From positions 186,001 to 250,000 of IMG/VR virus record IMGVR_UViG_3300048438_000153: a stretch of 64,000 nt of DNA; one strand, given 5' to 3'. Both the position numbers and the translations under genes were made by a program. Within the stretch, counting starts at the first letter, position 1. Each line of letters opens with the position of its first letter. The notes beneath the pieces are model-generated. The model saw only the letters and a program-made list of their open reading frames with translations, was not told the DNA's origin and searched no databases. Below are positions 1-64,000 of the stretch, piece by piece.

Positions 1-649
1 CAACGCTCTCGTCGTCGCCCTCATGACCTGTCTCTTGCTGAACTACGTCCTCTGCCATGCGACGCATTTTAGAAGCGAGACGGGCGTTAGCCGCTTTGAG
101 CATGGCGATTTCTTCAGCCATGTCTTCTTCAGCCATCATCTCAGCCATGACGTTATCTACGCCCTCGTCATCACCCTCGTAGCCTGTAGCCTCTTGCATC
201 GCATCCTCTCCAAGAAAGTCTGAAGCGATACGCTGGATCTTGGCATTGATCTGACGTGATGGGAGATCCATGTAACGAAGGGCAAGATCCTCGATCTCAT
301 CCTGTGATGCAGTCCTACCGAGACGGCTCTCAGCAATCTCGATGCACTTAGAAGCCTTGCGCTCCATAGCCTTGCGGAGATTCTGCTCGTAGAGGTCAGA
401 AGTCTCCTCATAGTCTGAAATGATGTCCTCAGTAGCTGCGGGATGATCTGCTTCCCAACTGTATGAAGCGGGGGCAGGTCCTGAGCGGTAAGGACCTTCG
501 TGAACGCCCTCGCCAAATTCTGAGTCGATGCCATAAGCGTCAACTGAGGGCTGTGCTTGTGATGCGGGATGACCGAAGCTCTCGAAGCCCTGATCATCAT
601 AACCTGGTAGGCTAGAAGTGTTAGCCCTACGGAAACTATTCCTAGACAT
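1..649 (-). CDS. Putative capsid scaffolding protein (partial; runs off the left edge, absent from the ORF track)
   Basis: AAAGGA RBS then ATG at 649. Open frame MSRNSFRRANTSSLPGYDDQGFESFGHPASQ...AEEIAMLKAANARLASKMRRMAEDVVQQETGHEGDDESV to the edge. Very acidic, helical, with a repeated TGxEGDDExV unit. Lies directly downstream of the protease gene. Confidence 0.6.
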   Translation of the reverse strand, partial: MSRNSFRRANTSSLPGYDDQGFESFGHPASQAQPSVDAYGIDSEFGEGVHEGPYRSGPAPASYSWEADHPAATEDIISDYEETSDLYEQNLRKAMERKASKCIEIAESRLGRTASQDEIEDLALRYMDLPSRQINAKIQRIASDFLGEDAMQEATGYEGDDEGVDNVMAEMMAEEDMAEEIAMLKAANARLASKMRRMAEDVVQQETGHEGDDESV

Positions 650-674
650 AGGATTTCCTTTCTGCATGAAGGGC

Positions 675-2093
675 TTACCGCCCATGAACGAATGTGATAA
701 GCTTGGAAAGTCTTACCAAGCGAAGTGAGTCTTTGCGAGTTAACTTTGAACCATGACACTCCTCAGCGTCAGAGATAAAGCTAGCCACTTTATTATACCT
801 GTCTGCTGAGTCTATTTGACTAGCAATACGGTACAGGTAAGAAGGTAGGTAGACGTCGAAACGATCATTGACGAGTCTGATGTTATCGACTGCCTCTTTC
901 TTAGAGGAGGCGATCTTCACAGCGGTGTCAAGAGCTGAGAAATAGAGATTCTTTCTCTTTATCTTTCTCTTACTCTTGCCCTCTTTAATGATTGTATCGT
1001 CAGCGGTAGTAGGGTCGCCTGTTGCGGGTACATTAACCGCTTTCTGAGCGAGCTCCTCTTTGATCTCCTTTTCGAGCTTCTTTCTCATGCGACCAACGAG
1101 AGCTTCAGTCACTACGCCCTCAAGTTGATCGAGAATAGAATCAGGAGTCTCTTCTTTCTTAGTGGATTCACCCTCTTCATCGCCCTCGCCATCTCCGAAG
1201 TCGAAAGGACCTGCGAGATGGGATGAAGCAGACTTGCTCAACCACTGCGGAGGAACTTGATTAAGTTTTTCCTCTTGTGGGTTGGCGTCAGCGGAAGGGA
1301 TTTCAAGAGTATTCCTAGCGACCGCGCCCTTAAAGGCAGGTATGGCAACCCAAGAAGCCTCAATGAAGGTTACGCCACCTGTTTCCCCCGTAGTCTCATG
1401 ACCACAAAGCTCGGCAACACGGTGCTTGTTTCCATTCTCATCGAAGAAAACATTACCCTTCTCATACTTAACGTGTCGGCACATCTGAGGCTCATCAGCC
1501 GCGACGTGACCGCACTTGGTGCAGATGGTGAAATCGACAGAACAACCCATCGACATACCGTTCATTTCACCCGATAAGATTTGTCTAACGAGATCTTCGT
1601 GCTTTCTATCTGTGGCTACAAGAATATCCACATAGATAGATTCACCAATATCTCGCATAACAGCATCAATGATACGCCCTTTAGAGAGCTCTTCAACTTG
1701 AACGTGTTCAACAAAGTTATGCGCCCCCACAAACGTCTTATAAGACTTCTTAATAACGCCCCTAGACCAACAGTCGAGGTTGTTATTGATGTACTTATCT
1801 GTCTCGGAGGTGACTCGATAGTCTGCATACTTTCTGTTAATATTCTGACCCTCTTCCTCAACTGAACCTGTCTTTACATTAGGGACAGAAACAGCGTCTA
1901 CGGAGCACACAATCGTAGAGTGTGTGAGTAGAAACCGATCAGGAGTGAAGGGCTCGCCTAAAAGCTCTTCTGCTTTCTTCTTAAGGCTCGAATCGAGGCG
2001 CTTTTGACCCGAAGCGACTCGAATACGATCCCACTCAAGACCATGAAGCTGAGGTGTAACTACCTGTGCTCTAGCGTACTTTGAAAATGCCAT
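675..2093 (-). CDS. Prohead maturation protease (HK97/herpes-like fold) with Zn-finger insert
   Basis: NFVEH (His), GMSMGC (Ser), CTKC...CRH...C insert and FIEASWVAIPA (LxEvSxVxxPA-like). Lies downstream of the portal gene. Confidence 0.75.
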   Translation of the reverse strand: MAFSKYARAQVVTPQLHGLEWDRIRVASGQKRLDSSLKKKAEELLGEPFTPDRFLLTHSTIVCSVDAVSVPNVKTGSVEEEGQNINRKYADYRVTSETDKYINNNLDCWSRGVIKKSYKTFVGAHNFVEHVQVEELSKGRIIDAVMRDIGESIYVDILVATDRKHEDLVRQILSGEMNGMSMGCSVDFTICTKCGHVAADEPQMCRHVKYEKGNVFFDENGNKHRVAELCGHETTGETGGVTFIEASWVAIPAFKGAVARNTLEIPSADANPQEEKLNQVPPQWLSKSASSHLAGPFDFGDGEGDEEGESTKKEETPDSILDQLEGVVTEALVGRMRKKLEKEIKEELAQKAVNVPATGDPTTADDTIIKEGKSKRKIKRKNLYFSALDTAVKIASSKKEAVDNIRLVNDRFDVYLPSYLYRIASQIDSADRYNKVASFISDAEECHGSKLTRKDSLRLVRLSKLITFVHGR

Positions 2094-2095
2094 GA

Positions 2096-2437
2096 TTAAC
2101 CCCTCCTGTCCTTTCTTTCCCTGAGATATCGACTAGCCACTTTCTTAGAAGAAGGGCCTGAAGACACAGGAACGACGCCTCTACCTCCGGGGATGGAGTC
2201 AGGCGTGTTCGCTAGGTTTTGATAATCACCTGATGTGTCCAAAACTAAGTCCTCTACAGGATAGCGAGATACGCCGTGTGGGAACTGAACATCGACCATG
2301 CCGATGGCGGGGAAAATCTGAACAACGACCCCTGATTTATCAGGTTTACCTAAGAAATACGGGTAAACCCTCATTCCGATCTCGAAACGACGAGCTCGCT
2401 GTTGATAATCAACATAAGATGTTGCAAGTCTCTGCAT
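2096..2437 (-). CDS. Nested in-frame 113 aa gene (MQRLATSYVDY...; SH3-like beta domain)
   Basis: Own AAGGAG RBS (2446-2451) and late-promoter-like motif (2477-2492) inside the larger ORF. Confidence 0.55.
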   Translation of the reverse strand: MQRLATSYVDYQQRARRFEIGMRVYPYFLGKPDKSGVVVQIFPAIGMVDVQFPHGVSRYPVEDLVLDTSGDYQNLANTPDSIPGGRGVVPVSSGPSSKKVASRYLRERKDRRG

Positions 2438-5400
2438 AGAAGAAACTCCTTGGAGGTCACTACTTAAGCAACCCCTTATAAAAGGTTTATTAGAAGAGAA
2501 TTTGCGCGCTATTTTCTGAGCCGAGAAAGATTTCATGCGCGAGGTCATTCTCCTAGATAGATAATGCGACCCAAAAGACTTCTGCGAGGCTAATCTGAAG
2601 CTCCTACTGCTGTAGTTCGTGTTGATTTCTTCCTCGATCTTCTCAAGCAGACCAATAAGCTGATCTTGATCCCTACGCGGAGAGTCTAGAAGCTCCATGA
2701 TCTTCCGCGCCCTATACTTATTAGGATCGCCCGCGAACGCCGAGTCTTCATTGTAGCCCTCAATGTACTCACTAAGATTAAGAGATCTTAAGTTGGCTTC
2801 TCGCATAGACGCAAAGAGAGATGCGATCATATCCTCGTCTTTTTCGAGGAGCGCCTTCGCAAGAGCTTTCTTGTTCGACTTTAACCACCCCTTGAACTTG
2901 GTTTCTTTCCTATCTTCTTTCTTGTCTTTAGAAAGACCCCCTCTTCCCCCATAGCCCTTTTCGTCTTCTGACACGATAGAGTACATATCCATAGAAACCG
3001 TAGTCACATAGTCCCTCAGAATATTCCTCATTTCAGGTGGCATGGGCATGGGGCAATCTGCGACAGGGACTTTCTGACCCGCCGAATCACCGTTCATTGG
3101 GATGTCAGGGCAATACTGAGGGTCTAACAGCTCTGTAATCTCGCCGAAAGGACCACTGTCTCCACCTACGGCGCGCACAAAGTCTTCATCCGAAAGAGAC
3201 TCCATGAACTGCCTCTTGTGTGACCTTACCTCTTCAGGGGAAAGGCCGTTGTTTTCCCTCGAAAGATCAGAAACAACCATCATCGCATCTTGGCTGTTCA
3301 TCTGCTTGGCGTATTCTAAGAAAAAAGGGTCTACTTTAGAGCGTCCTTGAGGAATCTCCGCGTCGCCCTCCATGAGCATGGAGACATACGCCCCCTCTAG
3401 AGCCGACTCATACTTGAGCCTCCGCGCTTTCCTCTGATTCTTAGAAAGAGACTTATCTGTGTCGAGCTCAGACAACTTCTGTGAATAGAAGCTGAAAGCA
3501 TCTTGTCTGCGCTGAGCGTCTGAACCCTCTTCACCTCTTAGTCTGTCTACGGTGAAAGAAAGATTCTCTCCATATAAGCCCTCGTTCTCAGAATATTGTA
3601 TCTTCGCATAGCTGTCTCTTGACACATTGATGAACTGAGAGTTGGGAGGCATCCCATAATCGAAGTCGTTGAGAAAGTTAGCCTCCATCACAGCAGCCGC
3701 CATCGCCTGACCGAGCTCCCCACCCTTCATGTCAGAAAGAGGTCTGTTAAAGAGATCCTCTACGTCTTTCTTAAGGTCTTGGAGAACCTCTTGAGTGGAC
3801 TTATCAGAGGTGAAAGTATTAGTGAGACGATCAGCAGAGGCTTTGTACCCCTCCTCGAAATCTTCGAGGTCTTCTTCAGGCAAGCCCCCTAAGAGGTCGA
3901 TGAGATCTGAAAGCTTCCCCATAGACTTACTGCCTTTCAGAGCACTGTCTCTAGGGAGAGTGTCTCTGAGCTTAGAGGTGAACTCCTCTCTAGTCTCTTG
4001 AGCTTCTTTCTGATCCTCCTCAGACTGTTCTTCTGAAGCTGAATCTCTATTCGCCTTGTACAGCTCATGAAAGAACTTGAGGTTGTCGTCTTTATCTATC
4101 GCTTTGCGCCCTCGGTCAGACTTGCCAAGAAGGAAGTTAATCGCGTCCCCTTTCTTAGTCTCCTCAAGCTCTTTCTCTGACGAGATCCCCTCAACATCAT
4201 CTGTGAGGTCAGGAAACATCTTATCTAGGTCGAGCCCATCAACAAAGCCGATCAACTCACCCATTCTCTTAGAGAGAACATCTCTCGTCTCCTCTGTCGC
4301 CTCTTTGTCTCTCTGTGCTTGGATCTCACTGAGTTTTCCCTCAAGCTCTGCTTTCAGATCATCATCAGCTACCTCTATCTGTGACTTGACGTCCTGTATT
4401 TGGTAGTCAAGTTCAGGAATCTCAATCTTAGAGACAGAAGAAAGACCCGCGAGATCTCCCGCCTTGAAGTCTTTATCGAGAGTCATCTCCGCGAGAACTT
4501 GAAGGAAACGCTCTCGATCAATCTCTTTGCTTCCTTTCTGAAGAAGAGAAATGAAGTTACGTGGGTCATCTTCAAATTGTCTCTTTAGACCTATCCTGAC
4601 CGCCTTGAGCCGACGCTGTTCTGCTTTCTGCGCCTTCTGTTTCTTAGCAGACTCGGATTTGTGGTGGTTATCCACCCTTTTGCGTACTTCAGAGTGAGCG
4701 GAAGCGTACTCCCTCGAATCGGGGTCTGCGTTATAGGCTGTGTAGAAAGTGACCTTATTCCCCGCCTCTGAATCAAAGCGTGGGTTCTTATCTTTCTTAA
4801 GCTTGTCTACAATACTATCCTTTATGGGATCTTTTTTTTTTTGCTTCTCTTGAGCCATCCTCAGAGCGAACCTCAGCGCAACTCTCTTAGCCACTCTTTT
4901 GTGGTTCATCGAGAGGTCACGATCTCCCCCCGCACCCCCACCTAAGTTTTCTAGGTCAGGGTCATCAAATTTAACTCTCTTTCGAGAGAGGTCTTTGCGA
5001 GTGGGTTTTTTCTTAGGCTTAGGCTTTACGAGCCTTTCTACCTCGCGCTCTTCTTTCTCAAAGCTAGAAAGAGTGGCTAGTCTCATGTGTTTGCAGACAT
5101 CAGGCGCTCTTAAGCTCGCCATCTTTCTTACATCGAAGCACAGAGGAGTGTATTCTTTCCTCATGACCCTCAGCTCTTGGCTGACCTCACCGCAAGTGGG
5201 GTGGTATTTCTTAGTGTCTTTCGAGTCGATCCACCGAGCCTGTAGATCGCGCATAATCTGAGCTTTTCCCTCTAGGTAGTCCTCATACTCGAACTTCTTA
5301 TCTAGTGAGGTAGCCTCTTCATAGAGAGCCTCTATAGTAAGAAAGTGCTTTCTAATACAGTCAGGGCATCTCTTTCGAGGGCTGTTGAGATGATCCTCTA

Positions 5401-5497
5401 AGAGCGCAGACTGCTTACAAATTTCTCTGAGATTGAAGAGAGGGTTCATCACAGGGAGGATGCCCATCTTCTCTTCTTTCTTATTTGCGTATCTCAT
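2096..5497 (-). CDS. Large putative head/internal virion protein (about 1133 aa)
   Basis: Long ORF between portal and protease. Start moved to ATG 5497 (MRYANKK) behind an AAAGAGGT RBS. N-terminal CPDCIRKH motif; charged and helical. Confidence 0.55.
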   Translation of the reverse strand: MRYANKKEEKMGILPVMNPLFNLREICKQSALLEDHLNSPRKRCPDCIRKHFLTIEALYEEATSLDKKFEYEDYLEGKAQIMRDLQARWIDSKDTKKYHPTCGEVSQELRVMRKEYTPLCFDVRKMASLRAPDVCKHMRLATLSSFEKEEREVERLVKPKPKKKPTRKDLSRKRVKFDDPDLENLGGGAGGDRDLSMNHKRVAKRVALRFALRMAQEKQKKKDPIKDSIVDKLKKDKNPRFDSEAGNKVTFYTAYNADPDSREYASAHSEVRKRVDNHHKSESAKKQKAQKAEQRRLKAVRIGLKRQFEDDPRNFISLLQKGSKEIDRERFLQVLAEMTLDKDFKAGDLAGLSSVSKIEIPELDYQIQDVKSQIEVADDDLKAELEGKLSEIQAQRDKEATEETRDVLSKRMGELIGFVDGLDLDKMFPDLTDDVEGISSEKELEETKKGDAINFLLGKSDRGRKAIDKDDNLKFFHELYKANRDSASEEQSEEDQKEAQETREEFTSKLRDTLPRDSALKGSKSMGKLSDLIDLLGGLPEEDLEDFEEGYKASADRLTNTFTSDKSTQEVLQDLKKDVEDLFNRPLSDMKGGELGQAMAAAVMEANFLNDFDYGMPPNSQFINVSRDSYAKIQYSENEGLYGENLSFTVDRLRGEEGSDAQRRQDAFSFYSQKLSELDTDKSLSKNQRKARRLKYESALEGAYVSMLMEGDAEIPQGRSKVDPFFLEYAKQMNSQDAMMVVSDLSRENNGLSPEEVRSHKRQFMESLSDEDFVRAVGGDSGPFGEITELLDPQYCPDIPMNGDSAGQKVPVADCPMPMPPEMRNILRDYVTTVSMDMYSIVSEDEKGYGGRGGLSKDKKEDRKETKFKGWLKSNKKALAKALLEKDEDMIASLFASMREANLRSLNLSEYIEGYNEDSAFAGDPNKYRARKIMELLDSPRRDQDQLIGLLEKIEEEINTNYSSRSFRLASQKSFGSHYLSRRMTSRMKSFSAQKIARKFSSNKPFIRGCLSSDLQGVSSMQRLATSYVDYQQRARRFEIGMRVYPYFLGKPDKSGVVVQIFPAIGMVDVQFPHGVSRYPVEDLVLDTSGDYQNLANTPDSIPGGRGVVPVSSGPSSKKVASRYLRERKDRRG
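2477..2492 (-). promoter_or_regulatory. Late-promoter-like motif TAATA-AACCT-TTTATA, internal to a CDS
   Basis: Matches the motif found upstream of about 14 other genes. Confidence 0.55.
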
Positions 5498-5504
5498 ACT
5501 AACT

Positions 5505-5553
5505 ACCTCTTTATCTGTGGGCTTTACTTTACTCACAGATAAAGAGGTTATCA
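5505..5553 (-). promoter_or_regulatory. Late-promoter-like motif (5538-5553) with 15 bp RBS-sequestering hairpin
   Basis: TGATA-ACCTC-TTTATC. Perfect inverted repeat 5505-5519 / 5534-5548 covering AAAGAGGT before ATG 5497. Confidence 0.75.
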
Positions 5554-5566
5554 GAGGAGAGTATTA

Positions 5567-7240
5567 TTAGAATCTACCGCCCTCTTCTGTGGGCTTCTCA
5601 TAACTAAGACCTAAGTTCTCCGCGATCTTCTCAATGACCTCTGAGTTTTCAGCGATCATGCGCCCCGCCTCACCGTAGATGCCTCTCAACACCTCGTTAA
5701 ACTGAGAGTCGTTCATCGTCCACATATCTCTTTCTAGCTTTCTCTTAGTAGACTCAGGATCTACGTTCAAGAGCTCCAAGATGATGTCGATGTCAATAGA
5801 CCCCTTTTGATAAAGGTTAAAGAGGCTGTCGAAGGTGTCTTGATTATCTCTCAGACCTAAACGAGTGAAGCTCAGAGTAGGGTGTACCACGACTTCTTCT
5901 CCATCCTCGTCCTCTTCAACGAAGCCCATTCTTTTACACATAGGCTTTAGAATGTTCTCCTCGACCATTTCTTGAAGAACCTCGCGCATAAGCATATACC
6001 GTGTATTGATCACTTCTAGATTAACCCTATCCCCCGCATAGCTAGACTCACCACTTAAGAGAGACTCCGTAACTCCCAATCCCGCATACATCTGACGGTC
6101 AGTCATGTCGTACTCGCCGTTCAAGTCCAAAAGGCGCTGATCAGAACCCATTTCTTCCCATGAAATCTGAAAGTTAGCGATGATCGAGTAATCAGGGTCT
6201 TGAAGCGCGAGATCGACTTGTTCTCTTAACGCCTCAACATCGTTCATGTCCATGTCTTCAGCATAGACAAGACGAATGGGGGTCATGTGGCGAGAGGCTA
6301 TTGAAGTTTGCGCCTGTCTTAGTTTATCTCTGTAGACCAAAATCCTCAAGCACCTCTCAAGCATTGAGTGACCTCTCGGCTCGTATTGAGATTTCTTCCT
6401 CGCCATGTAGTAGCAGAAAGAACCTAGCTCCGCATTGGTGTTGAGGGGAATATTCTTACCGTCGCGAATCGCATTAACCACATCTTCGGGCATAGAGTCT
6501 GCTATACGCATCGCTTCAGGGTCTTGCATAGCCGATCTTTCCACGACATCCCTAGTCTTAGAGTCAGGGACTAGAGAAATGATCTTCTCGTTCGTGAAAG
6601 GAAAAGACTCCATATGAACTTGCTCTGGTGGCAATATTCTGATCGCAGTCCACCCTTTGTAATTCTTCTTCATCCAACGATAAGCCCTATCGTCGGCATC
6701 CTCTCTACGATCATACCTGACTTGAGCCTCACCCTCTTGGGTAATCTCGTTAGTCCGAGTATGAGTTATATCTTTCGGCATATCGGGGTTGTTATCTTCA
6801 CAGAAAACAAAGACTTCCCCTAGAAGATTGTACTCATGTAAGATCTCTATGAGTCGATGAAGCAAGCCCACTCGCTTCGCCCATTTCTCACAGAAACGGA
6901 GGGAAGCCATCGCCATGTCTCTGTTCTTCGCTCTAGGTATGCCCAAGCGAATCTTAGAGAGAGGGAGCTCTGTGTGGAGGTCTACAGCCTGACCCACGAA
7001 AGGGTCAGTGCGATAGAAGAATCTGAAATAGTTCCTCTGCTCGTCTTGGCTTTGAGGAAGCTCAAGGAAATCGGTAGACAGCTCGGGCGAATAAAAGTTA
7101 CCGCCCGACCCCATCTGAGTACCTGATGTAGTCATAGCAACTTTCACGCGAGACTTCATTTCAGAAGCAGTCAGTGACCGAGATGTCGCCCTTGATCTAG
7201 GCAGTATCTTTCCGACCTCTTTTGGCTCTTCTTCACTCAT
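5567..7240 (-). CDS. Portal protein
   Basis: 557 aa next to terL. Portal-like segments FFYRTDPFVGQAVDLH, LLGEVFVF, ILPPEQV, PRGHSMLERC, AGLGVTESLL. Confidence 0.85.
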   Translation of the reverse strand: MSEEEPKEVGKILPRSRATSRSLTASEMKSRVKVAMTTSGTQMGSGGNFYSPELSTDFLELPQSQDEQRNYFRFFYRTDPFVGQAVDLHTELPLSKIRLGIPRAKNRDMAMASLRFCEKWAKRVGLLHRLIEILHEYNLLGEVFVFCEDNNPDMPKDITHTRTNEITQEGEAQVRYDRREDADDRAYRWMKKNYKGWTAIRILPPEQVHMESFPFTNEKIISLVPDSKTRDVVERSAMQDPEAMRIADSMPEDVVNAIRDGKNIPLNTNAELGSFCYYMARKKSQYEPRGHSMLERCLRILVYRDKLRQAQTSIASRHMTPIRLVYAEDMDMNDVEALREQVDLALQDPDYSIIANFQISWEEMGSDQRLLDLNGEYDMTDRQMYAGLGVTESLLSGESSYAGDRVNLEVINTRYMLMREVLQEMVEENILKPMCKRMGFVEEDEDGEEVVVHPTLSFTRLGLRDNQDTFDSLFNLYQKGSIDIDIILELLNVDPESTKRKLERDMWTMNDSQFNEVLRGIYGEAGRMIAENSEVIEKIAENLGLSYEKPTEEGGRF

Positions 7241-7469
7241 ACTTCTCCCTCTCTTTATCTTTCTTAACGACCATCATAGCACACTGTTTAAGCAGTCTAA
7301 CTTGGTCAGGGTTGCCCTTGAAAAAACCTACCCAACTACCGCCAACTCTAAAATAGAGTTCTGAGATAAAATCTATCATCTCGTCAGGTGCGTTTTTCTT
7401 CCCGAAACTTAACTCCAGTATTCTACCGAGAACCCTATGGTCTGCTGTCTTTCTTTCTCTTGGGAGCAT
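7233..7469 (-). CDS. Hypothetical protein (78 aa)
   Basis: Fills the gap between terL and portal, overlapping the portal start. Confidence 0.6.
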   Translation of the reverse strand: MLPRERKTADHRVLGRILELSFGKKNAPDEMIDFISELYFRVGGSWVGFFKGNPDQVRLLKQCAMMVVKKDKEREKYE

Positions 7470-7472
7470 ACG

Positions 7473-10400
7473 TCACCTCTTCTTCCCTACAATTCTATTT
7501 CTTAAGCTGTGTCGATCACTTCGACTAGGAGAGGGAGATCTGCGCCTCGCATCCGAACCGCCTCTTAATCGAGGTGATCCCGCGAAGCCTTTACCCCCAT
7601 GTAAAACAGTACCCCCTATTGATGATCTACCCGAACCGCCCGCAAAGTATTTCTGCTTACCCACTTGCTTAGAAGCGAGCCAAACCATACGAGTGAGCGC
7701 GTCCGACATATCATCGTGCTTGCCCTGAACTTGAGGCGCTTCTACTGTGACGATGTGCTTACTCTGAACCTTCGCTTGAAGCTCCAAGAGCTCCTGAATG
7801 TAAGGCTCATGTCCGTTCTCTTCAGGGTGAAGGTCATCATACAGCCTGAGCCTCTCATCCCACATCATATCCTTAAAATTCTGAAAGATTTGAGAGGTGA
7901 GTTGCTTTGTCATTTGAACGGACTTCATTTGACCTAAACCGCGCTTGGCGAGGGCTTGCTCAAGAGGTATGCCCGCCCATTGGTCAAAGATTCCCTCGAC
8001 TATGTAGAACTTCTTAGTGAGAGAAAGAATCCAATCAGCGACATCATCAAAGTCTAGCCTTTCTTTCTCAGCGTAGTCTCCTTCTCCCGCCTTTATCTGA
8101 ACTACAAGATCAACAACAATATCGTCCTCTTCTAAGTGACCAATAGCCACCGCCGTTCCGTCACCTACGAGCGCGAGGTCAATGCCCATGAAATGAGGCT
8201 GTCGAGCTGGCGCTTTCTGACGCGCTCTAAGCTTAGGGTCAACGCAAGCAAAAAGGTCTTCAGACTTCTCGATCCAACCTCTCGTTCTGTCTGTAAACTC
8301 ACCACCATACTCCGTAAAGAAAACAGCGGCGTTCTTAAGATAGTGTTTCTCGAACTCTTCAGCGGGGACAGTGGGATTGACCTCCCATGTAGGCGCTTGA
8401 ACTGCGAGGATGTTCTCACTCGCTCGACCACCTCTCATACCAATCTGAAAGAGGCTGTAGAAAAGACCCTGTTTACCTAGCGGAGAAGAGATCAGAATAA
8501 TTCGACCCTCAACCTCACCTATAGGCACAGTGGGGTTGTTGGGGTCTTTAGCTGAGTATGCTGAGGTCGAAGGCACAACCGCGTTATAGACCTCTTCCGC
8601 GCCCGACTGACCCGACTCTGTGAAGTGAGCCACCTCATCAAGAATAACGCAGATATTACCCGCACCACGCAAGCCCTTCGCCACGCACGATCTGAATGTG
8701 ACCTTGAGTGTAGCTTTCGCGTTAGAGTTCTCTATGTAACGACCGTATTTATCTACGTCATTGGGCGTCTGAAAGCGAGCGTAAGAAAGAGTGTTGTTCG
8801 CGGTGTATGGACCGAAGAAAGAGCAGTTTCTATAGTGTCCTGACACCTCTTGGTAGAGAAGACCCGCTTGGTCTTTGTCAGTCGCCACAGAGATAATCTG
8901 AATGTTGTTACTTGCGGGCAACCCGTAGTATTTCTGAGGGTCGCCTTTCTTGATCAACTTATACGTCTCATAAGCAGCGATACACGCAGAAATCGTGGTG
9001 TTGTGGTTTGTGAAGGCGTTCCCCACAAACATCGAGCCGTCAGGTACGTTGAGGTCATAAACAGGACTCCTCGACCTCTCAACAGAAACGATCTCGTCAA
9101 AGTAATACCCTGAGTCTAGGATCAAGTTAATCTTAGACTTGAGGTGATCAGAAACCTTATCCGAAGAGGCCACTCTGTGAAGGAGTGTCAGCGTGGGGGA
9201 CGTTGAAGACACCAATTTGCTAGATAAGCCCTTTCCCCTTAAGAAAGACCCGAACCCTTTTGGCGAGCAACTTTGGTCTTTAAGACCGTAGCCCAATCGT
9301 CTACTGAGCTTGTTAGCTCGCTCTTTCTTTTTTCTAGAAATGAACCCAATGTCGTCAAGAAACCTACGATAAGATTGAGTTCCCTTGAGAGACACCACAC
9401 CCTCCTCAAACCCCGAATACCTCCTACCAAATCGACGAGATGTGAAAACTCCCATGTTCATCAAGAGAATCTGAGCTTCTTTGAGTATGAGAGGAGAGGC
9501 TGAAGACAAGGAAATCTCACGCCCGCCCTTATCGGCAATATGACCATCTGTCTCGAAAAGACCCCGAAAGAAAGCGCATTGGACAGAGTAAGGGCTCTCT
9601 AGGATCGCGAAAGGGATTGTCTTAGTCTTGTAAACTACATCAACTCCCCAACCCAATCGCTGAAGAAAAGTCCTGATCTCTTTGCTGTATGTGTTCACTC
9701 TGTAAACACTACCCTCTCCCTCGATAACAGACACTTTTCCAAATAGAGAAACCATCTTTGAGACGAGGTAGTTCTTAAAGTCCTCACAACCTGTGGTGAC
9801 GCCCACCTTCTTCCCACTAGTCCAACCGCCGTCACCCACTAAAATACCGAGCATCTCCCCCCAATCCTCATCAAGATAGTCAGGGAGCTTGCTCTTCACA
9901 GAGAGGTCTTCCTTGTACTCTGAAAGAGGCACGTAATGCTCAGGGAAAAGACCTCTACTCTTGTTAAGACAAGCGAGATCACCCACCTGTATGTCTTCAA
10001 GGTACTTCCAAGATATGTTGTATTCCTTGTCGAGAACTTTAATCCTGTGGTTGGGCGTACCCTCTAACTCAAACCCCGAGTAGGTCATGATCTTCTTAGT
10101 CTCTTTGACGCCTCCGTTATAGAAGAAAGCCGTTTGCGCTGTAGCCCCTCCCTCTTGAAGAACTTGAACAGAGAGAGGCTGATATTCGGGCGCACCATGA
10201 GAAGCGTCTCCTAGTGAGTCGAGCCTCTTCATCCCACCAGGCGTGGGGATCAGAGTATCACCTGTGACACACTTACCTGAGCGCCTTCCGATTGAAAGTA
10301 TCATCTCTCGGCGCTGTTTTCCGGGGATAACCTCTCCGACGTTACAACGACCCTCGTCGTAGAGTTTCTTAAGGTACGTCTTTTCTGTGTGTACCTCAAT

Positions 10401-10607
10401 GTTCTCTCTACGCCAATCAGAAATCTCAAAGGTATTTACATCATCGAGTTCAAGCCCATAGTGTACTTTCAGAATGACCCTCTGCACAGGAAAGAGCTTC
10501 ATCTTCAAGCCCCAAGGAGACTCAACAAACTCGATGATGTCTACGTTCTTCGTAGACTGTTTCCCCGCTCTCGCTGAGGCAGATATTGCTAATGATGAAA
10601 AAGACAT
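7473..10607 (-). CDS. terL: Terminase large subunit, intein-containing
   Basis: Walker A GRRSGK|T split by the intein, Walker B CVILDE, coupling motif ISSP, RNase H-like nuclease MGIDLA...HDDMSDA. Confidence 0.95.
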   Translation of the reverse strand: MSFSSLAISASARAGKQSTKNVDIIEFVESPWGLKMKLFPVQRVILKVHYGLELDDVNTFEISDWRRENIEVHTEKTYLKKLYDEGRCNVGEVIPGKQRREMILSIGRRSGKCVTGDTLIPTPGGMKRLDSLGDASHGAPEYQPLSVQVLQEGGATAQTAFFYNGGVKETKKIMTYSGFELEGTPNHRIKVLDKEYNISWKYLEDIQVGDLACLNKSRGLFPEHYVPLSEYKEDLSVKSKLPDYLDEDWGEMLGILVGDGGWTSGKKVGVTTGCEDFKNYLVSKMVSLFGKVSVIEGEGSVYRVNTYSKEIRTFLQRLGWGVDVVYKTKTIPFAILESPYSVQCAFFRGLFETDGHIADKGGREISLSSASPLILKEAQILLMNMGVFTSRRFGRRYSGFEEGVVSLKGTQSYRRFLDDIGFISRKKKERANKLSRRLGYGLKDQSCSPKGFGSFLRGKGLSSKLVSSTSPTLTLLHRVASSDKVSDHLKSKINLILDSGYYFDEIVSVERSRSPVYDLNVPDGSMFVGNAFTNHNTTISACIAAYETYKLIKKGDPQKYYGLPASNNIQIISVATDKDQAGLLYQEVSGHYRNCSFFGPYTANNTLSYARFQTPNDVDKYGRYIENSNAKATLKVTFRSCVAKGLRGAGNICVILDEVAHFTESGQSGAEEVYNAVVPSTSAYSAKDPNNPTVPIGEVEGRIILISSPLGKQGLFYSLFQIGMRGGRASENILAVQAPTWEVNPTVPAEEFEKHYLKNAAVFFTEYGGEFTDRTRGWIEKSEDLFACVDPKLRARQKAPARQPHFMGIDLALVGDGTAVAIGHLEEDDIVVDLVVQIKAGEGDYAEKERLDFDDVADWILSLTKKFYIVEGIFDQWAGIPLEQALAKRGLGQMKSVQMTKQLTSQIFQNFKDMMWDERLRLYDDLHPEENGHEPYIQELLELQAKVQSKHIVTVEAPQVQGKHDDMSDALTRMVWLASKQVGKQKYFAGGSGRSSIGGTVLHGGKGFAGSPRLRGGSDARRRSPSPSRSDRHSLRNRIVGKKR
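9000..10271 (-). mobile_element. Intein (424 aa) with LAGLIDADG homing endonuclease
   Basis: Starts CVTGDT, block B GTPNHRI, LAGLIDADG motifs LGILVGDG and FRGLFETDG, ends VYDLNVPDGSMFVGNAFTNHN followed by Thr. Confidence 0.95.
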
Positions 10608-10609
10608 TC

Positions 10610-11284
10610 TTAGCTCTCACCTTTCTCCATCTTCGCTTTGGCGTCTGCTATCCAATCTTGGTCATCCACTAAGCGCCCGAACTCCGCAAATACGCTCTCT
10701 GACATCTCAGGTCGAACTCCTGCTGTGTCACAAGCCTGTCTGAAAGTCTCAGCGATGTGCGTGAAGATAATCTTGAAAGCAGAGGATTCGAGATCTACGC
10801 CTGTTGAAGCGAGGACTTCTTTCTTCTTAAGCCATGTATCTCCAACAGCTTTGAGAGCTTGAACGCGCCTCATACTTATCTGAGAGGTGGATTCCCCTTT
10901 TCTTTCTGCCTCCAAGCGTTCAAAGTAGAGACTCGCCGACTCCTCTGCGATCCCCGCGATCACCTTCGTCAGAATATCAGGGGATTCAGGAGTAGACTTG
11001 GCTACAGATACGATCTCGTCTTTATCGAGAACGTCCTTCTTTCTACTCTTAATCGCGGAAATGACCGCGTTCGAGGTCGTCGAAGATCCTGTAGTGGGCG
11101 GTGTGGATGCGCTCTGAGGAGATGAGACTCCGGGAGAGCCATACATGACGTAGGGCTCTCCTGTGTTCGGATTGAACTTAATCGTATCTGTATTTCTGAG
11201 GTCTGAGGGCTTACGCCATACGGACTTCCCCACTTCATCTGTTACCTGAACGCGAGTAGCCCCTTTAGGAATTAAGTCTTTCAT
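10610..11284 (-). CDS. Hypothetical protein, possible terminase small subunit
   Basis: 224 aa helical protein immediately upstream of terL. Assignment is positional only. Confidence 0.4.
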   Translation of the reverse strand: MKDLIPKGATRVQVTDEVGKSVWRKPSDLRNTDTIKFNPNTGEPYVMYGSPGVSSPQSASTPPTTGSSTTSNAVISAIKSRKKDVLDKDEIVSVAKSTPESPDILTKVIAGIAEESASLYFERLEAERKGESTSQISMRRVQALKAVGDTWLKKKEVLASTGVDLESSAFKIIFTHIAETFRQACDTAGVRPEMSESVFAEFGRLVDDQDWIADAKAKMEKGES

Positions 11285-11302
11285 ATAACCTCCGAGATTT
11301 GT

Positions 11303-11974
11303 TTAGATACTAGAAATAGGTTTCACACTCCTACTCTTTCCTAACACAGTACCAACCGCGCTGTCGTCTACTGCGGGGTCGTAGATGGTATTTCCGTCTG
11401 TATCTTCAATGGTAAAGGGAGGTGCGCCGTTGAGGATAAGATAAGAATAACTGATCACAGTCAAGATTACGTTATCGTTGGGGAACGAGGGAGCTACCTC
11501 AATCCTTGTATTGTCAGCCTGAGAAACAGAGGCAGAAATGCCCAAGTTGAGGTCGTTGAGTGCTTCGCTCAGCTCAGAAGCTAAATCGACCACCGCTCCC
11601 ACGCCGTTTCCTATGGCTTGCCCGAAGTGATCACCCGCCTTAAGAGAAGGTAACATATCCTTCATCTCAATGTCATGCGCGTAGGCTTGAATCTCATCGA
11701 AGTTATAGTAGGGAGGTGGGTTAGCGGTACGCTGATTGAAGTAGTCAGTCGTGTTAACCTTAATCACCAAAGAGGGGAGGTTTCGAGGCTCTAATAGACC
11801 GAACGCGCCTGTGCCTCTTTGGGTAGAAATGAGCTGTGTCTCGAAGCCCTGACGAATCGCCACAGGGTTGCCTGACTCGCCCTTAGAGGGGTCTGACGCT
11901 CTCTGATGGTGCGCTACGAGGAGCTTAAAACGAGCAGAAGCCGTTTCTTTCTTAACATACATGGGTAAGGTCAT
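11303..11974 (-). CDS. Hypothetical (structural?) protein
   Basis: 223 aa ORF with GGAGG RBS in the head operon. Confidence 0.6.
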   Translation of the reverse strand: MTLPMYVKKETASARFKLLVAHHQRASDPSKGESGNPVAIRQGFETQLISTQRGTGAFGLLEPRNLPSLVIKVNTTDYFNQRTANPPPYYNFDEIQAYAHDIEMKDMLPSLKAGDHFGQAIGNGVGAVVDLASELSEALNDLNLGISASVSQADNTRIEVAPSFPNDNVILTVISYSYLILNGAPPFTIEDTDGNTIYDPAVDDSAVGTVLGKSRSVKPISSI

Positions 11975-11985
11975 GTCAGCCCTCC

Positions 11986-14586
11986 TTAAATCTCAAAGCC
12001 ACCGAAGAGAACATCCCCGACCTTCTCAAGTGAAGGCGCGTCGGAGAAATCAACACTGTGGTCTTGTTGAAGATTAAACTCTGAAGCATCGTAATCATTC
12101 ACAAAGAGAGATGCTGTCCTCTCCGAGTCTGAGGCGTCGGCGAGGCGGATCATCTCTGCTTGGTACTGACCCTTGTTCTCAACAATCTCCTCAGCAGAAG
12201 CGACGATCATCTTATTGTATTTCTGACAAGTACCGCCCGAGTTGAACACACAGCTCCCACACTTGGCAGACTTTAAGAGTGTAGGCACTTGATTAGCTCT
12301 ATGAATAAGCGCGCCCTTGTCACACCCATCCATGCCCTCAGTCATGTATGCGTCTGCATCTACATAGGCGTGTCCCGAAACACCCTCATGCGCCTCTCGG
12401 AGAGAAGCGATACGACTCTGATGATCTTGGAGAATACTCTGAGAGAACCGAGTAGAAAGAAGCACGTCGATCTCTCCTCCCGCTGATCCCTCAGACATCT
12501 TTTGACGTAGCCAAGTAGCGACCTTATCCCCTTGAACCTCAAAAGCAGTCTTAGTCGGTAAAGAAGCCCTCTTAGAAATATGAGCCTCATAACGATGACC
12601 CTTGAAATCTTCTTTCTTGGCTTTCACACCTTCAGAAGCGAGCCTGTGTAGGGCTCTGTACCTCTCCTCTCCATTAAGAGAGAGTGCTTTCTCAGCGTCC
12701 TCAGCGGAGATAAGTCCGTTAGAAACATACTTGCTCACGCTTGAAGCAATCTTCTTTCCTTCAGAGACTTCATTCGCGACTACTTTTGCCTTTGGCATCT
12801 TGTCCCGAGCAGTAATGACGTGAGCAGTCTCATGCCCCTTGTACGTCTGAGTCTGAGAGGGCTTCGCAAGGTAAGCAAACACAGACGCTACCTTATCTTC
12901 AGGGGTCTTCTTTCCCTTGATCGCCTGAGCTACCTCCTCGTAAGAAACTAGACCACTCTCTACCATCCTAGCGATCTTAGTCTGAGCTAGTTTGCTCCTC
13001 TGTGCGAGGTTGCGCGCTTCTCGATCCTCTATCTCAGCGTGAGGGTCAACACTTGACTTCTTGCTGAGGTAGTGAGCCTCTGTCGAACCCATGTACTTCT
13101 GAACTTGAGAGGGGCGAGAAAGGAACTCATACACCGCGTTAAGCTTGTCCTGTGGAGATCTCGCTTTCTTAGTGACTTTCTCCACCTCAGAAATCGTAAC
13201 GAGCCCTTGCTGTATGAGCTTCGCTACCTTCTCCTGACACTTCTTAGCCACTCGAACCGAGTCAACCTCAGAGACAGTCTGAACCTTTTCTGTGGGGTCG
13301 AGCTGTGACTTATAGGGAGTGTGAGCCTTCACCTCTCGGCCTAGACCTTGGTAGTCCGAAGACTGAACAGGCTTAGAGGCGATCTCGTAAAGGCGCTCAA
13401 TCTTCTGTGTCGCGGTGCGCTCACTCTGAACGATGTCCTCTACGATTTCTGACTCCACCATGCCCCGAGAAACGAGCTGAGACGCGATTCTAGAGAGCCT
13501 CTGCTCCTCCTTAGAATAAGCCCTCTCTGTAGGAGACTCGATGTAAGGGTTGTCTATTATAAACTCATCGAGAGCTTTCTTAGCGTGACCTAAAGAAAGA
13601 CCCTCCGTCACATCGGGTTGGATCTGAAACCAAGTTGAAGGCTGACCCGCGCTCTCAATACGACCTTCCATCACATCAATGAAAGCCTGACGGAGCATAT
13701 TCTTGTAGCTAGAGCCTGAAGTCTTAGAGATCCCGTAGACCTCTAGTTTCGGCATGAGCGTGTTGTAGGCTTGTTTCCAAGAAATGTCTTTCTCTGAAGC
13801 TACGACTTTCATACCTAAGAACCTGTCGAAAGCACAGTCCTCTTTCTCAGAGATGATATACATCGAAGAAGCGCACCTCTTATTGATGACCTCATCCCAC
13901 CGTCCATTGAAGAGGCCGGGGAAGGAGGCTTCCTTAATGTACACTTTCCCATGCAAGCCATACTCTTGACTCAGCTCCCTCATCATGTCGAGGGGAAGGG
14001 AATCGAGGTGGTCAGGAGAATCCCCATAGGCAACTTTCCTAGAGGCGTTCTCTTTCTGACGGCGGTAGGCGTCACCCGGTAGCTTCGACTGCTCCTTAGA
14101 GTAAGAGTTTTGATACTTATCGTGCGCTCTCTGCTTGTTAGGGATGATCTCAAGACCTGTTGTAGAGCCGTCAGCCCACGAGTCTTGAAGCGTCTTCATC
14201 TGATTCGCTTGAGGGTGATCAAAGCGACCTTCAGAGAAATGCTCTAGCACGTCATCGTAGCTTCTCATACCCTCCAAGTCCTCTTCAGCTTGAGAGGCAA
14301 GCCAAGAATGGTCTACGAGAGGGATGAGTTGCTGAGAGGCATCCTTAGTGAAATCTGAGAGGTCGAGGTCTACATCCACCTCAACCCCTTCGGGCAAATC
14401 TGAGGAGAGAGGGTTTTCAGACGGAATCATCCCACTAGGGAGCACCGAGAGCCCTTTTGTCTCAGGGAGGCGAGCTTTCTCGGACACGCCCCCATTATAC
14501 TCAGTGTCAAACTGAAAGCCATCAAGCATATAGTTTGAACCATGTGTTAGGGTGTAGCCCCCATTAGGTAAGTTACTCTTACTCAT
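11986..14586 (-). CDS. Putative head protein with four internal helical repeats and a C-terminal Cys cluster
   Basis: Repeats of the type KIARMVESGLVSYEEVAQ...KVASVFAYLAKP; CGSCVFNSGGTCQKY; many [KR]xAS motifs. Confidence 0.6.
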   Translation of the reverse strand: MSKSNLPNGGYTLTHGSNYMLDGFQFDTEYNGGVSEKARLPETKGLSVLPSGMIPSENPLSSDLPEGVEVDVDLDLSDFTKDASQQLIPLVDHSWLASQAEEDLEGMRSYDDVLEHFSEGRFDHPQANQMKTLQDSWADGSTTGLEIIPNKQRAHDKYQNSYSKEQSKLPGDAYRRQKENASRKVAYGDSPDHLDSLPLDMMRELSQEYGLHGKVYIKEASFPGLFNGRWDEVINKRCASSMYIISEKEDCAFDRFLGMKVVASEKDISWKQAYNTLMPKLEVYGISKTSGSSYKNMLRQAFIDVMEGRIESAGQPSTWFQIQPDVTEGLSLGHAKKALDEFIIDNPYIESPTERAYSKEEQRLSRIASQLVSRGMVESEIVEDIVQSERTATQKIERLYEIASKPVQSSDYQGLGREVKAHTPYKSQLDPTEKVQTVSEVDSVRVAKKCQEKVAKLIQQGLVTISEVEKVTKKARSPQDKLNAVYEFLSRPSQVQKYMGSTEAHYLSKKSSVDPHAEIEDREARNLAQRSKLAQTKIARMVESGLVSYEEVAQAIKGKKTPEDKVASVFAYLAKPSQTQTYKGHETAHVITARDKMPKAKVVANEVSEGKKIASSVSKYVSNGLISAEDAEKALSLNGEERYRALHRLASEGVKAKKEDFKGHRYEAHISKRASLPTKTAFEVQGDKVATWLRQKMSEGSAGGEIDVLLSTRFSQSILQDHQSRIASLREAHEGVSGHAYVDADAYMTEGMDGCDKGALIHRANQVPTLLKSAKCGSCVFNSGGTCQKYNKMIVASAEEIVENKGQYQAEMIRLADASDSERTASLFVNDYDASEFNLQQDHSVDFSDAPSLEKVGDVLFGGFEI

Positions 14587-14590
14587 TTGA

Positions 14591-15271
14591 TCACCTCGCT
14601 AAGTATCTGTCAGCGACCCTACGCGCTGAGAAAGAATGGGTTGTACTAGCAGTCTTTGATCTAGGCTCAGCGAAGCTTCTTTCGGTCGGGCCTGTGTTAT
14701 CCTTGTCCTTCTTTTTCTTCTTCGCCTTCTCCACCATCTTCTTAGACTGAACTTTGCTAACTAAGCCTGTCATGTCTTCCTGTTGCTCAGCCCACTCTTC
14801 GGGATCTTCCTTGATACCCTCGATCTCTCTGAGAACGTCCTCAACTAGCTTAGTCTGAGCATCTAACCAATGATCCGCATTGATCTCATCATAGATCGTG
14901 TCAGAAATGGCTGATAGGGCTTCTACTATATTCATGAACTGACGGCGCATCGCCTTGATTTCCATGATGTAGCCTCGACCCCCGAGCGCGCCATCGGGGG
15001 AGATGTCCCTACTCTTAATCTTAGCAAAGACTGCGTAAGCTGTCATCGCGTGACCTAGCGACATGAGAGTGGACTTGAGGACGCAAGCGATCTGCTTACT
15101 GCATTTCTTGTTCAATCTATGAGACGGGTCCATCTTTCTTTCTGAAGGCGCGTGTTGATTCCAAGCCCATGCGTTAGAATCGTCACCGTGATCCTTGATG
15201 AACCTAACTTCACCCGCTGTCTTAATACGACCTTCGGGCTTAATCTGTTTCTTATGGAGATCCTGAGACAT
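14591..15271 (-). CDS. Putative virion protein
   Basis: 226 aa. Late motif and hairpin upstream; ends ARRVADRYLAR. Confidence 0.6.
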   Translation of the reverse strand: MSQDLHKKQIKPEGRIKTAGEVRFIKDHGDDSNAWAWNQHAPSERKMDPSHRLNKKCSKQIACVLKSTLMSLGHAMTAYAVFAKIKSRDISPDGALGGRGYIMEIKAMRRQFMNIVEALSAISDTIYDEINADHWLDAQTKLVEDVLREIEGIKEDPEEWAEQQEDMTGLVSKVQSKKMVEKAKKKKKDKDNTGPTERSFAEPRSKTASTTHSFSARRVADRYLAR

Positions 15272-15275
15272 AAGA

Positions 15276-15335
15276 ATCCTCTTTATAGTAGGGGCTGAGC
15301 GTTTTAACTCTGCCTCAACTATAAAGAGGATATTA
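15276..15335 (-). promoter_or_regulatory. Late-promoter-like motif (15320-15335) with 14 bp RBS-sequestering hairpin
   Basis: TAATA-TCCTC-TTTATA. Perfect inverted repeat 15276-15289 / 15318-15331 covering AAAGAGGA. Confidence 0.75.
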
Positions 15336-15375
15336 GTCTGTATCTTAGTTCCTTACCTTACGTTCGGTTCTTACC

Positions 15376-16569
15376 TTACGTTTGGTTCTTATCGAAGTTT
15401 CTTGTTCTCCTACGTCTAGACGGACTTGAGCTAGACGGTTTTGAGCTAGACGGACTTGAGCTAGACGGACTTGAGCTAGACGGTTTTGAGCTAGACGGTT
15501 TTGAGCTAGACGGACTTTGAGTCTGAGGCGTCCGATCACTAAGACCACGACCTCTTTGCCCTCGTCTCTTTTTCTCCACACTCTTAGGTTTATCTCCTAA
15601 GCCATACATATCAAGGAGCTTCTTAGGCACTTTATCCTGATTTTCTATGACGTACTTCTTCAGGTATTTCTTAAGTACTTTCTTCTCAGGATCGAACTTT
15701 CGCCACATATCATCGCGCCTATTGTTTTTAGTTCGGTTCTTACCCTTCTTAGGTCCTTTGTACTCACCGCCCTCATAGTTTCTTACTTTTTCATTGTACC
15801 ATTTCTGATACGCCTTATCCTTACCTGTGCTCTTACCACCCCACTGACCATAATCACTATGGGTGTTATAGCACTCGCCGAACACATCCCCATTATTCTT
15901 AATCATCTCTTCCATGTAGTCGTTCCAAGAACCATCATTCCAATCCTTAAACTTCATGAAGGAGTCACAGTTCTTCTTTCTAGGGTTTTTTAATTTCCTA
16001 GAAAGCGTCTTTCTGTGCGCTCTCGCGACTTTGATGCTAAGAATACCTCGAACCTCGCCCCTGATCTGAGGGTTCTCGTAGGCGAGCTTGAGAAGACCCA
16101 ACCTCTCTTCACCTAGCTGATTTCTCAGACTCGCCTTCTTGTCTCCACCGCCCCTCTGATGTGTCTTTCCAAAAGGACGTGGGACAGTAGACCTAGAGCC
16201 TTTACCATTCTTAGGTTTCTGTTCCTTAGAGTCATAGAATTTCTTACGGTATTCGACCATGTATTTCTTTCTCTCAGGAGAGCCGTTCTTTCCTGCGTCG
16301 GCAGACCCGTGTTCATGGTGCTTCTGATAGCAACTTCCGTCGCCACTACCAACTCCGCCGACTTGATGAGGGAAAGAACAAGACCCTGAAGGGTTATTAA
16401 GTTTATCTTTCCTACTAGAGCTAGGTCTATTGCCACTACTACCATGACCTACAGGTTTTTCATCTTTCCAAGCAAGTCGTTCTCCTGTCATTTTCTCGAA
16501 CGCAAAGTCCTCGTCAGAATAAACGTCCTCAGCGAAGAGGTCATCTTCAAAGTCATACCGTCTGTTCAT
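15376..16569 (-). CDS. Basic putative internal head protein with acidic N-terminus and Ser/Pro tail
   Basis: 397 aa. Acidic leader ending RLAW, Lys-rich body, duplicated CYxxHxxxG motif. Late motif at 16610-16625. Confidence 0.6.
   Translation of the reverse strand: MNRRYDFEDDLFAEDVYSDEDFAFEKMTGERLAWKDEKPVGHGSSGNRPSSSRKDKLNNPSGSCSFPHQVGGVGSGDGSCYQKHHEHGSADAGKNGSPERKKYMVEYRKKFYDSKEQKPKNGKGSRSTVPRPFGKTHQRGGGDKKASLRNQLGEERLGLLKLAYENPQIRGEVRGILSIKVARAHRKTLSRKLKNPRKKNCDSFMKFKDWNDGSWNDYMEEMIKNNGDVFGECYNTHSDYGQWGGKSTGKDKAYQKWYNEKVRNYEGGEYKGPKKGKNRTKNNRRDDMWRKFDPEKKVLKKYLKKYVIENQDKVPKKLLDMYGLGDKPKSVEKKRRGQRGRGLSDRTPQTQSPSSSKPSSSKPSSSSPSSSSPSSSKPSSSSPSRRRRTRNFDKNQT
15416..15517. repeat. 15 bp tandem repeat, about 6.8 units (CTAGACGGACTTGAG / CTAGACGGTTTTGAG)
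   Basis: Read directly. Two unit types in order A B A A B B A; encodes (S/K)PSSS. Confidence 0.95.
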
Positions 16570-16768
16570 GCCTACCTTCTTTCTCAGGCTATTGTTAGAA
16601 CAGCTTTAATATAAAGAACCTAGTGACCCACCCAAATCGGTCGCCCAAAACCGAGCATCTCAACAAAATCTGAGAAATAGTTATCTGCCTGAGTGCTCCT
16701 AATAGGAAAGTAAGTCTTTAGTGGATTTATCCGCACCTAGAGGTATCTACGGAAAGGAACACTCAGGT

Positions 16769-18052
16769 ATGCGAAAAGCTGTCATGATAGATACGTCTGT
16801 ACTCATCCATGAACCGACCTCTTTCTTAGAGTTCGTTGACGAGTACGAAGTCTTGATCCCGATCTATGTCATCATGGAACTCGACTTACTCAAGGATAAG
16901 AAAGTCCAAGTCTCCCACCTCGCGAGAAGGTCAAGTTCTCTCATTCTCTCTGAAGTGGATAAAGGGGGGGTAAAGATCGTCTCGCACACAGACGAACTCG
17001 ACTTCGAGTCTCTTCAGAAAGCTGTAGAGGTCAGATATGTCGATCTCCTCATCTTGAAAACCGCTGAGAAATACAACCACGATTATGAGCAATTCTTATT
17101 ACTCACGAAAGACGTAAACTTGAGGATATTATCTGAGTGCGCGGGCATAGACTCAGAGGACTACATCAACACAAAAACCTCAGAGCGCGTTCTTTCTGAG
17201 ACAACCATCGAGGTGAGCCCGAGCATTGGGCTCAGGGCAAAGATGGCTAAGTCTTATTGGGAGGGCGCGGTGCGCCTCAACGAAGAAGAGATTGAAGAGC
17301 TTGGCCTGTTCAATAATCAGTACGTCACACTCACTGATCAGAAGCAGTCTAACCACCTCTTCCACTACAAAGACTACACTCTCTTCCCTATTAAGAAGAA
17401 GGAGGTGAGGGCAGGTAGAATCAAGCCCCGAAACCTTGAACAGACGATTGCCCTTGATCTCCTACTTAATCAAGAGATCAAGCTCGTCGCGCTCTTAGGG
17501 AAAGCGGGTACAGGAAAGACCTTCCTGACCCTCGCGTCGGCGCTCTTTCAGGCATCTACCTATCAGAGAATCTTACTCTCCAAGCCTGTTGTGGATGTCG
17601 GAAAAGGCATTGGTTTCTTACCAGGCTCTGTAGGTGAGAAACTAGAGCCTTGGATGCAGTCTTTCTTCGACAACCTTGATCAGATTAACCCTTATTGGGA
17701 AGTCGGGTCGAACGAGGAAGAAAGAGAGAGCTATTTCGAGAAAAACCACATCGAGATTCAGCCGATCAACTCAATCCGAGGGCGCTCTCTTAAAGACGCT
17801 TTCATGATCATCGACGAGGCACAAAACCTCACCAAGCACGAGATCAAGAGTATCATTACGAGAGCTGCTGAAGGTACGAAAGTCGTGCTGTTGGGCGACC
17901 CCTATCAGATCGACAACCCTTACCTAGACGAGAAGTCTAACGGACTGATATACGTCGTAGAAAAGATGAAGGGTCAGGGCATATTTGGTTATACGTCTCT
18001 CTCTAAGTCTGAGAGATCTGAGCTTTCTGACATAGCCGCTGACCTTCTCTGA
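16769..18052 (+). CDS. phoH: PIN-PhoH family ATPase (PhoH2/YlaK-like)
   Basis: N-terminal PIN (IDTSVLIH...ELD...VD...TKDVNLR), GKAGTGKT, GFLPG, RGRSL, IIDEAQN, GDPYQID. Start moved to ATG 16769 after AAAGGA. Confidence 0.92.
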   Translation: MRKAVMIDTSVLIHEPTSFLEFVDEYEVLIPIYVIMELDLLKDKKVQVSHLARRSSSLILSEVDKGGVKIVSHTDELDFESLQKAVEVRYVDLLILKTAEKYNHDYEQFLLLTKDVNLRILSECAGIDSEDYINTKTSERVLSETTIEVSPSIGLRAKMAKSYWEGAVRLNEEEIEELGLFNNQYVTLTDQKQSNHLFHYKDYTLFPIKKKEVRAGRIKPRNLEQTIALDLLLNQEIKLVALLGKAGTGKTFLTLASALFQASTYQRILLSKPVVDVGKGIGFLPGSVGEKLEPWMQSFFDNLDQINPYWEVGSNEEERESYFEKNHIEIQPINSIRGRSLKDAFMIIDEAQNLTKHEIKSIITRAAEGTKVVLLGDPYQIDNPYLDEKSNGLIYVVEKMKGQGIFGYTSLSKSERSELSDIAADLL

Positions 18053-18079
18053 TCGGCATAACCTCCTAGAAAGGGAGCA

Positions 18080-18352
18080 TTAAGTAGGGATGATGACGGT
18101 GTAGCCCGCGCGACTGAGACGATGGTAGAAACCCCCAAATTCGGATTCGTCACGAAAGAGACAAACTACCTCTTTCAAAGGGTTACCATTGTTTCCAAGT
18201 GATTCAGTGCTCGTGTTCACGCCTACAGATCCCGCCTCTGTAGCAATGTGAGAGATGTTCTTAACCTCACTCTTGGGAGCAAAAACAGCAACTATGGGAT
18301 CAAAAGCCCCTTCACTGATAAGTACAGGAGCTCTCAGTATTTGAGTCGTCAT
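18080..18352 (-). CDS. Hypothetical protein (90 aa)
   Basis: AAAGG RBS, variant late motif and hairpin upstream (18353-18394). Confidence 0.6.
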   Translation of the reverse strand: MTTQILRAPVLISEGAFDPIVAVFAPKSEVKNISHIATEAGSVGVNTSTESLGNNGNPLKEVVCLFRDESEFGGFYHRLSRAGYTVIIPT

Positions 18353-18391
18353 ATAACAACCTTTCTTTGATGATTTCTTTAAAGGATATTA

Positions 18392-18631
18392 TCAAAGATC
18401 TAAAACAGCCACTCTCGGATATTCAGCGCCGTCTAAAGCGATCTGACGAGCGATGAGGTATTCAGCGTATACATTGTTCAGATAAAGGATACGCTCGGTT
18501 GTATACTCCCACTCACCATGCTCCTCTTCATACCGAGCATAGAAGTCTATGATCCTCTCATAGACCTCAATCTGAATGTTAATCTCATGGAGATTACTTT
18601 TATTGACTTTCTGCCTGAGTAAGTCGTCCAT
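18392..18631 (-). CDS. Hypothetical protein (79 aa)
   Basis: GGAGG RBS; follows thyX. Confidence 0.6.
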   Translation of the reverse strand: MDDLLRQKVNKSNLHEINIQIEVYERIIDFYARYEEEHGEWEYTTERILYLNNVYAEYLIARQIALDGAEYPRVAVLDL

Positions 18632-18646
18632 CTTGCCCCTCCATTT

Positions 18647-19390
18647 CTATTCAAGACTAGGGATCTTGCCATGCTTAACGTAGTTGGCGTGAGCTATAGG
18701 CCATAGAGATTGAATCTGACGACTAATCTCCCTCGCTAAGAGTTTGATTTCCCACTGAGCATCCGCATGATCTCTCTTGGCTATGAAAGAATTCATCCAA
18801 TTATGGAGAGAGCCTGTTGCCCAATAAGTCGTATAGATATTCTGAGGGAGGATCATGCGCGCCTGTTCTCTAGCCACTCCCTGACCTATCATCTTATTGT
18901 AGAGCTTCACAGAGTCTGCGGTATGGTTTTTGATAGCAGACACAGCGTCTAGCCTTAAGAACTTAGGGTAGTCAAAAGCTTCAAACTCTATCGTTGGATT
19001 GAAAGTCTCGTCTAGGCTCGCCTGACGATTCTTAGTGTCCTGCTCCCTAAGCGCAGATGGGAAGTAAAACTCAATGTCTGCGGAGGTGTATCTCCGTGAG
19101 ATCTCATTGTAAGAGAAAGTCCTATGGCGCATCTGTTGGCGAGCGACAAAGAGCGGAACTTTAATCCAAAAAGTTACCACATTGTGCTCGCTTGTAGATG
19201 TATGACCCTCCCGAATGAGAAAGTTGGAGAGACGCTCCTCCTTTTCTCCCATTTCCGTACTGACCTGACCCAAACTAGCTCGCGCTGAGTTAACGAGGGT
19301 TAAATCATCACCCATACTCTGAATAAGAGCAACCCCACCGATACCGTCGTCGTAGATATCTACTTTATTCTCTCTGAAGTCCATTCTCAC
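18647..19390 (-). CDS. thyX: Flavin-dependent thymidylate synthase
   Basis: ThyX motif RHRTFSYNEISRRY, plus HTSTSEH, REQARMILP and HADAQWEI. Confidence 0.96.
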   Translation of the reverse strand: MRMDFRENKVDIYDDGIGGVALIQSMGDDLTLVNSARASLGQVSTEMGEKEERLSNFLIREGHTSTSEHNVVTFWIKVPLFVARQQMRHRTFSYNEISRRYTSADIEFYFPSALREQDTKNRQASLDETFNPTIEFEAFDYPKFLRLDAVSAIKNHTADSVKLYNKMIGQGVAREQARMILPQNIYTTYWATGSLHNWMNSFIAKRDHADAQWEIKLLAREISRQIQSLWPIAHANYVKHGKIPSLE

Positions 19391-19438
19391 ACCTTCTAGG
19401 TTATAGATCTGAGATGTTCTACCAAAGAGACATAAGAA

Positions 19439-20293
19439 TTAGCGACTAAACCTGTTGTATCGCCTTTGCTTTCTAACCCTTGCGCGTTGCCTACTCTGCT
19501 GAGTACGAGGCTTCCTAAGAGTTCTCCTCATCTTCTTGGTGCGGTTTTTAAGACCACTTCCCTTAAGAGCTTTTCTTAAGCCCTTACCAATAGCTCGGCG
19601 CACAGACGACTTGAGAGGACCTCTCCTCTTTCCTGACATGATCTCGTCAGCCAAGACCATAAGATCCTCTGCGAGTAGCTCTGCTTCTTTATCTGAAGCA
19701 GTGCGGTCAGTGCTCAAATCTGAAAAAAAAAAGTCCTCTGAAGCAACGCGATCAAGACCGATATCATCAATGATCTCATCATCGTAGAAAGAAGCCCTAC
19801 GATTTTTCATCGCTTGATAAAAATAATGATTATGACTCTTAGGTTGCTTCTCCTCAAGATCCATCAATTCCATCTCCTCTTCGCGAGTGAGCATGCCCTT
19901 TGATTTCTGACGGTTAAGATGCATAAGCCTGTGGGCAATGTTACCCTTAATTCTCGGGTCGCGCCTCTCAGCGGGAGTTTGGTATCCGAATCCAGCAACG
20001 CGATCAAGACCGATATCATCAATGATCTCATCATCGTAGAAAGAAGCTTTCTTACCAAGCTGACCAAGAGCTGAGATGTCTTCTTTGTCGTTACCCATGT
20101 TTTTCTTAATACGGTCTTGACTCATCTCGCCCGTTGAAGGATCGAAAGCACCCTCGTACTTATCCCAATCTTCTGCGGCTTCAGGGTTTTTCTTCTTAAA
20201 GTTCTTCTTCCACTCTTCGTAAGCTTTAGTGTCACCTTTAGGGATGCGAGCTTCTTTCTGAAACTCACTAGCGATGCGATCAAAAATATCCAT
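19439..20293 (-). CDS. Putative internal head protein with Arg-rich C-terminus
   Basis: 284 aa. Many [KR]xAS motifs, protamine-like tail, late motif at 20340-20355. Confidence 0.6.
   Translation of the reverse strand: MDIFDRIASEFQKEARIPKGDTKAYEEWKKNFKKKNPEAAEDWDKYEGAFDPSTGEMSQDRIKKNMGNDKEDISALGQLGKKASFYDDEIIDDIGLDRVAGFGYQTPAERRDPRIKGNIAHRLMHLNRQKSKGMLTREEEMELMDLEEKQPKSHNHYFYQAMKNRRASFYDDEIIDDIGLDRVASEDFFFSDLSTDRTASDKEAELLAEDLMVLADEIMSGKRRGPLKSSVRRAIGKGLRKALKGSGLKNRTKKMRRTLRKPRTQQSRQRARVRKQRRYNRFSR
19742..20047. repeat. Exact 54 bp direct repeat (19742-19795 and 19994-20047)
   Basis: Both copies encode ASFYDDEIIDDIGLDRVA. Confidence 0.95.
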
Positions 20294-20352
20294 GTACTCT
20301 CTCCATAGACGTAGGGGGTTCTGACTAGTTAATGATAAGAATAGAAAGACTA

Positions 20353-20865
20353 TTAAGCCTCATCTTCATCCTCGAAGTCGATTTCTATTTTTTCGGGCTT
20401 ATCTGTCTTCTTAATGGGGTCTATCCAATCCTGAACTACGCCTTTTAACTGCACCTGATCTTCCGTCTTTGTCTTAATGACGGACTGCCCACTAAAGACA
20501 GAGAGCTTCTCAATCACGGCTGACTGAAGCTCGAATATCTGCTCTCTGAGGAGTTGCATCTGTATCTGAGCATCTCTTAACCGAGCGATCAGCGCAGCTC
20601 TGTCTCCGTTTGCTGAGGCGAGCTTATCTTTCAGCTCTTCGACCTCACTAGGATCGCGCCCCGAAGCTATCGCGAGCATACTAGAAATAGAGCCTGTCAG
20701 CATCCCGATGATGCCGATAAGAATATCTCTATTCTTCTCCACTATTTCGTGGGTAGATAGAAAGTAGATAAGAACGCAGATCAGGAACATGAAGACTACG
20801 CTCGCCCACCACCCTCTCTTCGCTTTCTCACTCTGAGTGAACTGTTTATGTGAACCTTCTGACAT
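20353..20865 (-). CDS. Two-TM membrane protein with C-terminal coiled coil
   Basis: Hydrophobic segments WWASVVFMFLICVLIYFL and ILIGIIGMLTGSISSMLAIA, then heptad-rich EVEELKDKL...LREQIFELQ. Confidence 0.75.
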   Translation of the reverse strand: MSEGSHKQFTQSEKAKRGWWASVVFMFLICVLIYFLSTHEIVEKNRDILIGIIGMLTGSISSMLAIASGRDPSEVEELKDKLASANGDRAALIARLRDAQIQMQLLREQIFELQSAVIEKLSVFSGQSVIKTKTEDQVQLKGVVQDWIDPIKKTDKPEKIEIDFEDEDEA

Positions 20866-20869
20866 GATT

Positions 20870-21724
20870 CTACCCCTTAATTATCTTGATCAGATCTTGC
20901 CACACATAGACAAGGAAAGCATAAGTCTCGTCTACAACAGGCATATAGAGGGGGAGCCCTAGAAACATATTTCTAGCCATAGGGCGCACTATAATCTGAA
21001 AGAGTATGTAAATCCAAAATACTGAAGCGATGAATGCTACTCTCCAAAAGACCCAAGCCACCCATTCTTTCAGCTTTCTGTCCCTAGCCCTCGACCTGAT
21101 GTACTTCGGACCTCCGAGCCTCTTTACTTTCTCGGAACTCTTAGGAGGCTGAAGAGACTCAATAGACTCCCCCACTGCAAATATTTTCTGAGGCTTCTTC
21201 ACGCCCTTAAATCGGTAAAGACCGACACAGACGTACCTAGTACCTTTAGGAGTGTGTATATTTACTCTCCCTCTCGTCTTTCCCATAGCCTCTTCAGTCA
21301 AAAGCACTTGGCCTTCCGCGCACACACTCATCGTCCTCGCGGCGATATTCTTAGCTAGACCCTCTAGCTCAATCCTCTTAGCACCCGCCCCTACAAAGAC
21401 ATCATCCTGTTGAACCTCGATGACGCGCCCCCAATGGATTCCGATCCTCGTCTGTAGACGAGTCTTAGGAGGCACTTTCTTTTGGTAATGAAGGGCGAAG
21501 TTGACCGCATCTATAATGGTGTCGAAAGAAAGGAGAAACCCGTCAGACCTGTCAATCTCGCGACCGTTGAACTTGTAGCACAAGCTCCTCGCGAGTCGGT
21601 CATGGAACTGAAACCACTGAGCCGCTTTCTGTGCGCCGTATTTCTGAACAAACGCAGTTGAACCAATGATGTCCAAGAGGACTATGGCTAAGTACCTCTC
21701 TTTCATCGTCAATTCGTAGTTCAA
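20870..21724 (-). CDS. Class III nucleotidyl (adenylate/guanylate-type) cyclase with C-terminal membrane anchor
   Basis: LLDIIGST and SDGF metal Asp residues, RIGIHWG, NIAART (N/R), GQVLLT, FKG, then a hydrophobic C-terminal helix. Confidence 0.88.
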   Translation of the reverse strand: MNYELTMKERYLAIVLLDIIGSTAFVQKYGAQKAAQWFQFHDRLARSLCYKFNGREIDRSDGFLLSFDTIIDAVNFALHYQKKVPPKTRLQTRIGIHWGRVIEVQQDDVFVGAGAKRIELEGLAKNIAARTMSVCAEGQVLLTEEAMGKTRGRVNIHTPKGTRYVCVGLYRFKGVKKPQKIFAVGESIESLQPPKSSEKVKRLGGPKYIRSRARDRKLKEWVAWVFWRVAFIASVFWIYILFQIIVRPMARNMFLGLPLYMPVVDETYAFLVYVWQDLIKIIKG

Positions 21725-21960
21725 GGGATCTCTCCCCTGATGTATCTAAGTACAGCGTCGCACTCTGAGTTTAAGATAAGCTCAGCCGATTCTCTACTAC
21801 AAGAGCCCAAAGGAACTCGCGCGCCGAGACAGAAAGTTATCTTGTCTACGACTTGCTCACAAAGCGGTTTAACTTCTTTCGGAGTTAAGTCTGCCTCTTC
21901 CGCACACGCAGAAAGAGTGATCACAGAGGCGACTGCGGTCAGTATCATCTTTTTCATCAT
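21721..21960 (-). CDS. Small Cys-rich lipoprotein
   Basis: AGGAGG RBS, signal peptide MMKKMILTAVASVITLSA-C with lipobox, four further Cys, ATGA overlap with the cyclase start. Confidence 0.75.
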   Translation of the reverse strand: MMKKMILTAVASVITLSACAEEADLTPKEVKPLCEQVVDKITFCLGARVPLGSCSRESAELILNSECDAVLRYIRGEIP

Positions 21961-22072
21961 CGCCCTCCTGAGCGCCATCAAGAGTGTCCTCACAGTAGAA
22001 GCATACGTCCAGAGAGGGATCGACACATCTACAGTTAGGGTACTGAGGCTTTGTATTTACGGTATCGGACAC
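21869..22072 (-). CDS. Possible small Cys-rich acidic peptide
   Basis: GTG start just after the upstream stop; CRC...CFYC. Overlaps the lipoprotein gene by about 90 nt. Confidence 0.3.
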   Translation of the reverse strand: MSDTVNTKPQYPNCRCVDPSLDVCFYCEDTLDGAQEGDDEKDDTDRSRLCDHSFCVCGRGRLNSERS

Positions 22073-22077
22073 GGTAA

Positions 22078-22620
22078 TTAGACCTTAAGAGGATCGCCAT
22101 TAGGGTCAAAAAGACGCTCAATCTCAAACTCTCCGCCCTCACCTACTTTCACAGACCAAAGGTCTTTTGTAGACTTGTGTACGAGCTCGCCTGTAGCATT
22201 CGCATTTGAAGCGCCAAAGGCGGTTAAGAGAGACGGACCTGAGAGGATGATGAAGTCATCTAGACTAGCCACCCTCATCGAAGCTACTCTGAGAAAGTTG
22301 ACGCTCACACGGTCAATCTTATCCCCCCTACCATCCCACTGAACGAACACCTCTCCGTCCATAGACGTGACCTCACCCGAAGCAGTGCGAACCTTAACAA
22401 CAGATCCCTTTCTACCCGCCATAGGAAGCCTATTTGGGATTAAGAGTCCATTGTTGGTAGTAGAGACTACTCTAACGCCCTCAGTGAACTTAGCGAGCCT
22501 CTTAGACGTGACTGTTCGGTTAACGTCAACTAAGTCTGAGACTTTGGTGTTAATCACCTCGTCCATGCTTGCGGTCTTTTGAGCACTCGCAAACATATCA
22601 TTGAGCCATGAATCACTCAT
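22078..22620 (-). CDS. Putative virion protein (SH3-like beta domains)
   Basis: 180 aa with KTAS/RTAS/RVAS motifs. Late motif and RBS hairpin at 22619-22676. Confidence 0.6.
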   Translation of the reverse strand: MSDSWLNDMFASAQKTASMDEVINTKVSDLVDVNRTVTSKRLAKFTEGVRVVSTTNNGLLIPNRLPMAGRKGSVVKVRTASGEVTSMDGEVFVQWDGRGDKIDRVSVNFLRVASMRVASLDDFIILSGPSLLTAFGASNANATGELVHKSTKDLWSVKVGEGGEFEIERLFDPNGDPLKV

Positions 22621-22672
22621 AATACCCCTCTTTCTTTTCTGTGTACCTAAGAAAGAAGGATTATAAACAATT

Positions 22673-22720
22673 AAGCGAACCTAGAAAGGTTCTTGAGTTA
22701 GAAGCTAACTAGATTCGCTT
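22673..22720 (-). terminator. Long hairpin downstream of ssb (terminator or processing site)
   Basis: AAGCGAATCTAG...CTAGGTTCGCTT, 12 bp stem with one G-U pair, followed by AATTGTTT. Confidence 0.45.
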
Positions 22721-22758
22721 GGGTGCTGATCAAATCAGCCTAGAAGACACTCAGAGTA

Positions 22759-23463
22759 TCAGCCGAGAACATCGTCAAGAACGTCATCTACGTCGAGGCT
22801 TGAGGACATACCGCCACCGCTCACTGTAGGAGAACCAACCTCACCCGAGAGCTTCTCGCGAATCTGATCAATCGTCAAGTCTTGAGCGATGTCGTTCTGA
22901 AGGTTGTCGTGGATACTCTTAGCAGTAGAAACCACAGTGTTGAAGAAATCGACCTTCTTCTCCTTCAGAGTTGAGAGCAGCGAGTCACGGCAAGGTGAGA
23001 ACGTCATCTTGTGATACTGAGGGTCAGTCACCACGATGTTAAGGTCATGCTTCGTGAGTGGGAACTCCGCGTGAATCGCCTCAAGTTGACGATACTTGTC
23101 GAGGCTGAAAACCCAAGTCTGAACCTGAAACTCACCACCTGAAAGGCGACCTTTATCAAGCACACCATTCGCGTCTACAGGCCAAAAGACGAGCGTAGTT
23201 GCAATAGCAGTCTTAGAAGGTCCACCCGCGATCTTCTGATACTCAGGTCCATGATCCAAATAATATCCGACACCCTTAGCGTAGAGACGACGACCACCCT
23301 TGAAGACGGGTGCGTCTGCGTCAAGATTAGGATTGCCATTCTCAAGACCAGGGAGAGCGATGAAAGAAACACGGTACTTGCCCTTTTGGGGCTTCCAACG
23401 CGCCTTACCTGCAGAAAGAATAGGGCTGTTGCCACCGAGAGAGAAATCTGAAAAACCACCCAT
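22759..23463 (-). CDS. Putative single-stranded DNA-binding protein (gp32-like)
   Basis: 234 aa with an OB-like aromatic/beta pattern (KYRVSFI...HDLNIVVTD...MTFSPC) and acidic tail LDVDDVLDDVLG, in the replication cluster. Confidence 0.6.
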   Translation of the reverse strand: MGGFSDFSLGGNSPILSAGKARWKPQKGKYRVSFIALPGLENGNPNLDADAPVFKGGRRLYAKGVGYYLDHGPEYQKIAGGPSKTAIATTLVFWPVDANGVLDKGRLSGGEFQVQTWVFSLDKYRQLEAIHAEFPLTKHDLNIVVTDPQYHKMTFSPCRDSLLSTLKEKKVDFFNTVVSTAKSIHDNLQNDIAQDLTIDQIREKLSGEVGSPTVSGGGMSSSLDVDDVLDDVLG

Positions 23464-23555
23464 GTGGAATCTCCTGTTGTGTTGAGCCGAAATCGGCTTG
23501 TTTAAGTAAGAGCTGTGGAGGTCATCCGAAGTGATGTCCCGTTGCTCGAAAGGTA

Positions 23556-23565
23556 TATATCAGAA
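23556..23565 (-). promoter_or_regulatory. Early/middle promoter-like motif TTCTGATATA (also at 26845-26854 minus, 33394-33403 minus, 63065-63074 plus)
   Basis: Same TCTGATAT core upstream of ssb, recD2, holB and recA; resembles an extended -10 (TGnTATA). Confidence 0.55.
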
Positions 23566-23591
23566 AGGATTAGGGGGTAGGCAAAAAAAGA

Positions 23592-24341
23592 TCAAAAATC
23601 TTCGAGGAGCGCGTCGAGGTCGAAATCCTCGACCTTTTGAGGGTCATAGGACTCCAAAGGACTCTTAAAAAAGTTTTCCACATCCTCAGACGCGGTTTCT
23701 TTCTCAGGGAGCTTCTCTTCGCCAACCGCCTCAGAAAGTAAGTCATCGACGTACTGATCAGTCTCAGAAAAAACGCTTGAGTCAGCTCGGATGAGAACAT
23801 CAGCGCCCTCAGAAGACTCCACAGAAAGAACCTCGCCCGCGATGTGTCTATCGACCTTCATACCCCACCGCTGACCGAGCGACACTTGCTCTTGACAGAG
23901 CTTGAGCTGATCCCTAATACGCCCTTGCAAATCCTTAAGGTCAGTGCGCTTAGCTTTGATCACTTTCAGCACATCCTCTAAGTCATGTACCGCGAGCTTG
24001 CCGTTGTTAATATTAGATTGAATATGGACGAGCTGAGTTGATGCGAGAGCTTCTCTTTCTTGCTGACTCCGACCCGATCTAACATGAGGGTCAGTAGCCA
24101 TGAGCTGAGTTTGCTCCAAGTTGTACTGAGTCTCAGAAACCAACAGGTCGCGCTTGTACTTGTGGAGATTCTGAGACACCTCCATGAAAGTCTTCTCGGT
24201 CTGTGAAAGAAAGGCTCTGATTTGAGCAATCTTATTATTCAGCCGAGAAGGTCCGAACTCGATAGGATCAGAGTCAAGAGAAACGTCCATTGTCGAGAGG
24301 CGCGTATAGATGCTCTCAATGTACTTTAAATCTACGCTCAT
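23592..24341 (-). CDS. Coiled-coil protein with acidic tail (possible recombination mediator)
   Basis: Long heptad region, acidic C-terminus, located between recD2 and ssb. Confidence 0.5.
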   Translation of the reverse strand: MSVDLKYIESIYTRLSTMDVSLDSDPIEFGPSRLNNKIAQIRAFLSQTEKTFMEVSQNLHKYKRDLLVSETQYNLEQTQLMATDPHVRSGRSQQEREALASTQLVHIQSNINNGKLAVHDLEDVLKVIKAKRTDLKDLQGRIRDQLKLCQEQVSLGQRWGMKVDRHIAGEVLSVESSEGADVLIRADSSVFSETDQYVDDLLSEAVGEEKLPEKETASEDVENFFKSPLESYDPQKVEDFDLDALLEDF

Positions 24342-24688
24342 TTCTCACCTAACTTCGTGATAAGGTGGGTGTAGTTACCCTTGATCTTCTTATTTACCGA
24401 TTCCATTTGGCTCTGTGTGATCAGACCACCCGCGGCGGCTTGCTCATGGGCGAGAATGTTCACTTCTTTCCCTAGAATGTGGGATGCAATCTTAGCATCC
24501 TCAAGAGAGAGCATCTCACCACCATCTGTATCATCGGGGCTTCCATAATTTACAGTCATTGACAGGAATACATCACCGCCACTGCGAGGGGCTTTGACAA
24601 TACGAGAAACCATAATCTGAGAGACTTTTGTACCCTTTTTGATAATGGTGATTTTCTCTTTCAACTCTTTCAGCTTGTCCTCTGTCAT
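24338..24688 (-). CDS. Hypothetical protein (116 aa)
   Basis: GGAG RBS, ATGA overlap with the next gene. Confidence 0.65.
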   Translation of the reverse strand: MTEDKLKELKEKITIIKKGTKVSQIMVSRIVKAPRSGGDVFLSMTVNYGSPDDTDGGEMLSLEDAKIASHILGKEVNILAHEQAAAGGLITQSQMESVNKKIKGNYTHLITKLGEK

Positions 24689-24715
24689 ATCTTTCTCCGT
24701 ATGAGAGGGTTAATC

Positions 24716-26803
24716 TTACCCTTCCTCATATCGGAATCTAGAGTGCAGTCCACACATTAGGTTATCTGAAGAGACATTTGATACGCAGACAGCCACCACT
24801 TCTCTTTCCCCAACTAAGAATACTTTCTCCTTCGCTCTCGTCACACCTGTGTAGAGTAAGCTCCTCTGCAAGAGATTACTGTTATGGTCGAGTGACATCG
24901 GCATCAAGATAGTCTGATACTCCTGACCCTGAGCCTTGTGGACAGTTGTCGCATAAGCGAGTCTTAGGAGACTCCCAACTCTTTCTACAGGGATAGAAAC
25001 AAGCTGACTCTTACTGCCCTTGATAATGATCTCTACATCTGACCCTGAGATATGGTGAACAGTGCCGACGTCACCATTAAACACCTCTAGCTCATAGTCA
25101 TTCTTAGTGAACATCACACGATCACCTATGCGTACTTCGTCATTCCCTACCCTAACTGAGCGATGACCGAGCGCGTTCGGGTTAAGCACCGCCCTCAGCT
25201 CTCGGTTAAGGTTCGTGACGCCTAGCACACCGTGATGTGTAGGACTCATTACATGGAAATCAATACCGTCGAGCTGAAGCTCTCGGCACTTCTCTAAGAT
25301 AAAGTCGAGAGTGTCGAACTTGGTGTAGCGATCAACCATCTGATACTCACCCTCTTCCGTCGGTATTTCTCCCGCGTGAATCTTATGAGCCGCTTTTACG
25401 ACACCGCTACCCTCACCCTGCCTAAAGATCGTGGCGAGGTGAATTCTAGGGAGCACATTCGCCTCAATAATCTCTTGTAAGACAAAGCCCGCCCCTACAG
25501 GTGGAAGCTGTGCTATATCCCCCACCATAATGACCCGACAAGAGCGCGAAATACCTCTTAAGAGTCGCCACATGAGATGGAGGTCAACCATAGAAGCTTC
25601 GTCTATGATTACCACGCTCTCACTACGAGGGTTGTGAGGGTTGAACTTCCAATGCTCTTTGTGGCGGTCTGAATCGGCTTTCGCACTCAAGTCTGAAGAC
25701 TCCTCATCTCGCTTGACACCCTCGTAGTCAGCCTTCTTTTTCTTATCGTCATCAGGCATACCTGCGCCGAAAGCTCTGTGGATAGTCTGAGCTTCTAACC
25801 CTGTTAGTGACGACACCCTCTTCGCGGCTATCCCTGTCGGTGCTACGAGGAGGATCTTCTCTTTCTTTTCTATGAGCGCCTTGCAGAGCGTATTAAGTAT
25901 TGTCGTCTTTCCTGTCCCTGGAAGACCCGTCACAATGCTCACAGGCTCTATCAGACCTTGTTTGACTGCTCTGATCTGCTCATCGGTCAACTCAAAGCGA
26001 GAATACTTCCTGATATCATCATCTGAGATCTCCTGATAAAGATCTTCAGATTGAGTTCTTCTCTCTTCGCTCTGTAGAGAAGAAGCAACATCGTTTTCCA
26101 TTCGGTACATCGAGGGTAGGTAGAGCGCGTTCTTTCCCTCGATCTTATCGACCACAAGGTCGCCGTCTTCTCTTAATGCTTTAACGACATTAGCGATCTC
26201 TCGCACATCGGATAAGCCTGTCAAGATAGATGCATCTCTGAACACCGTCCCTGAGTCAAGAAAGCAGTGACCCTGTTGAGAGGCTTGCTTCACCGACCAC
26301 AGAATAGAGGCGGATACGCGCTCTTTTCTAGAGGGATCGAAATCTCCTATGAGCCTTCGGGCGATGTTATCAGCGACCTTGAAAGAAAGACCTTTTTGGA
26401 CGAGCACCCAAGGGTTCTGAGCGATAATCTTAGGGTTCGCCGAGATTTCTTTCCATAAAGAGTTAAGGACGGCTACATTAGCCCCACTTTCCGCGAGCGT
26501 GGAAAGTATCTCGATACTCTCTTGGGCGTTAGGGTCAGACCAATCTTTCCATTGGGTCAGTGAGCTACCTTTAAGAAACTTAGGGTTGATAGGAGTCCTA
26601 TCTATTTCAATGGCGGGACGACCTTGCTTATCGAAGGTTTTCTTGCCCTTGAAAGTGAAGACAGTACCGCGCCCTACAGGGCCAGCTATCTTACCTTTGA
26701 CAACAGCAGAGGTAGTCTCACCCTCGTAAGAAACGAGACACCTCAAAACATAAAAGGGAGGGTTCGCAAACACCTGCCCTAAGACTTTTGCTACGCAGTA
26801 CAC
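24716..26803 (-). CDS. recD2: RecD2-like SF1B helicase
   Basis: GLSFKVADNIA HhH, GLPGTGKTT, APTGIAAKR, IIDEASM, GDIAQLPPVG, IFRQ, YATTVHKAQGQEY, LYTGVTRAK. Confidence 0.93.
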   Translation of the reverse strand: MYCVAKVLGQVFANPPFYVLRCLVSYEGETTSAVVKGKIAGPVGRGTVFTFKGKKTFDKQGRPAIEIDRTPINPKFLKGSSLTQWKDWSDPNAQESIEILSTLAESGANVAVLNSLWKEISANPKIIAQNPWVLVQKGLSFKVADNIARRLIGDFDPSRKERVSASILWSVKQASQQGHCFLDSGTVFRDASILTGLSDVREIANVVKALREDGDLVVDKIEGKNALYLPSMYRMENDVASSLQSEERRTQSEDLYQEISDDDIRKYSRFELTDEQIRAVKQGLIEPVSIVTGLPGTGKTTILNTLCKALIEKKEKILLVAPTGIAAKRVSSLTGLEAQTIHRAFGAGMPDDDKKKKADYEGVKRDEESSDLSAKADSDRHKEHWKFNPHNPRSESVVIIDEASMVDLHLMWRLLRGISRSCRVIMVGDIAQLPPVGAGFVLQEIIEANVLPRIHLATIFRQGEGSGVVKAAHKIHAGEIPTEEGEYQMVDRYTKFDTLDFILEKCRELQLDGIDFHVMSPTHHGVLGVTNLNRELRAVLNPNALGHRSVRVGNDEVRIGDRVMFTKNDYELEVFNGDVGTVHHISGSDVEIIIKGSKSQLVSIPVERVGSLLRLAYATTVHKAQGQEYQTILMPMSLDHNSNLLQRSLLYTGVTRAKEKVFLVGEREVVAVCVSNVSSDNLMCGLHSRFRYEEG

Positions 26804-26864
26804 AGTATACCTTTCTGTGAGAAGGGGGTTTTACCTGTGTTCTACATATCAGAATTTACCGAAA

Positions 26865-27983
26865 CTAGTTTCGATATTGAGCTTCCCATTTCTTTATGTC
26901 ATCTAACTCTTCTGGAGTCAGAGGTTCAGATAAGTTCAACTGATTGATTCCCTTTAAGACTTCCTTTTCTATTATAAGGGTACTAATAGTCATCAGTCTA
27001 GATCTCATACCCTGTAAGTATTTCCTACCGACCCTAACGATCTCTGCTCTAGTCTCTTCTCCTATTTCTGAAGGAAATAGCCCTTCAAACATGGAAGGGT
27101 CTGCGCTATCCAAGTAAGTCCCCACAATGTCTCGCGCGTAACTCTTAGCTTCAGCCTTAACTCTGTCTCTTAACCGACGCGCTTTAATAGAGCCTCTCAC
27201 GCTGAAGTCAACGTATTTCGCAGCCTCTTCAACCATCTCAGCAAGTTCACCATCATCCAAGACTGAAAAGGTTCTGCTTCTGATCTCCGCCTCAATATCT
27301 GAAGCTAGAGGATTGGCGCTAAAGAACTTCTTCACCCTAGCTCTTGGATGAAAACCTCTTCTTACGGGAGTCTCTGCGCTCGACCCTGAATCTTGAGCCT
27401 TTTGCCGAGATATTTCTCTCCGCCTCTCATCCCTAGACGTAACCCTCTTAGAAATGTCGGGCATCTTAGATGCTAAGTACTGAGGAAAGTATCTTCGAGC
27501 GACCATTGGAAGCACATTTTCTTTAAGAAAGGAAGATGCTCTAGAGTAAGCAGACTCGCCCCCATTCACAGCCTCTTCGAGTACTTCACTTGCATCGACG
27601 TATGGCGCAACAAGGCTTTTAAGTTTATCGTTTGTCGCTAGTTCTTTCATCTCATCGTAGTCGTAGAATGAGTCTAGAGCCCTAGAAATGTCCTGATTGG
27701 TAATCTGACTCAAAAGGCGAGTGACGAGGCTATTCTTTCTGCGAATCCTCCTCGCGTTACCTCCAATGAAAGCACCTTCACCCTCAGATCTGTACTGATC
27801 TACGAGGATCTTCTCAGACTTTCTCCATAGAGGTGTTTGAGTCACGAGATTATAGAGGATCGAAGCCATCTCCTCAGCGAGATTATCCTCAGAAAAACCA
27901 ATAGCATCGACTTTCGTGTAGTCGATATTAGAGGCGATATGGATACTCGCGACCCTACGCGCAAAAGCTCTTTTAGAAATCAT
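26865..27983 (-). CDS. Putative virion-packaged protein
   Basis: Leader MISKRAFARRVASIHIAS; AGGGAG RBS; late motif 28031-28046 and hairpin. Confidence 0.55.
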   Translation of the reverse strand: MISKRAFARRVASIHIASNIDYTKVDAIGFSEDNLAEEMASILYNLVTQTPLWRKSEKILVDQYRSEGEGAFIGGNARRIRRKNSLVTRLLSQITNQDISRALDSFYDYDEMKELATNDKLKSLVAPYVDASEVLEEAVNGGESAYSRASSFLKENVLPMVARRYFPQYLASKMPDISKRVTSRDERRREISRQKAQDSGSSAETPVRRGFHPRARVKKFFSANPLASDIEAEIRSRTFSVLDDGELAEMVEEAAKYVDFSVRGSIKARRLRDRVKAEAKSYARDIVGTYLDSADPSMFEGLFPSEIGEETRAEIVRVGRKYLQGMRSRLMTISTLIIEKEVLKGINQLNLSEPLTPEELDDIKKWEAQYRN

Positions 27984-28043
27984 TGTGATCACTCCCTAAG
28001 TGTTATTTCTTCAACTACCTGAGAGAGCGAGATAAAGACTCTA

Positions 28044-29021
28044 TTAAGAAACCCCTATGACCGACCAATCAAAGTCCCCAACCATCCCATTCGCCGAATA
28101 ATCTGTGACAGTACCCTCAAAGAAATTCTTCATGGAGTCTCCTGAGATGATCCAATCGAGCCAAGAAAGAGGGTTTTCTTTCTGCTTAAAGATCGGCTTC
28201 AAACCAAGCTGAAGCAGTCTACGATCTGCCAAGTACCTGACGTATGTCTTAATGTCCTGAGAGGTCAGCTCATTAATCGTGTCGTTTGATCCGTAGACGA
28301 GATCGACAAGCGCGTCCTCAAGCCCTACCGCTTTCGTGTAGTTCGTGTAGATGTAACTCTTGAGCTCATCTGTCACTACTTGAGGGTTCTCAGTGCAGTA
28401 TGTGTGAAAGAGCTTAGTCATACCCTCAACGTGTGTCGTCTCGTCACGGATAGACCATTCAACTACCTCACACATACCCTTCATCTTTCCGAATCTCTGA
28501 AAGTTGAGGAGCATCACGAAAGCAGAAAAGAGACTCATGCCCTCGTTACACACCGAGCGCGCCATCTCGAACGCCATGTGAGCTTCATCTGAAAGACCTT
28601 TTGGAGCTTCCATCATGAACTCGATCTTCTCTCTCATAGCATCAAACTCTAAGAAAGCTGAGTATTCTTTCTCTGCAAACCCGAGAGTGTCATTCAAGAG
28701 CGCATACGCCCTTTGATGAGTACCCTCGCGGTTGGCGAAAGAAAGAAGCATATTCCTCACTTCGTTATTCTTGAAGAAAGGAATAAAGACCTCACAGTAG
28801 TTACCACCAACTGCGACATCACTTTGAGTGAAGATTCTCAAAATCTGAGTAATGTGTTCTTTCTCAGACTTTGAGATTTCACTGCCCTTCCACTGAGAGA
28901 CATCCTCTTGGAGCTTGGCTTCCCAAGTACCCCAATGGATCTTCTCATGGTCTTCCGCAAAGGTCATCGCCCATGCGTACTGAAAGGGCTTATAAGTCTT
29001 ACTGAACTCTGTAAGAGACAT
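28044..29021 (-). CDS. nrdB: Class Ia ribonucleotide reductase beta subunit
   Basis: FTQSD, REGTHQRAY (radical Tyr), NEGMSLFSAF, RDETTH, NFFEGTVTDY. Confidence 0.96.
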   Translation of the reverse strand: MSLTEFSKTYKPFQYAWAMTFAEDHEKIHWGTWEAKLQEDVSQWKGSEISKSEKEHITQILRIFTQSDVAVGGNYCEVFIPFFKNNEVRNMLLSFANREGTHQRAYALLNDTLGFAEKEYSAFLEFDAMREKIEFMMEAPKGLSDEAHMAFEMARSVCNEGMSLFSAFVMLLNFQRFGKMKGMCEVVEWSIRDETTHVEGMTKLFHTYCTENPQVVTDELKSYIYTNYTKAVGLEDALVDLVYGSNDTINELTSQDIKTYVRYLADRRLLQLGLKPIFKQKENPLSWLDWIISGDSMKNFFEGTVTDYSANGMVGDFDWSVIGVS

Positions 29022-29106
29022 ATTTTATGTCCTCCTGTGTTGAAAGGGATAGCATAGTACCCTCTCGGAGAACATAAAAGAGCTAGTACCTGTTAAAGTA
29101 CCGATC

Positions 29107-29940
29107 TTAGAGGTAATCCCTCCGATACCTACGCCTAGCGAGCTTAACTTCCTTGTACGGAGGCTTCCACTCAATCTCACCCTCTTCCATCAGCTTTTGA
29201 GCTCTCGGCACTTCATCAGGGTTAATGACAGGCATATCAACTCGGGCGGGCGCCCAGCCTGGTACTTGCTTGTTCATCGCGCGAACATTTGCACCCATCT
29301 GCTTGATGCCTTCGTTGACAGAACCGAAGCTCTTAATGAGAATGTCCTGAACCTTCTTTGGTGAGGTGAACTCGTTACCGTTGATAGCGAGGTTCTTGAT
29401 CTCGTTCATCACATTCTGATCTGTGTAACGAGTGATGTCGCCCTTACCGGGATTCCCATTTCTCGTTGGGAAAAGACCCTTTGTGATGATGTTGAGAACC
29501 TTAAGAAGTGTCTTGCCCTCAAGGTCTGCGACATAACCCCCCACCTTGACATTAGGTCCGAAAGCGATGATGGCTGCTGACCATCTGTGGTGTCCGTCCA
29601 TAATCTGACCGTCATTAGAAATGATCGCACCAAGATCAGTAGTAAGCTTTCCATCAAGCATAGCGAGAGCCATACCCACAGACTTACCGAGAACCATTGT
29701 GGTCTGAGAAGGTTTGAGGTTGCTCGCTTGAGCCTTCGTCTTTCTCACAGAAATCTTATCGCTCTTGTTATCGCCTGAATCAACCAAGTGCTTAGCGAGA
29801 TCGGCATCTACGTTTGAAAGACGACCAGCGTTCTGAATCTCTCTATACACCTCTTCAGGCGCTAAGACACGAGCGGTGCGCTCCATACGAGCGACTCTTA
29901 TTTCTAAATCTCTAAGGACTTCTGATGCGGTTCTTCTCAT
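29107..29940 (-). CDS. ParB/Srx-like domain protein with putative capsid-targeting leader
   Basis: LKPSQ...IISNDGQIMDGHHRWSA; N-terminal MRRTASEVLRDLEIRVARMERTAR. Confidence 0.75.
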   Translation of the reverse strand: MRRTASEVLRDLEIRVARMERTARVLAPEEVYREIQNAGRLSNVDADLAKHLVDSGDNKSDKISVRKTKAQASNLKPSQTTMVLGKSVGMALAMLDGKLTTDLGAIISNDGQIMDGHHRWSAAIIAFGPNVKVGGYVADLEGKTLLKVLNIITKGLFPTRNGNPGKGDITRYTDQNVMNEIKNLAINGNEFTSPKKVQDILIKSFGSVNEGIKQMGANVRAMNKQVPGWAPARVDMPVINPDEVPRAQKLMEEGEIEWKPPYKEVKLARRRYRRDYL

Positions 29941-29945
29941 TTTTT

Positions 29946-30004
29946 TCTCCTTACCATAGGTGTATCGAGAAGTTGGTTTACTGCCTACGATAAAGAGATT
30001 AAGA
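29946..30004 (-). promoter_or_regulatory. Late-promoter-like motif (29989-30004) with 15 bp RBS-sequestering hairpin containing three G-U pairs
   Basis: UCUCUUUAUCGUAGG (29984-29998) pairs with CCUAUGGUAAGGAGA (29946-29960). Confidence 0.75.
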
Positions 30005-30009
30005 AACTA

Positions 30010-31734
30010 TCAGCCCTGACAACTCATACACTCATCTATTTGAAAGTCTTTGAGTGCCTTTCGCTCTACCTTTTCAGAGACTTTCTCTCCTGTAACACCC
30101 GCATTTGTCCTCAAATAATAAAGACCCTTGAGCTTCTTCTTATAAGCTGAGAGATGAACCGCGTTGACATAGTTCGCGTCGCTACCCGAAGGGAAAAAGA
30201 GGTTCACACTCTGCCCCTGACAGACCCACTCTTGCCTGACGCCCGCGTGTTCCACTACCCACATCTGATCAAGTTCAAACGCCGTCTTGAACACCTCTTT
30301 CTCAAGATCAGAAAAGTAGTCTAGATGCTGTACGCTCCCCTGATTCAGAATCACGTCAGAAATCTGCTCGTCTACCCAACTATCAGACTCGCCCTTCTCT
30401 TCTTTCTTCTTCTGAATTAGGTTCAGTAGATGTTCGTTCACCTGTAAGAAAGAACCTGCGCGCGTTCTGTAGGTGAAGGCATTAGACTTCCAAGGCTCAA
30501 TGCTAGGAGACGTATTCAGAATGATCGCCGAGTTCGCATTCGGAGCAATCGCGAGGAGATGGCTGTTTCTTACTCCGCTACCCTCACCGTCCAAGTACTC
30601 CCCTCTCTTCTCTGCGAGGGATCTCGTGGCGCTCAGAGCTTTCTCTTTGATGGTAGAGTAGATCTTCCTATTAGCAGACACCGCGAAGACCGACTCGAAA
30701 GGAACTCCTTTACTCTGAAGATACGAGTGAAAGCCCATCGTCCCTAAGCCGAGCGATCTCTCTTTCTTGGCGGAGCTGATGGCTCTAGAAAGAGACTCAG
30801 GCGCGTTCTCTATGAAATACTCTAAGACATCATCAAGGAACTCAATCAAGTCCTCTACAATCGTGGTTTCTTTCCAAGCGTCGAAGTGCTCCACATTAAG
30901 ACTAGAAAGACAACAAACCGCTGACCTGTTCTCTCCTGTTGGGAGATGAATTTCGTTACAAAGGTTAGATCCGTTAATCTTCAAGCCTTTCTCTTTGAGG
31001 GGCTCGGGGAGGTGGCGGTTAGCCTCGTCGATGAAGTTAAGATAAGGCTCACCTGTCTTGAAGCGCACCTTCAATATTCTCTGCCATAGGTCGCGAGCGT
31101 CGAAAGTGTCTCTCACTGACCCATCTGAAGGATCAAGCAAGTCCCAAGAGTCACCCTTAAGAACTGCCTCCATAAAGTCATCTGTGATATTGAGCGCGTT
31201 GTTGAGGTTGAAGCACTTTCTGTTAGTGTCTCCACCTGTAGGAAGTCTCATGTTAAGAAACTCAATCACGTCAGGGTGAGAGATGTTGAGGTAGGCTGCG
31301 TAGCTTCCCTTTCTAGTTGACCCTTGTCGATACGCAACCATATCCGCGTCAACGGTCTTAAGAAAAGGGATAGGTCCAGGTGACTTGTCTGAGACTGAGC
31401 GCACACTCGACCAATGCCCTCCAACACCACCTCCCATCACGCTCATCATTCTGAGCTCTTCTGTATGAGAAATGAGTCCCTTAACTGAGTCAGGAACAAA
31501 AGTGAGGAAGCAACTGATCGGCATACCTTTCCCCCCCGCGTTGGAGAGGATCGGTGAGCTGAACATGAACCACCCTTTGCAAGCGTACTCATAGATTCTT
31601 TCTGCGAGCCCTTCATCTCTCGCGTAAAAATGCGAGGCTCTCTTAAAAGCCTCTTGTGGATTCTCCTCACCTTCTTTCATGTAGTATTTCTTCAGTAGGG
31701 ACTTGGCGTGTGTTGAAAACTCGAAACCTGTCAT
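30010..31734 (-). CDS. nrdA: Class Ia ribonucleotide reductase alpha subunit, no ATP cone
   Basis: ISCF, GGGVG, SNLCNEI, AVCCLSS, LAIAPNA, GLYYLR, C-terminal CMSCQG; only 574 aa. Confidence 0.96.
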   Translation of the reverse strand: MTGFEFSTHAKSLLKKYYMKEGEENPQEAFKRASHFYARDEGLAERIYEYACKGWFMFSSPILSNAGGKGMPISCFLTFVPDSVKGLISHTEELRMMSVMGGGVGGHWSSVRSVSDKSPGPIPFLKTVDADMVAYRQGSTRKGSYAAYLNISHPDVIEFLNMRLPTGGDTNRKCFNLNNALNITDDFMEAVLKGDSWDLLDPSDGSVRDTFDARDLWQRILKVRFKTGEPYLNFIDEANRHLPEPLKEKGLKINGSNLCNEIHLPTGENRSAVCCLSSLNVEHFDAWKETTIVEDLIEFLDDVLEYFIENAPESLSRAISSAKKERSLGLGTMGFHSYLQSKGVPFESVFAVSANRKIYSTIKEKALSATRSLAEKRGEYLDGEGSGVRNSHLLAIAPNANSAIILNTSPSIEPWKSNAFTYRTRAGSFLQVNEHLLNLIQKKKEEKGESDSWVDEQISDVILNQGSVQHLDYFSDLEKEVFKTAFELDQMWVVEHAGVRQEWVCQGQSVNLFFPSGSDANYVNAVHLSAYKKKLKGLYYLRTNAGVTGEKVSEKVERKALKDFQIDECMSCQG

Positions 31735-31762
31735 CCGTCTCTCTCCATTAAGACTCTAAGTT

Positions 31763-31816
31763 AAAAAGCGACCCTAACCTCCTCCCTCGCAGTTGAGGGG
31801 GGAGAGGGTCAGGGTC
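31763..31816 (-). terminator. Intrinsic terminator-like hairpin between holA and nrdA
   Basis: GACCCUGACC...GGUUAGGGUC GC-rich imperfect stem followed by GCUUUUU. Confidence 0.6.
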
Positions 31817-31849
31817 TAGCTCGACAAAATAGGTCTAAGTGGAGCGGTA

Positions 31850-32785
31850 TTAAGAAACCATAAGACGGAGCAACCCCGTTTTGAACGCCGAAAACGGCGA
31901 CACAACTCCGCTAATTGCAAGGTTTTCGCAATGATAGAGGACACCTAAGATTTCTCTCAATTTTTTTGTAGTGAACCTACGCGCTCTAGGAACGAGCACA
32001 TCACCCACAAGCCAACTTTGAACGCCTATTTCTTCAGAGATACCTTGCACAGAAGTGACCCCTCTGTCGATACAAAGTCTTACCGATAAGAGCTGAACTA
32101 TATTCTTGTGAAGTAGACCCGCGACCAATCCCATCGTCGGGTCTTTGTCTCTGTTCTTCTCAAAGCGAGCGCAAGTTTTAAGAAAGTTAGTCGGATTCCA
32201 TGAGATCACCGCATCAGTCAGAAGCACTCCATCCATTTCTTTCAAGGGCGCAATCACCGACAAGACCTCTATGGGAGTGACCTCACTCCCCTCAGCGACG
32301 TAGCCGATCTTCAGAGCCTCGTAGGTTAAGACTCCAACATCTTGACCTACTCGCTGAACCACACTCTCACAGATAGACAGACTGATCTGCTTCCCCTGAT
32401 CCGCCACCATCTTCTGAAAGAACTTCGCATACCACTCCGCGAGCTTCTTCTTACTCTTAGGTATCTCGTAACAGTCTTTCTTTTTGACTCCCATGAGTGC
32501 TTTCGGCACTACGCGGTCTGCTAAATAGAGAACACCGAAGCCCTCTTTCTGAGGGATGTGTGCGAGGTTCTTTAACCCTGTCGGGTTCGAGATCACGATG
32601 AGCTTATCCACCACGTCAAAGAGTCCCAAATCAAAGGCTTCCTCGATCTCACTCTTAGAGGATTTCTTTCCATCTAGGTAGATCACCTCCCATCCGAGCG
32701 CATAAGCATCGTTGATGATTTCTCTTGAAGCATGAAAGGCGAGGTCTTTGAACGTACCGTAGATGACTCTGTGTTCTTTCTTCAT
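31850..32785 (-). CDS. holA: DNA polymerase III delta-like clamp-loader subunit
   Basis: GLFDVVDKLIVI, VQRVGQDVGVLTYEALKI, VTPIEVLSVI, LTDAVISWN, ARRFTTKKLREIL: delta domain layout. Confidence 0.7.
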   Translation of the reverse strand: MKKEHRVIYGTFKDLAFHASREIINDAYALGWEVIYLDGKKSSKSEIEEAFDLGLFDVVDKLIVISNPTGLKNLAHIPQKEGFGVLYLADRVVPKALMGVKKKDCYEIPKSKKKLAEWYAKFFQKMVADQGKQISLSICESVVQRVGQDVGVLTYEALKIGYVAEGSEVTPIEVLSVIAPLKEMDGVLLTDAVISWNPTNFLKTCARFEKNRDKDPTMGLVAGLLHKNIVQLLSVRLCIDRGVTSVQGISEEIGVQSWLVGDVLVPRARRFTTKKLREILGVLYHCENLAISGVVSPFSAFKTGLLRLMVS

Positions 32786-33366
32786 TTGTGGACTCCTAGA
32801 AAGTATCCACTGAGGGCGGAGTGAGAAACCCTCTTCCTCGCTAAGAGTGACCTCAGCTCGTCTGTATACAAGTCGGTGTCCTCCTCTTTGATAAGGACTT
32901 CAAGATAGGCTTCCATAAATGCCCTCTCAGATCCCTTCTCCACCTTCGCAAGTACCTTGAGTCCTCTTAAGAGGTTATCTTCGCTCAGAGCGCCATACAG
33001 AGCCTCTGCGTCTTCATAGAGATCATGCTCCTGTCGGGGCGCGTAATGAAACTTCTCTCCACAGCGAGATCGGATAGTATTAGGAACGCCACCTAAGTCA
33101 TTCGCCCATAGGAAAAGGGTTGGGCTGTTGGGCGTAGGCTCTTCGATGCGCTTAAGAAGAATATCAAGGGCTGACGGATCAGCCTCATCGAGTGGACCTG
33201 CTACTAGACAGGGATTCTTATGGGGGTAAACCTGAGTGAAGAGGCTCATCAATAGCCTCACTCCGTCTACCTTCAGATTTGTGATCGGCTCATGAACAAG
33301 CTCATAGCCCTCTAGCTCTTCAGCGAGGCCGTTCTTAACGCCCCTTCCATGATGAATGAAAATCAT
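32782..33366 (-). CDS. holB: Truncated DNA polymerase III delta-prime-like subunit
   Basis: LKVDGVR, LDEADPSALDILLKRIEEP, VPNTIRSRC (SRC arginine finger). Start moved to ATG 33366 after AGAGGAG. Confidence 0.75.
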   Translation of the reverse strand: MIFIHHGRGVKNGLAEELEGYELVHEPITNLKVDGVRLLMSLFTQVYPHKNPCLVAGPLDEADPSALDILLKRIEEPTPNSPTLFLWANDLGGVPNTIRSRCGEKFHYAPRQEHDLYEDAEALYGALSEDNLLRGLKVLAKVEKGSERAFMEAYLEVLIKEEDTDLYTDELRSLLARKRVSHSALSGYFLGVHK

Positions 33367-33779
33367 GCTGTCTCCTCTCTTGTGACCCTTACCTATATCA
33401 GAACACCCATCAAGGTAAGAGATATCCATACAGGAGGTTATCTTAAGTTTCTGCTTGAACCTCGTCTCTGCCTCCGATATACAGGTTCACGATCTGACTC
33501 AACAACGGTTTGAGTCTCATGGGCTCTTCCCTCCGACTAGCGAAACTGAGGATAATCTTATCCCGACTAAAAGGAGGCAACCCTACTGAGCTTGAGAAAG
33601 CTCTTAGGGCAGAAACCCTCATGTGACGTAAGTCACTCGGTTGAAAAGCGTACCGATGGATCTCAATCAGTAACGAGACTCGGCAACTACTCTCTCAGAG
33701 TAAGTACCCTGTAGGTTGGTCAACTCCGTTGATAGAACCTGATAAACAGTCTGCTCTTTCTCACTCCCTTGATAGTCTC

Positions 33780-34280
33780 TTGTGAGCCTCTAGGTTTATT
33801 CTTTCCCTTACCTAGTAGGTTGTCTCAGATAGAAACTATCTTAGTATCTCTCTTTAGTAGAGATAGGAAGTATAGTTACTCTTCTAAGAAGAATATGAAT
33901 TAGAAGTAAGTAACTAGAGAAGACTTAGTAAGTCCTCCTAAAAACCAAAAGAAAAACTACTCGTACTACTACAAGTACTCTTACTAATCCTCAACCAACT
34001 ACACCTACAACTAATAGTCCTACTACTACAACAACACATACAGCTCATACTACAACAACTACTAGTCTTACTACATCTACAAGTAATACTACTCCAACTA
34101 GTACAGCTACACATACATGAACAGATACTATAGATGAACATACACTAAAAAAAGAAAGAAGTAGGTTAAGAAAGAACCTACTTATAGAAACTACTTTAGA
34201 AAAAAAAGACTATAGATAAGAAAGTACCTATATAGGTGACTTATAGGCTCCTACCTAGTGGAAGCATGAAAGAACACTAG
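33780..34280. other. AT-rich, strand-skewed low-complexity non-coding tract (candidate replication origin)
   Basis: G-poor CTA/ACT/ACA runs on the plus strand (about 33940-34150), several CTATAG-like words, palindrome ACCTATATAGGT at 34226-34237, between divergent genes. Confidence 0.5.
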
Positions 34281-34291
34281 GGATAAGAATC

Positions 34292-34590
34292 ATGATCGAC
34301 TTTTCAGAACAAAATCTAGATGATATGGACTTCGGAGGGATAGACCTATCAGGGTCTATCTTCAACACAAGCTCTCTTAAGAGGGCTAAGTTCATCGGAG
34401 GGACTTACAGGGACAGCCTGTTTGAAGAACTTCAACCTGATGATCTAGAGGATAATGAGCTTTCCCCATCAGATTTTTCAGGAGCACTTTCGTGAGATTC
34501 TCGATTGCAGATGGGACGACCTTCTATAAGTGTGACTTCAAGTATGTCACGCTGACGCGCTGTATCCGAAACCGCGTCAAAGGGATCTGA
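34292..34590 (+). pseudogene. Pentapeptide-repeat protein interrupted by a 1 nt frameshift
   Basis: FSEQN LDDMD FGGID LSGSI FNTSS LKRAK...DFSGA. Continues in the -1 frame FVRFSIADGTTFYKCDFKYVTLTRC to TGA 34590, 2 nt before the next ATG. Confidence 0.65.
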
Positions 34591-34592
34591 TC

Positions 34593-34997
34593 ATGTGGTT
34601 AAGAAAGTTCAGAGCGAACACAGAAAGTAAACCGCCCGAGCTACTCGCTGTAGAGTTTCCGAAGGCTCTAGAGAATCACATCAAAGAGCTTCTCTCTCTG
34701 AGGAATCAGTTCTACAAGACTTTTGATCGGAAAGTAGAGTCGGCGCTGAAAGAACACGCTGTGACAGGGCTGATCAATCTCTATCACTCTTATTTAGAGA
34801 GTACGCCCCTACACGACTACATAAAGACCTCTCTCAACGGCGTAGTGATTAGCCGAGAAGGAGGCGTCACTCGATACGCCCTCTCAGAAGCCTCATACGC
34901 GCTTCTAAGCAAGGTTGTCGAAGAGAGAGGTGTCAGTGCCTCAGCGAGAGTCTATTTCCTCCCTGAAGGGGTTATAGACGTCGTTGAGAATTCTTAA
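34593..34997 (+). CDS. Hypothetical protein (134 aa)
   Basis: Clean ORF, convergent with the next gene. Confidence 0.6.
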   Translation: MWLRKFRANTESKPPELLAVEFPKALENHIKELLSLRNQFYKTFDRKVESALKEHAVTGLINLYHSYLESTPLHDYIKTSLNGVVISREGGVTRYALSEASYALLSKVVEERGVSASARVYFLPEGVIDVVENS

Positions 34998-35302
34998 CTC
35001 TCTGCGTTGAACTCCGCGATCTTCTCTTTCAGCTCACTATCAGGATTCTCAACCATCGCATTATAGTCAATGTGACAGCCGTCCATTCGAGATGGGACAC
35101 GCATTCCCTCACGGACAAATCTTAGAGCAAAAGCTCGATGGATTGAAGCGAGCGAAGAGGCTTCAAATCCCTCCTCTTTCAACGTGCGAAGGAAAGCATT
35201 AGATCCCGCCACCCTACTCTGATGGATCAGGTCTTCAGTAGGGATCTCGTCGAGAATATAGCCAACCCACTCTTCAGTGGTTACAGGTGTCGTCATACCC
35301 AT
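34994..35302 (-). CDS. Hypothetical protein (102 aa)
   Basis: AAGGAG RBS, follows the SNF2 gene. Confidence 0.65.
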   Translation of the reverse strand: MGMTTPVTTEEWVGYILDEIPTEDLIHQSRVAGSNAFLRTLKEEGFEASSLASIHRAFALRFVREGMRVPSRMDGCHIDYNAMVENPDSELKEKIAEFNAES

Positions 35303-35307
35303 TTCTA

Positions 35308-38300
35308 TTACTCCTTGTCTTCAAACTCTGAGGCGGTCTGATAGTCGCCCTCGTCCATGAACTTCTCCCTGATGAGGGAGTTTCTTTCTACTGACTTAGC
35401 GACCGAAAGCCAAGCTTCTTCAAGAATGACGTCGCTCTTTCTCATGAGGTCTGTCAGCGCGTCCCTCTCTCTCTCAGGGCTTAAGAGTTTACTGAAGCCC
35501 TTTGACTTGAGTTTGAGCTTCTCGATAGTGCCAACGTCAGTCATCGAGCGCACATTGTCGTTTGAGTAGTAGGCGATCTTAAACTCGTTAGAGTAGGTCG
35601 AAATCGCCTCTAGTACGTCCTGTGCAGACCTTCTGCTCATGTAAGACTCCCAACATGAAGCGTCATCTACGTCGAAGGGCTCAGAGGGGCGCTTCAGGTA
35701 ATCTGAAAGACCCATCTCAAACTCGTTGCACTTCATCTTGAAATACACGTTGAGTACGCGCTGTGCTACGTCGCTATCGTTCAGAGAAAGAGACATCCTC
35801 TTGAGCGGAGTCCCATTCGCAGACCACCACCTCTGACCGATGAGCTCAGTCTTGTTATCGTCAGTACAGAGGAAGAGGTCAGACAAGCTAACCTCATTTC
35901 CGTTTCGGATGCGATCATTGTCTACGAGCCAATCTTTAATCGCGATCTCCTCCTTAGAAAGCACCTCATGATCAAGATCGAGGAAGTCAATCTGAATGTC
36001 TGAGCTGAAGCCGAGAGAAGGCAAGGTCATAAGGTCACTGCTGTCCATGTCGGCCTTGATAGAAGACACATTCTTATCTGCTCTCGCGCTCACAATCTGA
36101 CCGAAGATGAGCCTCGAAGGAACGTCCGAAGGCAGACACTTAGAGAAAGAAAGAGCCTTATTGTAGATCGTCCTCGTCATGTCGAGATTTTCTTCAACGA
36201 AGACCTCAAGGTTGATGTCCTCACTCTGAGAAAGAACATGACCCTCTTCAATGATCGCGAAGTCATCGTCTGACGTGAACTGATAAGAAACAATCGAAGA
36301 GAGCCCCGTGAGATCTGAGACTCTCCTAGCTTCAGAGGGGTCTTTTGATTCTTGAATTACAGAAGAGAACAGAGGATCTGACCTGAAGCGAGAGGGGTCG
36401 AGCGCGAGATACTTAAGTGGGTTCTCGTCCTCGTTCTCAAGGGCCTCTGAGACATCTTTGATGTTACTAGCAGAGGGGTCGAGGAGCATCGAGACAAGAT
36501 TCTTATTGATCCTGATCGACTCACCTGTAGTCCTCTCAACGCTATCGTAGTCTGCGATCAGATCAGTCTCCATGCCCTTTCTGATGATGTCCATGAAGAA
36601 GTCCTGATCCGCGCCCTGAATCAAGTCTTTCATCTCATCAATGGTCATGTCCATAGCGTCTTTTCCAAAAGCAGATGCTTTGTCTGAGTCGCCATAGCCT
36701 GAAGTCCTATCGCCACCCTTAGCGATCACCGCGTCAAGGTAGATAACCTCTACTTGCTTGTTTTGACCTGTGCGGTATGCGCGCGCTGTCCTCTGCTTAA
36801 CAAGCTCAGAGTCAAAACCCTCACCGCGATCAAGGTGAACCACCGTTCCGATGAACTGAAAGTTGAAGCCCTTCGCGTACTCGTCGGTGCAACTGATCGA
36901 CTTGATGCTTGGGTTGTCTTTAAAGATCATCTTAGTAGCGGAAATAGCCCACTGCTCGGAAACGAAAGCGAAGACGCCATTAGGGTTGAAGTAAACTTTC
37001 TTAAGAGCGTTCCTTGAAGACTTGACCCTCTTCACATCCTTATCGGTGAGAGCCTTGAAGAGATCGTTGAAAGGAGTCTCAATAACCTCTTTCTCCTCTT
37101 CCTCAAGTACGCTGTCATACTTGTTGAGGTTGAACTCTACGAGCTCGAAAAGATCCTGAACCTCCTCCCTAAACTCTTCTCCCGCTTTTGGGTGAGCATT
37201 TAAGAAAGAATAGTCTACAAGCCTACGCTCAAGTGCAGATAAAGACGCGAACCTACGACTGTCAAGGTTGACCCTAGAAAGCTCAGTCTTCCCTGTGTCT
37301 TTCTTGATCGCGCCGATATTCTTACCCGCTCGATAGAACTCGATGGAGTCCCTACGGAGCGCGACGTGAACACCGCCAACGCCCGACTTACTGCACTTAA
37401 CTGCGTTCTGTCTGACGATAGTCTGATCTGCTGAGAAATAACACACCGCCTTCCCCGGCCTGTCCATCAAGATTTTCTCAGCTTGATCGAGCTTCGGGTT
37501 AGGCACTTTCTCATTGAAATACTTTGAGGGGTTCGTGGTCAGGGTGATGAGATCCCTGATCTTGGAGACACTCTTAGCTTGAGCGAAGTCCACGATGTTC
37601 TTGAAAGAGGACTCCTGATACTTGCCCCCTTTCTTAATTACGTCTCTGTACTTCTTGACCATCGCCTTAAGCTCGCGAGCGAGTGCTCCTGAGAGCTTGC
37701 GGTACTCTTTCTCGACGCGCTCGTTGAGCCGAACTGTGATGACTTGTGAAGTGGGCTTCTGAAGCTTAGGGAGTCCGATTTCTTCAAGATTCACGTCCTG
37801 TTTGAAAGCGAAATAAGCGTTCGCCTTGACCCATGTGTTGAACTCTTCGCGAGTTCCTTTCTTAAGGCCGACGAATCGACCGCCGATGACGTTCCCGAAT
37901 CTCTCAGCGAAAGCTCTTTCCTTCTCTGCTGAGAACTCCGCGCCCCTCGCGACTGCGACGAACCTGTAAAGGTCGAGTGGATCTCTCTCCATCGCAGAAG
38001 CTGTGAGAAGAATCTTACGAGGGTGCTTCAGGTCAGAGAGAGCCTTTCTCTTAGTTCCTGTGAGCGCCTCATTGACTTCATCAAAGAAACAGATCGCGTA
38101 TTTGTCTTTGAAGTACTCAGTAGAGTCAGCGTAGTTGCTACCCATCTCAGGCTTAGAGGGGTCTTTCCAATAGTCTGAAGGGATATCCCTGAGCCTACGC
38201 TCCCTCTTCTTCGGGTCTTTCTCAGCGAGGAACTCCTCAACGCGGTCGATGCCTCTGACAATCTTAGCGAACTTGGTGTAGTTCATCTCGTAGATGCGGT

Positions 38301-40521
38301 TATCTACGACGCCGTGATCAGTCATGAAGTCTTTCATTTCTCTTGAGAAGTTACCTTGCAGTCTCTTCGGAGAAACGAACAAGAATTGTTTCTCAGATCC
38401 AGGAGCTTCTTTGGTCTTCATGTAGTGGCGCATAGCACCGCCCGCCAAGAGAGTCTTACCCACACCTGTGTCGAGAGCCATTAGACCTGAGTATGCGTTC
38501 GCCTCAAGCCAAGCCATCGCCTCCATCTGCTTGTTGTTGAAACGGAAAGGACGCCCCTTAAACTCTGAGACGAATCCTCCGATAGCATCGGGAGTGAATT
38601 TCTTAAGGTTCTCTTCATTGAGAGCGCGGTCACGAGCTGTGAGCTCACGGTAGTACTCGTCAAGGTAGTCAAGAGCAGGCTTAGAAACAGCGCATGAGCC
38701 GAGCGTGTCTCTAATCGACTCGTAAGCAGATGGGTCGAAGTAATAGAAAGGGTTCAGACCGTTCACAGTGGGAGCGAGTCTAGGGTCTTTCTTCTGCTCG
38801 ATGGAAGGCTTCATAATCTTAGCAAGATCTTTGATCGCGTTGCGGTCTTGCTTGCTCGCGTTAGAGCTAGGGATGCCAAGAACGAGTCTCTTCTTGTTCG
38901 CAGAAAGAGTGATATAGGGCTCTCTTAAGCGGTTATTCACGACCTTCATGTACTTGGCGCGCGCAGAGCCTTCGCCAAGATCAAGGAAGCTAACCTCTTC
39001 ACCGTCAGGTACGAGATCGCCTACCTCATTTCTTACAAAGTCACCCTCGATCATCTCGATCTTCTGAGTTTCTCCATCTGCGGTGCGCGTGTAGAAGCTA
39101 CCCTCGATGAGACGGCCTGAAGCATTGACGAGATCTTCTAAGAGAAAGCCTTTATATTGACCCTCAACGATCACGTCAACCATCGTGTCGCCAACGATCA
39201 TCTTCTTAACTTTAACTACACGAGTCAGCGCCCTCTTTGAACTACCCTTCGCATCTGTGAGCTGAGCTGTCCTCATATCCCCTGAAAGAGCGGAGACGTC
39301 ATAGCGAGTGAGAGGGAAACTCTCTTCAGCGCCCTCATAGGTAATCTTAGAAAGGTACTCATAGACAGGAGTCTCCTGAAAGACATCCTCGCCCTCATAT
39401 CCCTTTGGCTGACGCTTCTTTACTTTCTTAACGCCGACCTGAATACGCTCTTCTTCGATTGTAGGCATCTGATTGAAGAGAGCCATTTCCTTTCCGATTC
39501 GGCTCTCGAACGCCTCCTCGTAATCATCTTTCGAGGAGAACATCTGATAGTCTGAAGTCTCCTCATCCACCAAGTATGGAGAGTAGATTCCCTTGATGAA
39601 GGGCTCAAGCCTCTCCTCATAGGCTTTCATCGCCTTCTCGTACCCACTCGCCTCTACGCGCGCCTCATATGACTCCCGCGACTCTCCTCTTCTCTTAGAT
39701 GGTCTGCGAGGTGGCTTACCTAGTGACTTTACTTGAGGGTCATAAGCGACTGTAGCAGTCTTAGCGCCACCGACGCCGAGGTAGTCTCTAGTCTTTCCTA
39801 CGACAAAACCCTGTTGCTCAAGTGTCGTCTCAAGCTCTTTCTGCTGAATGTCGAAAGCTCTCTTAAGAACATCATATTCCTCAGTATCATCTTTCGAGGA
39901 CTTGTTGAGCGCGCTCTCAAGGCTTGAGGGAAGAGCGAACTGAATATAGGGGAGATTGACGGAGCTGTTTCTTTTCTGCTTCGTAGACACCTCAATCCCC
40001 ATCAGTTTGAAGACACGTCCAAGGAGATCAGAGTAATTCTCAACAAGGCGGTTCTTGTAGGTCGCTTTTCTGACATACTTTCTGATGCGCCTGATGCGGT
40101 CATCTACAGGAGTGTTGATCTCTGAGGTTTCACGGATGAATTTCTCGAAGTCCTCGATCTCAGCTCTCATTCTCTGAGTGTCTTGGATGAAAGACTCCGA
40201 CATCTCGCTTGCGAACTTTCTACGGAGGTACTTAGTACCCTCATCGAACTTATCCACGAGAAGGATATTGTAGTTCTTAAACCTGTCGGCTTTCGCCAAG
40301 ATTTTAAGCATGAACTCGTTAGGCGTGATGAGGTGAGTATATACCGTAAAGAGCGCGTCGATCTCTTTGCGACGAACGGCGATAAACACTCGATCCTCAA
40401 GACCTTTTTCCTTTCTCTCTAAGATTTCCTCCTCAGAGAGCTTACGCCTCTTACCATAACGCCTCTTAACAACATCTGTAAGGCGACCCCTAAAAGGGAT
40501 GACTGTCTGCCTGTTCTTCAT
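35308..40521 (-). CDS. Large SNF2-family helicase/translocase, probably virion-associated
   Basis: KQMEA (Q), ALDTGVGKT (I), FFDEVNE (II), LLTAS (III), KGFNFQ (V), QRTARAYRTGQ (VI). Late motif at 40578-40593. Confidence 0.85.
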   Translation of the reverse strand: MKNRQTVIPFRGRLTDVVKRRYGKRRKLSEEEILERKEKGLEDRVFIAVRRKEIDALFTVYTHLITPNEFMLKILAKADRFKNYNILLVDKFDEGTKYLRRKFASEMSESFIQDTQRMRAEIEDFEKFIRETSEINTPVDDRIRRIRKYVRKATYKNRLVENYSDLLGRVFKLMGIEVSTKQKRNSSVNLPYIQFALPSSLESALNKSSKDDTEEYDVLKRAFDIQQKELETTLEQQGFVVGKTRDYLGVGGAKTATVAYDPQVKSLGKPPRRPSKRRGESRESYEARVEASGYEKAMKAYEERLEPFIKGIYSPYLVDEETSDYQMFSSKDDYEEAFESRIGKEMALFNQMPTIEEERIQVGVKKVKKRQPKGYEGEDVFQETPVYEYLSKITYEGAEESFPLTRYDVSALSGDMRTAQLTDAKGSSKRALTRVVKVKKMIVGDTMVDVIVEGQYKGFLLEDLVNASGRLIEGSFYTRTADGETQKIEMIEGDFVRNEVGDLVPDGEEVSFLDLGEGSARAKYMKVVNNRLREPYITLSANKKRLVLGIPSSNASKQDRNAIKDLAKIMKPSIEQKKDPRLAPTVNGLNPFYYFDPSAYESIRDTLGSCAVSKPALDYLDEYYRELTARDRALNEENLKKFTPDAIGGFVSEFKGRPFRFNNKQMEAMAWLEANAYSGLMALDTGVGKTLLAGGAMRHYMKTKEAPGSEKQFLFVSPKRLQGNFSREMKDFMTDHGVVDNRIYEMNYTKFAKIVRGIDRVEEFLAEKDPKKRERRLRDIPSDYWKDPSKPEMGSNYADSTEYFKDKYAICFFDEVNEALTGTKRKALSDLKHPRKILLTASAMERDPLDLYRFVAVARGAEFSAEKERAFAERFGNVIGGRFVGLKKGTREEFNTWVKANAYFAFKQDVNLEEIGLPKLQKPTSQVITVRLNERVEKEYRKLSGALARELKAMVKKYRDVIKKGGKYQESSFKNIVDFAQAKSVSKIRDLITLTTNPSKYFNEKVPNPKLDQAEKILMDRPGKAVCYFSADQTIVRQNAVKCSKSGVGGVHVALRRDSIEFYRAGKNIGAIKKDTGKTELSRVNLDSRRFASLSALERRLVDYSFLNAHPKAGEEFREEVQDLFELVEFNLNKYDSVLEEEEKEVIETPFNDLFKALTDKDVKRVKSSRNALKKVYFNPNGVFAFVSEQWAISATKMIFKDNPSIKSISCTDEYAKGFNFQFIGTVVHLDRGEGFDSELVKQRTARAYRTGQNKQVEVIYLDAVIAKGGDRTSGYGDSDKASAFGKDAMDMTIDEMKDLIQGADQDFFMDIIRKGMETDLIADYDSVERTTGESIRINKNLVSMLLDPSASNIKDVSEALENEDENPLKYLALDPSRFRSDPLFSSVIQESKDPSEARRVSDLTGLSSIVSYQFTSDDDFAIIEEGHVLSQSEDINLEVFVEENLDMTRTIYNKALSFSKCLPSDVPSRLIFGQIVSARADKNVSSIKADMDSSDLMTLPSLGFSSDIQIDFLDLDHEVLSKEEIAIKDWLVDNDRIRNGNEVSLSDLFLCTDDNKTELIGQRWWSANGTPLKRMSLSLNDSDVAQRVLNVYFKMKCNEFEMGLSDYLKRPSEPFDVDDASCWESYMSRRSAQDVLEAISTYSNEFKIAYYSNDNVRSMTDVGTIEKLKLKSKGFSKLLSPERERDALTDLMRKSDVILEEAWLSVAKSVERNSLIREKFMDEGDYQTASEFEDKE

Positions 40522-40604
40522 ATATGTACCCCTTGTGACAAGTGAGGTTATTTCTCTTAAACCAATAGAGCTGAGTAGATAAAACTACTATCGAGGAGAA
40601 AGAG

Positions 40605-41060
40605 ATGTGGTTGACATACCTAATCTTATCTGTTTTTCTAACCACATTAGCCCACGAGTACAGTCATGTCGGTATGGCTCAACTCTTAGTAGGTGTAGAT
40701 CAATACTCCATCAAACCCTTCATCCATAAACACAAAGAATTAGGGCTTGTAGGAGGATCTGTCTCAATCACTTATAAGAGAGCAAGAACAAAGTCAGAAG
40801 AAGCTTGGATTGCCTTCGCCCCACGCCTCACTAATGCTCTCTTCTTAATACTCCTACCGTTCACTGTCGATAAAGGATCTCTAGTGATCATCTTAGTAGC
40901 TACATTAGGATGCTACGATATGCTCAGGGGATCACTCCCCAATGACTCTGACTGTAAAGTCTATTGCAGTCATTGGAGGGTGAGTCCTTACCTAGTCAGG
41001 TACTATCAGCTCACTCTTTCTTATGTGAGCTTCCTCACCTTTCTACTCAGGCTTTCTTAG
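40605..41060 (+). CDS. Membrane zincin-like metallopeptidase (HExxH)
   Basis: TM then LAHEYSH, IAFAP, second hydrophobic hairpin, NDSD; GAGGAG RBS. Confidence 0.65.
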   Translation: MWLTYLILSVFLTTLAHEYSHVGMAQLLVGVDQYSIKPFIHKHKELGLVGGSVSITYKRARTKSEEAWIAFAPRLTNALFLILLPFTVDKGSLVIILVATLGCYDMLRGSLPNDSDCKVYCSHWRVSPYLVRYYQLTLSYVSFLTFLLRLS

Positions 41061-44000
41061 AGGATCACAAAGTTGATCGTGATCACACTGTCTGCGTTAA
41101 TCTGAGAACCTATCCTGTTGACAAGGCTGAACTCGAAGCTCGTAGCGTTCGTGATCGAATGCGCGTATACCTCGATACCGCCCTCAGCGAGAATGTCTCC
41201 TCCATTATCAGCAGAGGCCACTGTAGCCATGATGACGCTTGTAGATAACACTGAAGTGTTATTGACCACAAATCCGATTGAGTGAGCATCATCTGCTATC
41301 GCGGTATCGGTTGTCACCGCGACTTGGAAAGCCTTAGTGTTGGTGCTAAAGAGAGGCGCGTTAGTCACGCCCTCGTCACCTGTAAGACCTGTAGTCTTAG
41401 CGACTGTAAGACCACCGTTCTTGACATTCAAGCTACCTACGTCAAGGGGAGCGAGATCTGAGTCAGGAACGGAATAAGATGCAGCCGGCTCAGTTATGTC
41501 AGCTCGACCATGAAAAATCTTAAACGCGCCTGACTTACCGCCTACGGTGTTGTCTACCTCATATACGACACCCATAAGGAAGTCAGCAAAGTTAGAATCA
41601 CCGTAAGCACCTACAAAACCGAGATCGCGAGTTGATGCTGTATTAGTGTAGCCCACATATAGGGTAGGGTCTTTGAATCTTAAAGACCCTGAAACCGCGC
41701 TGTTTCCTGTGATCACACCTGTGACATCAAGATCGCCCGAGAGAGTCACTTTCTGATCTGCTGTCAGAGTGATCGTAGTCTCTCCGTCTGAGTTCTGAAT
41801 GACGTTATTCCCAAGAATAAGGTTACTGCCTGTCTCTACCTCGCCCGTAAACGTAGCCTTGTTTGCAGAGCTAAGAGTCAGAACAGTTGAAAGAGCACCC
41901 GCATTATCTCCACCTGTCTGAAAGATAACCGAACCGCCTGTGCCTGTCCCATTACCAACACCCGAGGAAATAGTGAGGTTCTCACCTACGGTGTCTTCGT
42001 CAGTCTGAGTAGTCACAGAAATAGAGGTCGCGTTGCTTCCATCACCTAGAGCTACACCTCCACCGCTAACAGTAAGACTGTTCGATGTGAGTGACCCTGT
42101 AGTTGAAAGGTTCTCATCTCCGAAAGAAATAACCCCCCCCGAGTCGGTAATAGAACCGTCAGCAAGAGTAAGAGTTCCAACAGATGAGCCTGAGACTCCC
42201 TCAGACACTTTCCCGAAGACTACTTTCTCACCTTCATTCGTGGTGACGAACTTGAGGTAAGAGTTAGCTCCCTCTGCGATGTCGAGAGCAGTCGCCTGAG
42301 CATCCGTAAGACTGATAGAAATGGTATTTCCATCGGCGGAGATACTATCTAGGGAGATATCGCCTACGTTAGTGATGTCTCCATCAGCAACACTTAACGA
42401 GGTAACAGTGGTTGCGCCCGCTCCGAGAGTTCCCGTAGTTGAGAGGTTCTCATCTCCAAAGGAAATAGCTCCGCTTGAGTCAGTAATAGAGCCGTCAGCG
42501 AGAGTAAGAGTTCCAACTGTCGAGCCTGAGACTCCCTCAGAAACCTTTCCGAAGACTACCTTCTCACCAGCGTCAGTTGTTACGAACTTGAGGTAAGAGT
42601 TAACACCCTCTGTGATATCAAGTGATGATGCTTGGTTATCAGTGAGGTTAAGGGTGATCGCGTTTCCGTCAGCAGAAATACTATCGAGAGCAATATCCCC
42701 TACGTTAGTGATGTCCCCATCAGTAACACTTAACGAGGTAACAGTGGCAGACCCCGCCCCGAGAGTACCTGTAGTAGAAAGGTTCTCGTTCCCAAAGGAA
42801 ATCGCGCCCCCTGAGTCGGTGATCGACCCGTCAGCGAGAGTAAGAGTTCCAACTGTCGAGCCTGAGACTCCCTCAGAAACCTTCCCGAAGACTACCTTCT
42901 CATCAGCGTCAGTGGTGACGAACTTGAGGTAAGAGTTAGCTCCCTCAGTAATGTCGAGTGAAGACGCTTGGTTATCAGTGAGGTTAAGGGTGATCGAGTT
43001 CCCGTCAGCAGAAATACTATCGAGAGCAATATCCCCTACGTTGCTGATGTCTCCATCAGCAACACTTAATGAAGTGACAGTGGTTGCGCCCGCCCCGAGA
43101 GTACCTGTAGTAGAAAGGTTTTCGTCCCCAAAGGAAACAGCGCCCCCTGAGTCAGTAATCGAGCCATCAGCGAGAGTAAGAGTTCCAACAGACGATCCTG
43201 AGACTCCCTCAGACACCTTCCCGAAAACTACCTTCTCATCAGCGTCTGTAGTTACGAACTTGAGGTAAGAGTTAGCTCCCTCAGTAATGTCGAGTGAAGA
43301 CGCTTGGTTATCAGTGAGACTGATGGAAATGGTATTTCCGTCAGCAGAAATACTATCTAGGGCGATGTCCCCTACGTTGGAGATGTCCCCATCAGTAACA
43401 CTTAATGAAGTGACAGTGGTAGCTCCCGCGCCGAGAGTACCTGTTGTCGAGAGGTTCTCGTCCCCGAAAGAAATAGCTCCACTTGAGTCAGTGATCGACC
43501 CATCAGCAAGAGTAAGATCTCCAAAGGTAGATCCTGTTGCTCCCGAGACTGTGCCTGTAGCCTCAAGAGTGCTGACAAGTAAACCAGCCTTAGAAAGACC
43601 CACAACACCTGAGAAGTCGGTAGTAGTTCCATTTACCGCACCGCTGTGAGTGCCTAGTAAGAATTTACCTTCACCCTCATCCCAAATGATAAGAGCATCG
43701 TCCTCAAGACCTCTATTCAGGAAGATCCCGATATCAGAGTTATTGTTATTATCCCCAATGTCCTTGTTGAGCTCAATCACTTGATCTGCAACAGAAAGGT
43801 TGGTTGTACTGATGATAGTCTGAGTGCCGTTTACGGTAATGTTCGTACAGGTGATAGAACCTGTAGTGGTCAGGTTCTCATCATCAAAAGTGATTGTCCC
43901 ACCTGTGGAGGTAATAGAACCGTCAGCGAGAGTAAGAGTCCCTACGGTAGACCCTGAAGCAAGTGTAGCCACCCCCGCTCCGAGAGTACCTGTGGTAGAA

Positions 44001-46471
44001 AGGTTCTCATCCCCGAAAGAAATCGAACCACCTGAGTCAGTGATCGAACCATCGGCAATAGTAAGAGTTCCAACAGACGATCCTGAGACTCCCTCAGAAA
44101 CCTTCCCGAAGACTACCTTCTCATCAGCGTCAGTTGTTACGAACTTGAGGTAAGAGTTAGCTCCCTCAGTGATGTCGAGAGCAGTCGCCTGAGCATCTGT
44201 TAAAGAGATGGTGAGGGTGTCTCCATCGGCGGAGATACTATCGAGGGCGATATCCCCTACATTCGTGATGTCCCCATCAGTAACACTTAACGAGGTAACA
44301 GTGGTTGCGCCCGATCCGAGAGTTCCCGTAGTTGAGAGGTTCTCATCTCCAAAGGAAATCGCGCCCCCTGAGTCAGTAATCGAGCCATCAGCGAGAGTAA
44401 GATTTCCAACAGACGATCCTGAGACTCCCTCAGAAACCTTCCCGAAGACTACCTTCTCATCAGCGTCAGTTGTTACGAACTTGAGGTAAGAGTTAACACC
44501 CTCAGTGATGTCGAGAGCCGTTGCTTGAGCATCCGTAAGACTGATAGAAATGGTATTCCCATCAGCAGAAATACTATCAAGGGCGACATCACCTACGTTA
44601 GTGATATTTCCGTCAGTAACACTTAATGAAGTGACAGTGGCAGACCCCACTCCGAGAGTTCCCGTAGTTGAGAGGTTCTCGTTCCCGAAAGAAATAGCTC
44701 CACCTGAGTCAGTAATAGAGCCGTCAGCGAGAGTGAGAGTTCCTACGGTAGACCCTGAGACTCCCTCAGACACTTTCCCGAAGACTACCTTCTCACCTTC
44801 ATTCGTGGTGACGAAGTTAAGGTAAGAGTTACCCGCTTCTGTGATATTGAGCGCGGTAGCTTCGTTATCCGTCAAAGTGATGGTGAGGGCACTGCCGTCA
44901 GCAGAAATGCTGTCGAGGGCGATATCCCCTACGTTAGTGATATTTCCGTCAGTAACACTTAATGAAGTGACAGTGGTAGCCCCCGCGCCGAGAGTACCTG
45001 TTGTCGAGAGGTTCTCGTTCCCAAAGGAAATAGCGCCCCCTGAGTCGGTAATCGACCCGTCAGCGAGAGTAAGAGTTCCTACGGTAGATCCTGAAGCAAG
45101 TGTGGCTACCCCCGCGCCGAGAGTTCCCGTAGTTGAGAGGTTTTCGTTCCCGAAAGAAATAGCTCCACCTGAGTCAGTAATCGACCCGTCAGCGAGAGTA
45201 AGAGTTCCTACGGTAGACCCTGAGACTCCCTCAGAAACCTTTCCGAAGACCACTTTCTCACCTGCGTCAGTTGTTACGAACTTGAGGTAAGAGTTAACAC
45301 CCTCAGTAATGTCGAGTGAAGACTCTTGGTTGTCTGTAAGGCTGATAGAAATGGCATTTCCGTCAGCAGAAATGCTATCTAGGGAGATATCGCCTACATT
45401 CGTGATATTTCCGTCAGTAACACTTAATGAAGTGACAGTGGTTGCTCCAGCTCCGAGAGTACCTGAAGTTGAGAGGTTCTCATCCCCGAAAGAAATCGAA
45501 CCGCCTGAGTCAGTAATCGAGCCATCAGCGAGAGTAAGAGTTCCAACTGTCGAGCCTGAAGCAAGTGTAGCCACACCCGCTCCGAGAGTTCCCGTAGTTG
45601 AGAGGTTCTCATCCCCGAAAGAAATCGCCCCACCTGAGTCAGTGATCGACCCGTCAGCGAGAGTAAGAGTCCCTACGGCAGACCCTGAGACACTCTCAAA
45701 TACTTTCCCGAAGACCACTTTCTCACCCTCGTCAGTTGTTACGAACTTGAGGTAAGAGTTAGCTCCCTCAGTAATGTCAAGAGACGACGCTTGATTGTCC
45801 GTAAGACTAATAGAAATGGTGTTGTTATCGGCGGAGATACTATCTAGGGCGATGTCCCCCACGTTAGTGATGTTTCCTTCGTTAACATTAAGAGATCCAA
45901 GAGAGAGAGTCCCTGATGTAAAGTCAGCGTTCCAAGAGTTGTCATTCTCGGTCACGTCAGCAGTACCTAGAGCGAAATAGTTGTTCTCTTCATCGAAATA
46001 GAAAACGCCAGGGTTCTGAGCCCCACCACCCTCTCCATCAGTCTGAAGTGGTCGTGTGAAGATGATGCCGATGGAGTCTCCGTTTGTTCCATTCGCATCG
46101 TGGGCGTTACCCTCACTCCCATCAGCCAAGACGATAACTCTATCCTGAACGAGAAGATCATTCGTAGTATTCTGAGTGGTTACGTTAAGTGTCCCAGGAA
46201 TAGAAATGATCGAGTTGGCTTGACCTAATGTGATCGTGTTGGCTCCAAGAGTAGGACCAATCACGATTGATCCTGTCACCCCTATGTTTGAGGTGATTGA
46301 AGCATTGTTAGACATATCGGCGCGAAGAAGGTCTGCGCCTCCCGCATCTGCGCCGTTGTGGACGCGGATAGACTCAGTAGTGGTATCTACCGTGACCTCA
46401 CCGATTGCGCCCGTAAAGGCATTGTTCTCAGCAGTAGTGCCTCTGCGTAATTGTACTCTTCTTACAGCCAT
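41057..46471 (-). CDS. Long tail fibre with Mtd-N-like N-terminus and modular repeats (1804 aa)
   Basis: VQLRRGTTAENNAFTGAIGEVTVDT N-terminal fibre-attachment motif; G/S/T/D-rich repeats. Confidence 0.85.
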   Translation of the reverse strand: MAVRRVQLRRGTTAENNAFTGAIGEVTVDTTTESIRVHNGADAGGADLLRADMSNNASITSNIGVTGSIVIGPTLGANTITLGQANSIISIPGTLNVTTQNTTNDLLVQDRVIVLADGSEGNAHDANGTNGDSIGIIFTRPLQTDGEGGGAQNPGVFYFDEENNYFALGTADVTENDNSWNADFTSGTLSLGSLNVNEGNITNVGDIALDSISADNNTISISLTDNQASSLDITEGANSYLKFVTTDEGEKVVFGKVFESVSGSAVGTLTLADGSITDSGGAISFGDENLSTTGTLGAGVATLASGSTVGTLTLADGSITDSGGSISFGDENLSTSGTLGAGATTVTSLSVTDGNITNVGDISLDSISADGNAISISLTDNQESSLDITEGVNSYLKFVTTDAGEKVVFGKVSEGVSGSTVGTLTLADGSITDSGGAISFGNENLSTTGTLGAGVATLASGSTVGTLTLADGSITDSGGAISFGNENLSTTGTLGAGATTVTSLSVTDGNITNVGDIALDSISADGSALTITLTDNEATALNITEAGNSYLNFVTTNEGEKVVFGKVSEGVSGSTVGTLTLADGSITDSGGAISFGNENLSTTGTLGVGSATVTSLSVTDGNITNVGDVALDSISADGNTISISLTDAQATALDITEGVNSYLKFVTTDADEKVVFGKVSEGVSGSSVGNLTLADGSITDSGGAISFGDENLSTTGTLGSGATTVTSLSVTDGDITNVGDIALDSISADGDTLTISLTDAQATALDITEGANSYLKFVTTDADEKVVFGKVSEGVSGSSVGTLTIADGSITDSGGSISFGDENLSTTGTLGAGVATLASGSTVGTLTLADGSITSTGGTITFDDENLTTTGSITCTNITVNGTQTIISTTNLSVADQVIELNKDIGDNNNNSDIGIFLNRGLEDDALIIWDEGEGKFLLGTHSGAVNGTTTDFSGVVGLSKAGLLVSTLEATGTVSGATGSTFGDLTLADGSITDSSGAISFGDENLSTTGTLGAGATTVTSLSVTDGDISNVGDIALDSISADGNTISISLTDNQASSLDITEGANSYLKFVTTDADEKVVFGKVSEGVSGSSVGTLTLADGSITDSGGAVSFGDENLSTTGTLGAGATTVTSLSVADGDISNVGDIALDSISADGNSITLNLTDNQASSLDITEGANSYLKFVTTDADEKVVFGKVSEGVSGSTVGTLTLADGSITDSGGAISFGNENLSTTGTLGAGSATVTSLSVTDGDITNVGDIALDSISADGNAITLNLTDNQASSLDITEGVNSYLKFVTTDAGEKVVFGKVSEGVSGSTVGTLTLADGSITDSSGAISFGDENLSTTGTLGAGATTVTSLSVADGDITNVGDISLDSISADGNTISISLTDAQATALDIAEGANSYLKFVTTNEGEKVVFGKVSEGVSGSSVGTLTLADGSITDSGGVISFGDENLSTTGSLTSNSLTVSGGGVALGDGSNATSISVTTQTDEDTVGENLTISSGVGNGTGTGGSVIFQTGGDNAGALSTVLTLSSANKATFTGEVETGSNLILGNNVIQNSDGETTITLTADQKVTLSGDLDVTGVITGNSAVSGSLRFKDPTLYVGYTNTASTRDLGFVGAYGDSNFADFLMGVVYEVDNTVGGKSGAFKIFHGRADITEPAASYSVPDSDLAPLDVGSLNVKNGGLTVAKTTGLTGDEGVTNAPLFSTNTKAFQVAVTTDTAIADDAHSIGFVVNNTSVLSTSVIMATVASADNGGDILAEGGIEVYAHSITNATSFEFSLVNRIGSQINADSVITINFVIL
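42090..45890. repeat. Nine 336 bp (112 aa) units, some with an extra 129 bp (43 aa) module
   Basis: Equivalent positions at 42260, 42596, 42932, 43268, 44153, 44489, 44825, 45290, 45755 (spacings 336/336/336/885/336/336/465/465). Confidence 0.92.
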
Positions 46472-46532
46472 TTCTTGTTCTCCTAGAAAGATGGGAGGGT
46501 TCTCTATTCTTACGTTTTATATAAACACTCTA

Positions 46533-49500
46533 CTAAACCACTAAGACCCCGTAGTCGTCAGCGCAGTAGAGTACCGTGTCAGCCACCGAGCCGAAATCAA
46601 TGTTAAAGTCACCCTCCCCGAAAGCGTCGGCTACCGAGCCGTAGTCGATGACTTCCATGACTCGACCATAGATTACGAGGTCGCCTCCAACGAGAGCGTT
46701 CGGGTTCAGAGAAATACTCTGAGACGTAATCACAGGACTCTCGTTAACGTCTGTACCTATAGTTGGAACAGTACCCGGCTCAAATCTACTGTTGTTGGCG
46801 TTGTAGACAAGACCCTGACCATCGGCCAAATCAGTCAAGTCAACATCGGAGTGCGTTTCAACTGAGCCCAAGACGGTAAGATTTGAGCCATCTAACGCCC
46901 CTAACTTACCTTCTCCATCTGTAACAACCGCCTTGCCGTTCTCACCACCTCCGCCATTAATAGTAGTGTCGAGTGTAGAAGCAGAGCCGAGTCCTAAGTT
47001 GCCTCTCGCTACCGCTTCATTTCCCCCATCAGAAATCTCAGAAAGACTGTTGCCGACCTGAAGCAAGTCTGAAATGTCTGTAGTCGCTGTTGAAGTAAGA
47101 CCGAGAGTAGACCTAGCTGTCGCGGAATCCGCGTCATCCAAAAGTGTTCTCGCAAAGGCTGTTACATCAGCCTCAGCCCAAGTATCTACTCCTGTAGTAT
47201 ATATGAGCTTATCAGCGCCCGTCCCGAGATCAGAAATAGCACTCAAGGTGGCGTCAAAAGCTTGGACGTCAGTGTCGATCTCTAACCCAAGAGTAGTTCG
47301 AGCCGTCGCTGAGTCAGCGTCATCTAAGAGTGTCCTAGAGAAAGCAGAAAGGGTGGCTTCAGCCCAAGTATCTACTCCCGTAGTATATATGAGCTTGTTA
47401 GCGCCTGTCCCGAGATCAGAAATACTCTGAAGAGTAGCATCGTAGGCTTGGACGTCAGTGTCGATCTCTAACCCAAGAGTAGTTCGAGCCGTCGCTGAGT
47501 TAGCGTCATCTAAGAGAGATCTAGCGAACGCCGTAAAGATGGTGATTGAGAAAGTATCTACGCCACTTGCATAAATGAGTCTATCAGCGCCCGTATTAAC
47601 ACCAGCTAAAGCTTGTAATGTAGCATCATAAGCCTGAACATCAGAGCCGATCTCAACACCTAAGTTACCCCTCGCATTCGCGACGTTATCTAAGTCATTA
47701 AGATTATTAGCTGACTGAAGAAGATTGCCAATGTCTGTTGTGGCTGTCGAAGTGAGGCCGAGGGTAGTTCTCGCTGTGTTAGCATCAGCATCGTCTAAGA
47801 GTGTTCTAGAGAAAGCAGAAAGGGTGGCCTCAGCCCAAGTGTCTACTCCCGTAGTGTAAGCGAGCTTATCAGCCCCCGTTCCGAGCGCGGAGAGAGAAGC
47901 TAACGTCGCATCGTAGGCTTGAATATCAGTGTCGATCTCTAACCCAAGAGTAGTTCGAGCGGTCGCTGAGTTAGCATCGTCTAAGAGTGTCCTAGAGAAA
48001 GCAGAAAGGGTGGCTTCAGCCCAAGTGTCTACTCCCGTAGTATATATGAGCTTATCAGCTCCCGTCCCGAGATCAGAAATAGCACTCAAGGTGGCGTCAA
48101 AAGCTTGAACGTCAGACCCGATAGCGACACCGAGATTAGCCCTCGCATTCGCGACGTTATCTAAGTCATTAAGATTGTTAGCTGACAGAAGAAGATCAGC
48201 GAGGTCTGTTGTCGCAGTAGGGGTAAGACCGAGGGTCGCTCTAGCATCTGCTGAGTTAGCGTCATCTAAGATTGTTCTAGCGAAAGCAGAAAGAGTTGCT
48301 TCAGCCCAAGTATCCAATCCCGTAGTATATATGAGCTTATCAGCTCCCGTTCCGAGATCAGAAATAGCACTCAAGGTGCTGTCGAGAGGCTGATAAGTGT
48401 TTGCGAGATCCAAGTCTGTGATCTCTGCTTGAACATAAGCAGTAGTGGCGACGAGAGTTGAATCATCACCGAGATCAGGGCTTTCCACTCTTAATGGAGA
48501 AAGAGTCAGGTTGGCGTCATTAAACTCTGTGGCGGTGTGGGCATCAGTGGTCGTGCCTAGCTTGAACGTGTCTGTGCTCTCGTCAAAAAAGAACACCGCG
48601 TCATTTCCCGTAGTCCCACGCTCGAAGAAAAGACCGATGTCATTGGGGTTAGCTCCGCCATCAACGCCTTTATTAAGTCTGACAATCGTATCTTCTACAT
48701 CTAGTGTAGAAGTGTTGACTGTTGTCGTGTCGCCCTGAACTTGAAGATCACCACTTACGATAACCTTCGACCCAACACCTCCGAGCGTTAAGACTGAAGG
48801 GTTGCCATTATTGGTAGTCATCGTCGCGCCGATTGTTGCATCTGCGTTGGTGAAGTCGATTCCTGTCATGCCACTAAGAGTTGTGGAAGCCCCTCCCAAA
48901 GAAATGGATGTTGAACCTACAGTCAAAGAGCTGTTCGCGAGCTTATCGTTCGTGACGTCTCCATCAACAATCTTAGCAGTCGTAACAGAGTCGGCATCGA
49001 GCTTCGCCTCAGTGACGTTCCCATCTACGATTTTAGCCGTAGTAACGGAGTCAGCGTCGAGCTTCGCTTCAGTGATGTTGCCGTTCAAAATCTTAGCGGT
49101 GGTTACAGCATCGTTACTTATGGTAGCCAAGCCCTCGTTGGAGATAGAAACATCACCCGAGAGAGATACGTTCTTCCATTGATTGTCGTCCGCACCCCCA
49201 TCGGAGTCGTAGACGATAATCTGAGCGTCTGCGACGTCGGCGAGGAGGACATCGTTGAGGTCATCGAGGCTAGAGACGTTGCCTGCTGCTTGCATGACGT
49301 CATTGACCCACTCAGTAGTCGCTACTGTAGTGTCATCAGAGGCGAGGTCAGGAGTTGCTGAAGTAAGAGTACCCACCTCAAAGTTATATGCGAAAGCCCC
49401 GAAAGTAGTAGCTCTTGTGGTGAGCGCGATGCTTGCGTTGTCTGAGAGGTTAGACGTAGAAATCGTCTGATTCGCAAAACCACCATTTCCTGTACTCACT

Positions 49501-52031
49501 AAGAAATGGTTAGCGTTGACGAGTTCATCTCCATCCAAAGACACATCAGAAAGAGCGTCGATCCTCGCAGTGCTTCTCAAGAAGTTCTCTACTCCAAGCT
49601 GAATGCTGACCTTCTCGAAAGAATCAGCTCCATTACCTAAGAGTAAATCACCGTCAGCGATCCCTGTAATGGTATCGAGAGAAGCATCTTTGGCTTGGTA
49701 TGTGTTGGCGAGGTCGAGCGCAGTTATGTCTGCATCAATCGCGTCATCTACGTATTTCTTAGTGGAGGCGTGGGCATCAAGAGTAGGATCTTGGACACTG
49801 ACAGTAGAAAGCGTGAAATCGTAAGCGAAAGCCCCGAAGGTAGCTCCCACGCTCGTCTGAACTACATTACCTGTGTTAGAGAGGTCGCCGAAAGAAAGAA
49901 TGCTGTTCTCAAAGGTTGAGTCATCCGCTCCGATTCTTAGGACCTGACCCTCGGCCTTCACACCGATTGTAGTGTCAGAAAGATTGTCTGAAGCTCCCAC
50001 GCTCTTGAGGAAAGACTCTACGCCCTCTGTGACACTGACCTTCTCGAAAGAGTCAACGCCATTACCTAAGAGTAAATCACCGTCAGCGATCCCTGTGATG
50101 CCATCAAGAGAAGCATCTTTAGCTTGATACGTATTGGCGAGGTCGAGCGCAGTTATGTCTGTGTCAATCTGAGCGTCTACATAGGCCGTAGTAGCGAGCT
50201 TCGTTGAGTTGTCGCTTGCGTTCTGAGTGGTAGCCGTAGCGTTCGCGCCTGTAAGGTCTACATCAGCAGTAAAGGTGTTATTCGCGGAGAAAGTCTGAAC
50301 GGCATTGAGCCGAGCGACATTAGCGGTGTCTGTGAGGTCTGTAGAAGCAATGCTCACTGTCGCTGTGACTGTGCCGTCATTCACCCCCTCTGTGTCGTCA
50401 TAAGAGAAAGTGATCCCTGTGTTACCCACGTTGTTTGCGGTGAACATTGGGCCGACTATATCTTGGACTTGCTCATCAGAAAGCTGAGTATCCGTATCTG
50501 TTTCGTCAGCGACCTCGAAAGACCCATTGTTATACTTAAGAATCTTTCCGTCAACGACACCTACGAGATCGACATCAGAAAGATCACCAGCAGAGAACCC
50601 CCCAAGACTTACAGTTGCGTCTATCGTGTCTGCGTTATCGTTAGGGGAGAAAGAAACACCTGTGTGAGCTCCACCTTGTAGAGCTGTGCCAACAGCGTCC
50701 CTTGCCATTTCGTCTGTGTAAGTCTGAGTAGGAGCTGTAAACTCAAATCGGTTGTTCCCCGCCACCCAAGCGAGGACGTTTCCGTCTTGAATGTTCGCAA
50801 TCGAGTTGACGTCAGAAAGATCAGAGATGGAAGCACCTGAAGCGAGAAAGTCCCCTACATTACTCTGAGAAGCAGTGCCAAGAGCGAGCGCGAGGATGTC
50901 TGTGTCAATCTGAGCGTCTACATAAGCAGTGGTGGCGAGTTTCGTTGAGTTGTCGCTTGCGTTCTGAGTGGTGGCTAATACTGTTCCTGTGAAAGTCTGA
51001 TTGGCGCTGAGGAGAGCGACATCTCCTGTCCCTGACAGCTCAGAGAAATCAAGATCTTCGTTAATCCAAGCGCCGTTCTCGTACTTCAAGACTTGGCTAT
51101 TAGCGAGCCCCACTCCGCCAAGTGTGACGTTAGAAAGGTTTCCGATCTCAGCGTCAGTGCTTAAGAAAGACTCTAAGTCAGCACTGATGTTGATGACGCC
51201 AAAAGTGTCGTTTCCTGTAGCGATGATCAGGTCATTGTCTACAGGAGCGAGCGCGGATAAACCTGTCAAAGTCGCGTCGAGAGACTGTTTTGTAGCCACC
51301 TCGTCATCAACGTATTTCTTAGTCGATGCGTGGGCATCAAGAGTAGGATCTTGAACACTCACTGTAGAAAGAGTGAAGTCGTAAGCGAAAGCGCCGAAAG
51401 TAGACCCTGAGCTAGTCAAGACAACATCGGCGGAGTCTGAAAGCTCGGATGTTGATATCGTCTGATTCGCGAAGTTGTTTCCGTCAAAAACAAGGAACTC
51501 ATTGAGCGCGGGGTTCGCGACAGAAGCATCTCCGAGATCATTCAGATTAGCTGCGCCACCACCGCCACCTTGACCTGGTACCCACTGACCCACGTTCGCA
51601 TCATAGACTAAGGCGTTTCCGTCAACTAGACCTACTAGATTTACGTCAGAAATCAAGCTCAGAGTAAGGGTCGCGTTTTCCCATTTCCCAGCTCCCACGT
51701 TGTACTGAAGAAACTGATCATCAGCGAGTCCCGCTATCGTCACGTCAGATAGCTGAGCGAGTTGAGCGTTCCCCCCTAAGACTGCGTTTCCTACAACATC
51801 TTGGACGAACTCTGTGGTGGCGATGCGACCTGAACTCTCATTAAGTGGGATGCCACCTAAGATACTTAAAGTCCAATCACCTCCTGACCCTAGAATATAG
51901 CCTGATTGGTTGATGGAGGGTCCGGGTACAAGCCCGTCAGTACCCGCTTGCGCTCCATCTGTTCCTGTGAAAGCGGTCAAAACAATCGAAGAACCGCCCG
52001 TTGTGGTCGTGCCTGTGCCGAAAGAACTCAT
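46533..52031 (-). CDS. Long tail fibre with shaft repeats (about 1832 aa)
   Basis: LxDLxDV repeats, ATTAYV and ASTKKYVD knuckles, VTTAKI..GNVTEAKL repeats, six ADKLIY...AFxRTLLDDA.....RTTLGL units. Start moved to ATG 52031 after AAAGGAG. Confidence 0.85.
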   Translation of the reverse strand: MSSFGTGTTTTGGSSIVLTAFTGTDGAQAGTDGLVPGPSINQSGYILGSGGDWTLSILGGIPLNESSGRIATTEFVQDVVGNAVLGGNAQLAQLSDVTIAGLADDQFLQYNVGAGKWENATLTLSLISDVNLVGLVDGNALVYDANVGQWVPGQGGGGGAANLNDLGDASVANPALNEFLVFDGNNFANQTISTSELSDSADVVLTSSGSTFGAFAYDFTLSTVSVQDPTLDAHASTKKYVDDEVATKQSLDATLTGLSALAPVDNDLIIATGNDTFGVINISADLESFLSTDAEIGNLSNVTLGGVGLANSQVLKYENGAWINEDLDFSELSGTGDVALLSANQTFTGTVLATTQNASDNSTKLATTAYVDAQIDTDILALALGTASQSNVGDFLASGASISDLSDVNSIANIQDGNVLAWVAGNNRFEFTAPTQTYTDEMARDAVGTALQGGAHTGVSFSPNDNADTIDATVSLGGFSAGDLSDVDLVGVVDGKILKYNNGSFEVADETDTDTQLSDEQVQDIVGPMFTANNVGNTGITFSYDDTEGVNDGTVTATVSIASTDLTDTANVARLNAVQTFSANNTFTADVDLTGANATATTQNASDNSTKLATTAYVDAQIDTDITALDLANTYQAKDASLDGITGIADGDLLLGNGVDSFEKVSVTEGVESFLKSVGASDNLSDTTIGVKAEGQVLRIGADDSTFENSILSFGDLSNTGNVVQTSVGATFGAFAYDFTLSTVSVQDPTLDAHASTKKYVDDAIDADITALDLANTYQAKDASLDTITGIADGDLLLGNGADSFEKVSIQLGVENFLRSTARIDALSDVSLDGDELVNANHFLVSTGNGGFANQTISTSNLSDNASIALTTRATTFGAFAYNFEVGTLTSATPDLASDDTTVATTEWVNDVMQAAGNVSSLDDLNDVLLADVADAQIIVYDSDGGADDNQWKNVSLSGDVSISNEGLATISNDAVTTAKILNGNITEAKLDADSVTTAKIVDGNVTEAKLDADSVTTAKIVDGDVTNDKLANSSLTVGSTSISLGGASTTLSGMTGIDFTNADATIGATMTTNNGNPSVLTLGGVGSKVIVSGDLQVQGDTTTVNTSTLDVEDTIVRLNKGVDGGANPNDIGLFFERGTTGNDAVFFFDESTDTFKLGTTTDAHTATEFNDANLTLSPLRVESPDLGDDSTLVATTAYVQAEITDLDLANTYQPLDSTLSAISDLGTGADKLIYTTGLDTWAEATLSAFARTILDDANSADARATLGLTPTATTDLADLLLSANNLNDLDNVANARANLGVAIGSDVQAFDATLSAISDLGTGADKLIYTTGVDTWAEATLSAFSRTLLDDANSATARTTLGLEIDTDIQAYDATLASLSALGTGADKLAYTTGVDTWAEATLSAFSRTLLDDADANTARTTLGLTSTATTDIGNLLQSANNLNDLDNVANARGNLGVEIGSDVQAYDATLQALAGVNTGADRLIYASGVDTFSITIFTAFARSLLDDANSATARTTLGLEIDTDVQAYDATLQSISDLGTGANKLIYTTGVDTWAEATLSAFSRTLLDDADSATARTTLGLEIDTDVQAFDATLSAISDLGTGADKLIYTTGVDTWAEADVTAFARTLLDDADSATARSTLGLTSTATTDISDLLQVGNSLSEISDGGNEAVARGNLGLGSASTLDTTINGGGGENGKAVVTDGEGKLGALDGSNLTVLGSVETHSDVDLTDLADGQGLVYNANNSRFEPGTVPTIGTDVNESPVITSQSISLNPNALVGGDLVIYGRVMEVIDYGSVADAFGEGDFNIDFGSVADTVLYCADDYGVLVV
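47100..48400. repeat. Six about 60 aa (180 bp) tail-fibre shaft repeats
   Basis: DVQAFDATLSAISDLGTGADKLIYTTGVDTWAEATLSAFSRTLLDDANSATARTTLGL and variants. Confidence 0.9.
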
Positions 52032-52040
52032 ATCGAACTC

Positions 52041-52089
52041 CTTTATATGTCTCTCTTCTTTCTCCAAGAGACATATAAAGACTTAATCA
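52041..52089 (-). promoter_or_regulatory. Late-promoter-like motif (52074-52089) with 14 bp RBS-sequestering hairpin
   Basis: Perfect inverted repeat 52041-52054 / 52067-52080 pairing the AAAG of the RBS for the fibre gene. Confidence 0.75.
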
Positions 52090-52112
52090 ACCAAGACCGA
52101 GAAGGAGAAGAC

Positions 52113-52208
52113 TACAAAGTGGATAAGGTTATCTGTGTGATAGACCGCACCGATGCTTTGAAAGAGGTTCTTTCTTCTGAAGGCATAGGCTATGAGAGCT
52201 TGATTAAA
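52113..52208 (+). pseudogene. Possible relic of the C-terminus of orotate phosphoribosyltransferase
   Basis: YKVDKVICVIDRTDALKEVLSSEGIGYESLIK resembles the PyrE C-terminal V..V...VDR......L...G....SL segment. No N-terminal part is present. Confidence 0.35.
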
Positions 52209-52337
52209 GCCTCCCCGTTTCCTCGCGCAAAGAGAAAGGGTGAAAACCTTTACGCTACGAACGGTATTACGCCCCCAAAACTCGCTGACACCCTTCTTCT
52301 TCGCTTTTTTAAGAGAATGGGGGGACGAGGGAGAGGG

Positions 52338-52877
52338 TCACACCTTTACGAAGAAAGAAAGATTACCTGTGTTTCGGTCGGACTCTTTGTGGAAAGAGTT
52401 ACCCTTAGCCAAGAGACCTCTATCTACGCAGACCTTAAAAGATTTCTTAAAGTCCTCGATAGCGGAGGCTCGTTCCTCTTTCATGCGCTCTTTGAGAGAG
52501 ATGTCAAAGTTAAAGGCTTCGATCTCTAGGCACTCTTTGGTCGCTTTAGAAACCGAGTGGAGCGATGTCTTTCTTAAGTAATGGCGAACTTCTACAGAAG
52601 AGAAACCAACTACAGTCAGACAGATCAAGCCCTTATTGACAGTAAGGGTTTCGATATCCAAAGTGAGCGCCGACAAGCACTTGCGAAGGTACTTCTCCGC
52701 TTCAACACTAGCTATCTCTACGCACTGTTCTCTTAAGTCACCGAAAAAGTCGATGCGTAAGCTCTCTTCACTAGGAAGGTAAGTCGAAGAGAGTCCTCTT
52801 TTAGAAAACTCTTTCTTAACTTGAGTTATTGTGGGATTCATTTCTATGTCCTTTTCTCTGAAGTTCATCTCACACAC
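52338..52877 (-). CDS. Hypothetical protein
   Basis: Long ORF with late motif at 52885-52900. True start is probably a later ATG (MNPTITQ). Confidence 0.6.
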   Translation of the reverse strand: MCEMNFREKDIEMNPTITQVKKEFSKRGLSSTYLPSEESLRIDFFGDLREQCVEIASVEAEKYLRKCLSALTLDIETLTVNKGLICLTVVGFSSVEVRHYLRKTSLHSVSKATKECLEIEAFNFDISLKERMKEERASAIEDFKKSFKVCVDRGLLAKGNSFHKESDRNTGNLSFFVKV

Positions 52878-52944
52878 AGTGTTAGATAAATAAACTATCC
52901 CTAAGAAGAAAGAGGTCTTTGATCATAGGGAATGAGAGCGACGC

Positions 52945-53358
52945 CTACACGATAACATCGTACTTGACGTCTCCTGTAAAAGCCGTCGATAACTCAACTA
53001 CAAACCCTGTGGTAGACTTACTCTTGGCTCGCGCAAAAACGAAGTCTCCCACGAAAAAGAGGACTCGATAGTTAATGTTGGGCATAGGGGAGTCAAAGAA
53101 AACGCTAGCTTCAGATTGGTTCGCAAAAGTAACCGTACCGCTCAGGGTAGAAATGTTAGACATGATAACCTCCAAGTTTGAAATAGCATCACTGATCGCT
53201 CTTTGAACCTCTACAGGGTAAGACCCTAAGAAAGCTATATTGTCTTTAGTGACGCTTGATACGGAAATAGACCCGTACTTGTTAGCCGACACAGAGAACT
53301 TGAATAGCCCCTGAGTAGACGGGTAAGAGTAAGAAAGAGTAGTTTCTTGCAGTATCAT
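52945..53358 (-). CDS. Small structural protein with fibre-tip-like beta-sandwich
   Basis: SGTVTF...VFFDSPMPNINYRV...KSTTGFVV; similar to the C-terminus of 55999-56976. Confidence 0.55.
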   Translation of the reverse strand: MILQETTLSYSYPSTQGLFKFSVSANKYGSISVSSVTKDNIAFLGSYPVEVQRAISDAISNLEVIMSNISTLSGTVTFANQSEASVFFDSPMPNINYRVLFFVGDFVFARAKSKSTTGFVVELSTAFTGDVKYDVIV

Positions 53359-53359
53359 T

Positions 53360-53608
53360 TCAGCACTCCTCTACAAAGTAACCTTTGCTCTTGAGATAAG
53401 CCATTAAAGAGACAATCTTATAGGGGTCATTTGACGTGACTACGAGCTTGTTCTCTTTGAGCGAACACTCCCACTCCTCTTTCTCTTTAAGGGTTCTAAG
53501 AAACCTCTCAGAGAACTCTCCATACTGAGGGTGGACGGTCACAGAGTATTCTTTCTTAATAATTCTCTCTAACCACTTATCTGCTACTTTCTTGCTGATA
53601 ATGCTCAC
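53360..53608 (-). CDS. Hypothetical protein (about 82 aa)
   Basis: Start moved to GTG 53608 (GTGA overlap with the upstream stop); begins MSIISKKVADKWL. Confidence 0.55.
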   Translation of the reverse strand: MSIISKKVADKWLERIIKKEYSVTVHPQYGEFSERFLRTLKEKEEWECSLKENKLVVTSNDPYKIVSLMAYLKSKGYFVEEC

Positions 53609-54174
53609 AGAAGAACTCGCCTTACTTCCTGACCCCCCCCTGTCTTTCTTAGGAGGGTGAGGTTTGAGTTGACTGTGCTTAGAGCTAGGTGGATCTCTTT
53701 CAAGTCCTCGATCTTTTCTAGTGCGCTGAGACATCTTAGAAACCTATACCTTACTTTCCCTTGAGACTCTCCGATTTCCCTAGCCGCATGGCTTTGACTA
53801 GAGTAGAGATAAAGAAGTATCATTACTCTTATATCCTTCTTATCAGAAAAGTACCGAGAAAGATTATCTTGTAAGTATGCTTCTGTGAAGACAGGTATCG
53901 TGAGCAATACTCTGAGTCTATCCATAGCCCGATTCACACGATAGTGTATGTTCGGCTGAGTGTACCCGAATATCTTACCGAGAGATGATTGAGGCACACC
54001 TTTCAAGACGTGAAGCTCGATCATATCAGCCTCCACAGGGCTAATCCGACCCATGTGGTCGAGGACACACTCAAGCCTCTCTAAAGTCTCCTCGCTTGAT
54101 TCTTCTGAGTACGTTGGGAAGTTCGACATTGAGTGCTCATTAGAGAAGATTCTCTCCATGATGTGGCTATCCAT
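53605..54174 (-). CDS. Sigma70 region-4-like protein with two tandem HTH domains
   Basis: ISPVEADMIELHVLKGVPQSSLGKIFGYTQPNIHYRVNRAMDRLR and DKKDIRVMILLY...SQSHAAREIGESQGKVRYRFLRCL. Confidence 0.7.
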   Translation of the reverse strand: MDSHIMERIFSNEHSMSNFPTYSEESSEETLERLECVLDHMGRISPVEADMIELHVLKGVPQSSLGKIFGYTQPNIHYRVNRAMDRLRVLLTIPVFTEAYLQDNLSRYFSDKKDIRVMILLYLYSSQSHAAREIGESQGKVRYRFLRCLSALEKIEDLKEIHLALSTVNSNLTLLRKTGGGQEVRRVLL

Positions 54175-54703
54175 TAGAATCTCCTACTGAGAAAGAATCC
54201 ACTGTGAGAATCACTTCCGCGCTCCTCAGAGTGATCAATATCGAGTACCGTCCACCCTCAAACTCGCTTTCTTTTTCCAAGATATCGAGGACAATCCCTA
54301 CGCACCCTTTAAAGTCACCCCCCGTGATTTCAACCTCATCCCCCAATCGGTAGTTCCCACCACGACTGTAAGCCTCAGAGATCATCTTTCTTAAGTCGGA
54401 CTCGCTTATCGTTCCTTGAGATATCATGTCGCTTCGGGTGTCGTATTGACTGATCATGCTGTCTATGTAAACAGACCTCGCTAAGTCATAATACTTAGCT
54501 GAGGGATAGCCAGACTTGACGAAGATATACCCTTCTATAAGAAAGGTCGCTTTTGAAGAACCTCCTCTTAAGATCGGTATGTAGATGTCTTCAAGGCTTA
54601 CCTCAGCTAAGTCTTTCAGCCGTTGCGCTAAAAGTCCTAGCTTAGCTTCTTCCTCCCCCTTCGGCGATGTTTGCATCACCACCCAAGTCGATCTCTTTCT
54701 CAT
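54167..54703 (-). CDS. nusG: NusG/RfaH-family transcription elongation factor
   Basis: NGN domain (WVVMQT...GEE...IYIP...LIEGYIFVK) and KOW domain (GDEVEITGGDFKGCVGIV). Confidence 0.85.
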   Translation of the reverse strand: MRKRSTWVVMQTSPKGEEEAKLGLLAQRLKDLAEVSLEDIYIPILRGGSSKATFLIEGYIFVKSGYPSAKYYDLARSVYIDSMISQYDTRSDMISQGTISESDLRKMISEAYSRGGNYRLGDEVEITGGDFKGCVGIVLDILEKESEFEGGRYSILITLRSAEVILTVDSFSVGDSNG

Positions 54704-55952
54704 CTACACTCCCTCTGTAAGAGTTTGATCTCTCTATTATTCTCTTTACCCATTTCGAGAATAACATCAATGAAACTTCCTCTTCTTTCTCGCTAGTTTC
54801 TTTATCCGAAGGTGCGTTTTTTGCGTTTTCGGGGGCTGTGTCCAAAGAAGCGACCGCAGACTCTTCCGTAGAAGGGGCGACCGCCTCTATCTTAACTCCC
54901 CTAAATCGAAGCCACTTCAAGAGTTCACACTTGAACAGCGCCTCTGTAGAACGGCGCGGTTTTGAAGAGATTGCTTCTGCTAAGAAAATGAGCTTGTCTC
55001 CATTCTTCTCCCAAGCCTGAGAAAGAACATCTTTGTTCCAATAAGGAGGAGGGTTGCCCACGCCCATACCCAAGCTGATCGCAAGCATCGTGGCTGATAA
55101 GAGCCTGTCGAAAGCCACCCCCACAGGAGTGCTCGAAAGAACCTCATCGGATATTCTTAGAGCTTCTTTTTCATCGCTCACCAAGAGCTTGCAGATGAGG
55201 TCATTCCTGTCTACATGAAGATAAGAGCGAACCGCCTCTAGTGACACACTCTTAGAGTTCGATGAAGCAACTCCCTCAACTCCCTTGAGCGCGTCTCGGA
55301 TGTGACCCTCAGTGAAGTCTGCGATGAGTATGAGAGCTTCTCTTTCGTATGAGAAACCCTCCTGATCACAGACCACAGCAAGCCTACTTGCGATCTCTTC
55401 AGAATCGACATGGTGGATGATAAAGGCGGGAGCGCATCGAGAAAGAACTGTGGCTCTCATCTTCTCGGGCTCTGTAGTACAGAAGATGCAAACGAGCCTC
55501 TTCTCTTCAGACCCTTTGCGATTGTCCTCCATAGGCTTTAAGAGAGCGTCGAGGGCGCTAGGGGAGAGCTGATGCGACTCGTCAAAGAGGTAGAGCTTAC
55601 GCCTACCTGAGAAAGCACTGTAGTCCAACTCTTCGAGGATTTTCTTAACGTCAGCTTTACCGCTGTTGGTGGCTGCGTCCACTTCGACAAAAGCGTCACT
55701 CCCTCCCTCAAGCATACCCTTGCAAGATGAACACTCGTCACAGGGGTTTCCCTCGCTTGGGTTCTCACATAAAAGAGCGCGAGCTAGGATTCTCCCTAGC
55801 GTCGTTTTCCCTGATCCGAACGGGCCTGCGAACAGGTAAGACTGCTTCCACCCCGCTCCTTCCGAGACGATTCCTCTTAAGGTCTTGACCGCACCTGATT
55901 GACCCAACACATCTTCATAGGTGCGAGGTCTATACTTTGTATCTAAGCTCAT
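54642..55952 (-). CDS. dnaX: DNA polymerase III gamma/tau clamp-loader ATPase
   Basis: KYRPRTYEDVLGQ, GPFGSGKTT, C..PCDECSSC Zn module, EVDAA, FDESHQL, SRC, GHIRDAL. Confidence 0.95.
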   Translation of the reverse strand: MSLDTKYRPRTYEDVLGQSGAVKTLRGIVSEGAGWKQSYLFAGPFGSGKTTLGRILARALLCENPSEGNPCDECSSCKGMLEGGSDAFVEVDAATNSGKADVKKILEELDYSAFSGRRKLYLFDESHQLSPSALDALLKPMEDNRKGSEEKRLVCIFCTTEPEKMRATVLSRCAPAFIIHHVDSEEIASRLAVVCDQEGFSYEREALILIADFTEGHIRDALKGVEGVASSNSKSVSLEAVRSYLHVDRNDLICKLLVSDEKEALRISDEVLSSTPVGVAFDRLLSATMLAISLGMGVGNPPPYWNKDVLSQAWEKNGDKLIFLAEAISSKPRRSTEALFKCELLKWLRFRGVKIEAVAPSTEESAVASLDTAPENAKNAPSDKETSEKEEEVSLMLFSKWVKRIIERSNSYRGSVDEKEIDLGGDANIAEGGGRS

Positions 55953-55998
55953 CTCTTCCTCTTAACAGCATAGGTTTAACACCCCTACTCATATAGGA

Positions 55999-56976
55999 TT
56001 AGGAGAGAGCTGACCACCTTATCGTCTCGTCAATCGGATTCCCGTAGGTCAACGTGAATCCCTGATTAGTCTGATTAGATATTGAAGGCATAACACCTTG
56101 TGATGAGGGCTGTACTGAGATCGTGTACTCCGCGCCCTCCAAAGGACATGGGAGAGAGATTTCTTTCTCCGCTTCATTGTCAAAGTCTGAAGATCCGCTC
56201 ACGACACTCTGCTTCAGCGTGCTTCCGACATCGCCAACACAAGTATTGGCGTTCCCACTCAAGTAGAGATTAGAGTTAGTCAGCGCCACATCAAGAACGC
56301 TCGACACAGAAACGAAACTCTGACTGATCATATCGACGAGAGTGATGTCGGGCGCGCGAGCGCCTACTACCTCTAAATGACTCGCCTCAGAAACAGAGAT
56401 AGAACCTTGCCCTGAGAAAGAACATCCTGACGCGAGTACGCTCACCTTAGACGAGCTTAAGAAAGAAGAATCGGGGTGATCAGTCGTGTCAAGAGAACAG
56501 CCGACAAGCTCGATGGATTGCGTTGTGTCTTGCGCGGTAACTTCAATGATCGAAGGGTTATTGTTACCGACGAGATCCCTGATCACAAGACTCAGATTAT
56601 AACCTTTCAACGAAGCATCTGAGAGGGTGATACAGGGCGCGTCCGTTGAGTCTATAACCACCTCTCCCCTTGAGAACATCACCACAGGCTTAGAGATAGA
56701 GAGTGACTCAGAGTAAGTGCCTTGATAAACGACAACCACGCCCCCACTTTGAGGGAGGAAGTCAATGGCTTCCTGTACGCTATTGAAGTCAGCTCCCTGA
56801 TTACTCTTAGAGACAGAAACCACGTCATCGACGGCTCTTTCCCCTACAAGAGCCTTAAGCGAAATGCTCCCGACACTTGTGTCGTAAAACACTAGGCTAG
56901 AGGTTGTGTCTCTTTGGATGTTGGGATGGCTCGCTAGACTACCGAACTGAATCTTATCTGCTTTTATAGGGTTCAT
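55999..56976 (-). CDS. Tail-associated beta-helix (pectin-lyase-like) protein
   Basis: DFNSVQEAID...VVVYQGTYSE..ISKPV cap motif. Late motif at 57012-57027. Confidence 0.7.
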   Translation of the reverse strand: MNPIKADKIQFGSLASHPNIQRDTTSSLVFYDTSVGSISLKALVGERAVDDVVSVSKSNQGADFNSVQEAIDFLPQSGGVVVVYQGTYSESLSISKPVVMFSRGEVVIDSTDAPCITLSDASLKGYNLSLVIRDLVGNNNPSIIEVTAQDTTQSIELVGCSLDTTDHPDSSFLSSSKVSVLASGCSFSGQGSISVSEASHLEVVGARAPDITLVDMISQSFVSVSSVLDVALTNSNLYLSGNANTCVGDVGSTLKQSVVSGSSDFDNEAEKEISLPCPLEGAEYTISVQPSSQGVMPSISNQTNQGFTLTYGNPIDETIRWSALS

Positions 56977-57024
56977 AACCGTTCTCCTTTAGCTCTTCAG
57001 AAAGAGCTGACTATAAACGAGGTA

Positions 57025-57507
57025 CTACTCTTCAAGTCTCTTTCTATGTCTCTTGACAGCGCGGTAACAGTTAGACCTGTCAGTAAAGCCCGCTATTTTG
57101 GCGATCTTTTCATAAGACCAGCCATTTTTCTTTCTTAACTTGTAAGCGAACTCCGCTCTCTTGTCTATGAAAGGGTTAGGTAGGCTCTTGTCCTCACAAT
57201 ATCTTCTGATTCGATAGTAAACCTTGTCTTTGTGAAGCCCTACAAGCTGAGAAATATCCCGAACGCTCATGCCGTTCATAAAAAGCGCATGAAGGTAGTC
57301 TCCGTTGTATTTTCTAGTAGGCAAAGGATAGGGTGCGCTCGTCTTTCTCGCGTACTTGACGACCTGATACCTCACTCTTTCTTTCTTAATGCCCAAAGCA
57401 TACGCGATCTCTCGGTATGTCATGCCCTGAGAATAGAGGCTGTAAGCCTCGAAAGAAAGGGTGTCTAGTCCTCCCAAATCTGACTCCACCAACAGGCACA
57501 ATCCCAC
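57025..57507 (-). CDS. Protein with three tandem HTH motifs
   Basis: GMTYREIAYALG, GMSVRDISQLVG, GWSYEKIAKIAG. Confidence 0.75.
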   Translation of the reverse strand: MGLCLLVESDLGGLDTLSFEAYSLYSQGMTYREIAYALGIKKERVRYQVVKYARKTSAPYPLPTRKYNGDYLHALFMNGMSVRDISQLVGLHKDKVYYRIRRYCEDKSLPNPFIDKRAEFAYKLRKKNGWSYEKIAKIAGFTDRSNCYRAVKRHRKRLEE

Positions 57508-58415
57508 TTGTTAGCGGTGATATGGTGATGTCCTACAACGCCTGTAAAAGAACTCGTCATGTAACTCTTATCCATGACTCCATGATAGAAATCTCCCTCG
57601 TAGGACTGACCGTCCACACCGCGAGGACACTGATAAGGGATGTCGAGCACGTCGCAGAGAGACTTAATCGCCTCACGAACTGCGAGCGCGACTCTTGGGT
57701 CAAGCGTCAAGACCTTCTTGTCTCCGCGCCCTGTTGTGTTCTCTTCCACTGAAAGATTGTAGCCTTTTTTAGTGTAGTGGTCTTTCCACTTCAGGCTAGG
57801 TTGCTGACAGATGTCGATCCCTACTGAATAAGAGTTTGACCAACCTCCATGCCACGACTTGTGGTTGAGGTCGAGATACTGATAAATCGTAGGATCTCCG
57901 CTAGGGCTAAGTCCGATACCCGCATGACTAGAAACCTTTCTGTCAGGGTTTGAGAATATCCTATGACAGTGTGTGGGGTCGAGCCCTCCCCAATGCACGA
58001 CGATGAACGTAGGCTTTCTGCCGTTTCTAGAAGAGAAGTGACCAAAGCGGTGGAGATCAAGACCACCACTCTGATCGAAGTTGATAGTATGAACGTCTCC
58101 ATCAATCTCTACGTTGATGCGCCTGTCGTTCAGTGTCCAAAAGGGTTGGGTATCGTCAACGTGATCGAATTTCTTAAGGAGAACTGACCATGTTCCGCGC
58201 CCCATCTTACCATCTACTTGACTACCTGAGCCGTAGGTGTCTTCTTGGAAAGACTCAACCGCTAAAGCGAACTCTACTGAGTCATAAGGCGCGTCGAGAT
58301 TCGGATATGCTTCTATAGCACCACAGGGGATAGAACCGCCCCAACCGACACTTGAAGATGCTTTCAGATTGTAAGTGCAAGCACTCTTTTTCGTCTGTGT
58401 GATCAAACTTGACAT
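57465..58415 (-). CDS. Endolysin: N-acetylmuramoyl-L-alanine amidase (Amidase_2) with PG-binding N-terminus
   Basis: AVESFQ...VDGKMGRGTW PG-binding motif; IVVHWG, SSHAGI, WHGG..NSYSVGIDI, GHHH...KWDC. Confidence 0.85.
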   Translation of the reverse strand: MSSLITQTKKSACTYNLKASSSVGWGGSIPCGAIEAYPNLDAPYDSVEFALAVESFQEDTYGSGSQVDGKMGRGTWSVLLKKFDHVDDTQPFWTLNDRRINVEIDGDVHTINFDQSGGLDLHRFGHFSSRNGRKPTFIVVHWGGLDPTHCHRIFSNPDRKVSSHAGIGLSPSGDPTIYQYLDLNHKSWHGGWSNSYSVGIDICQQPSLKWKDHYTKKGYNLSVEENTTGRGDKKVLTLDPRVALAVREAIKSLCDVLDIPYQCPRGVDGQSYEGDFYHGVMDKSYMTSSFTGVVGHHHITANKWDCACWWSQIWED

Positions 58416-58417
58416 AA

Positions 58418-58451
58418 AATGACCTCTTTTCTTTCTTAAAGAAGGTTATTG
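58418..58451 (-). promoter_or_regulatory. Variant late motif (CAATA-N6-TTTAA) with hairpin covering the endolysin RBS
   Basis: AAUAACCUUCUUU pairs imperfectly with AAAGAGGUCAUU. Confidence 0.5.
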
Positions 58452-58464
58452 AGAGAGGAAAGCA

Positions 58465-59832
58465 ATGAGCTTCCGTTTATTTATACCCGACATTGAAGAA
58501 ATATCAGCTCTCCTAGTCTGCTCCCACGCCTCTAGTGGGAAAACTGTCGCGATCTGTAGAAATGGGCAAGTTTTCACTAACTTATCAGCCAAGTCTACAG
58601 TCAATCAATGGACTCCTCGACACCATTTCGTACAAAAAGCATTCTTAGAGATCATTGGCGAGGGTGATGGAGGGAAGCTAGGTTGCTTTCTCGCTATTTC
58701 TCTCATCAGAAGTTTAGCCAAACACAAACATGGTGGGCATCCTGATCTTACGAGGGAAGTGCTCAGCCACCTCCCTGAAATAGAAGCTCAGATTATCTCA
58801 AGATCGAGGGGCGCAGGAAGAAATGATCTCGTCAGCCTAGCTCAAGACTTGCCCTTTGCTGAGAGACTCGCCGATGCGGTTTTTCTATCAGGAGCGGAGT
58901 CTCATATATCCCTTGAGAAATACGAAGGTATTGGGTGTGAAGTCGTTGAGTCCGAGAGTCTATACTCTGAAGTGCGCTCAATGGGCGTGTCAGAGCAAGT
59001 CTCTCTCAAGGGCGCTATGGTAGCTCTAATCCCTAAGAGGCTATCTTCTTTCCAAGATATAGCTGAGCCCTTAGAGCTCATGGGTTCTTTCCCAAATAGA
59101 CCTCTTCTGATTGTTGCCCCGATGATCAGGGGGGAAGCACTCGCCACTATTAAGAAGAACAGAGATGGTGGTGTCGTTGAAGTATACGGTGTTGAAGCCC
59201 CTCTAGTCTCATGGGGGCGCGGTTGGTTAGAGGATATCGCCTCTTTCACAGGAGGGACGCTCTACGACCCTATGGTATACTCTGAATACGGCTTAGAGAT
59301 GTACGGCTCAGCGAGAGAAGTAACTCTCAAGCCTAATGAGATCATCATAGAACCTTATGATGATCACGCTGAATGCACCGCGCAGAGAATCAGTCAGCTT
59401 CTACATGAGGCGAGTCAGTCACCTCACGCGCACACAAGGGACTTGTGGAGAAAGAGGGCGTCCATGCTCGGAGGAACTCTTATTCGCTTGAAAGTGGGAG
59501 GGGTGACTGAAGCAGAGGGGCGCGTGAATAGGAATAAGGCAGAAAAGGCGATCACCTCTATGGGTATGATGTTACAAGGAGGTTGCGTGGAGGGTGTTAT
59601 CCCAATTCTTTCAGAAATACAGGGGGTACACCCTATTGTTGACCGAGCTTTGTTAGCTCCGCTTAGAGTAGTCGCGCTCAACAACAACATCGCTAACCTA
59701 GAGAGTGCTAAATCTCTTTCTCCTCGATTAAGAGATCCATTCCCGACAGAAAGAGCTCTCTCGTTGGTTCGGAAAAGCTTTTCAGTAGCCACCACGCTTT
59801 GTTCAGTTGCTAAGATTATTAAGGGGAAGTAA
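58465..59832 (+). CDS. Divergent GroEL-like chaperonin
   Basis: GEGDGG, RPLLIVA..IRGEALAT, VEAP....WLEDIASFTGG, IRLKVGGVTEAE, GCVEG: GroEL layout with ATP-site motifs altered. Confidence 0.8.
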   Translation: MSFRLFIPDIEEISALLVCSHASSGKTVAICRNGQVFTNLSAKSTVNQWTPRHHFVQKAFLEIIGEGDGGKLGCFLAISLIRSLAKHKHGGHPDLTREVLSHLPEIEAQIISRSRGAGRNDLVSLAQDLPFAERLADAVFLSGAESHISLEKYEGIGCEVVESESLYSEVRSMGVSEQVSLKGAMVALIPKRLSSFQDIAEPLELMGSFPNRPLLIVAPMIRGEALATIKKNRDGGVVEVYGVEAPLVSWGRGWLEDIASFTGGTLYDPMVYSEYGLEMYGSAREVTLKPNEIIIEPYDDHAECTAQRISQLLHEASQSPHAHTRDLWRKRASMLGGTLIRLKVGGVTEAEGRVNRNKAEKAITSMGMMLQGGCVEGVIPILSEIQGVHPIVDRALLAPLRVVALNNNIANLESAKSLSPRLRDPFPTERALSLVRKSFSVATTLCSVAKIIKGK

Positions 59833-59940
59833 ATGATAGAAATAAAGATAGATAACGGCACAGAAAGACTCAAGGGTCTAGAGGATAACTCTGTGGGCGC
59901 AATCATCTGTGATCCTCTATGTATAAGGATTAAGAAATGA
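59833..59940 (+). pseudogene. 35 aa internally deleted copy of the methyltransferase N-terminal gene
   Basis: MIEIKIDNGTERLKGLEDNSVGAIICDPLCIRIKK matches both the start and the end of 60254-60835. Confidence 0.75.
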
Positions 59941-60257
59941 TCATCACATTACTTAGAAAACCCTTAGAGGGGACAGTAGCTGAAAACACCCTTAAACATG
60001 GATGTGGGGCGATTAATATAGATGCCACTAGAGTTTCTTTTGATGATAACGAAAGCATCAATTTCAAAGCCCGACAAAGACAGCAAACAGCTTCCTACAA
60101 AGAGAGCGGGTGGTCTGGTCATGTCGCGCAAGTTGGTTCTGACATACAGATGTATAAAGAAAAGGGCAGATGGCCTGCTAACTTCTTCTTAACTAGTAAT
60201 ATCAAATGTGAAGGGTCAAATTTTTTTAAGCAGTTCAAGAAAGATAATGACCAATGA
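59937..60257 (+). CDS. DNA methyltransferase, middle fragment
   Basis: RKPLEGTVAENTLKHGCGAINIDATR...GRWPAN, the insert region of phage beta-class N6/N4 MTases. Confidence 0.7.
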   Translation: MIITLLRKPLEGTVAENTLKHGCGAINIDATRVSFDDNESINFKARQRQQTASYKESGWSGHVAQVGSDIQMYKEKGRWPANFFLTSNIKCEGSNFFKQFKKDNDQ

Positions 60258-60835
60258 TAGAAATAAAGATAGGTGATTGTGTAGATCGCCTCAAAGACCT
60301 AGAAGATAACTCAGTTGACGCAATCATCTGCGACCCTCCTTATGGACTTAAGTTTATGTCTAAAGGATGGGATGACATCGGTGACGGTAGTCAGCAGAGA
60401 GAATGGCATAGAGCTTGGCTAACTGAAGCCCACAGAGTTCTTAAGTCAAGTGGAGTCCTCAAGGCTTTCTCAGGCACAAGGACTTTCCATCATCTGATAG
60501 CGATGATGGAAGAAATAGGCTTCTCAGAGTTACGGGTAGAAGCATGGACTTACGGATCAGGCTTCCCAAAGTCACATAGCCTCTCGAAACAGTTTGAAAA
60601 GAGAGCGGGTGTAGAAGGTGATATAGTCGGTTACTCTAAGGGGGTTTCAGTGGAAGACTCTCAAGGCTACGGAGGGATCGGAAGAGGCGCTGTGGGTATT
60701 GTTCAGAAAGTAGTAGACTTACCTGTGAGAGCTCTCGTCACAGAAGAGGCAAAGACTTGGGAAGGTTGGGGGACTGCGCTCAAACCCTCATGGGAGCCTG
60801 TGTGTGTAGGGATTAAGAAAGAAAAACATGAGTAA
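60254..60835 (+). CDS. DNA methyltransferase, N-terminal catalytic fragment
   Basis: GDC...DNSVDAIICDPPYG, RVLK, WTYGSGFPKS, GWGTALKPSWEP; no FxGxG. Confidence 0.88.
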   Translation: MIEIKIGDCVDRLKDLEDNSVDAIICDPPYGLKFMSKGWDDIGDGSQQREWHRAWLTEAHRVLKSSGVLKAFSGTRTFHHLIAMMEEIGFSELRVEAWTYGSGFPKSHSLSKQFEKRAGVEGDIVGYSKGVSVEDSQGYGGIGRGAVGIVQKVVDLPVRALVTEEAKTWEGWGTALKPSWEPVCVGIKKEKHE

Positions 60836-61046
60836 AGAGTACGAGAAAGTAGACCACCCTGACCACTATCAGAGTGAGCGCATCGAAGCCATCGACGTGA
60901 TAGAGGCTTTCCGCCTCAACTTTTCTTTAGGGTCTGCGGTCAAGTACATCTTGAGAGCGGGAAAGAAACCTTCAGAGAAAGCCACTGAAGACCTCAGTAA
61001 AGCCGTTTGGTATCTACAGAGAGAAATTGAGCGCAGAAAACAATGA
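60828..61046 (+). CDS. DUF3310 family protein (T7 gp1.7-like)
   Basis: VDHPDHY...IEAIDVI...GSAVKYILRAGKK...EDLSKAVWYL. Confidence 0.88.
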   Translation: MSKEYEKVDHPDHYQSERIEAIDVIEAFRLNFSLGSAVKYILRAGKKPSEKATEDLSKAVWYLQREIERRKQ

Positions 61047-61519
61047 ACCCTAAGCATCTTAGAGTAAGAGTCGCTCAGTGCGATTTGATATCCTCAAACT
61101 CTCCATGCCCTCGTAGGAAAGTGGGTGCTCTTATCATTGACCCTCAGACTAATGTGGTAATCAGCGAGGGTTACAACGGCACTCCTAGAGGATCAGACAA
61201 AAGATACTGCGGTGGGGAGTATCTCTGTGAACGCGAAGAGATGGCTATCCCGAGCGGGACGAGAAACGATGTCGGATGTCACCACGCAGAAATGAACGCA
61301 ATACTTAATGCTTCAAGGGTAGGGCAATCTACACTTGGAAAATGGCTTATCGCCAACTGCGACCCATGCCTGATGTGCGCGAAAGCGATACATCATGCTG
61401 GTATTGAGAAACTATTCGCCCCCAACCTATCTTCGGGAGATCACATAGAGGGTCTTGAATATCTCAAGAATAATGGCATCTCACTCGAAGCACTGCCTAC
61501 CACAGAGGAAGACCCATGA
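61043..61519 (+). CDS. dCMP deaminase
   Basis: RRKVGA, GYNG, HAEMNAI, PCLMCAKAI. Confidence 0.92.
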   Translation: MNPKHLRVRVAQCDLISSNSPCPRRKVGALIIDPQTNVVISEGYNGTPRGSDKRYCGGEYLCEREEMAIPSGTRNDVGCHHAEMNAILNASRVGQSTLGKWLIANCDPCLMCAKAIHHAGIEKLFAPNLSSGDHIEGLEYLKNNGISLEALPTTEEDP

Positions 61520-62217
61520 AAGAAATGATCGACTATTTCCTAGCGATGATAACCCCTCCGATTGAGGACGCTTTAGTTCTCGTCTCAAAGCCTTCAGAAA
61601 TAGACTATGATAAGTATCTAGACAACAGTGGGATAATCCCAACCTATAAGCCCTCTGTTCATGGATTAATATTACTTTCCGAACCCACTGAGAAAGAGGC
61701 GGAGCTTATTTTCTCAATACTTAAACCTGGCGCCCACATCGTGCTAATCCCAAGCGAAGACACCCTAATCGGACATAAGGGTGTCATAGAGTTAGAGGAC
61801 ATTGGATGTGAGGTTCGAGATGCAATCTTTGTAGCAGAAGACGCTGAGAGCTTTTATTACACGTCAAAAGCGAGCCGTTCAGAAAGAGAATCGGGATTAA
61901 CACCTGAGAAAGAGGGGGCGCGAGCTAACACACATCCTACAGTGAAGCCCATTTCTATCATGGAGTGGTGCGCTAGAGACACCCCACCCAACTCCACTGT
62001 TGTAGACCCATTCTTAGGCTCGGGTACGACAGGCATTGCGATGTCTCGTTTAGGGCATTGCTTTGTGGGGATAGAGCTTCAGCCTGAGTACGCTAAAATC
62101 TGCGAGGCGCGTATTCGGTATTGGATGCCCATAGGCACTGAGGTTAACTCTGAAGCAGAGGTAGGAAAGACCGAAGAGAAAGAGGGGAGGACTCTTTCCA
62201 TCTTCGACCTCTTCTAA
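61516..62217 (+). CDS. DNA methyltransferase, SAM-binding fragment with degenerate N-terminal half
   Basis: FYYTSKASRSER, HPTVKP, VDPFLGSGTT, GIE. Upstream ILKPGAH...EDIGCEVRDAI but no DPPY. Confidence 0.85.
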   Translation: MKEMIDYFLAMITPPIEDALVLVSKPSEIDYDKYLDNSGIIPTYKPSVHGLILLSEPTEKEAELIFSILKPGAHIVLIPSEDTLIGHKGVIELEDIGCEVRDAIFVAEDAESFYYTSKASRSERESGLTPEKEGARANTHPTVKPISIMEWCARDTPPNSTVVDPFLGSGTTGIAMSRLGHCFVGIELQPEYAKICEARIRYWMPIGTEVNSEAEVGKTEEKEGRTLSIFDLF

Positions 62218-62385
62218 TATCTCTCGTACCATCGCTCTGCTTTGTACTCAGGACTCTCTATTTTCACTGAGAAGAACAGAGGGAGCAGAGAGATAAAAAG
62301 TAAGAATAAAAAACACATCAAATAGCCTCCTTAGTTAGTATACACACAGTATGTGGATGTAAGACTTATCGAAAGGAGATTACAT

Positions 62386-63036
62386 ATGATACTTGGATTA
62401 GACCCCTCTCTCCGAAACTTCGGATGGGTTCTCATGGAAGATGACGGCATCTTCTTAGACAAAGGAATGATGTCTACAGAAGCGAGCATGGTCTTCGTTG
62501 AGAGGTATGTCTTTCTCAGAGAAGGTCTGCGAGAAGTCGTTCAGAAAGTACGAGCAGATCACCCTGATAAGACGCTCAGAGTAGGTATCGAGTCACCCAT
62601 CTTCAACGACCTTTACTCTGAGGGTATGTACGGACTCTTTCTCTACTCTAACGAAGCTCTCATGCTAGAGAAGTGTGACACGGTGTACTTGTCGCCCAAT
62701 CAAGTCAAAGCTCACGCCGCTTCTTTCTTAAATCGACCGAAAGGGTGGAAGATGCAGAAAGGAGACATGGTGGACGCGGTTAAGGAAGCCACTGAGGGTC
62801 AGGGCGCGAAGAGGTGGAATCACCACCAAGCAGACGCTTATTGGGTCGGGCGCACTGCGGGTCGGTTTTGGCAACTGACCGAGGGTACGATCACCCGAGA
62901 TGATCTCTCAGACTTAGAGCGTAGGCAATTCACTGATTATGAGAAATATGTGCGCGGAAAGAAGGCGGGCAAGACCAAAAGGAAAGGCATAACCTACAAG
63001 GAAAACGACAGATATTTCCGTTGGTCTGAAGATTAA
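62386..63036 (+). CDS. ruvC: RuvC-like Holliday junction resolvase
   Basis: MILGLDPSLRNFGW, GIESP, PNQVK, HHQADAY. Start moved to ATG 62386 after AAGGAG. Confidence 0.85.
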   Translation: MILGLDPSLRNFGWVLMEDDGIFLDKGMMSTEASMVFVERYVFLREGLREVVQKVRADHPDKTLRVGIESPIFNDLYSEGMYGLFLYSNEALMLEKCDTVYLSPNQVKAHAASFLNRPKGWKMQKGDMVDAVKEATEGQGAKRWNHHQADAYWVGRTAGRFWQLTEGTITRDDLSDLERRQFTDYEKYVRGKKAGKTKRKGITYKENDRYFRWSED

Positions 63037-63119
63037 GTTTTTTATTCGGTGTGCGCCCTCACGACTCTGATATAAGGGTGTGTCACCTTTGATCCCTAAG
63101 AGGAAAGGAAGCCGAGAAC

Positions 63120-64000
63120 ATGGCTAAAGGAAAGAGAAAGACAGATTTAATGGCGGCGGCAAAAGTCGTAGCAGGCGTTTTGAAAGAGGATCATGTTGTT
63201 TCTCTCGACCCAAACAGTCTTAAAGAAAGCAGACCTCACGTTTCAACAGGGTCAGTAGCTCTCGATTATCTCATCGGGGGGAAAGAGAACGAACATGGAG
63301 TGCGCCCATGTCCAGGAATACCGAAAGGAAATATCACAAACCTTTACGGCTTGGCGGGTGCGGGAAAGACTACAATCGCGCTTCAGACTGCCGCTCAGGT
63401 GTGCGCGGAGGGCGGTACTTGTGTTTATATTGATTGGGAGCACGAAGTTGACCATAGATACGCCTCAGTCTTAGGTGTTCCTGTTTCTGACCCCTCCAAG
63501 TTTCTCCTGATTCAGCCTGATACTCTTGAGGCGGGACTGCGCTACATCTTTACCATGACTGATGCGGGAGTAGACCTCATCGTCATCGACTCTGTGGGCG
63601 CGGCTGTTCCGAAAGCCGTCTTTGAAAAGAATGACGATGGCCCTACGCCCGTAGGTCTTAACGCTCGTCTTTGGAGCACCTACCTCCCTAAGATCAAGAG
63701 TAAGATCAAATCCTCTGAGACTGCAATAATAGGCATTTCTCAGCTCCGTGAGTCCATCGGGGGAATGTCCTTCGCAGGCCCTAAGAAGATCCCTCAAGGT
63801 GGTAAGGCTTGGACGTTCTACTCGACCCTTCAGATTATGCTTCGCGTAGTCGGAAAAGAGAAAGGAAAACAGTGGGACGGTATGCAAGGAAAGGTCGTGG
63901 AAACCGTACTCGGTACTGCGGTGAGGGCGAAGCTCGACAAGTGCAAGGTTTCTGACTCGGCGCACAAGGAAGTTGATTTCTATCTGATGTCGGGAGAAGG
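63120..64000 (+). CDS. recA: RecA-family recombinase (partial; runs off the right edge, absent from the ORF track)
   Basis: AAGGA RBS. STGSVALDYLIG, GLAGAGKTT, YIDWEH, QPDTLE, LIVIDSVGA, ISQLRE, GGKAWTFYS. Confidence 0.95.
   Translation, partial: MAKGKRKTDLMAAAKVVAGVLKEDHVVSLDPNSLKESRPHVSTGSVALDYLIGGKENEHGVRPCPGIPKGNITNLYGLAGAGKTTIALQTAAQVCAEGGTCVYIDWEHEVDHRYASVLGVPVSDPSKFLLIQPDTLEAGLRYIFTMTDAGVDLIVIDSVGAAVPKAVFEKNDDGPTPVGLNARLWSTYLPKIKSKIKSSETAIIGISQLRESIGGMSFAGPKKIPQGGKAWTFYSTLQIMLRVVGKEKGKQWDGMQGKVVETVLGTAVRAKLDKCKVSDSAHKEVDFYLMSGE

What the first reader, a model, noticed from the sequence alone, without database searches (positions are those of the whole stretch)
29107..30004. Late-expressed ParB-like protein with a capsid-type leader inserted between nrdA and nrdB
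Seen: the RNR subunit genes are separated by a ParB/Srx-domain gene (DGHHRW) with its own late motif, the clearest G-U-containing RBS hairpin, and a leader MRRTASEVLRDLEIRVARMERTAR. The hairpin would silence it on nrdA read-through mRNA. Inference: a packaged, ejected nucleotide-binding enzyme (NTPase or nuclease) acting at the start of the next infection.
Basis: partly seen in the sequence, partly recalled or inferred. Interest (0 to 1): 0.6.

Follow-up and report, generated by a model that had tools for sequence, protein, structure and literature searches.

The report
Address-tagged ParB/Srx protein between RNR genes
A 277-residue ParB/sulfiredoxin-fold protein of an uncultured 275-kb phage carries a short N-terminal tag shared with a dozen unrelated proteins of the same genome. 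It also has its own promoter-like motif and an RNA hairpin that hides its ribosome-binding site, so it is most likely a tagged internal capsid protein, though nothing here shows that directly.

Summary
Window 29107-29940 (-) encodes a 277-aa protein between nrdA and nrdB. It has an invariant DGHHRW motif and a confident ParB/Srx-fold model, but no Pfam, NCBIfam or named relative. At least 409 relatives occur on viral contigs.

Its first ~22 residues recur at the N-terminus of at least 12 other, otherwise unrelated ORFs of the genome. In other lineages the same core carries different tags, at either end. In a complete T4-like relative the homolog lies in the head module and ends with the same ten-residue motif as the scaffold-like protein next to the capsid gene.

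The tag begins with [RK]-x-A-S. This tetrapeptide is about 5-fold over-represented in the proteome and 6-fold denser in head-module proteins.

The gene has a promoter-like motif shared with the capsid operon, tail-fibre and lysis-like genes, but also with nrdB and two helicases. A 15-bp hairpin pairs the sequence just after that motif with the Shine-Dalgarno. The hairpin is kept, with different stem sequences, in relatives.

Packaging, late timing and enzymatic activity remain inferred. I read it as a new variant of known kinds: T4 capsid-targeting sequences, T4 late-gene hairpins and packaged ParB-like proteins.

The parts
29107..29940 (-). CDS of the 277-aa ParB/Srx-fold protein (P0001)
   Evidence: ORF list and translation. 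AF2 model with mean pLDDT 93. More than 200 metagenomic homologs and at least 409 on IMG/VR contigs.
29869..29940 (-). N-terminal tag A (residues 1-24): MRRTASE followed by an amphipathic helix with L/I at heptad positions
   Evidence: The same tag starts 12-13 other ORFs of the genome (HMM E 5e-15 to 3e-6). Synonymous variation is abundant. Modelled as helix 5-22 at pLDDT 75-85. Tag-A paralogs are also present in related fragments G003-G005.
29467..29757 (-). ParB/Srx N-domain-like core (about residues 62-158), with LKPSQTT, DGHHRW and LNIxTKG at the positions of ParB boxes I-III
   Evidence: VIA-align: sulfiredoxin Z 6.4, SerK Z 5.8, KorB 5.2, SbnI 5.0, PadC 5.0. Foldseek PDB top hits are ParB N-domains. 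The BFVD top hit is annotated ParB/Sulfiredoxin, E 8e-9, TM 0.61. Invariant columns are listed. The box assignment is my inference.
29581..29598 (-). DGHHRW motif (residues 115-120)
   Evidence: Read directly from the sequence. Invariant in 75 homologs. It is the only stretch that a profile search matches to solved SerK and 1vk1 chains.
29998..30011 (-). Promoter-like motif 1 (GATAG-TTTC-TTAAT), overlapping the nrdA stop codon
   Evidence: PWM score 17.6 bits, 77 nt before the ATG. The same box and core are kept in relatives L028, L009, L030 and L031.
29984..29998 (-). 5' arm of the hairpin (anti-Shine-Dalgarno TCTCTTT plus extension), starting at the last base of the motif core
   Evidence: Fold. 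The architecture is conserved, with different stem sequences, in relatives.
29946..29960 (-). 3' arm of the hairpin, containing the Shine-Dalgarno AAGGAG (29947-29952)
   Evidence: Fold. In an RNA that lacks the 5' arm only 3 bases of the SD remain in a weak 3-bp stem, and the fold is no better than shuffles (-6.9 kcal/mol, z -1.15).
29933..30006 (-). Outer 7-bp stem (30000-30006 with 29933-39) that also buries the AUG
   Evidence: Fold.
30010..31734 (-). nrdA (class I RNR large subunit), the upstream neighbour and source of any read-through RNA
   Evidence: Pfam PF02867 and PF00317. No terminator-like site on the - strand between nrdA and the gene.
28044..29021 (-). nrdB (RNR small subunit), the downstream neighbour
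   Evidence: Pfam PF00268.
29022..29090 (-). nrdB 5' region with its own motif 1 (29074-29085) and a hairpin pairing anti-SD with SD
   Evidence: PWM 15.3 bits. Fold -24.9 kcal/mol, z -3.65.
26865..27992 (-). 375-aa gene after nrdB, with a tag-B-like N-terminus (RRVAS) and motif 1: a second tagged gene in this block
   Evidence: N-terminus. PWM 20.3 bits. Regex scan. Fold of its 5' region.

Best explanation
The gene encodes a virus-specific, uncharacterised branch of the ParB/sulfiredoxin fold. It is most likely an NTP-binding enzyme or switch, and which nucleotide and which reaction is unknown.

Its first ~24 residues are not part of the enzyme. They are a lineage-specific address tag, analogous to the T4 capsid-targeting sequence. 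The tag would dock this protein and about a dozen unrelated proteins into the scaffold core of the assembling prohead, so that they are packaged with the DNA and can enter the next host. The [RK]-x-A-S element at the start of the tag is probably a site for the head-maturation protease.

Expression is gated in two ways. The gene has its own copy of the promoter-like motif that also precedes the capsid operon, tail-fibre and lysis-like genes. The sequence immediately after that motif is an anti-Shine-Dalgarno. RNA read through from nrdA would therefore fold into a hairpin that hides the SD and AUG, while RNA started at the gene's own promoter would lack the anti-SD and be translated. This is the design known for T4 genes e, soc and 49.

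Shown here: the fold, the tag's recurrence, the motif, the hairpin and its conservation. Inferred: packaging, cleavage, timing, transcription start and activity.
For: Fold:
- AF2 pLDDT 93.
- The top eight VIA matches are all ParB/Srx proteins.
- Foldseek PDB top hits are ParB N-domains.
- A full-length BFVD match is annotated ParB/Sulfiredoxin, E 8e-9.
- DGHHRW is invariant.

Tag:
- 12-13 further ORFs start with it, under peptide-level selection.
- Their remaining sequences are unrelated and mostly unknown; one has a WGR domain.
- Related phage fragments have tag-A paralogs too.

Portability:
- About half of 201 family members carry one of six recognisable tags, at the N-terminus, the C-terminus or both.

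Link to the head:
- G001 is a complete T4-like phage with gp23 and a gp21-type protease. Its homolog lies 2.8 kb downstream of the capsid gene.
- That homolog ends with ERWxxLAGIxK, as does the acidic 689-aa scaffold-like protein encoded directly upstream of the capsid gene.
- It also starts with a leader shared by at least 12 G001 ORFs. Two of these are small ORFs between the protease and capsid genes.
- In the window's own genome [RK][TLIVM]AS occurs 77 times, against 16 +/- 4 in shuffles.
- Internal copies are 6.4-fold denser in the head module, p 4e-11, with five copies in the scaffold-like protein.

Co-regulation:
- 11 of 13 tag-A genes carry motif 1, against 37 of 249 other genes, p 1.6e-7.
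- Motif 1 also precedes the capsid operon, tail fibres and holin-like genes.
- DNA polymerase, RecD-like and RecA-like genes carry a different motif.

Hairpin:
-.
- Conserved architecture with different stems in six relatives.
- Genome-wide, motif-1 genes have more SD sequestration than other genes (0.35 vs 0.48 unpaired, p 7e-4). They also gain more when truncated at a guessed start (p 6e-4).

Precedents:
- T4 CTS (PMC3012670 and PMC5694885).
- Head-packaged ParB-like DdrB of P1 (PMC5512222).
Against: - There is no virion, proteomic or transcript evidence.
- No prohead protease was identified in this genome, so the cleavage idea has no enzyme.
- A cut at the N-terminal RTAS would remove only about 5 residues. 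The window's protein has no second [RK]-x-A-S site after the helix.
- Motif 1 also precedes nrdB and two helicase genes, so it need not be strictly late or structural.
- The major capsid protein has no tag.
- The transcription start is guessed by analogy. If it lies upstream of the anti-SD, the hairpin forms on every transcript.
- Covariation rests on only two or three independent stem versions.
- A complex prediction of the G001 C-terminal tag with its capsid protein gave no verdict.
- In the closest relatives the gene always sits between nrdA and nrdB, which could instead point to a role in nucleotide metabolism.
Confidence: 0.45

Rival explanations
1. The protein is a cytoplasmic nucleotide-metabolism enzyme that works with ribonucleotide reductase and is never packaged. 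It could be, for example, a SerK/SbnI-like small-molecule kinase or an NTP-sensing regulator. The N-terminal helix would be a docking or oligomerisation helix that assembles several phage proteins into a complex, comparable in idea to the T4 dNTP-synthetase complex.
For: - nrdA-X-nrdB synteny holds in all tag-A relatives down to 52% identity.
- nrdB shares the same promoter motif and hairpin design.
- The only two-domain structural matches are the free serine kinases SerK and SbnI.
- A distant homolog sits beside NUDIX and nucleotidyltransferase genes.
- The tag has a heptad pattern typical of coiled coils (sequence).
Against: - Synteny is lost outside the clade. The homolog follows a 1788-aa protein in L015 and sits in the head module in G001.
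- The other tag-A cargos show no metabolic domains.
- One tag type is shared with a scaffold-like protein.
- The tag's first four residues belong to a motif enriched in head-module proteins.
- Tags at either terminus, and different in each lineage, fit an address better than a fixed enzyme interface.
Confidence: 0.2
2. The tags address proteins to some other phage-built structure rather than the capsid interior. Candidates are the outside of the capsid, the tail, a membrane or vesicle, or a cytoskeletal or compartment structure. The ParB/Srx protein would act there on phage DNA during replication or packaging.
For: - An actin-like gene lies among the tag-A genes.
- Several motif-1 genes encode membrane or signal-peptide proteins.
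- No tag receptor is known.
- ParB-fold proteins classically act on intracellular DNA (PMC12704722).
Against: - No shell or nucleus-type protein was seen, though none was searched for specifically.
- The scaffold-shared C-terminal motif and head-module position in G001, and the head-module enrichment of the tag's first motif, point to the prohead.
Confidence: 0.15
3. The hairpin is not a read-through silencer. It would be part of every transcript of the gene: either a 5' stem that stabilises the mRNA, or a translational operator opened by a phage factor, temperature or upstream translation. The 'motif' would then partly reflect the anti-SD sequence rather than a promoter.
For: - The core region TCTTT is complementary to the genome's common SD, AAAGA/GGAG.
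- No transcription start is mapped.
- In L037 the anti-SD lies upstream of the motif.
- For several motif-1 genes, including nrdB, the SD stays paired even in the truncated RNA.
Against: - The TAG box and its fixed spacing are not explained by SD complementarity.
- Many motif-1 genes, including the tail-fibre genes, have the motif without any SD pairing.
- Strand and position specificity is strong: 48 of 73 hits sit in the 40-100 nt upstream window.
- In relatives the box and core are conserved while the stem sequence changes.
Confidence: 0.3

Closest known systems
T4 capsid-targeting sequence (CTS) of internal proteins IPI-III and Alt, and the N-terminal propeptides of phiKZ/SPN3US head proteins
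   Same: A short N-terminal peptide is the only thing shared by otherwise unrelated proteins of one phage. In T4 it directs them into the scaffold core and is removed by the prohead protease (PMC3012670; PMC5694885). Here at least 13 ORFs share tag A. The T4-like relative G001 has a leader containing I-x-E, the T4 protease site type from my own knowledge, on at least 12 ORFs.
   Different: - Tag A is longer (about 22 residues), is a predicted amphipathic helix and is unrelated in sequence.
- No protease or cleavage has been shown.
- Equivalent tags in other lineages sit at the C-terminus or at both ends, which is more like encapsulin cargo-loading peptides or scaffold C-termini than the T4 CTS.
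- Packaging is untested.
Translational gating of T4 late genes e, soc and 49 by hairpins (established T4 biology, from my own knowledge)
   Same: The SD and AUG are buried in a hairpin on RNA started upstream. A late promoter sits in or at the 5' arm, so late RNA is open. Here the motif core abuts the anti-SD.
   Different: The design is used many times across the genome, in roughly a dozen clear cases that include nrdB. The promoter consensus differs from the T4 TATAAATA. Starts and timing are unmapped.
Packaged ParB/Srx-domain proteins: P1 DdrB and DdrB-like ParB domains of polyvalent proteins (Iyer et al. 2017, PMC5512222)
   Same: A ParB/Srx-fold domain in a phage protein that is, or is predicted to be, carried in the head and delivered with the DNA.
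   Different: Profile comparison with P1 DdrB finds no relation. This protein is a small solo protein with a helical C-domain and no peptidase domain. It is tagged rather than fused.
Free serine kinases SerK (5x0b) and SbnI (5ujd), and sulfiredoxin
   Same: Best structural matches (Z 5.0-6.4). SerK and SbnI align over both domains. The I-x-DGHHRW stretch matches SerK and 1vk1 in a profile search. In these proteins the fold binds ATP/ADP (PMC12704722).
   Different: Sequence identity is 8-15% and Z is below 8. Catalytic residues were not checked. Four homologs give only sub-threshold DUF1015 hits. There is no evidence of kinase activity.
Canonical ParB/Noc/KorB CTP-dependent DNA clamps
   Same: The N-domain fold, with conserved residues at the box I-III positions.
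   Different: No PF02195 or TIGR hit. No HTH or dimerisation domain was detected. The arginine patch GERRxRA is replaced by DGHHRW.

Membership tests
ParB/sulfiredoxin (ParB/Srx) fold superfamily | Alpha/beta N-domain fold shared by ParB, Srx, SerK and Osa | tested here: met
   The top 8 VIA-align matches are all members (Z 4.0-6.4). Foldseek PDB top hits are ParB N-domains (E 0.01-0.04). A BFVD full-length match is annotated ParB/Sulfiredoxin (E 8e-9, TM 0.61). Scores against solved structures are moderate.
ParB/sulfiredoxin (ParB/Srx) fold superfamily | Conserved arginine-containing motif at the nucleotide or active-site pocket (GxxR, HHR, CHR) | tested here: met
   DGHHRW is invariant in 75 homologs and aligns to the DGHHRW of SerK and 1vk1.
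ParB/sulfiredoxin (ParB/Srx) fold superfamily | Match to the curated sequence model PF02195 (ParB_N) | tested here: not met
   No Pfam hit for the protein or any of 75 homologs at E <= 1. No NCBIfam hit. This is a divergent branch seen only by structure.
ParB/sulfiredoxin (ParB/Srx) fold superfamily | Binds or hydrolyses a nucleotide | not testable with these tools
   Needs purified protein.
Canonical ParB CTPase DNA clamp | HTH DNA-binding domain, C-terminal dimerisation domain and GERRxRA box II | tested here: not met
   No such domains in Pfam or NCBIfam scans. Box II reads DGHHRW. The C-terminal half is a helical domain aligned only to SerK and SbnI.
SerK/SbnI free serine kinases | Two-domain architecture with the ParB/Srx N-domain | tested here: inconclusive
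   SerK aligns to model residues 50-246 (Z 5.8, rmsd 4.7) and SbnI to 62-260 (Z 5.0, rmsd 6.0). The Z scores are too low to claim membership.
SerK/SbnI free serine kinases | Catalytic base and serine-binding residues | not tested
   No residue-level structural alignment was available.
DdrB-like ParB domains (phage P1 DdrB, polyvalent proteins) | Sequence-profile relatedness to the P1 DdrB N-terminal domain | tested here: not met
   hhalign of the 75-sequence profile against P1 DdrB: probability 0.6%, no ParB-region alignment. The target was a single sequence, so sensitivity is limited.
Capsid-targeting-sequence (CTS) cargo / internal head proteins | A short terminal peptide shared by otherwise unrelated proteins of one phage | tested here: met
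   Tag A occurs on 13 ORFs, and the rest of those proteins is unrelated. The same holds for leader E in G001.
Capsid-targeting-sequence (CTS) cargo / internal head proteins | Removal by the prohead protease at a consensus site also present in scaffold and head proteins | tested here: inconclusive
   [RK][TLIVM]AS starts the tag. It is 5-fold enriched in the proteome and 6-fold denser in the head module, including the scaffold-like protein. No protease gene was found and no cleavage data exist.
Capsid-targeting-sequence (CTS) cargo / internal head proteins | Physical presence inside the virion | not testable with these tools
   The phage is uncultured and no proteome exists.
T4-type hairpin-gated late genes | SD and AUG sequestered on upstream-initiated RNA, open on RNA from the gene's own promoter | tested here: inconclusive
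   Met in silico and conserved in relatives. The transcription start and the timing are unmapped.

The most novel reading that the evidence does not exclude
Huge uncultured phages use a modular system of short, lineage-specific address peptides. These can sit at the N-terminus, the C-terminus or both ends, and in at least one lineage the peptide is identical in type to the scaffold protein's own C-terminus. The peptides would load a set of cargo proteins into the prohead, and this ParB/Srx-fold protein would be the one cargo conserved across many lineages. That would make it a widespread, previously unrecognised ejected protein of aquatic phages.

A more speculative extension: it could be a SerK-like kinase acting on the head-enriched R-x-A-S motif.
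Probability: 0.35. Interest if true: 0.78.

Novelty: new variant of a known kind. Interest (0 to 1): 0.62.

Why it matters
If the tags are capsid addresses, the packaged and ejected proteins of uncultured huge phages could be read directly from sequence. These proteins are otherwise invisible without virion proteomics, and they are where anti-defence and take-over functions tend to sit.

The reading would also give portable peptides for loading foreign proteins into capsids, as the T4 CTS does. It would single out a virus-specific ParB/Srx protein, present on hundreds of viral contigs, as a conserved first-minute effector worth biochemical study.

The promoter plus anti-SD design would be a genome-wide version of a control known from only a few T4 genes.

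Tried and rejected
- **Sequence models.** Pfam, NCBIfam and a PDB profile search gave nothing beyond the DGHHRW stretch. PHROGs gave only an unknown-function family.
- **P1 DdrB.** Relatedness was rejected by hhalign.
- **Alignment-based covariation.** RNAalifold on a MAFFT alignment of the 5' regions found no structure, because the alignment was not structure-aware. I replaced it with per-sequence folds and a cognate versus non-cognate arm-pairing test. One arm, L029, was mis-anchored at a contig end.
- **Complex prediction.** The G001 capsid protein with the homolog's C-terminal tag gave no verdict (score 0.14). This counts neither for nor against binding.
- **Prohead protease.** PF03420 and Pfam scans of head-module ORFs found none in this genome.
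- **Leader paralogs in G001 and G002.** A whole-protein search found none. A direct scan of G001 then found at least 12. G002 was not scanned further.
- **T4 late promoter.** TATAAATA is absent near the G001 homolog, which is uninformative.
- **Cultured relatives with virion proteomes.** None were found.
- **Literature.** Text searches for the tag strings found nothing relevant.
- **Tat signal.** The idea that MRR marks a Tat signal was dropped because no hydrophobic stretch follows.
Full report
**What is there**

The window is bases 186001-250000 of a 275,102-bp IMG/VR virus record, estimated 88% complete. It carries the portal, an intein-bearing terminase, PhoH, two tail-fibre-like giant proteins and replication genes. 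The major capsid protein lies just outside the window at genome 182994-183872. The only close relative in the phage collection is an uncultured 485-kb phage.

The finding's gene is ORF 29107..29940 on the minus strand, 277 aa. It lies between nrdA (30010..31734) and nrdB (28044..29021), both confirmed by Pfam. DGHHRW is residues 115-120.

**The protein**

No Pfam, NCBIfam or informative PHROG model matches it or its homologs. It nevertheless has more than 200 metagenomic relatives and at least 409 on IMG/VR viral contigs. ESM Atlas clusters of look-alikes are 96-100% viral.

An AlphaFold2 model built from 75 homologs is confident, with mean pLDDT 93. Against solved structures, the eight best VIA-align matches are all ParB/Srx-fold proteins:
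- sulfiredoxin, Z 6.4
- SerK, Z 5.8
- KorB, Z 5.2
- SbnI, Z 5.0
- PadC, Z 5.0
- Atu1540, Z 4.9
- human Srx (NMR), Z 4.7
- pNOB8 ParB, Z 4.0

Foldseek's top rows are ParB N-domains. In BFVD a full-length viral protein annotated ParB/Sulfiredoxin matches at E 8e-9, TM 0.61.

The invariant residues include LKPSQ, DGHHRW, an Asn in helix 142-156 and a GNPGKG loop. By my reading the first three lie where ParB boxes I-III lie. Only SerK and SbnI align across both domains. A profile search of PDB sequences matches SerK and 1vk1 only at I-x-DGHHRW.

I therefore accept the ParB/Srx fold and a nucleotide-binding role. This fits the recent survey showing that the fold binds CTP, ATP or GTP in different families (PMC12704722). 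Whether it is an NTPase, nuclease or kinase is open. It is not detectably related to P1 DdrB.

**The leader is a shared tag**

A search of the whole genome with the protein found short N-terminal matches in other ORFs. An HMM of the leader then found 12-13 ORFs that begin with M-R-R-T-A-S-E followed by an L..LE.R(I/V)A.LE helix, at E 5e-15 to 3e-6. The proteins are 87-364 aa and otherwise unrelated. One has a WGR domain and the rest have no family.

Codon comparison shows hundreds of synonymous differences across the leaders, so the peptide is what is conserved. Related phage fragments also have extra tag-A ORFs.

The same genome has two further N-terminal motif classes on other ORFs: an R-R-V-A-S type and an L-I-R-x-A-Y-x-N-P type. 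The 375-aa gene just after nrdB carries one of them.

**Tags are portable**

Homologs of the ParB/Srx core in other lineages lack tag A and carry other peptides. These include the two classes above, an L-T-A-S-D...L-I-R-L-A-S class, an M-K-L-T..Q-L-R-R-I-I-R-E-E class and an E-R-W-x-K-L-A-G-I-x-K class. These peptides occur at the N-terminus, at the C-terminus or at both. Of 201 family members, 98 carry at least one recognisable tag. The same cargo with different tags at either end argues for an address function rather than a part of the enzyme.

**Link to the head**

G001 is a complete 297,894-bp phage with a T4-type capsid protein and a gp21-type protease. Its head module reads, in order:
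1. portal
2. a 285-aa ORF
3. protease
4. two small ORFs of 138 and 81 aa that begin with the local leader
5. two further ORFs
6. an acidic 689-aa scaffold-like protein
7. the capsid protein
8. homing endonucleases
9. a 114-aa leader-bearing ORF
10. the ParB/Srx homolog

The homolog and the scaffold-like protein end with the same E-R-W-x-x-L-A-G-I-x-K motif. It is found in only three ORFs of that genome. At least 12 G001 ORFs begin with the local leader.

In the window's own genome, the tetrapeptide [RK][TLIVM]AS that opens tags A and B occurs 77 times, against 16 +/- 4 in composition-preserving shuffles. Copies away from N-termini are 6.4-fold denser in proteins encoded at 181-209 kb, which holds the capsid, scaffold-like, portal and terminase genes, than elsewhere (p 4e-11). 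There are five copies in a Met- and acid-rich 681-aa scaffold-like protein and six in the 866-aa protein at window 11986-14586.

This is the pattern expected of a maturation-protease site, as in T4 and phiKZ/SPN3US (PMC5694885). However, I found no protease gene, and an R-x-x-S kinase site is an alternative reading.

T4 literature describes internal proteins as diverse proteins sharing only a capsid-targeting sequence (PMC3012670). P1 DdrB is a precedent for a head-borne ParB-like protein (PMC5512222).

**Promoter-like motif**

K-mer enrichment and an iterated weight matrix give the motif TAG-N4-T(T/A)(T/A)AT. Of 73 genome hits at 11 bits or more, 48 lie 40-100 nt upstream of a same-strand start codon, a window that is about 3% of the searched sequence.

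Its gene set includes:
- the capsid operon, both tail-fibre giants, holin-like and signal-peptide proteins, and 11 of 13 tag-A genes, against 37 of 249 others (p 1.6e-7)
- but also nrdB and two helicase genes

Two other motif classes exist. One precedes small ORFs at both genome ends. The other, (T/C)TGATAT(A/G), precedes the DNA polymerase, RecD-like, RecA-like and SNF2 genes. Motif 1 is thus a distinct class that leans structural and late, but 'late' is an inference.

nrdA has no motif at the usual distance. For the finding's gene the best register is GATAG-TTTC-TTAAT at 29998-30011 (17.6 bits), overlapping the nrdA stop codon.

**Hairpin**

The 87-nt RNA from the nrdA stop to codon 5 folds into a 15-bp stem with three G-U pairs. 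The stem joins 29984-29998 to 29946-29960 and includes the SD. An outer 7-bp stem covers the AUG. Free energy is -20.9 kcal/mol, z -3.1. In an RNA lacking the 5' arm only 3 bases of the SD remain paired, in a weak 3-bp stem, and the fold is no better than shuffles (-6.9 kcal/mol, z -1.15). No terminator-like site separates nrdA from the gene.

In relatives of 94, 81, 66 and 52-65% protein identity, the TAG box and core are kept. The segment directly after the core is again an anti-SD that pairs with the SD, but the stem extensions differ in sequence. Cognate arms pair better than arms from the other stem version: mean -18.8 against -12.7 kcal/mol.

Genome-wide, motif-1 genes have a less accessible SD in the long RNA than other genes (0.35 against 0.48, p 7e-4). 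They also gain more accessibility when truncated 7 nt after the core (p 6e-4). About a dozen genes show clear motif-to-SD hairpins, and nrdB has one of -24.9 kcal/mol. The design matches what is known for T4 genes e, soc and 49 (my own knowledge). The start site is a guess.

**Synteny**

nrdA-X-nrdB is conserved in every tag-A relative examined. One relative has an intein in nrdA, and another has an extra ORF and a 160-residue insert between tag and core. Outside the clade the gene sits beside NUDIX and nucleotidyltransferase genes, after a 1788-aa protein, or in the head module. The RNR position is therefore lineage-specific.

**Verdict**

The fold, tag, motif and hairpin are real and non-random. 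Capsid targeting is the best explanation but rests on indirect, comparative evidence. Late timing, cleavage, ejection and activity are untested.

I could not obtain read data, and a complex prediction gave no verdict.

Noticed in passing
window 29022-29090 (-): nrdB has its own copy of the promoter-like motif (TAG-CTCT-TTTAT, 29074-29085). A hairpin pairs the core and the following GTTCTCC with the SD GGAGGAC (-24.9 kcal/mol, z -3.65). An RNR subunit gene thus shares the regulatory design of the structural genes, while nrdA does not.
   Followed up: partly
whole genome; in the window upstream of 26803 (RecD-like helicase), 23463 and 63120 (RecA-like): There are two further promoter-like motif classes. 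(T/C)TGATAT(A/G) precedes replication and recombination genes. A long GGTATTGGTGAGGTA...TAAGAGTAA motif precedes small ORFs at both genome ends. Together with motif 1 this suggests three temporal classes.
   Followed up: partly
window 675-22620 and genome 181-209 kb: The tetrapeptide [RK][TLIVM]AS is about 5-fold over-represented in the proteome and 6.4-fold denser in head-module proteins. There are 6 copies in the 866-aa protein at window 11986-14586 and 5 in the scaffold-like 681-aa protein at genome 184640-186685. It is a candidate maturation-protease or kinase site.
   Followed up: partly
window 26865-27992 (-): The 375-aa gene after nrdB starts with a second tag type (K-R-A-F-A-R-R-V-A-S), has a strong motif 1 (20 bits) and gives a sub-threshold ATP-cone hit (E 0.035). 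The same tag type starts several other ORFs and occurs on ParB/Srx homologs of other lineages.
   Followed up: partly
window 7473-10607 (-): The large terminase is 1044 aa. Residues of about 100-545 match intein-containing helicases of unrelated phages, so it probably carries an intein. The relative L028 has a LAGLIDADG intein in nrdA that this genome lacks.
   Followed up: no
L124 (G001:240001-260000) 6636-7619 and 12353-14422: In a complete T4-like phage, the ParB/Srx homolog and the acidic scaffold-like protein upstream of the capsid gene end with the same E-R-W-x-x-L-A-G-I-x-K motif. Thirteen homologs from other contigs carry it at the C-terminus and two at the N-terminus.
   Followed up: partly
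genome 136369-137364 (outside the window): An actin-like (D-I-G-T motif) gene lies inside the cluster of tag-A and motif-1 genes at 132-151 kb.
   Followed up: no
window about 33650-34600: An AT-rich strand-switch region holds short imperfect tandem repeats of period 13-24. A low-complexity Cys/Ser ORF there is probably not a gene. The region may hold divergent promoters or an origin.
   Followed up: no
L009 6001-7314 (P0004), also P0008 and P0013: Some close homologs (377-437 aa) have about 100-160 extra residues inserted between tag A and the ParB/Srx core, and a second T/V-A-S site right after the tag helix.
   Followed up: no
window 41057-46471 and 46533-52067 (-): Two adjacent proteins of about 1800 aa give tail-fibre and tail-protein PHROG hits, and each is preceded by motif 1.
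   Followed up: no
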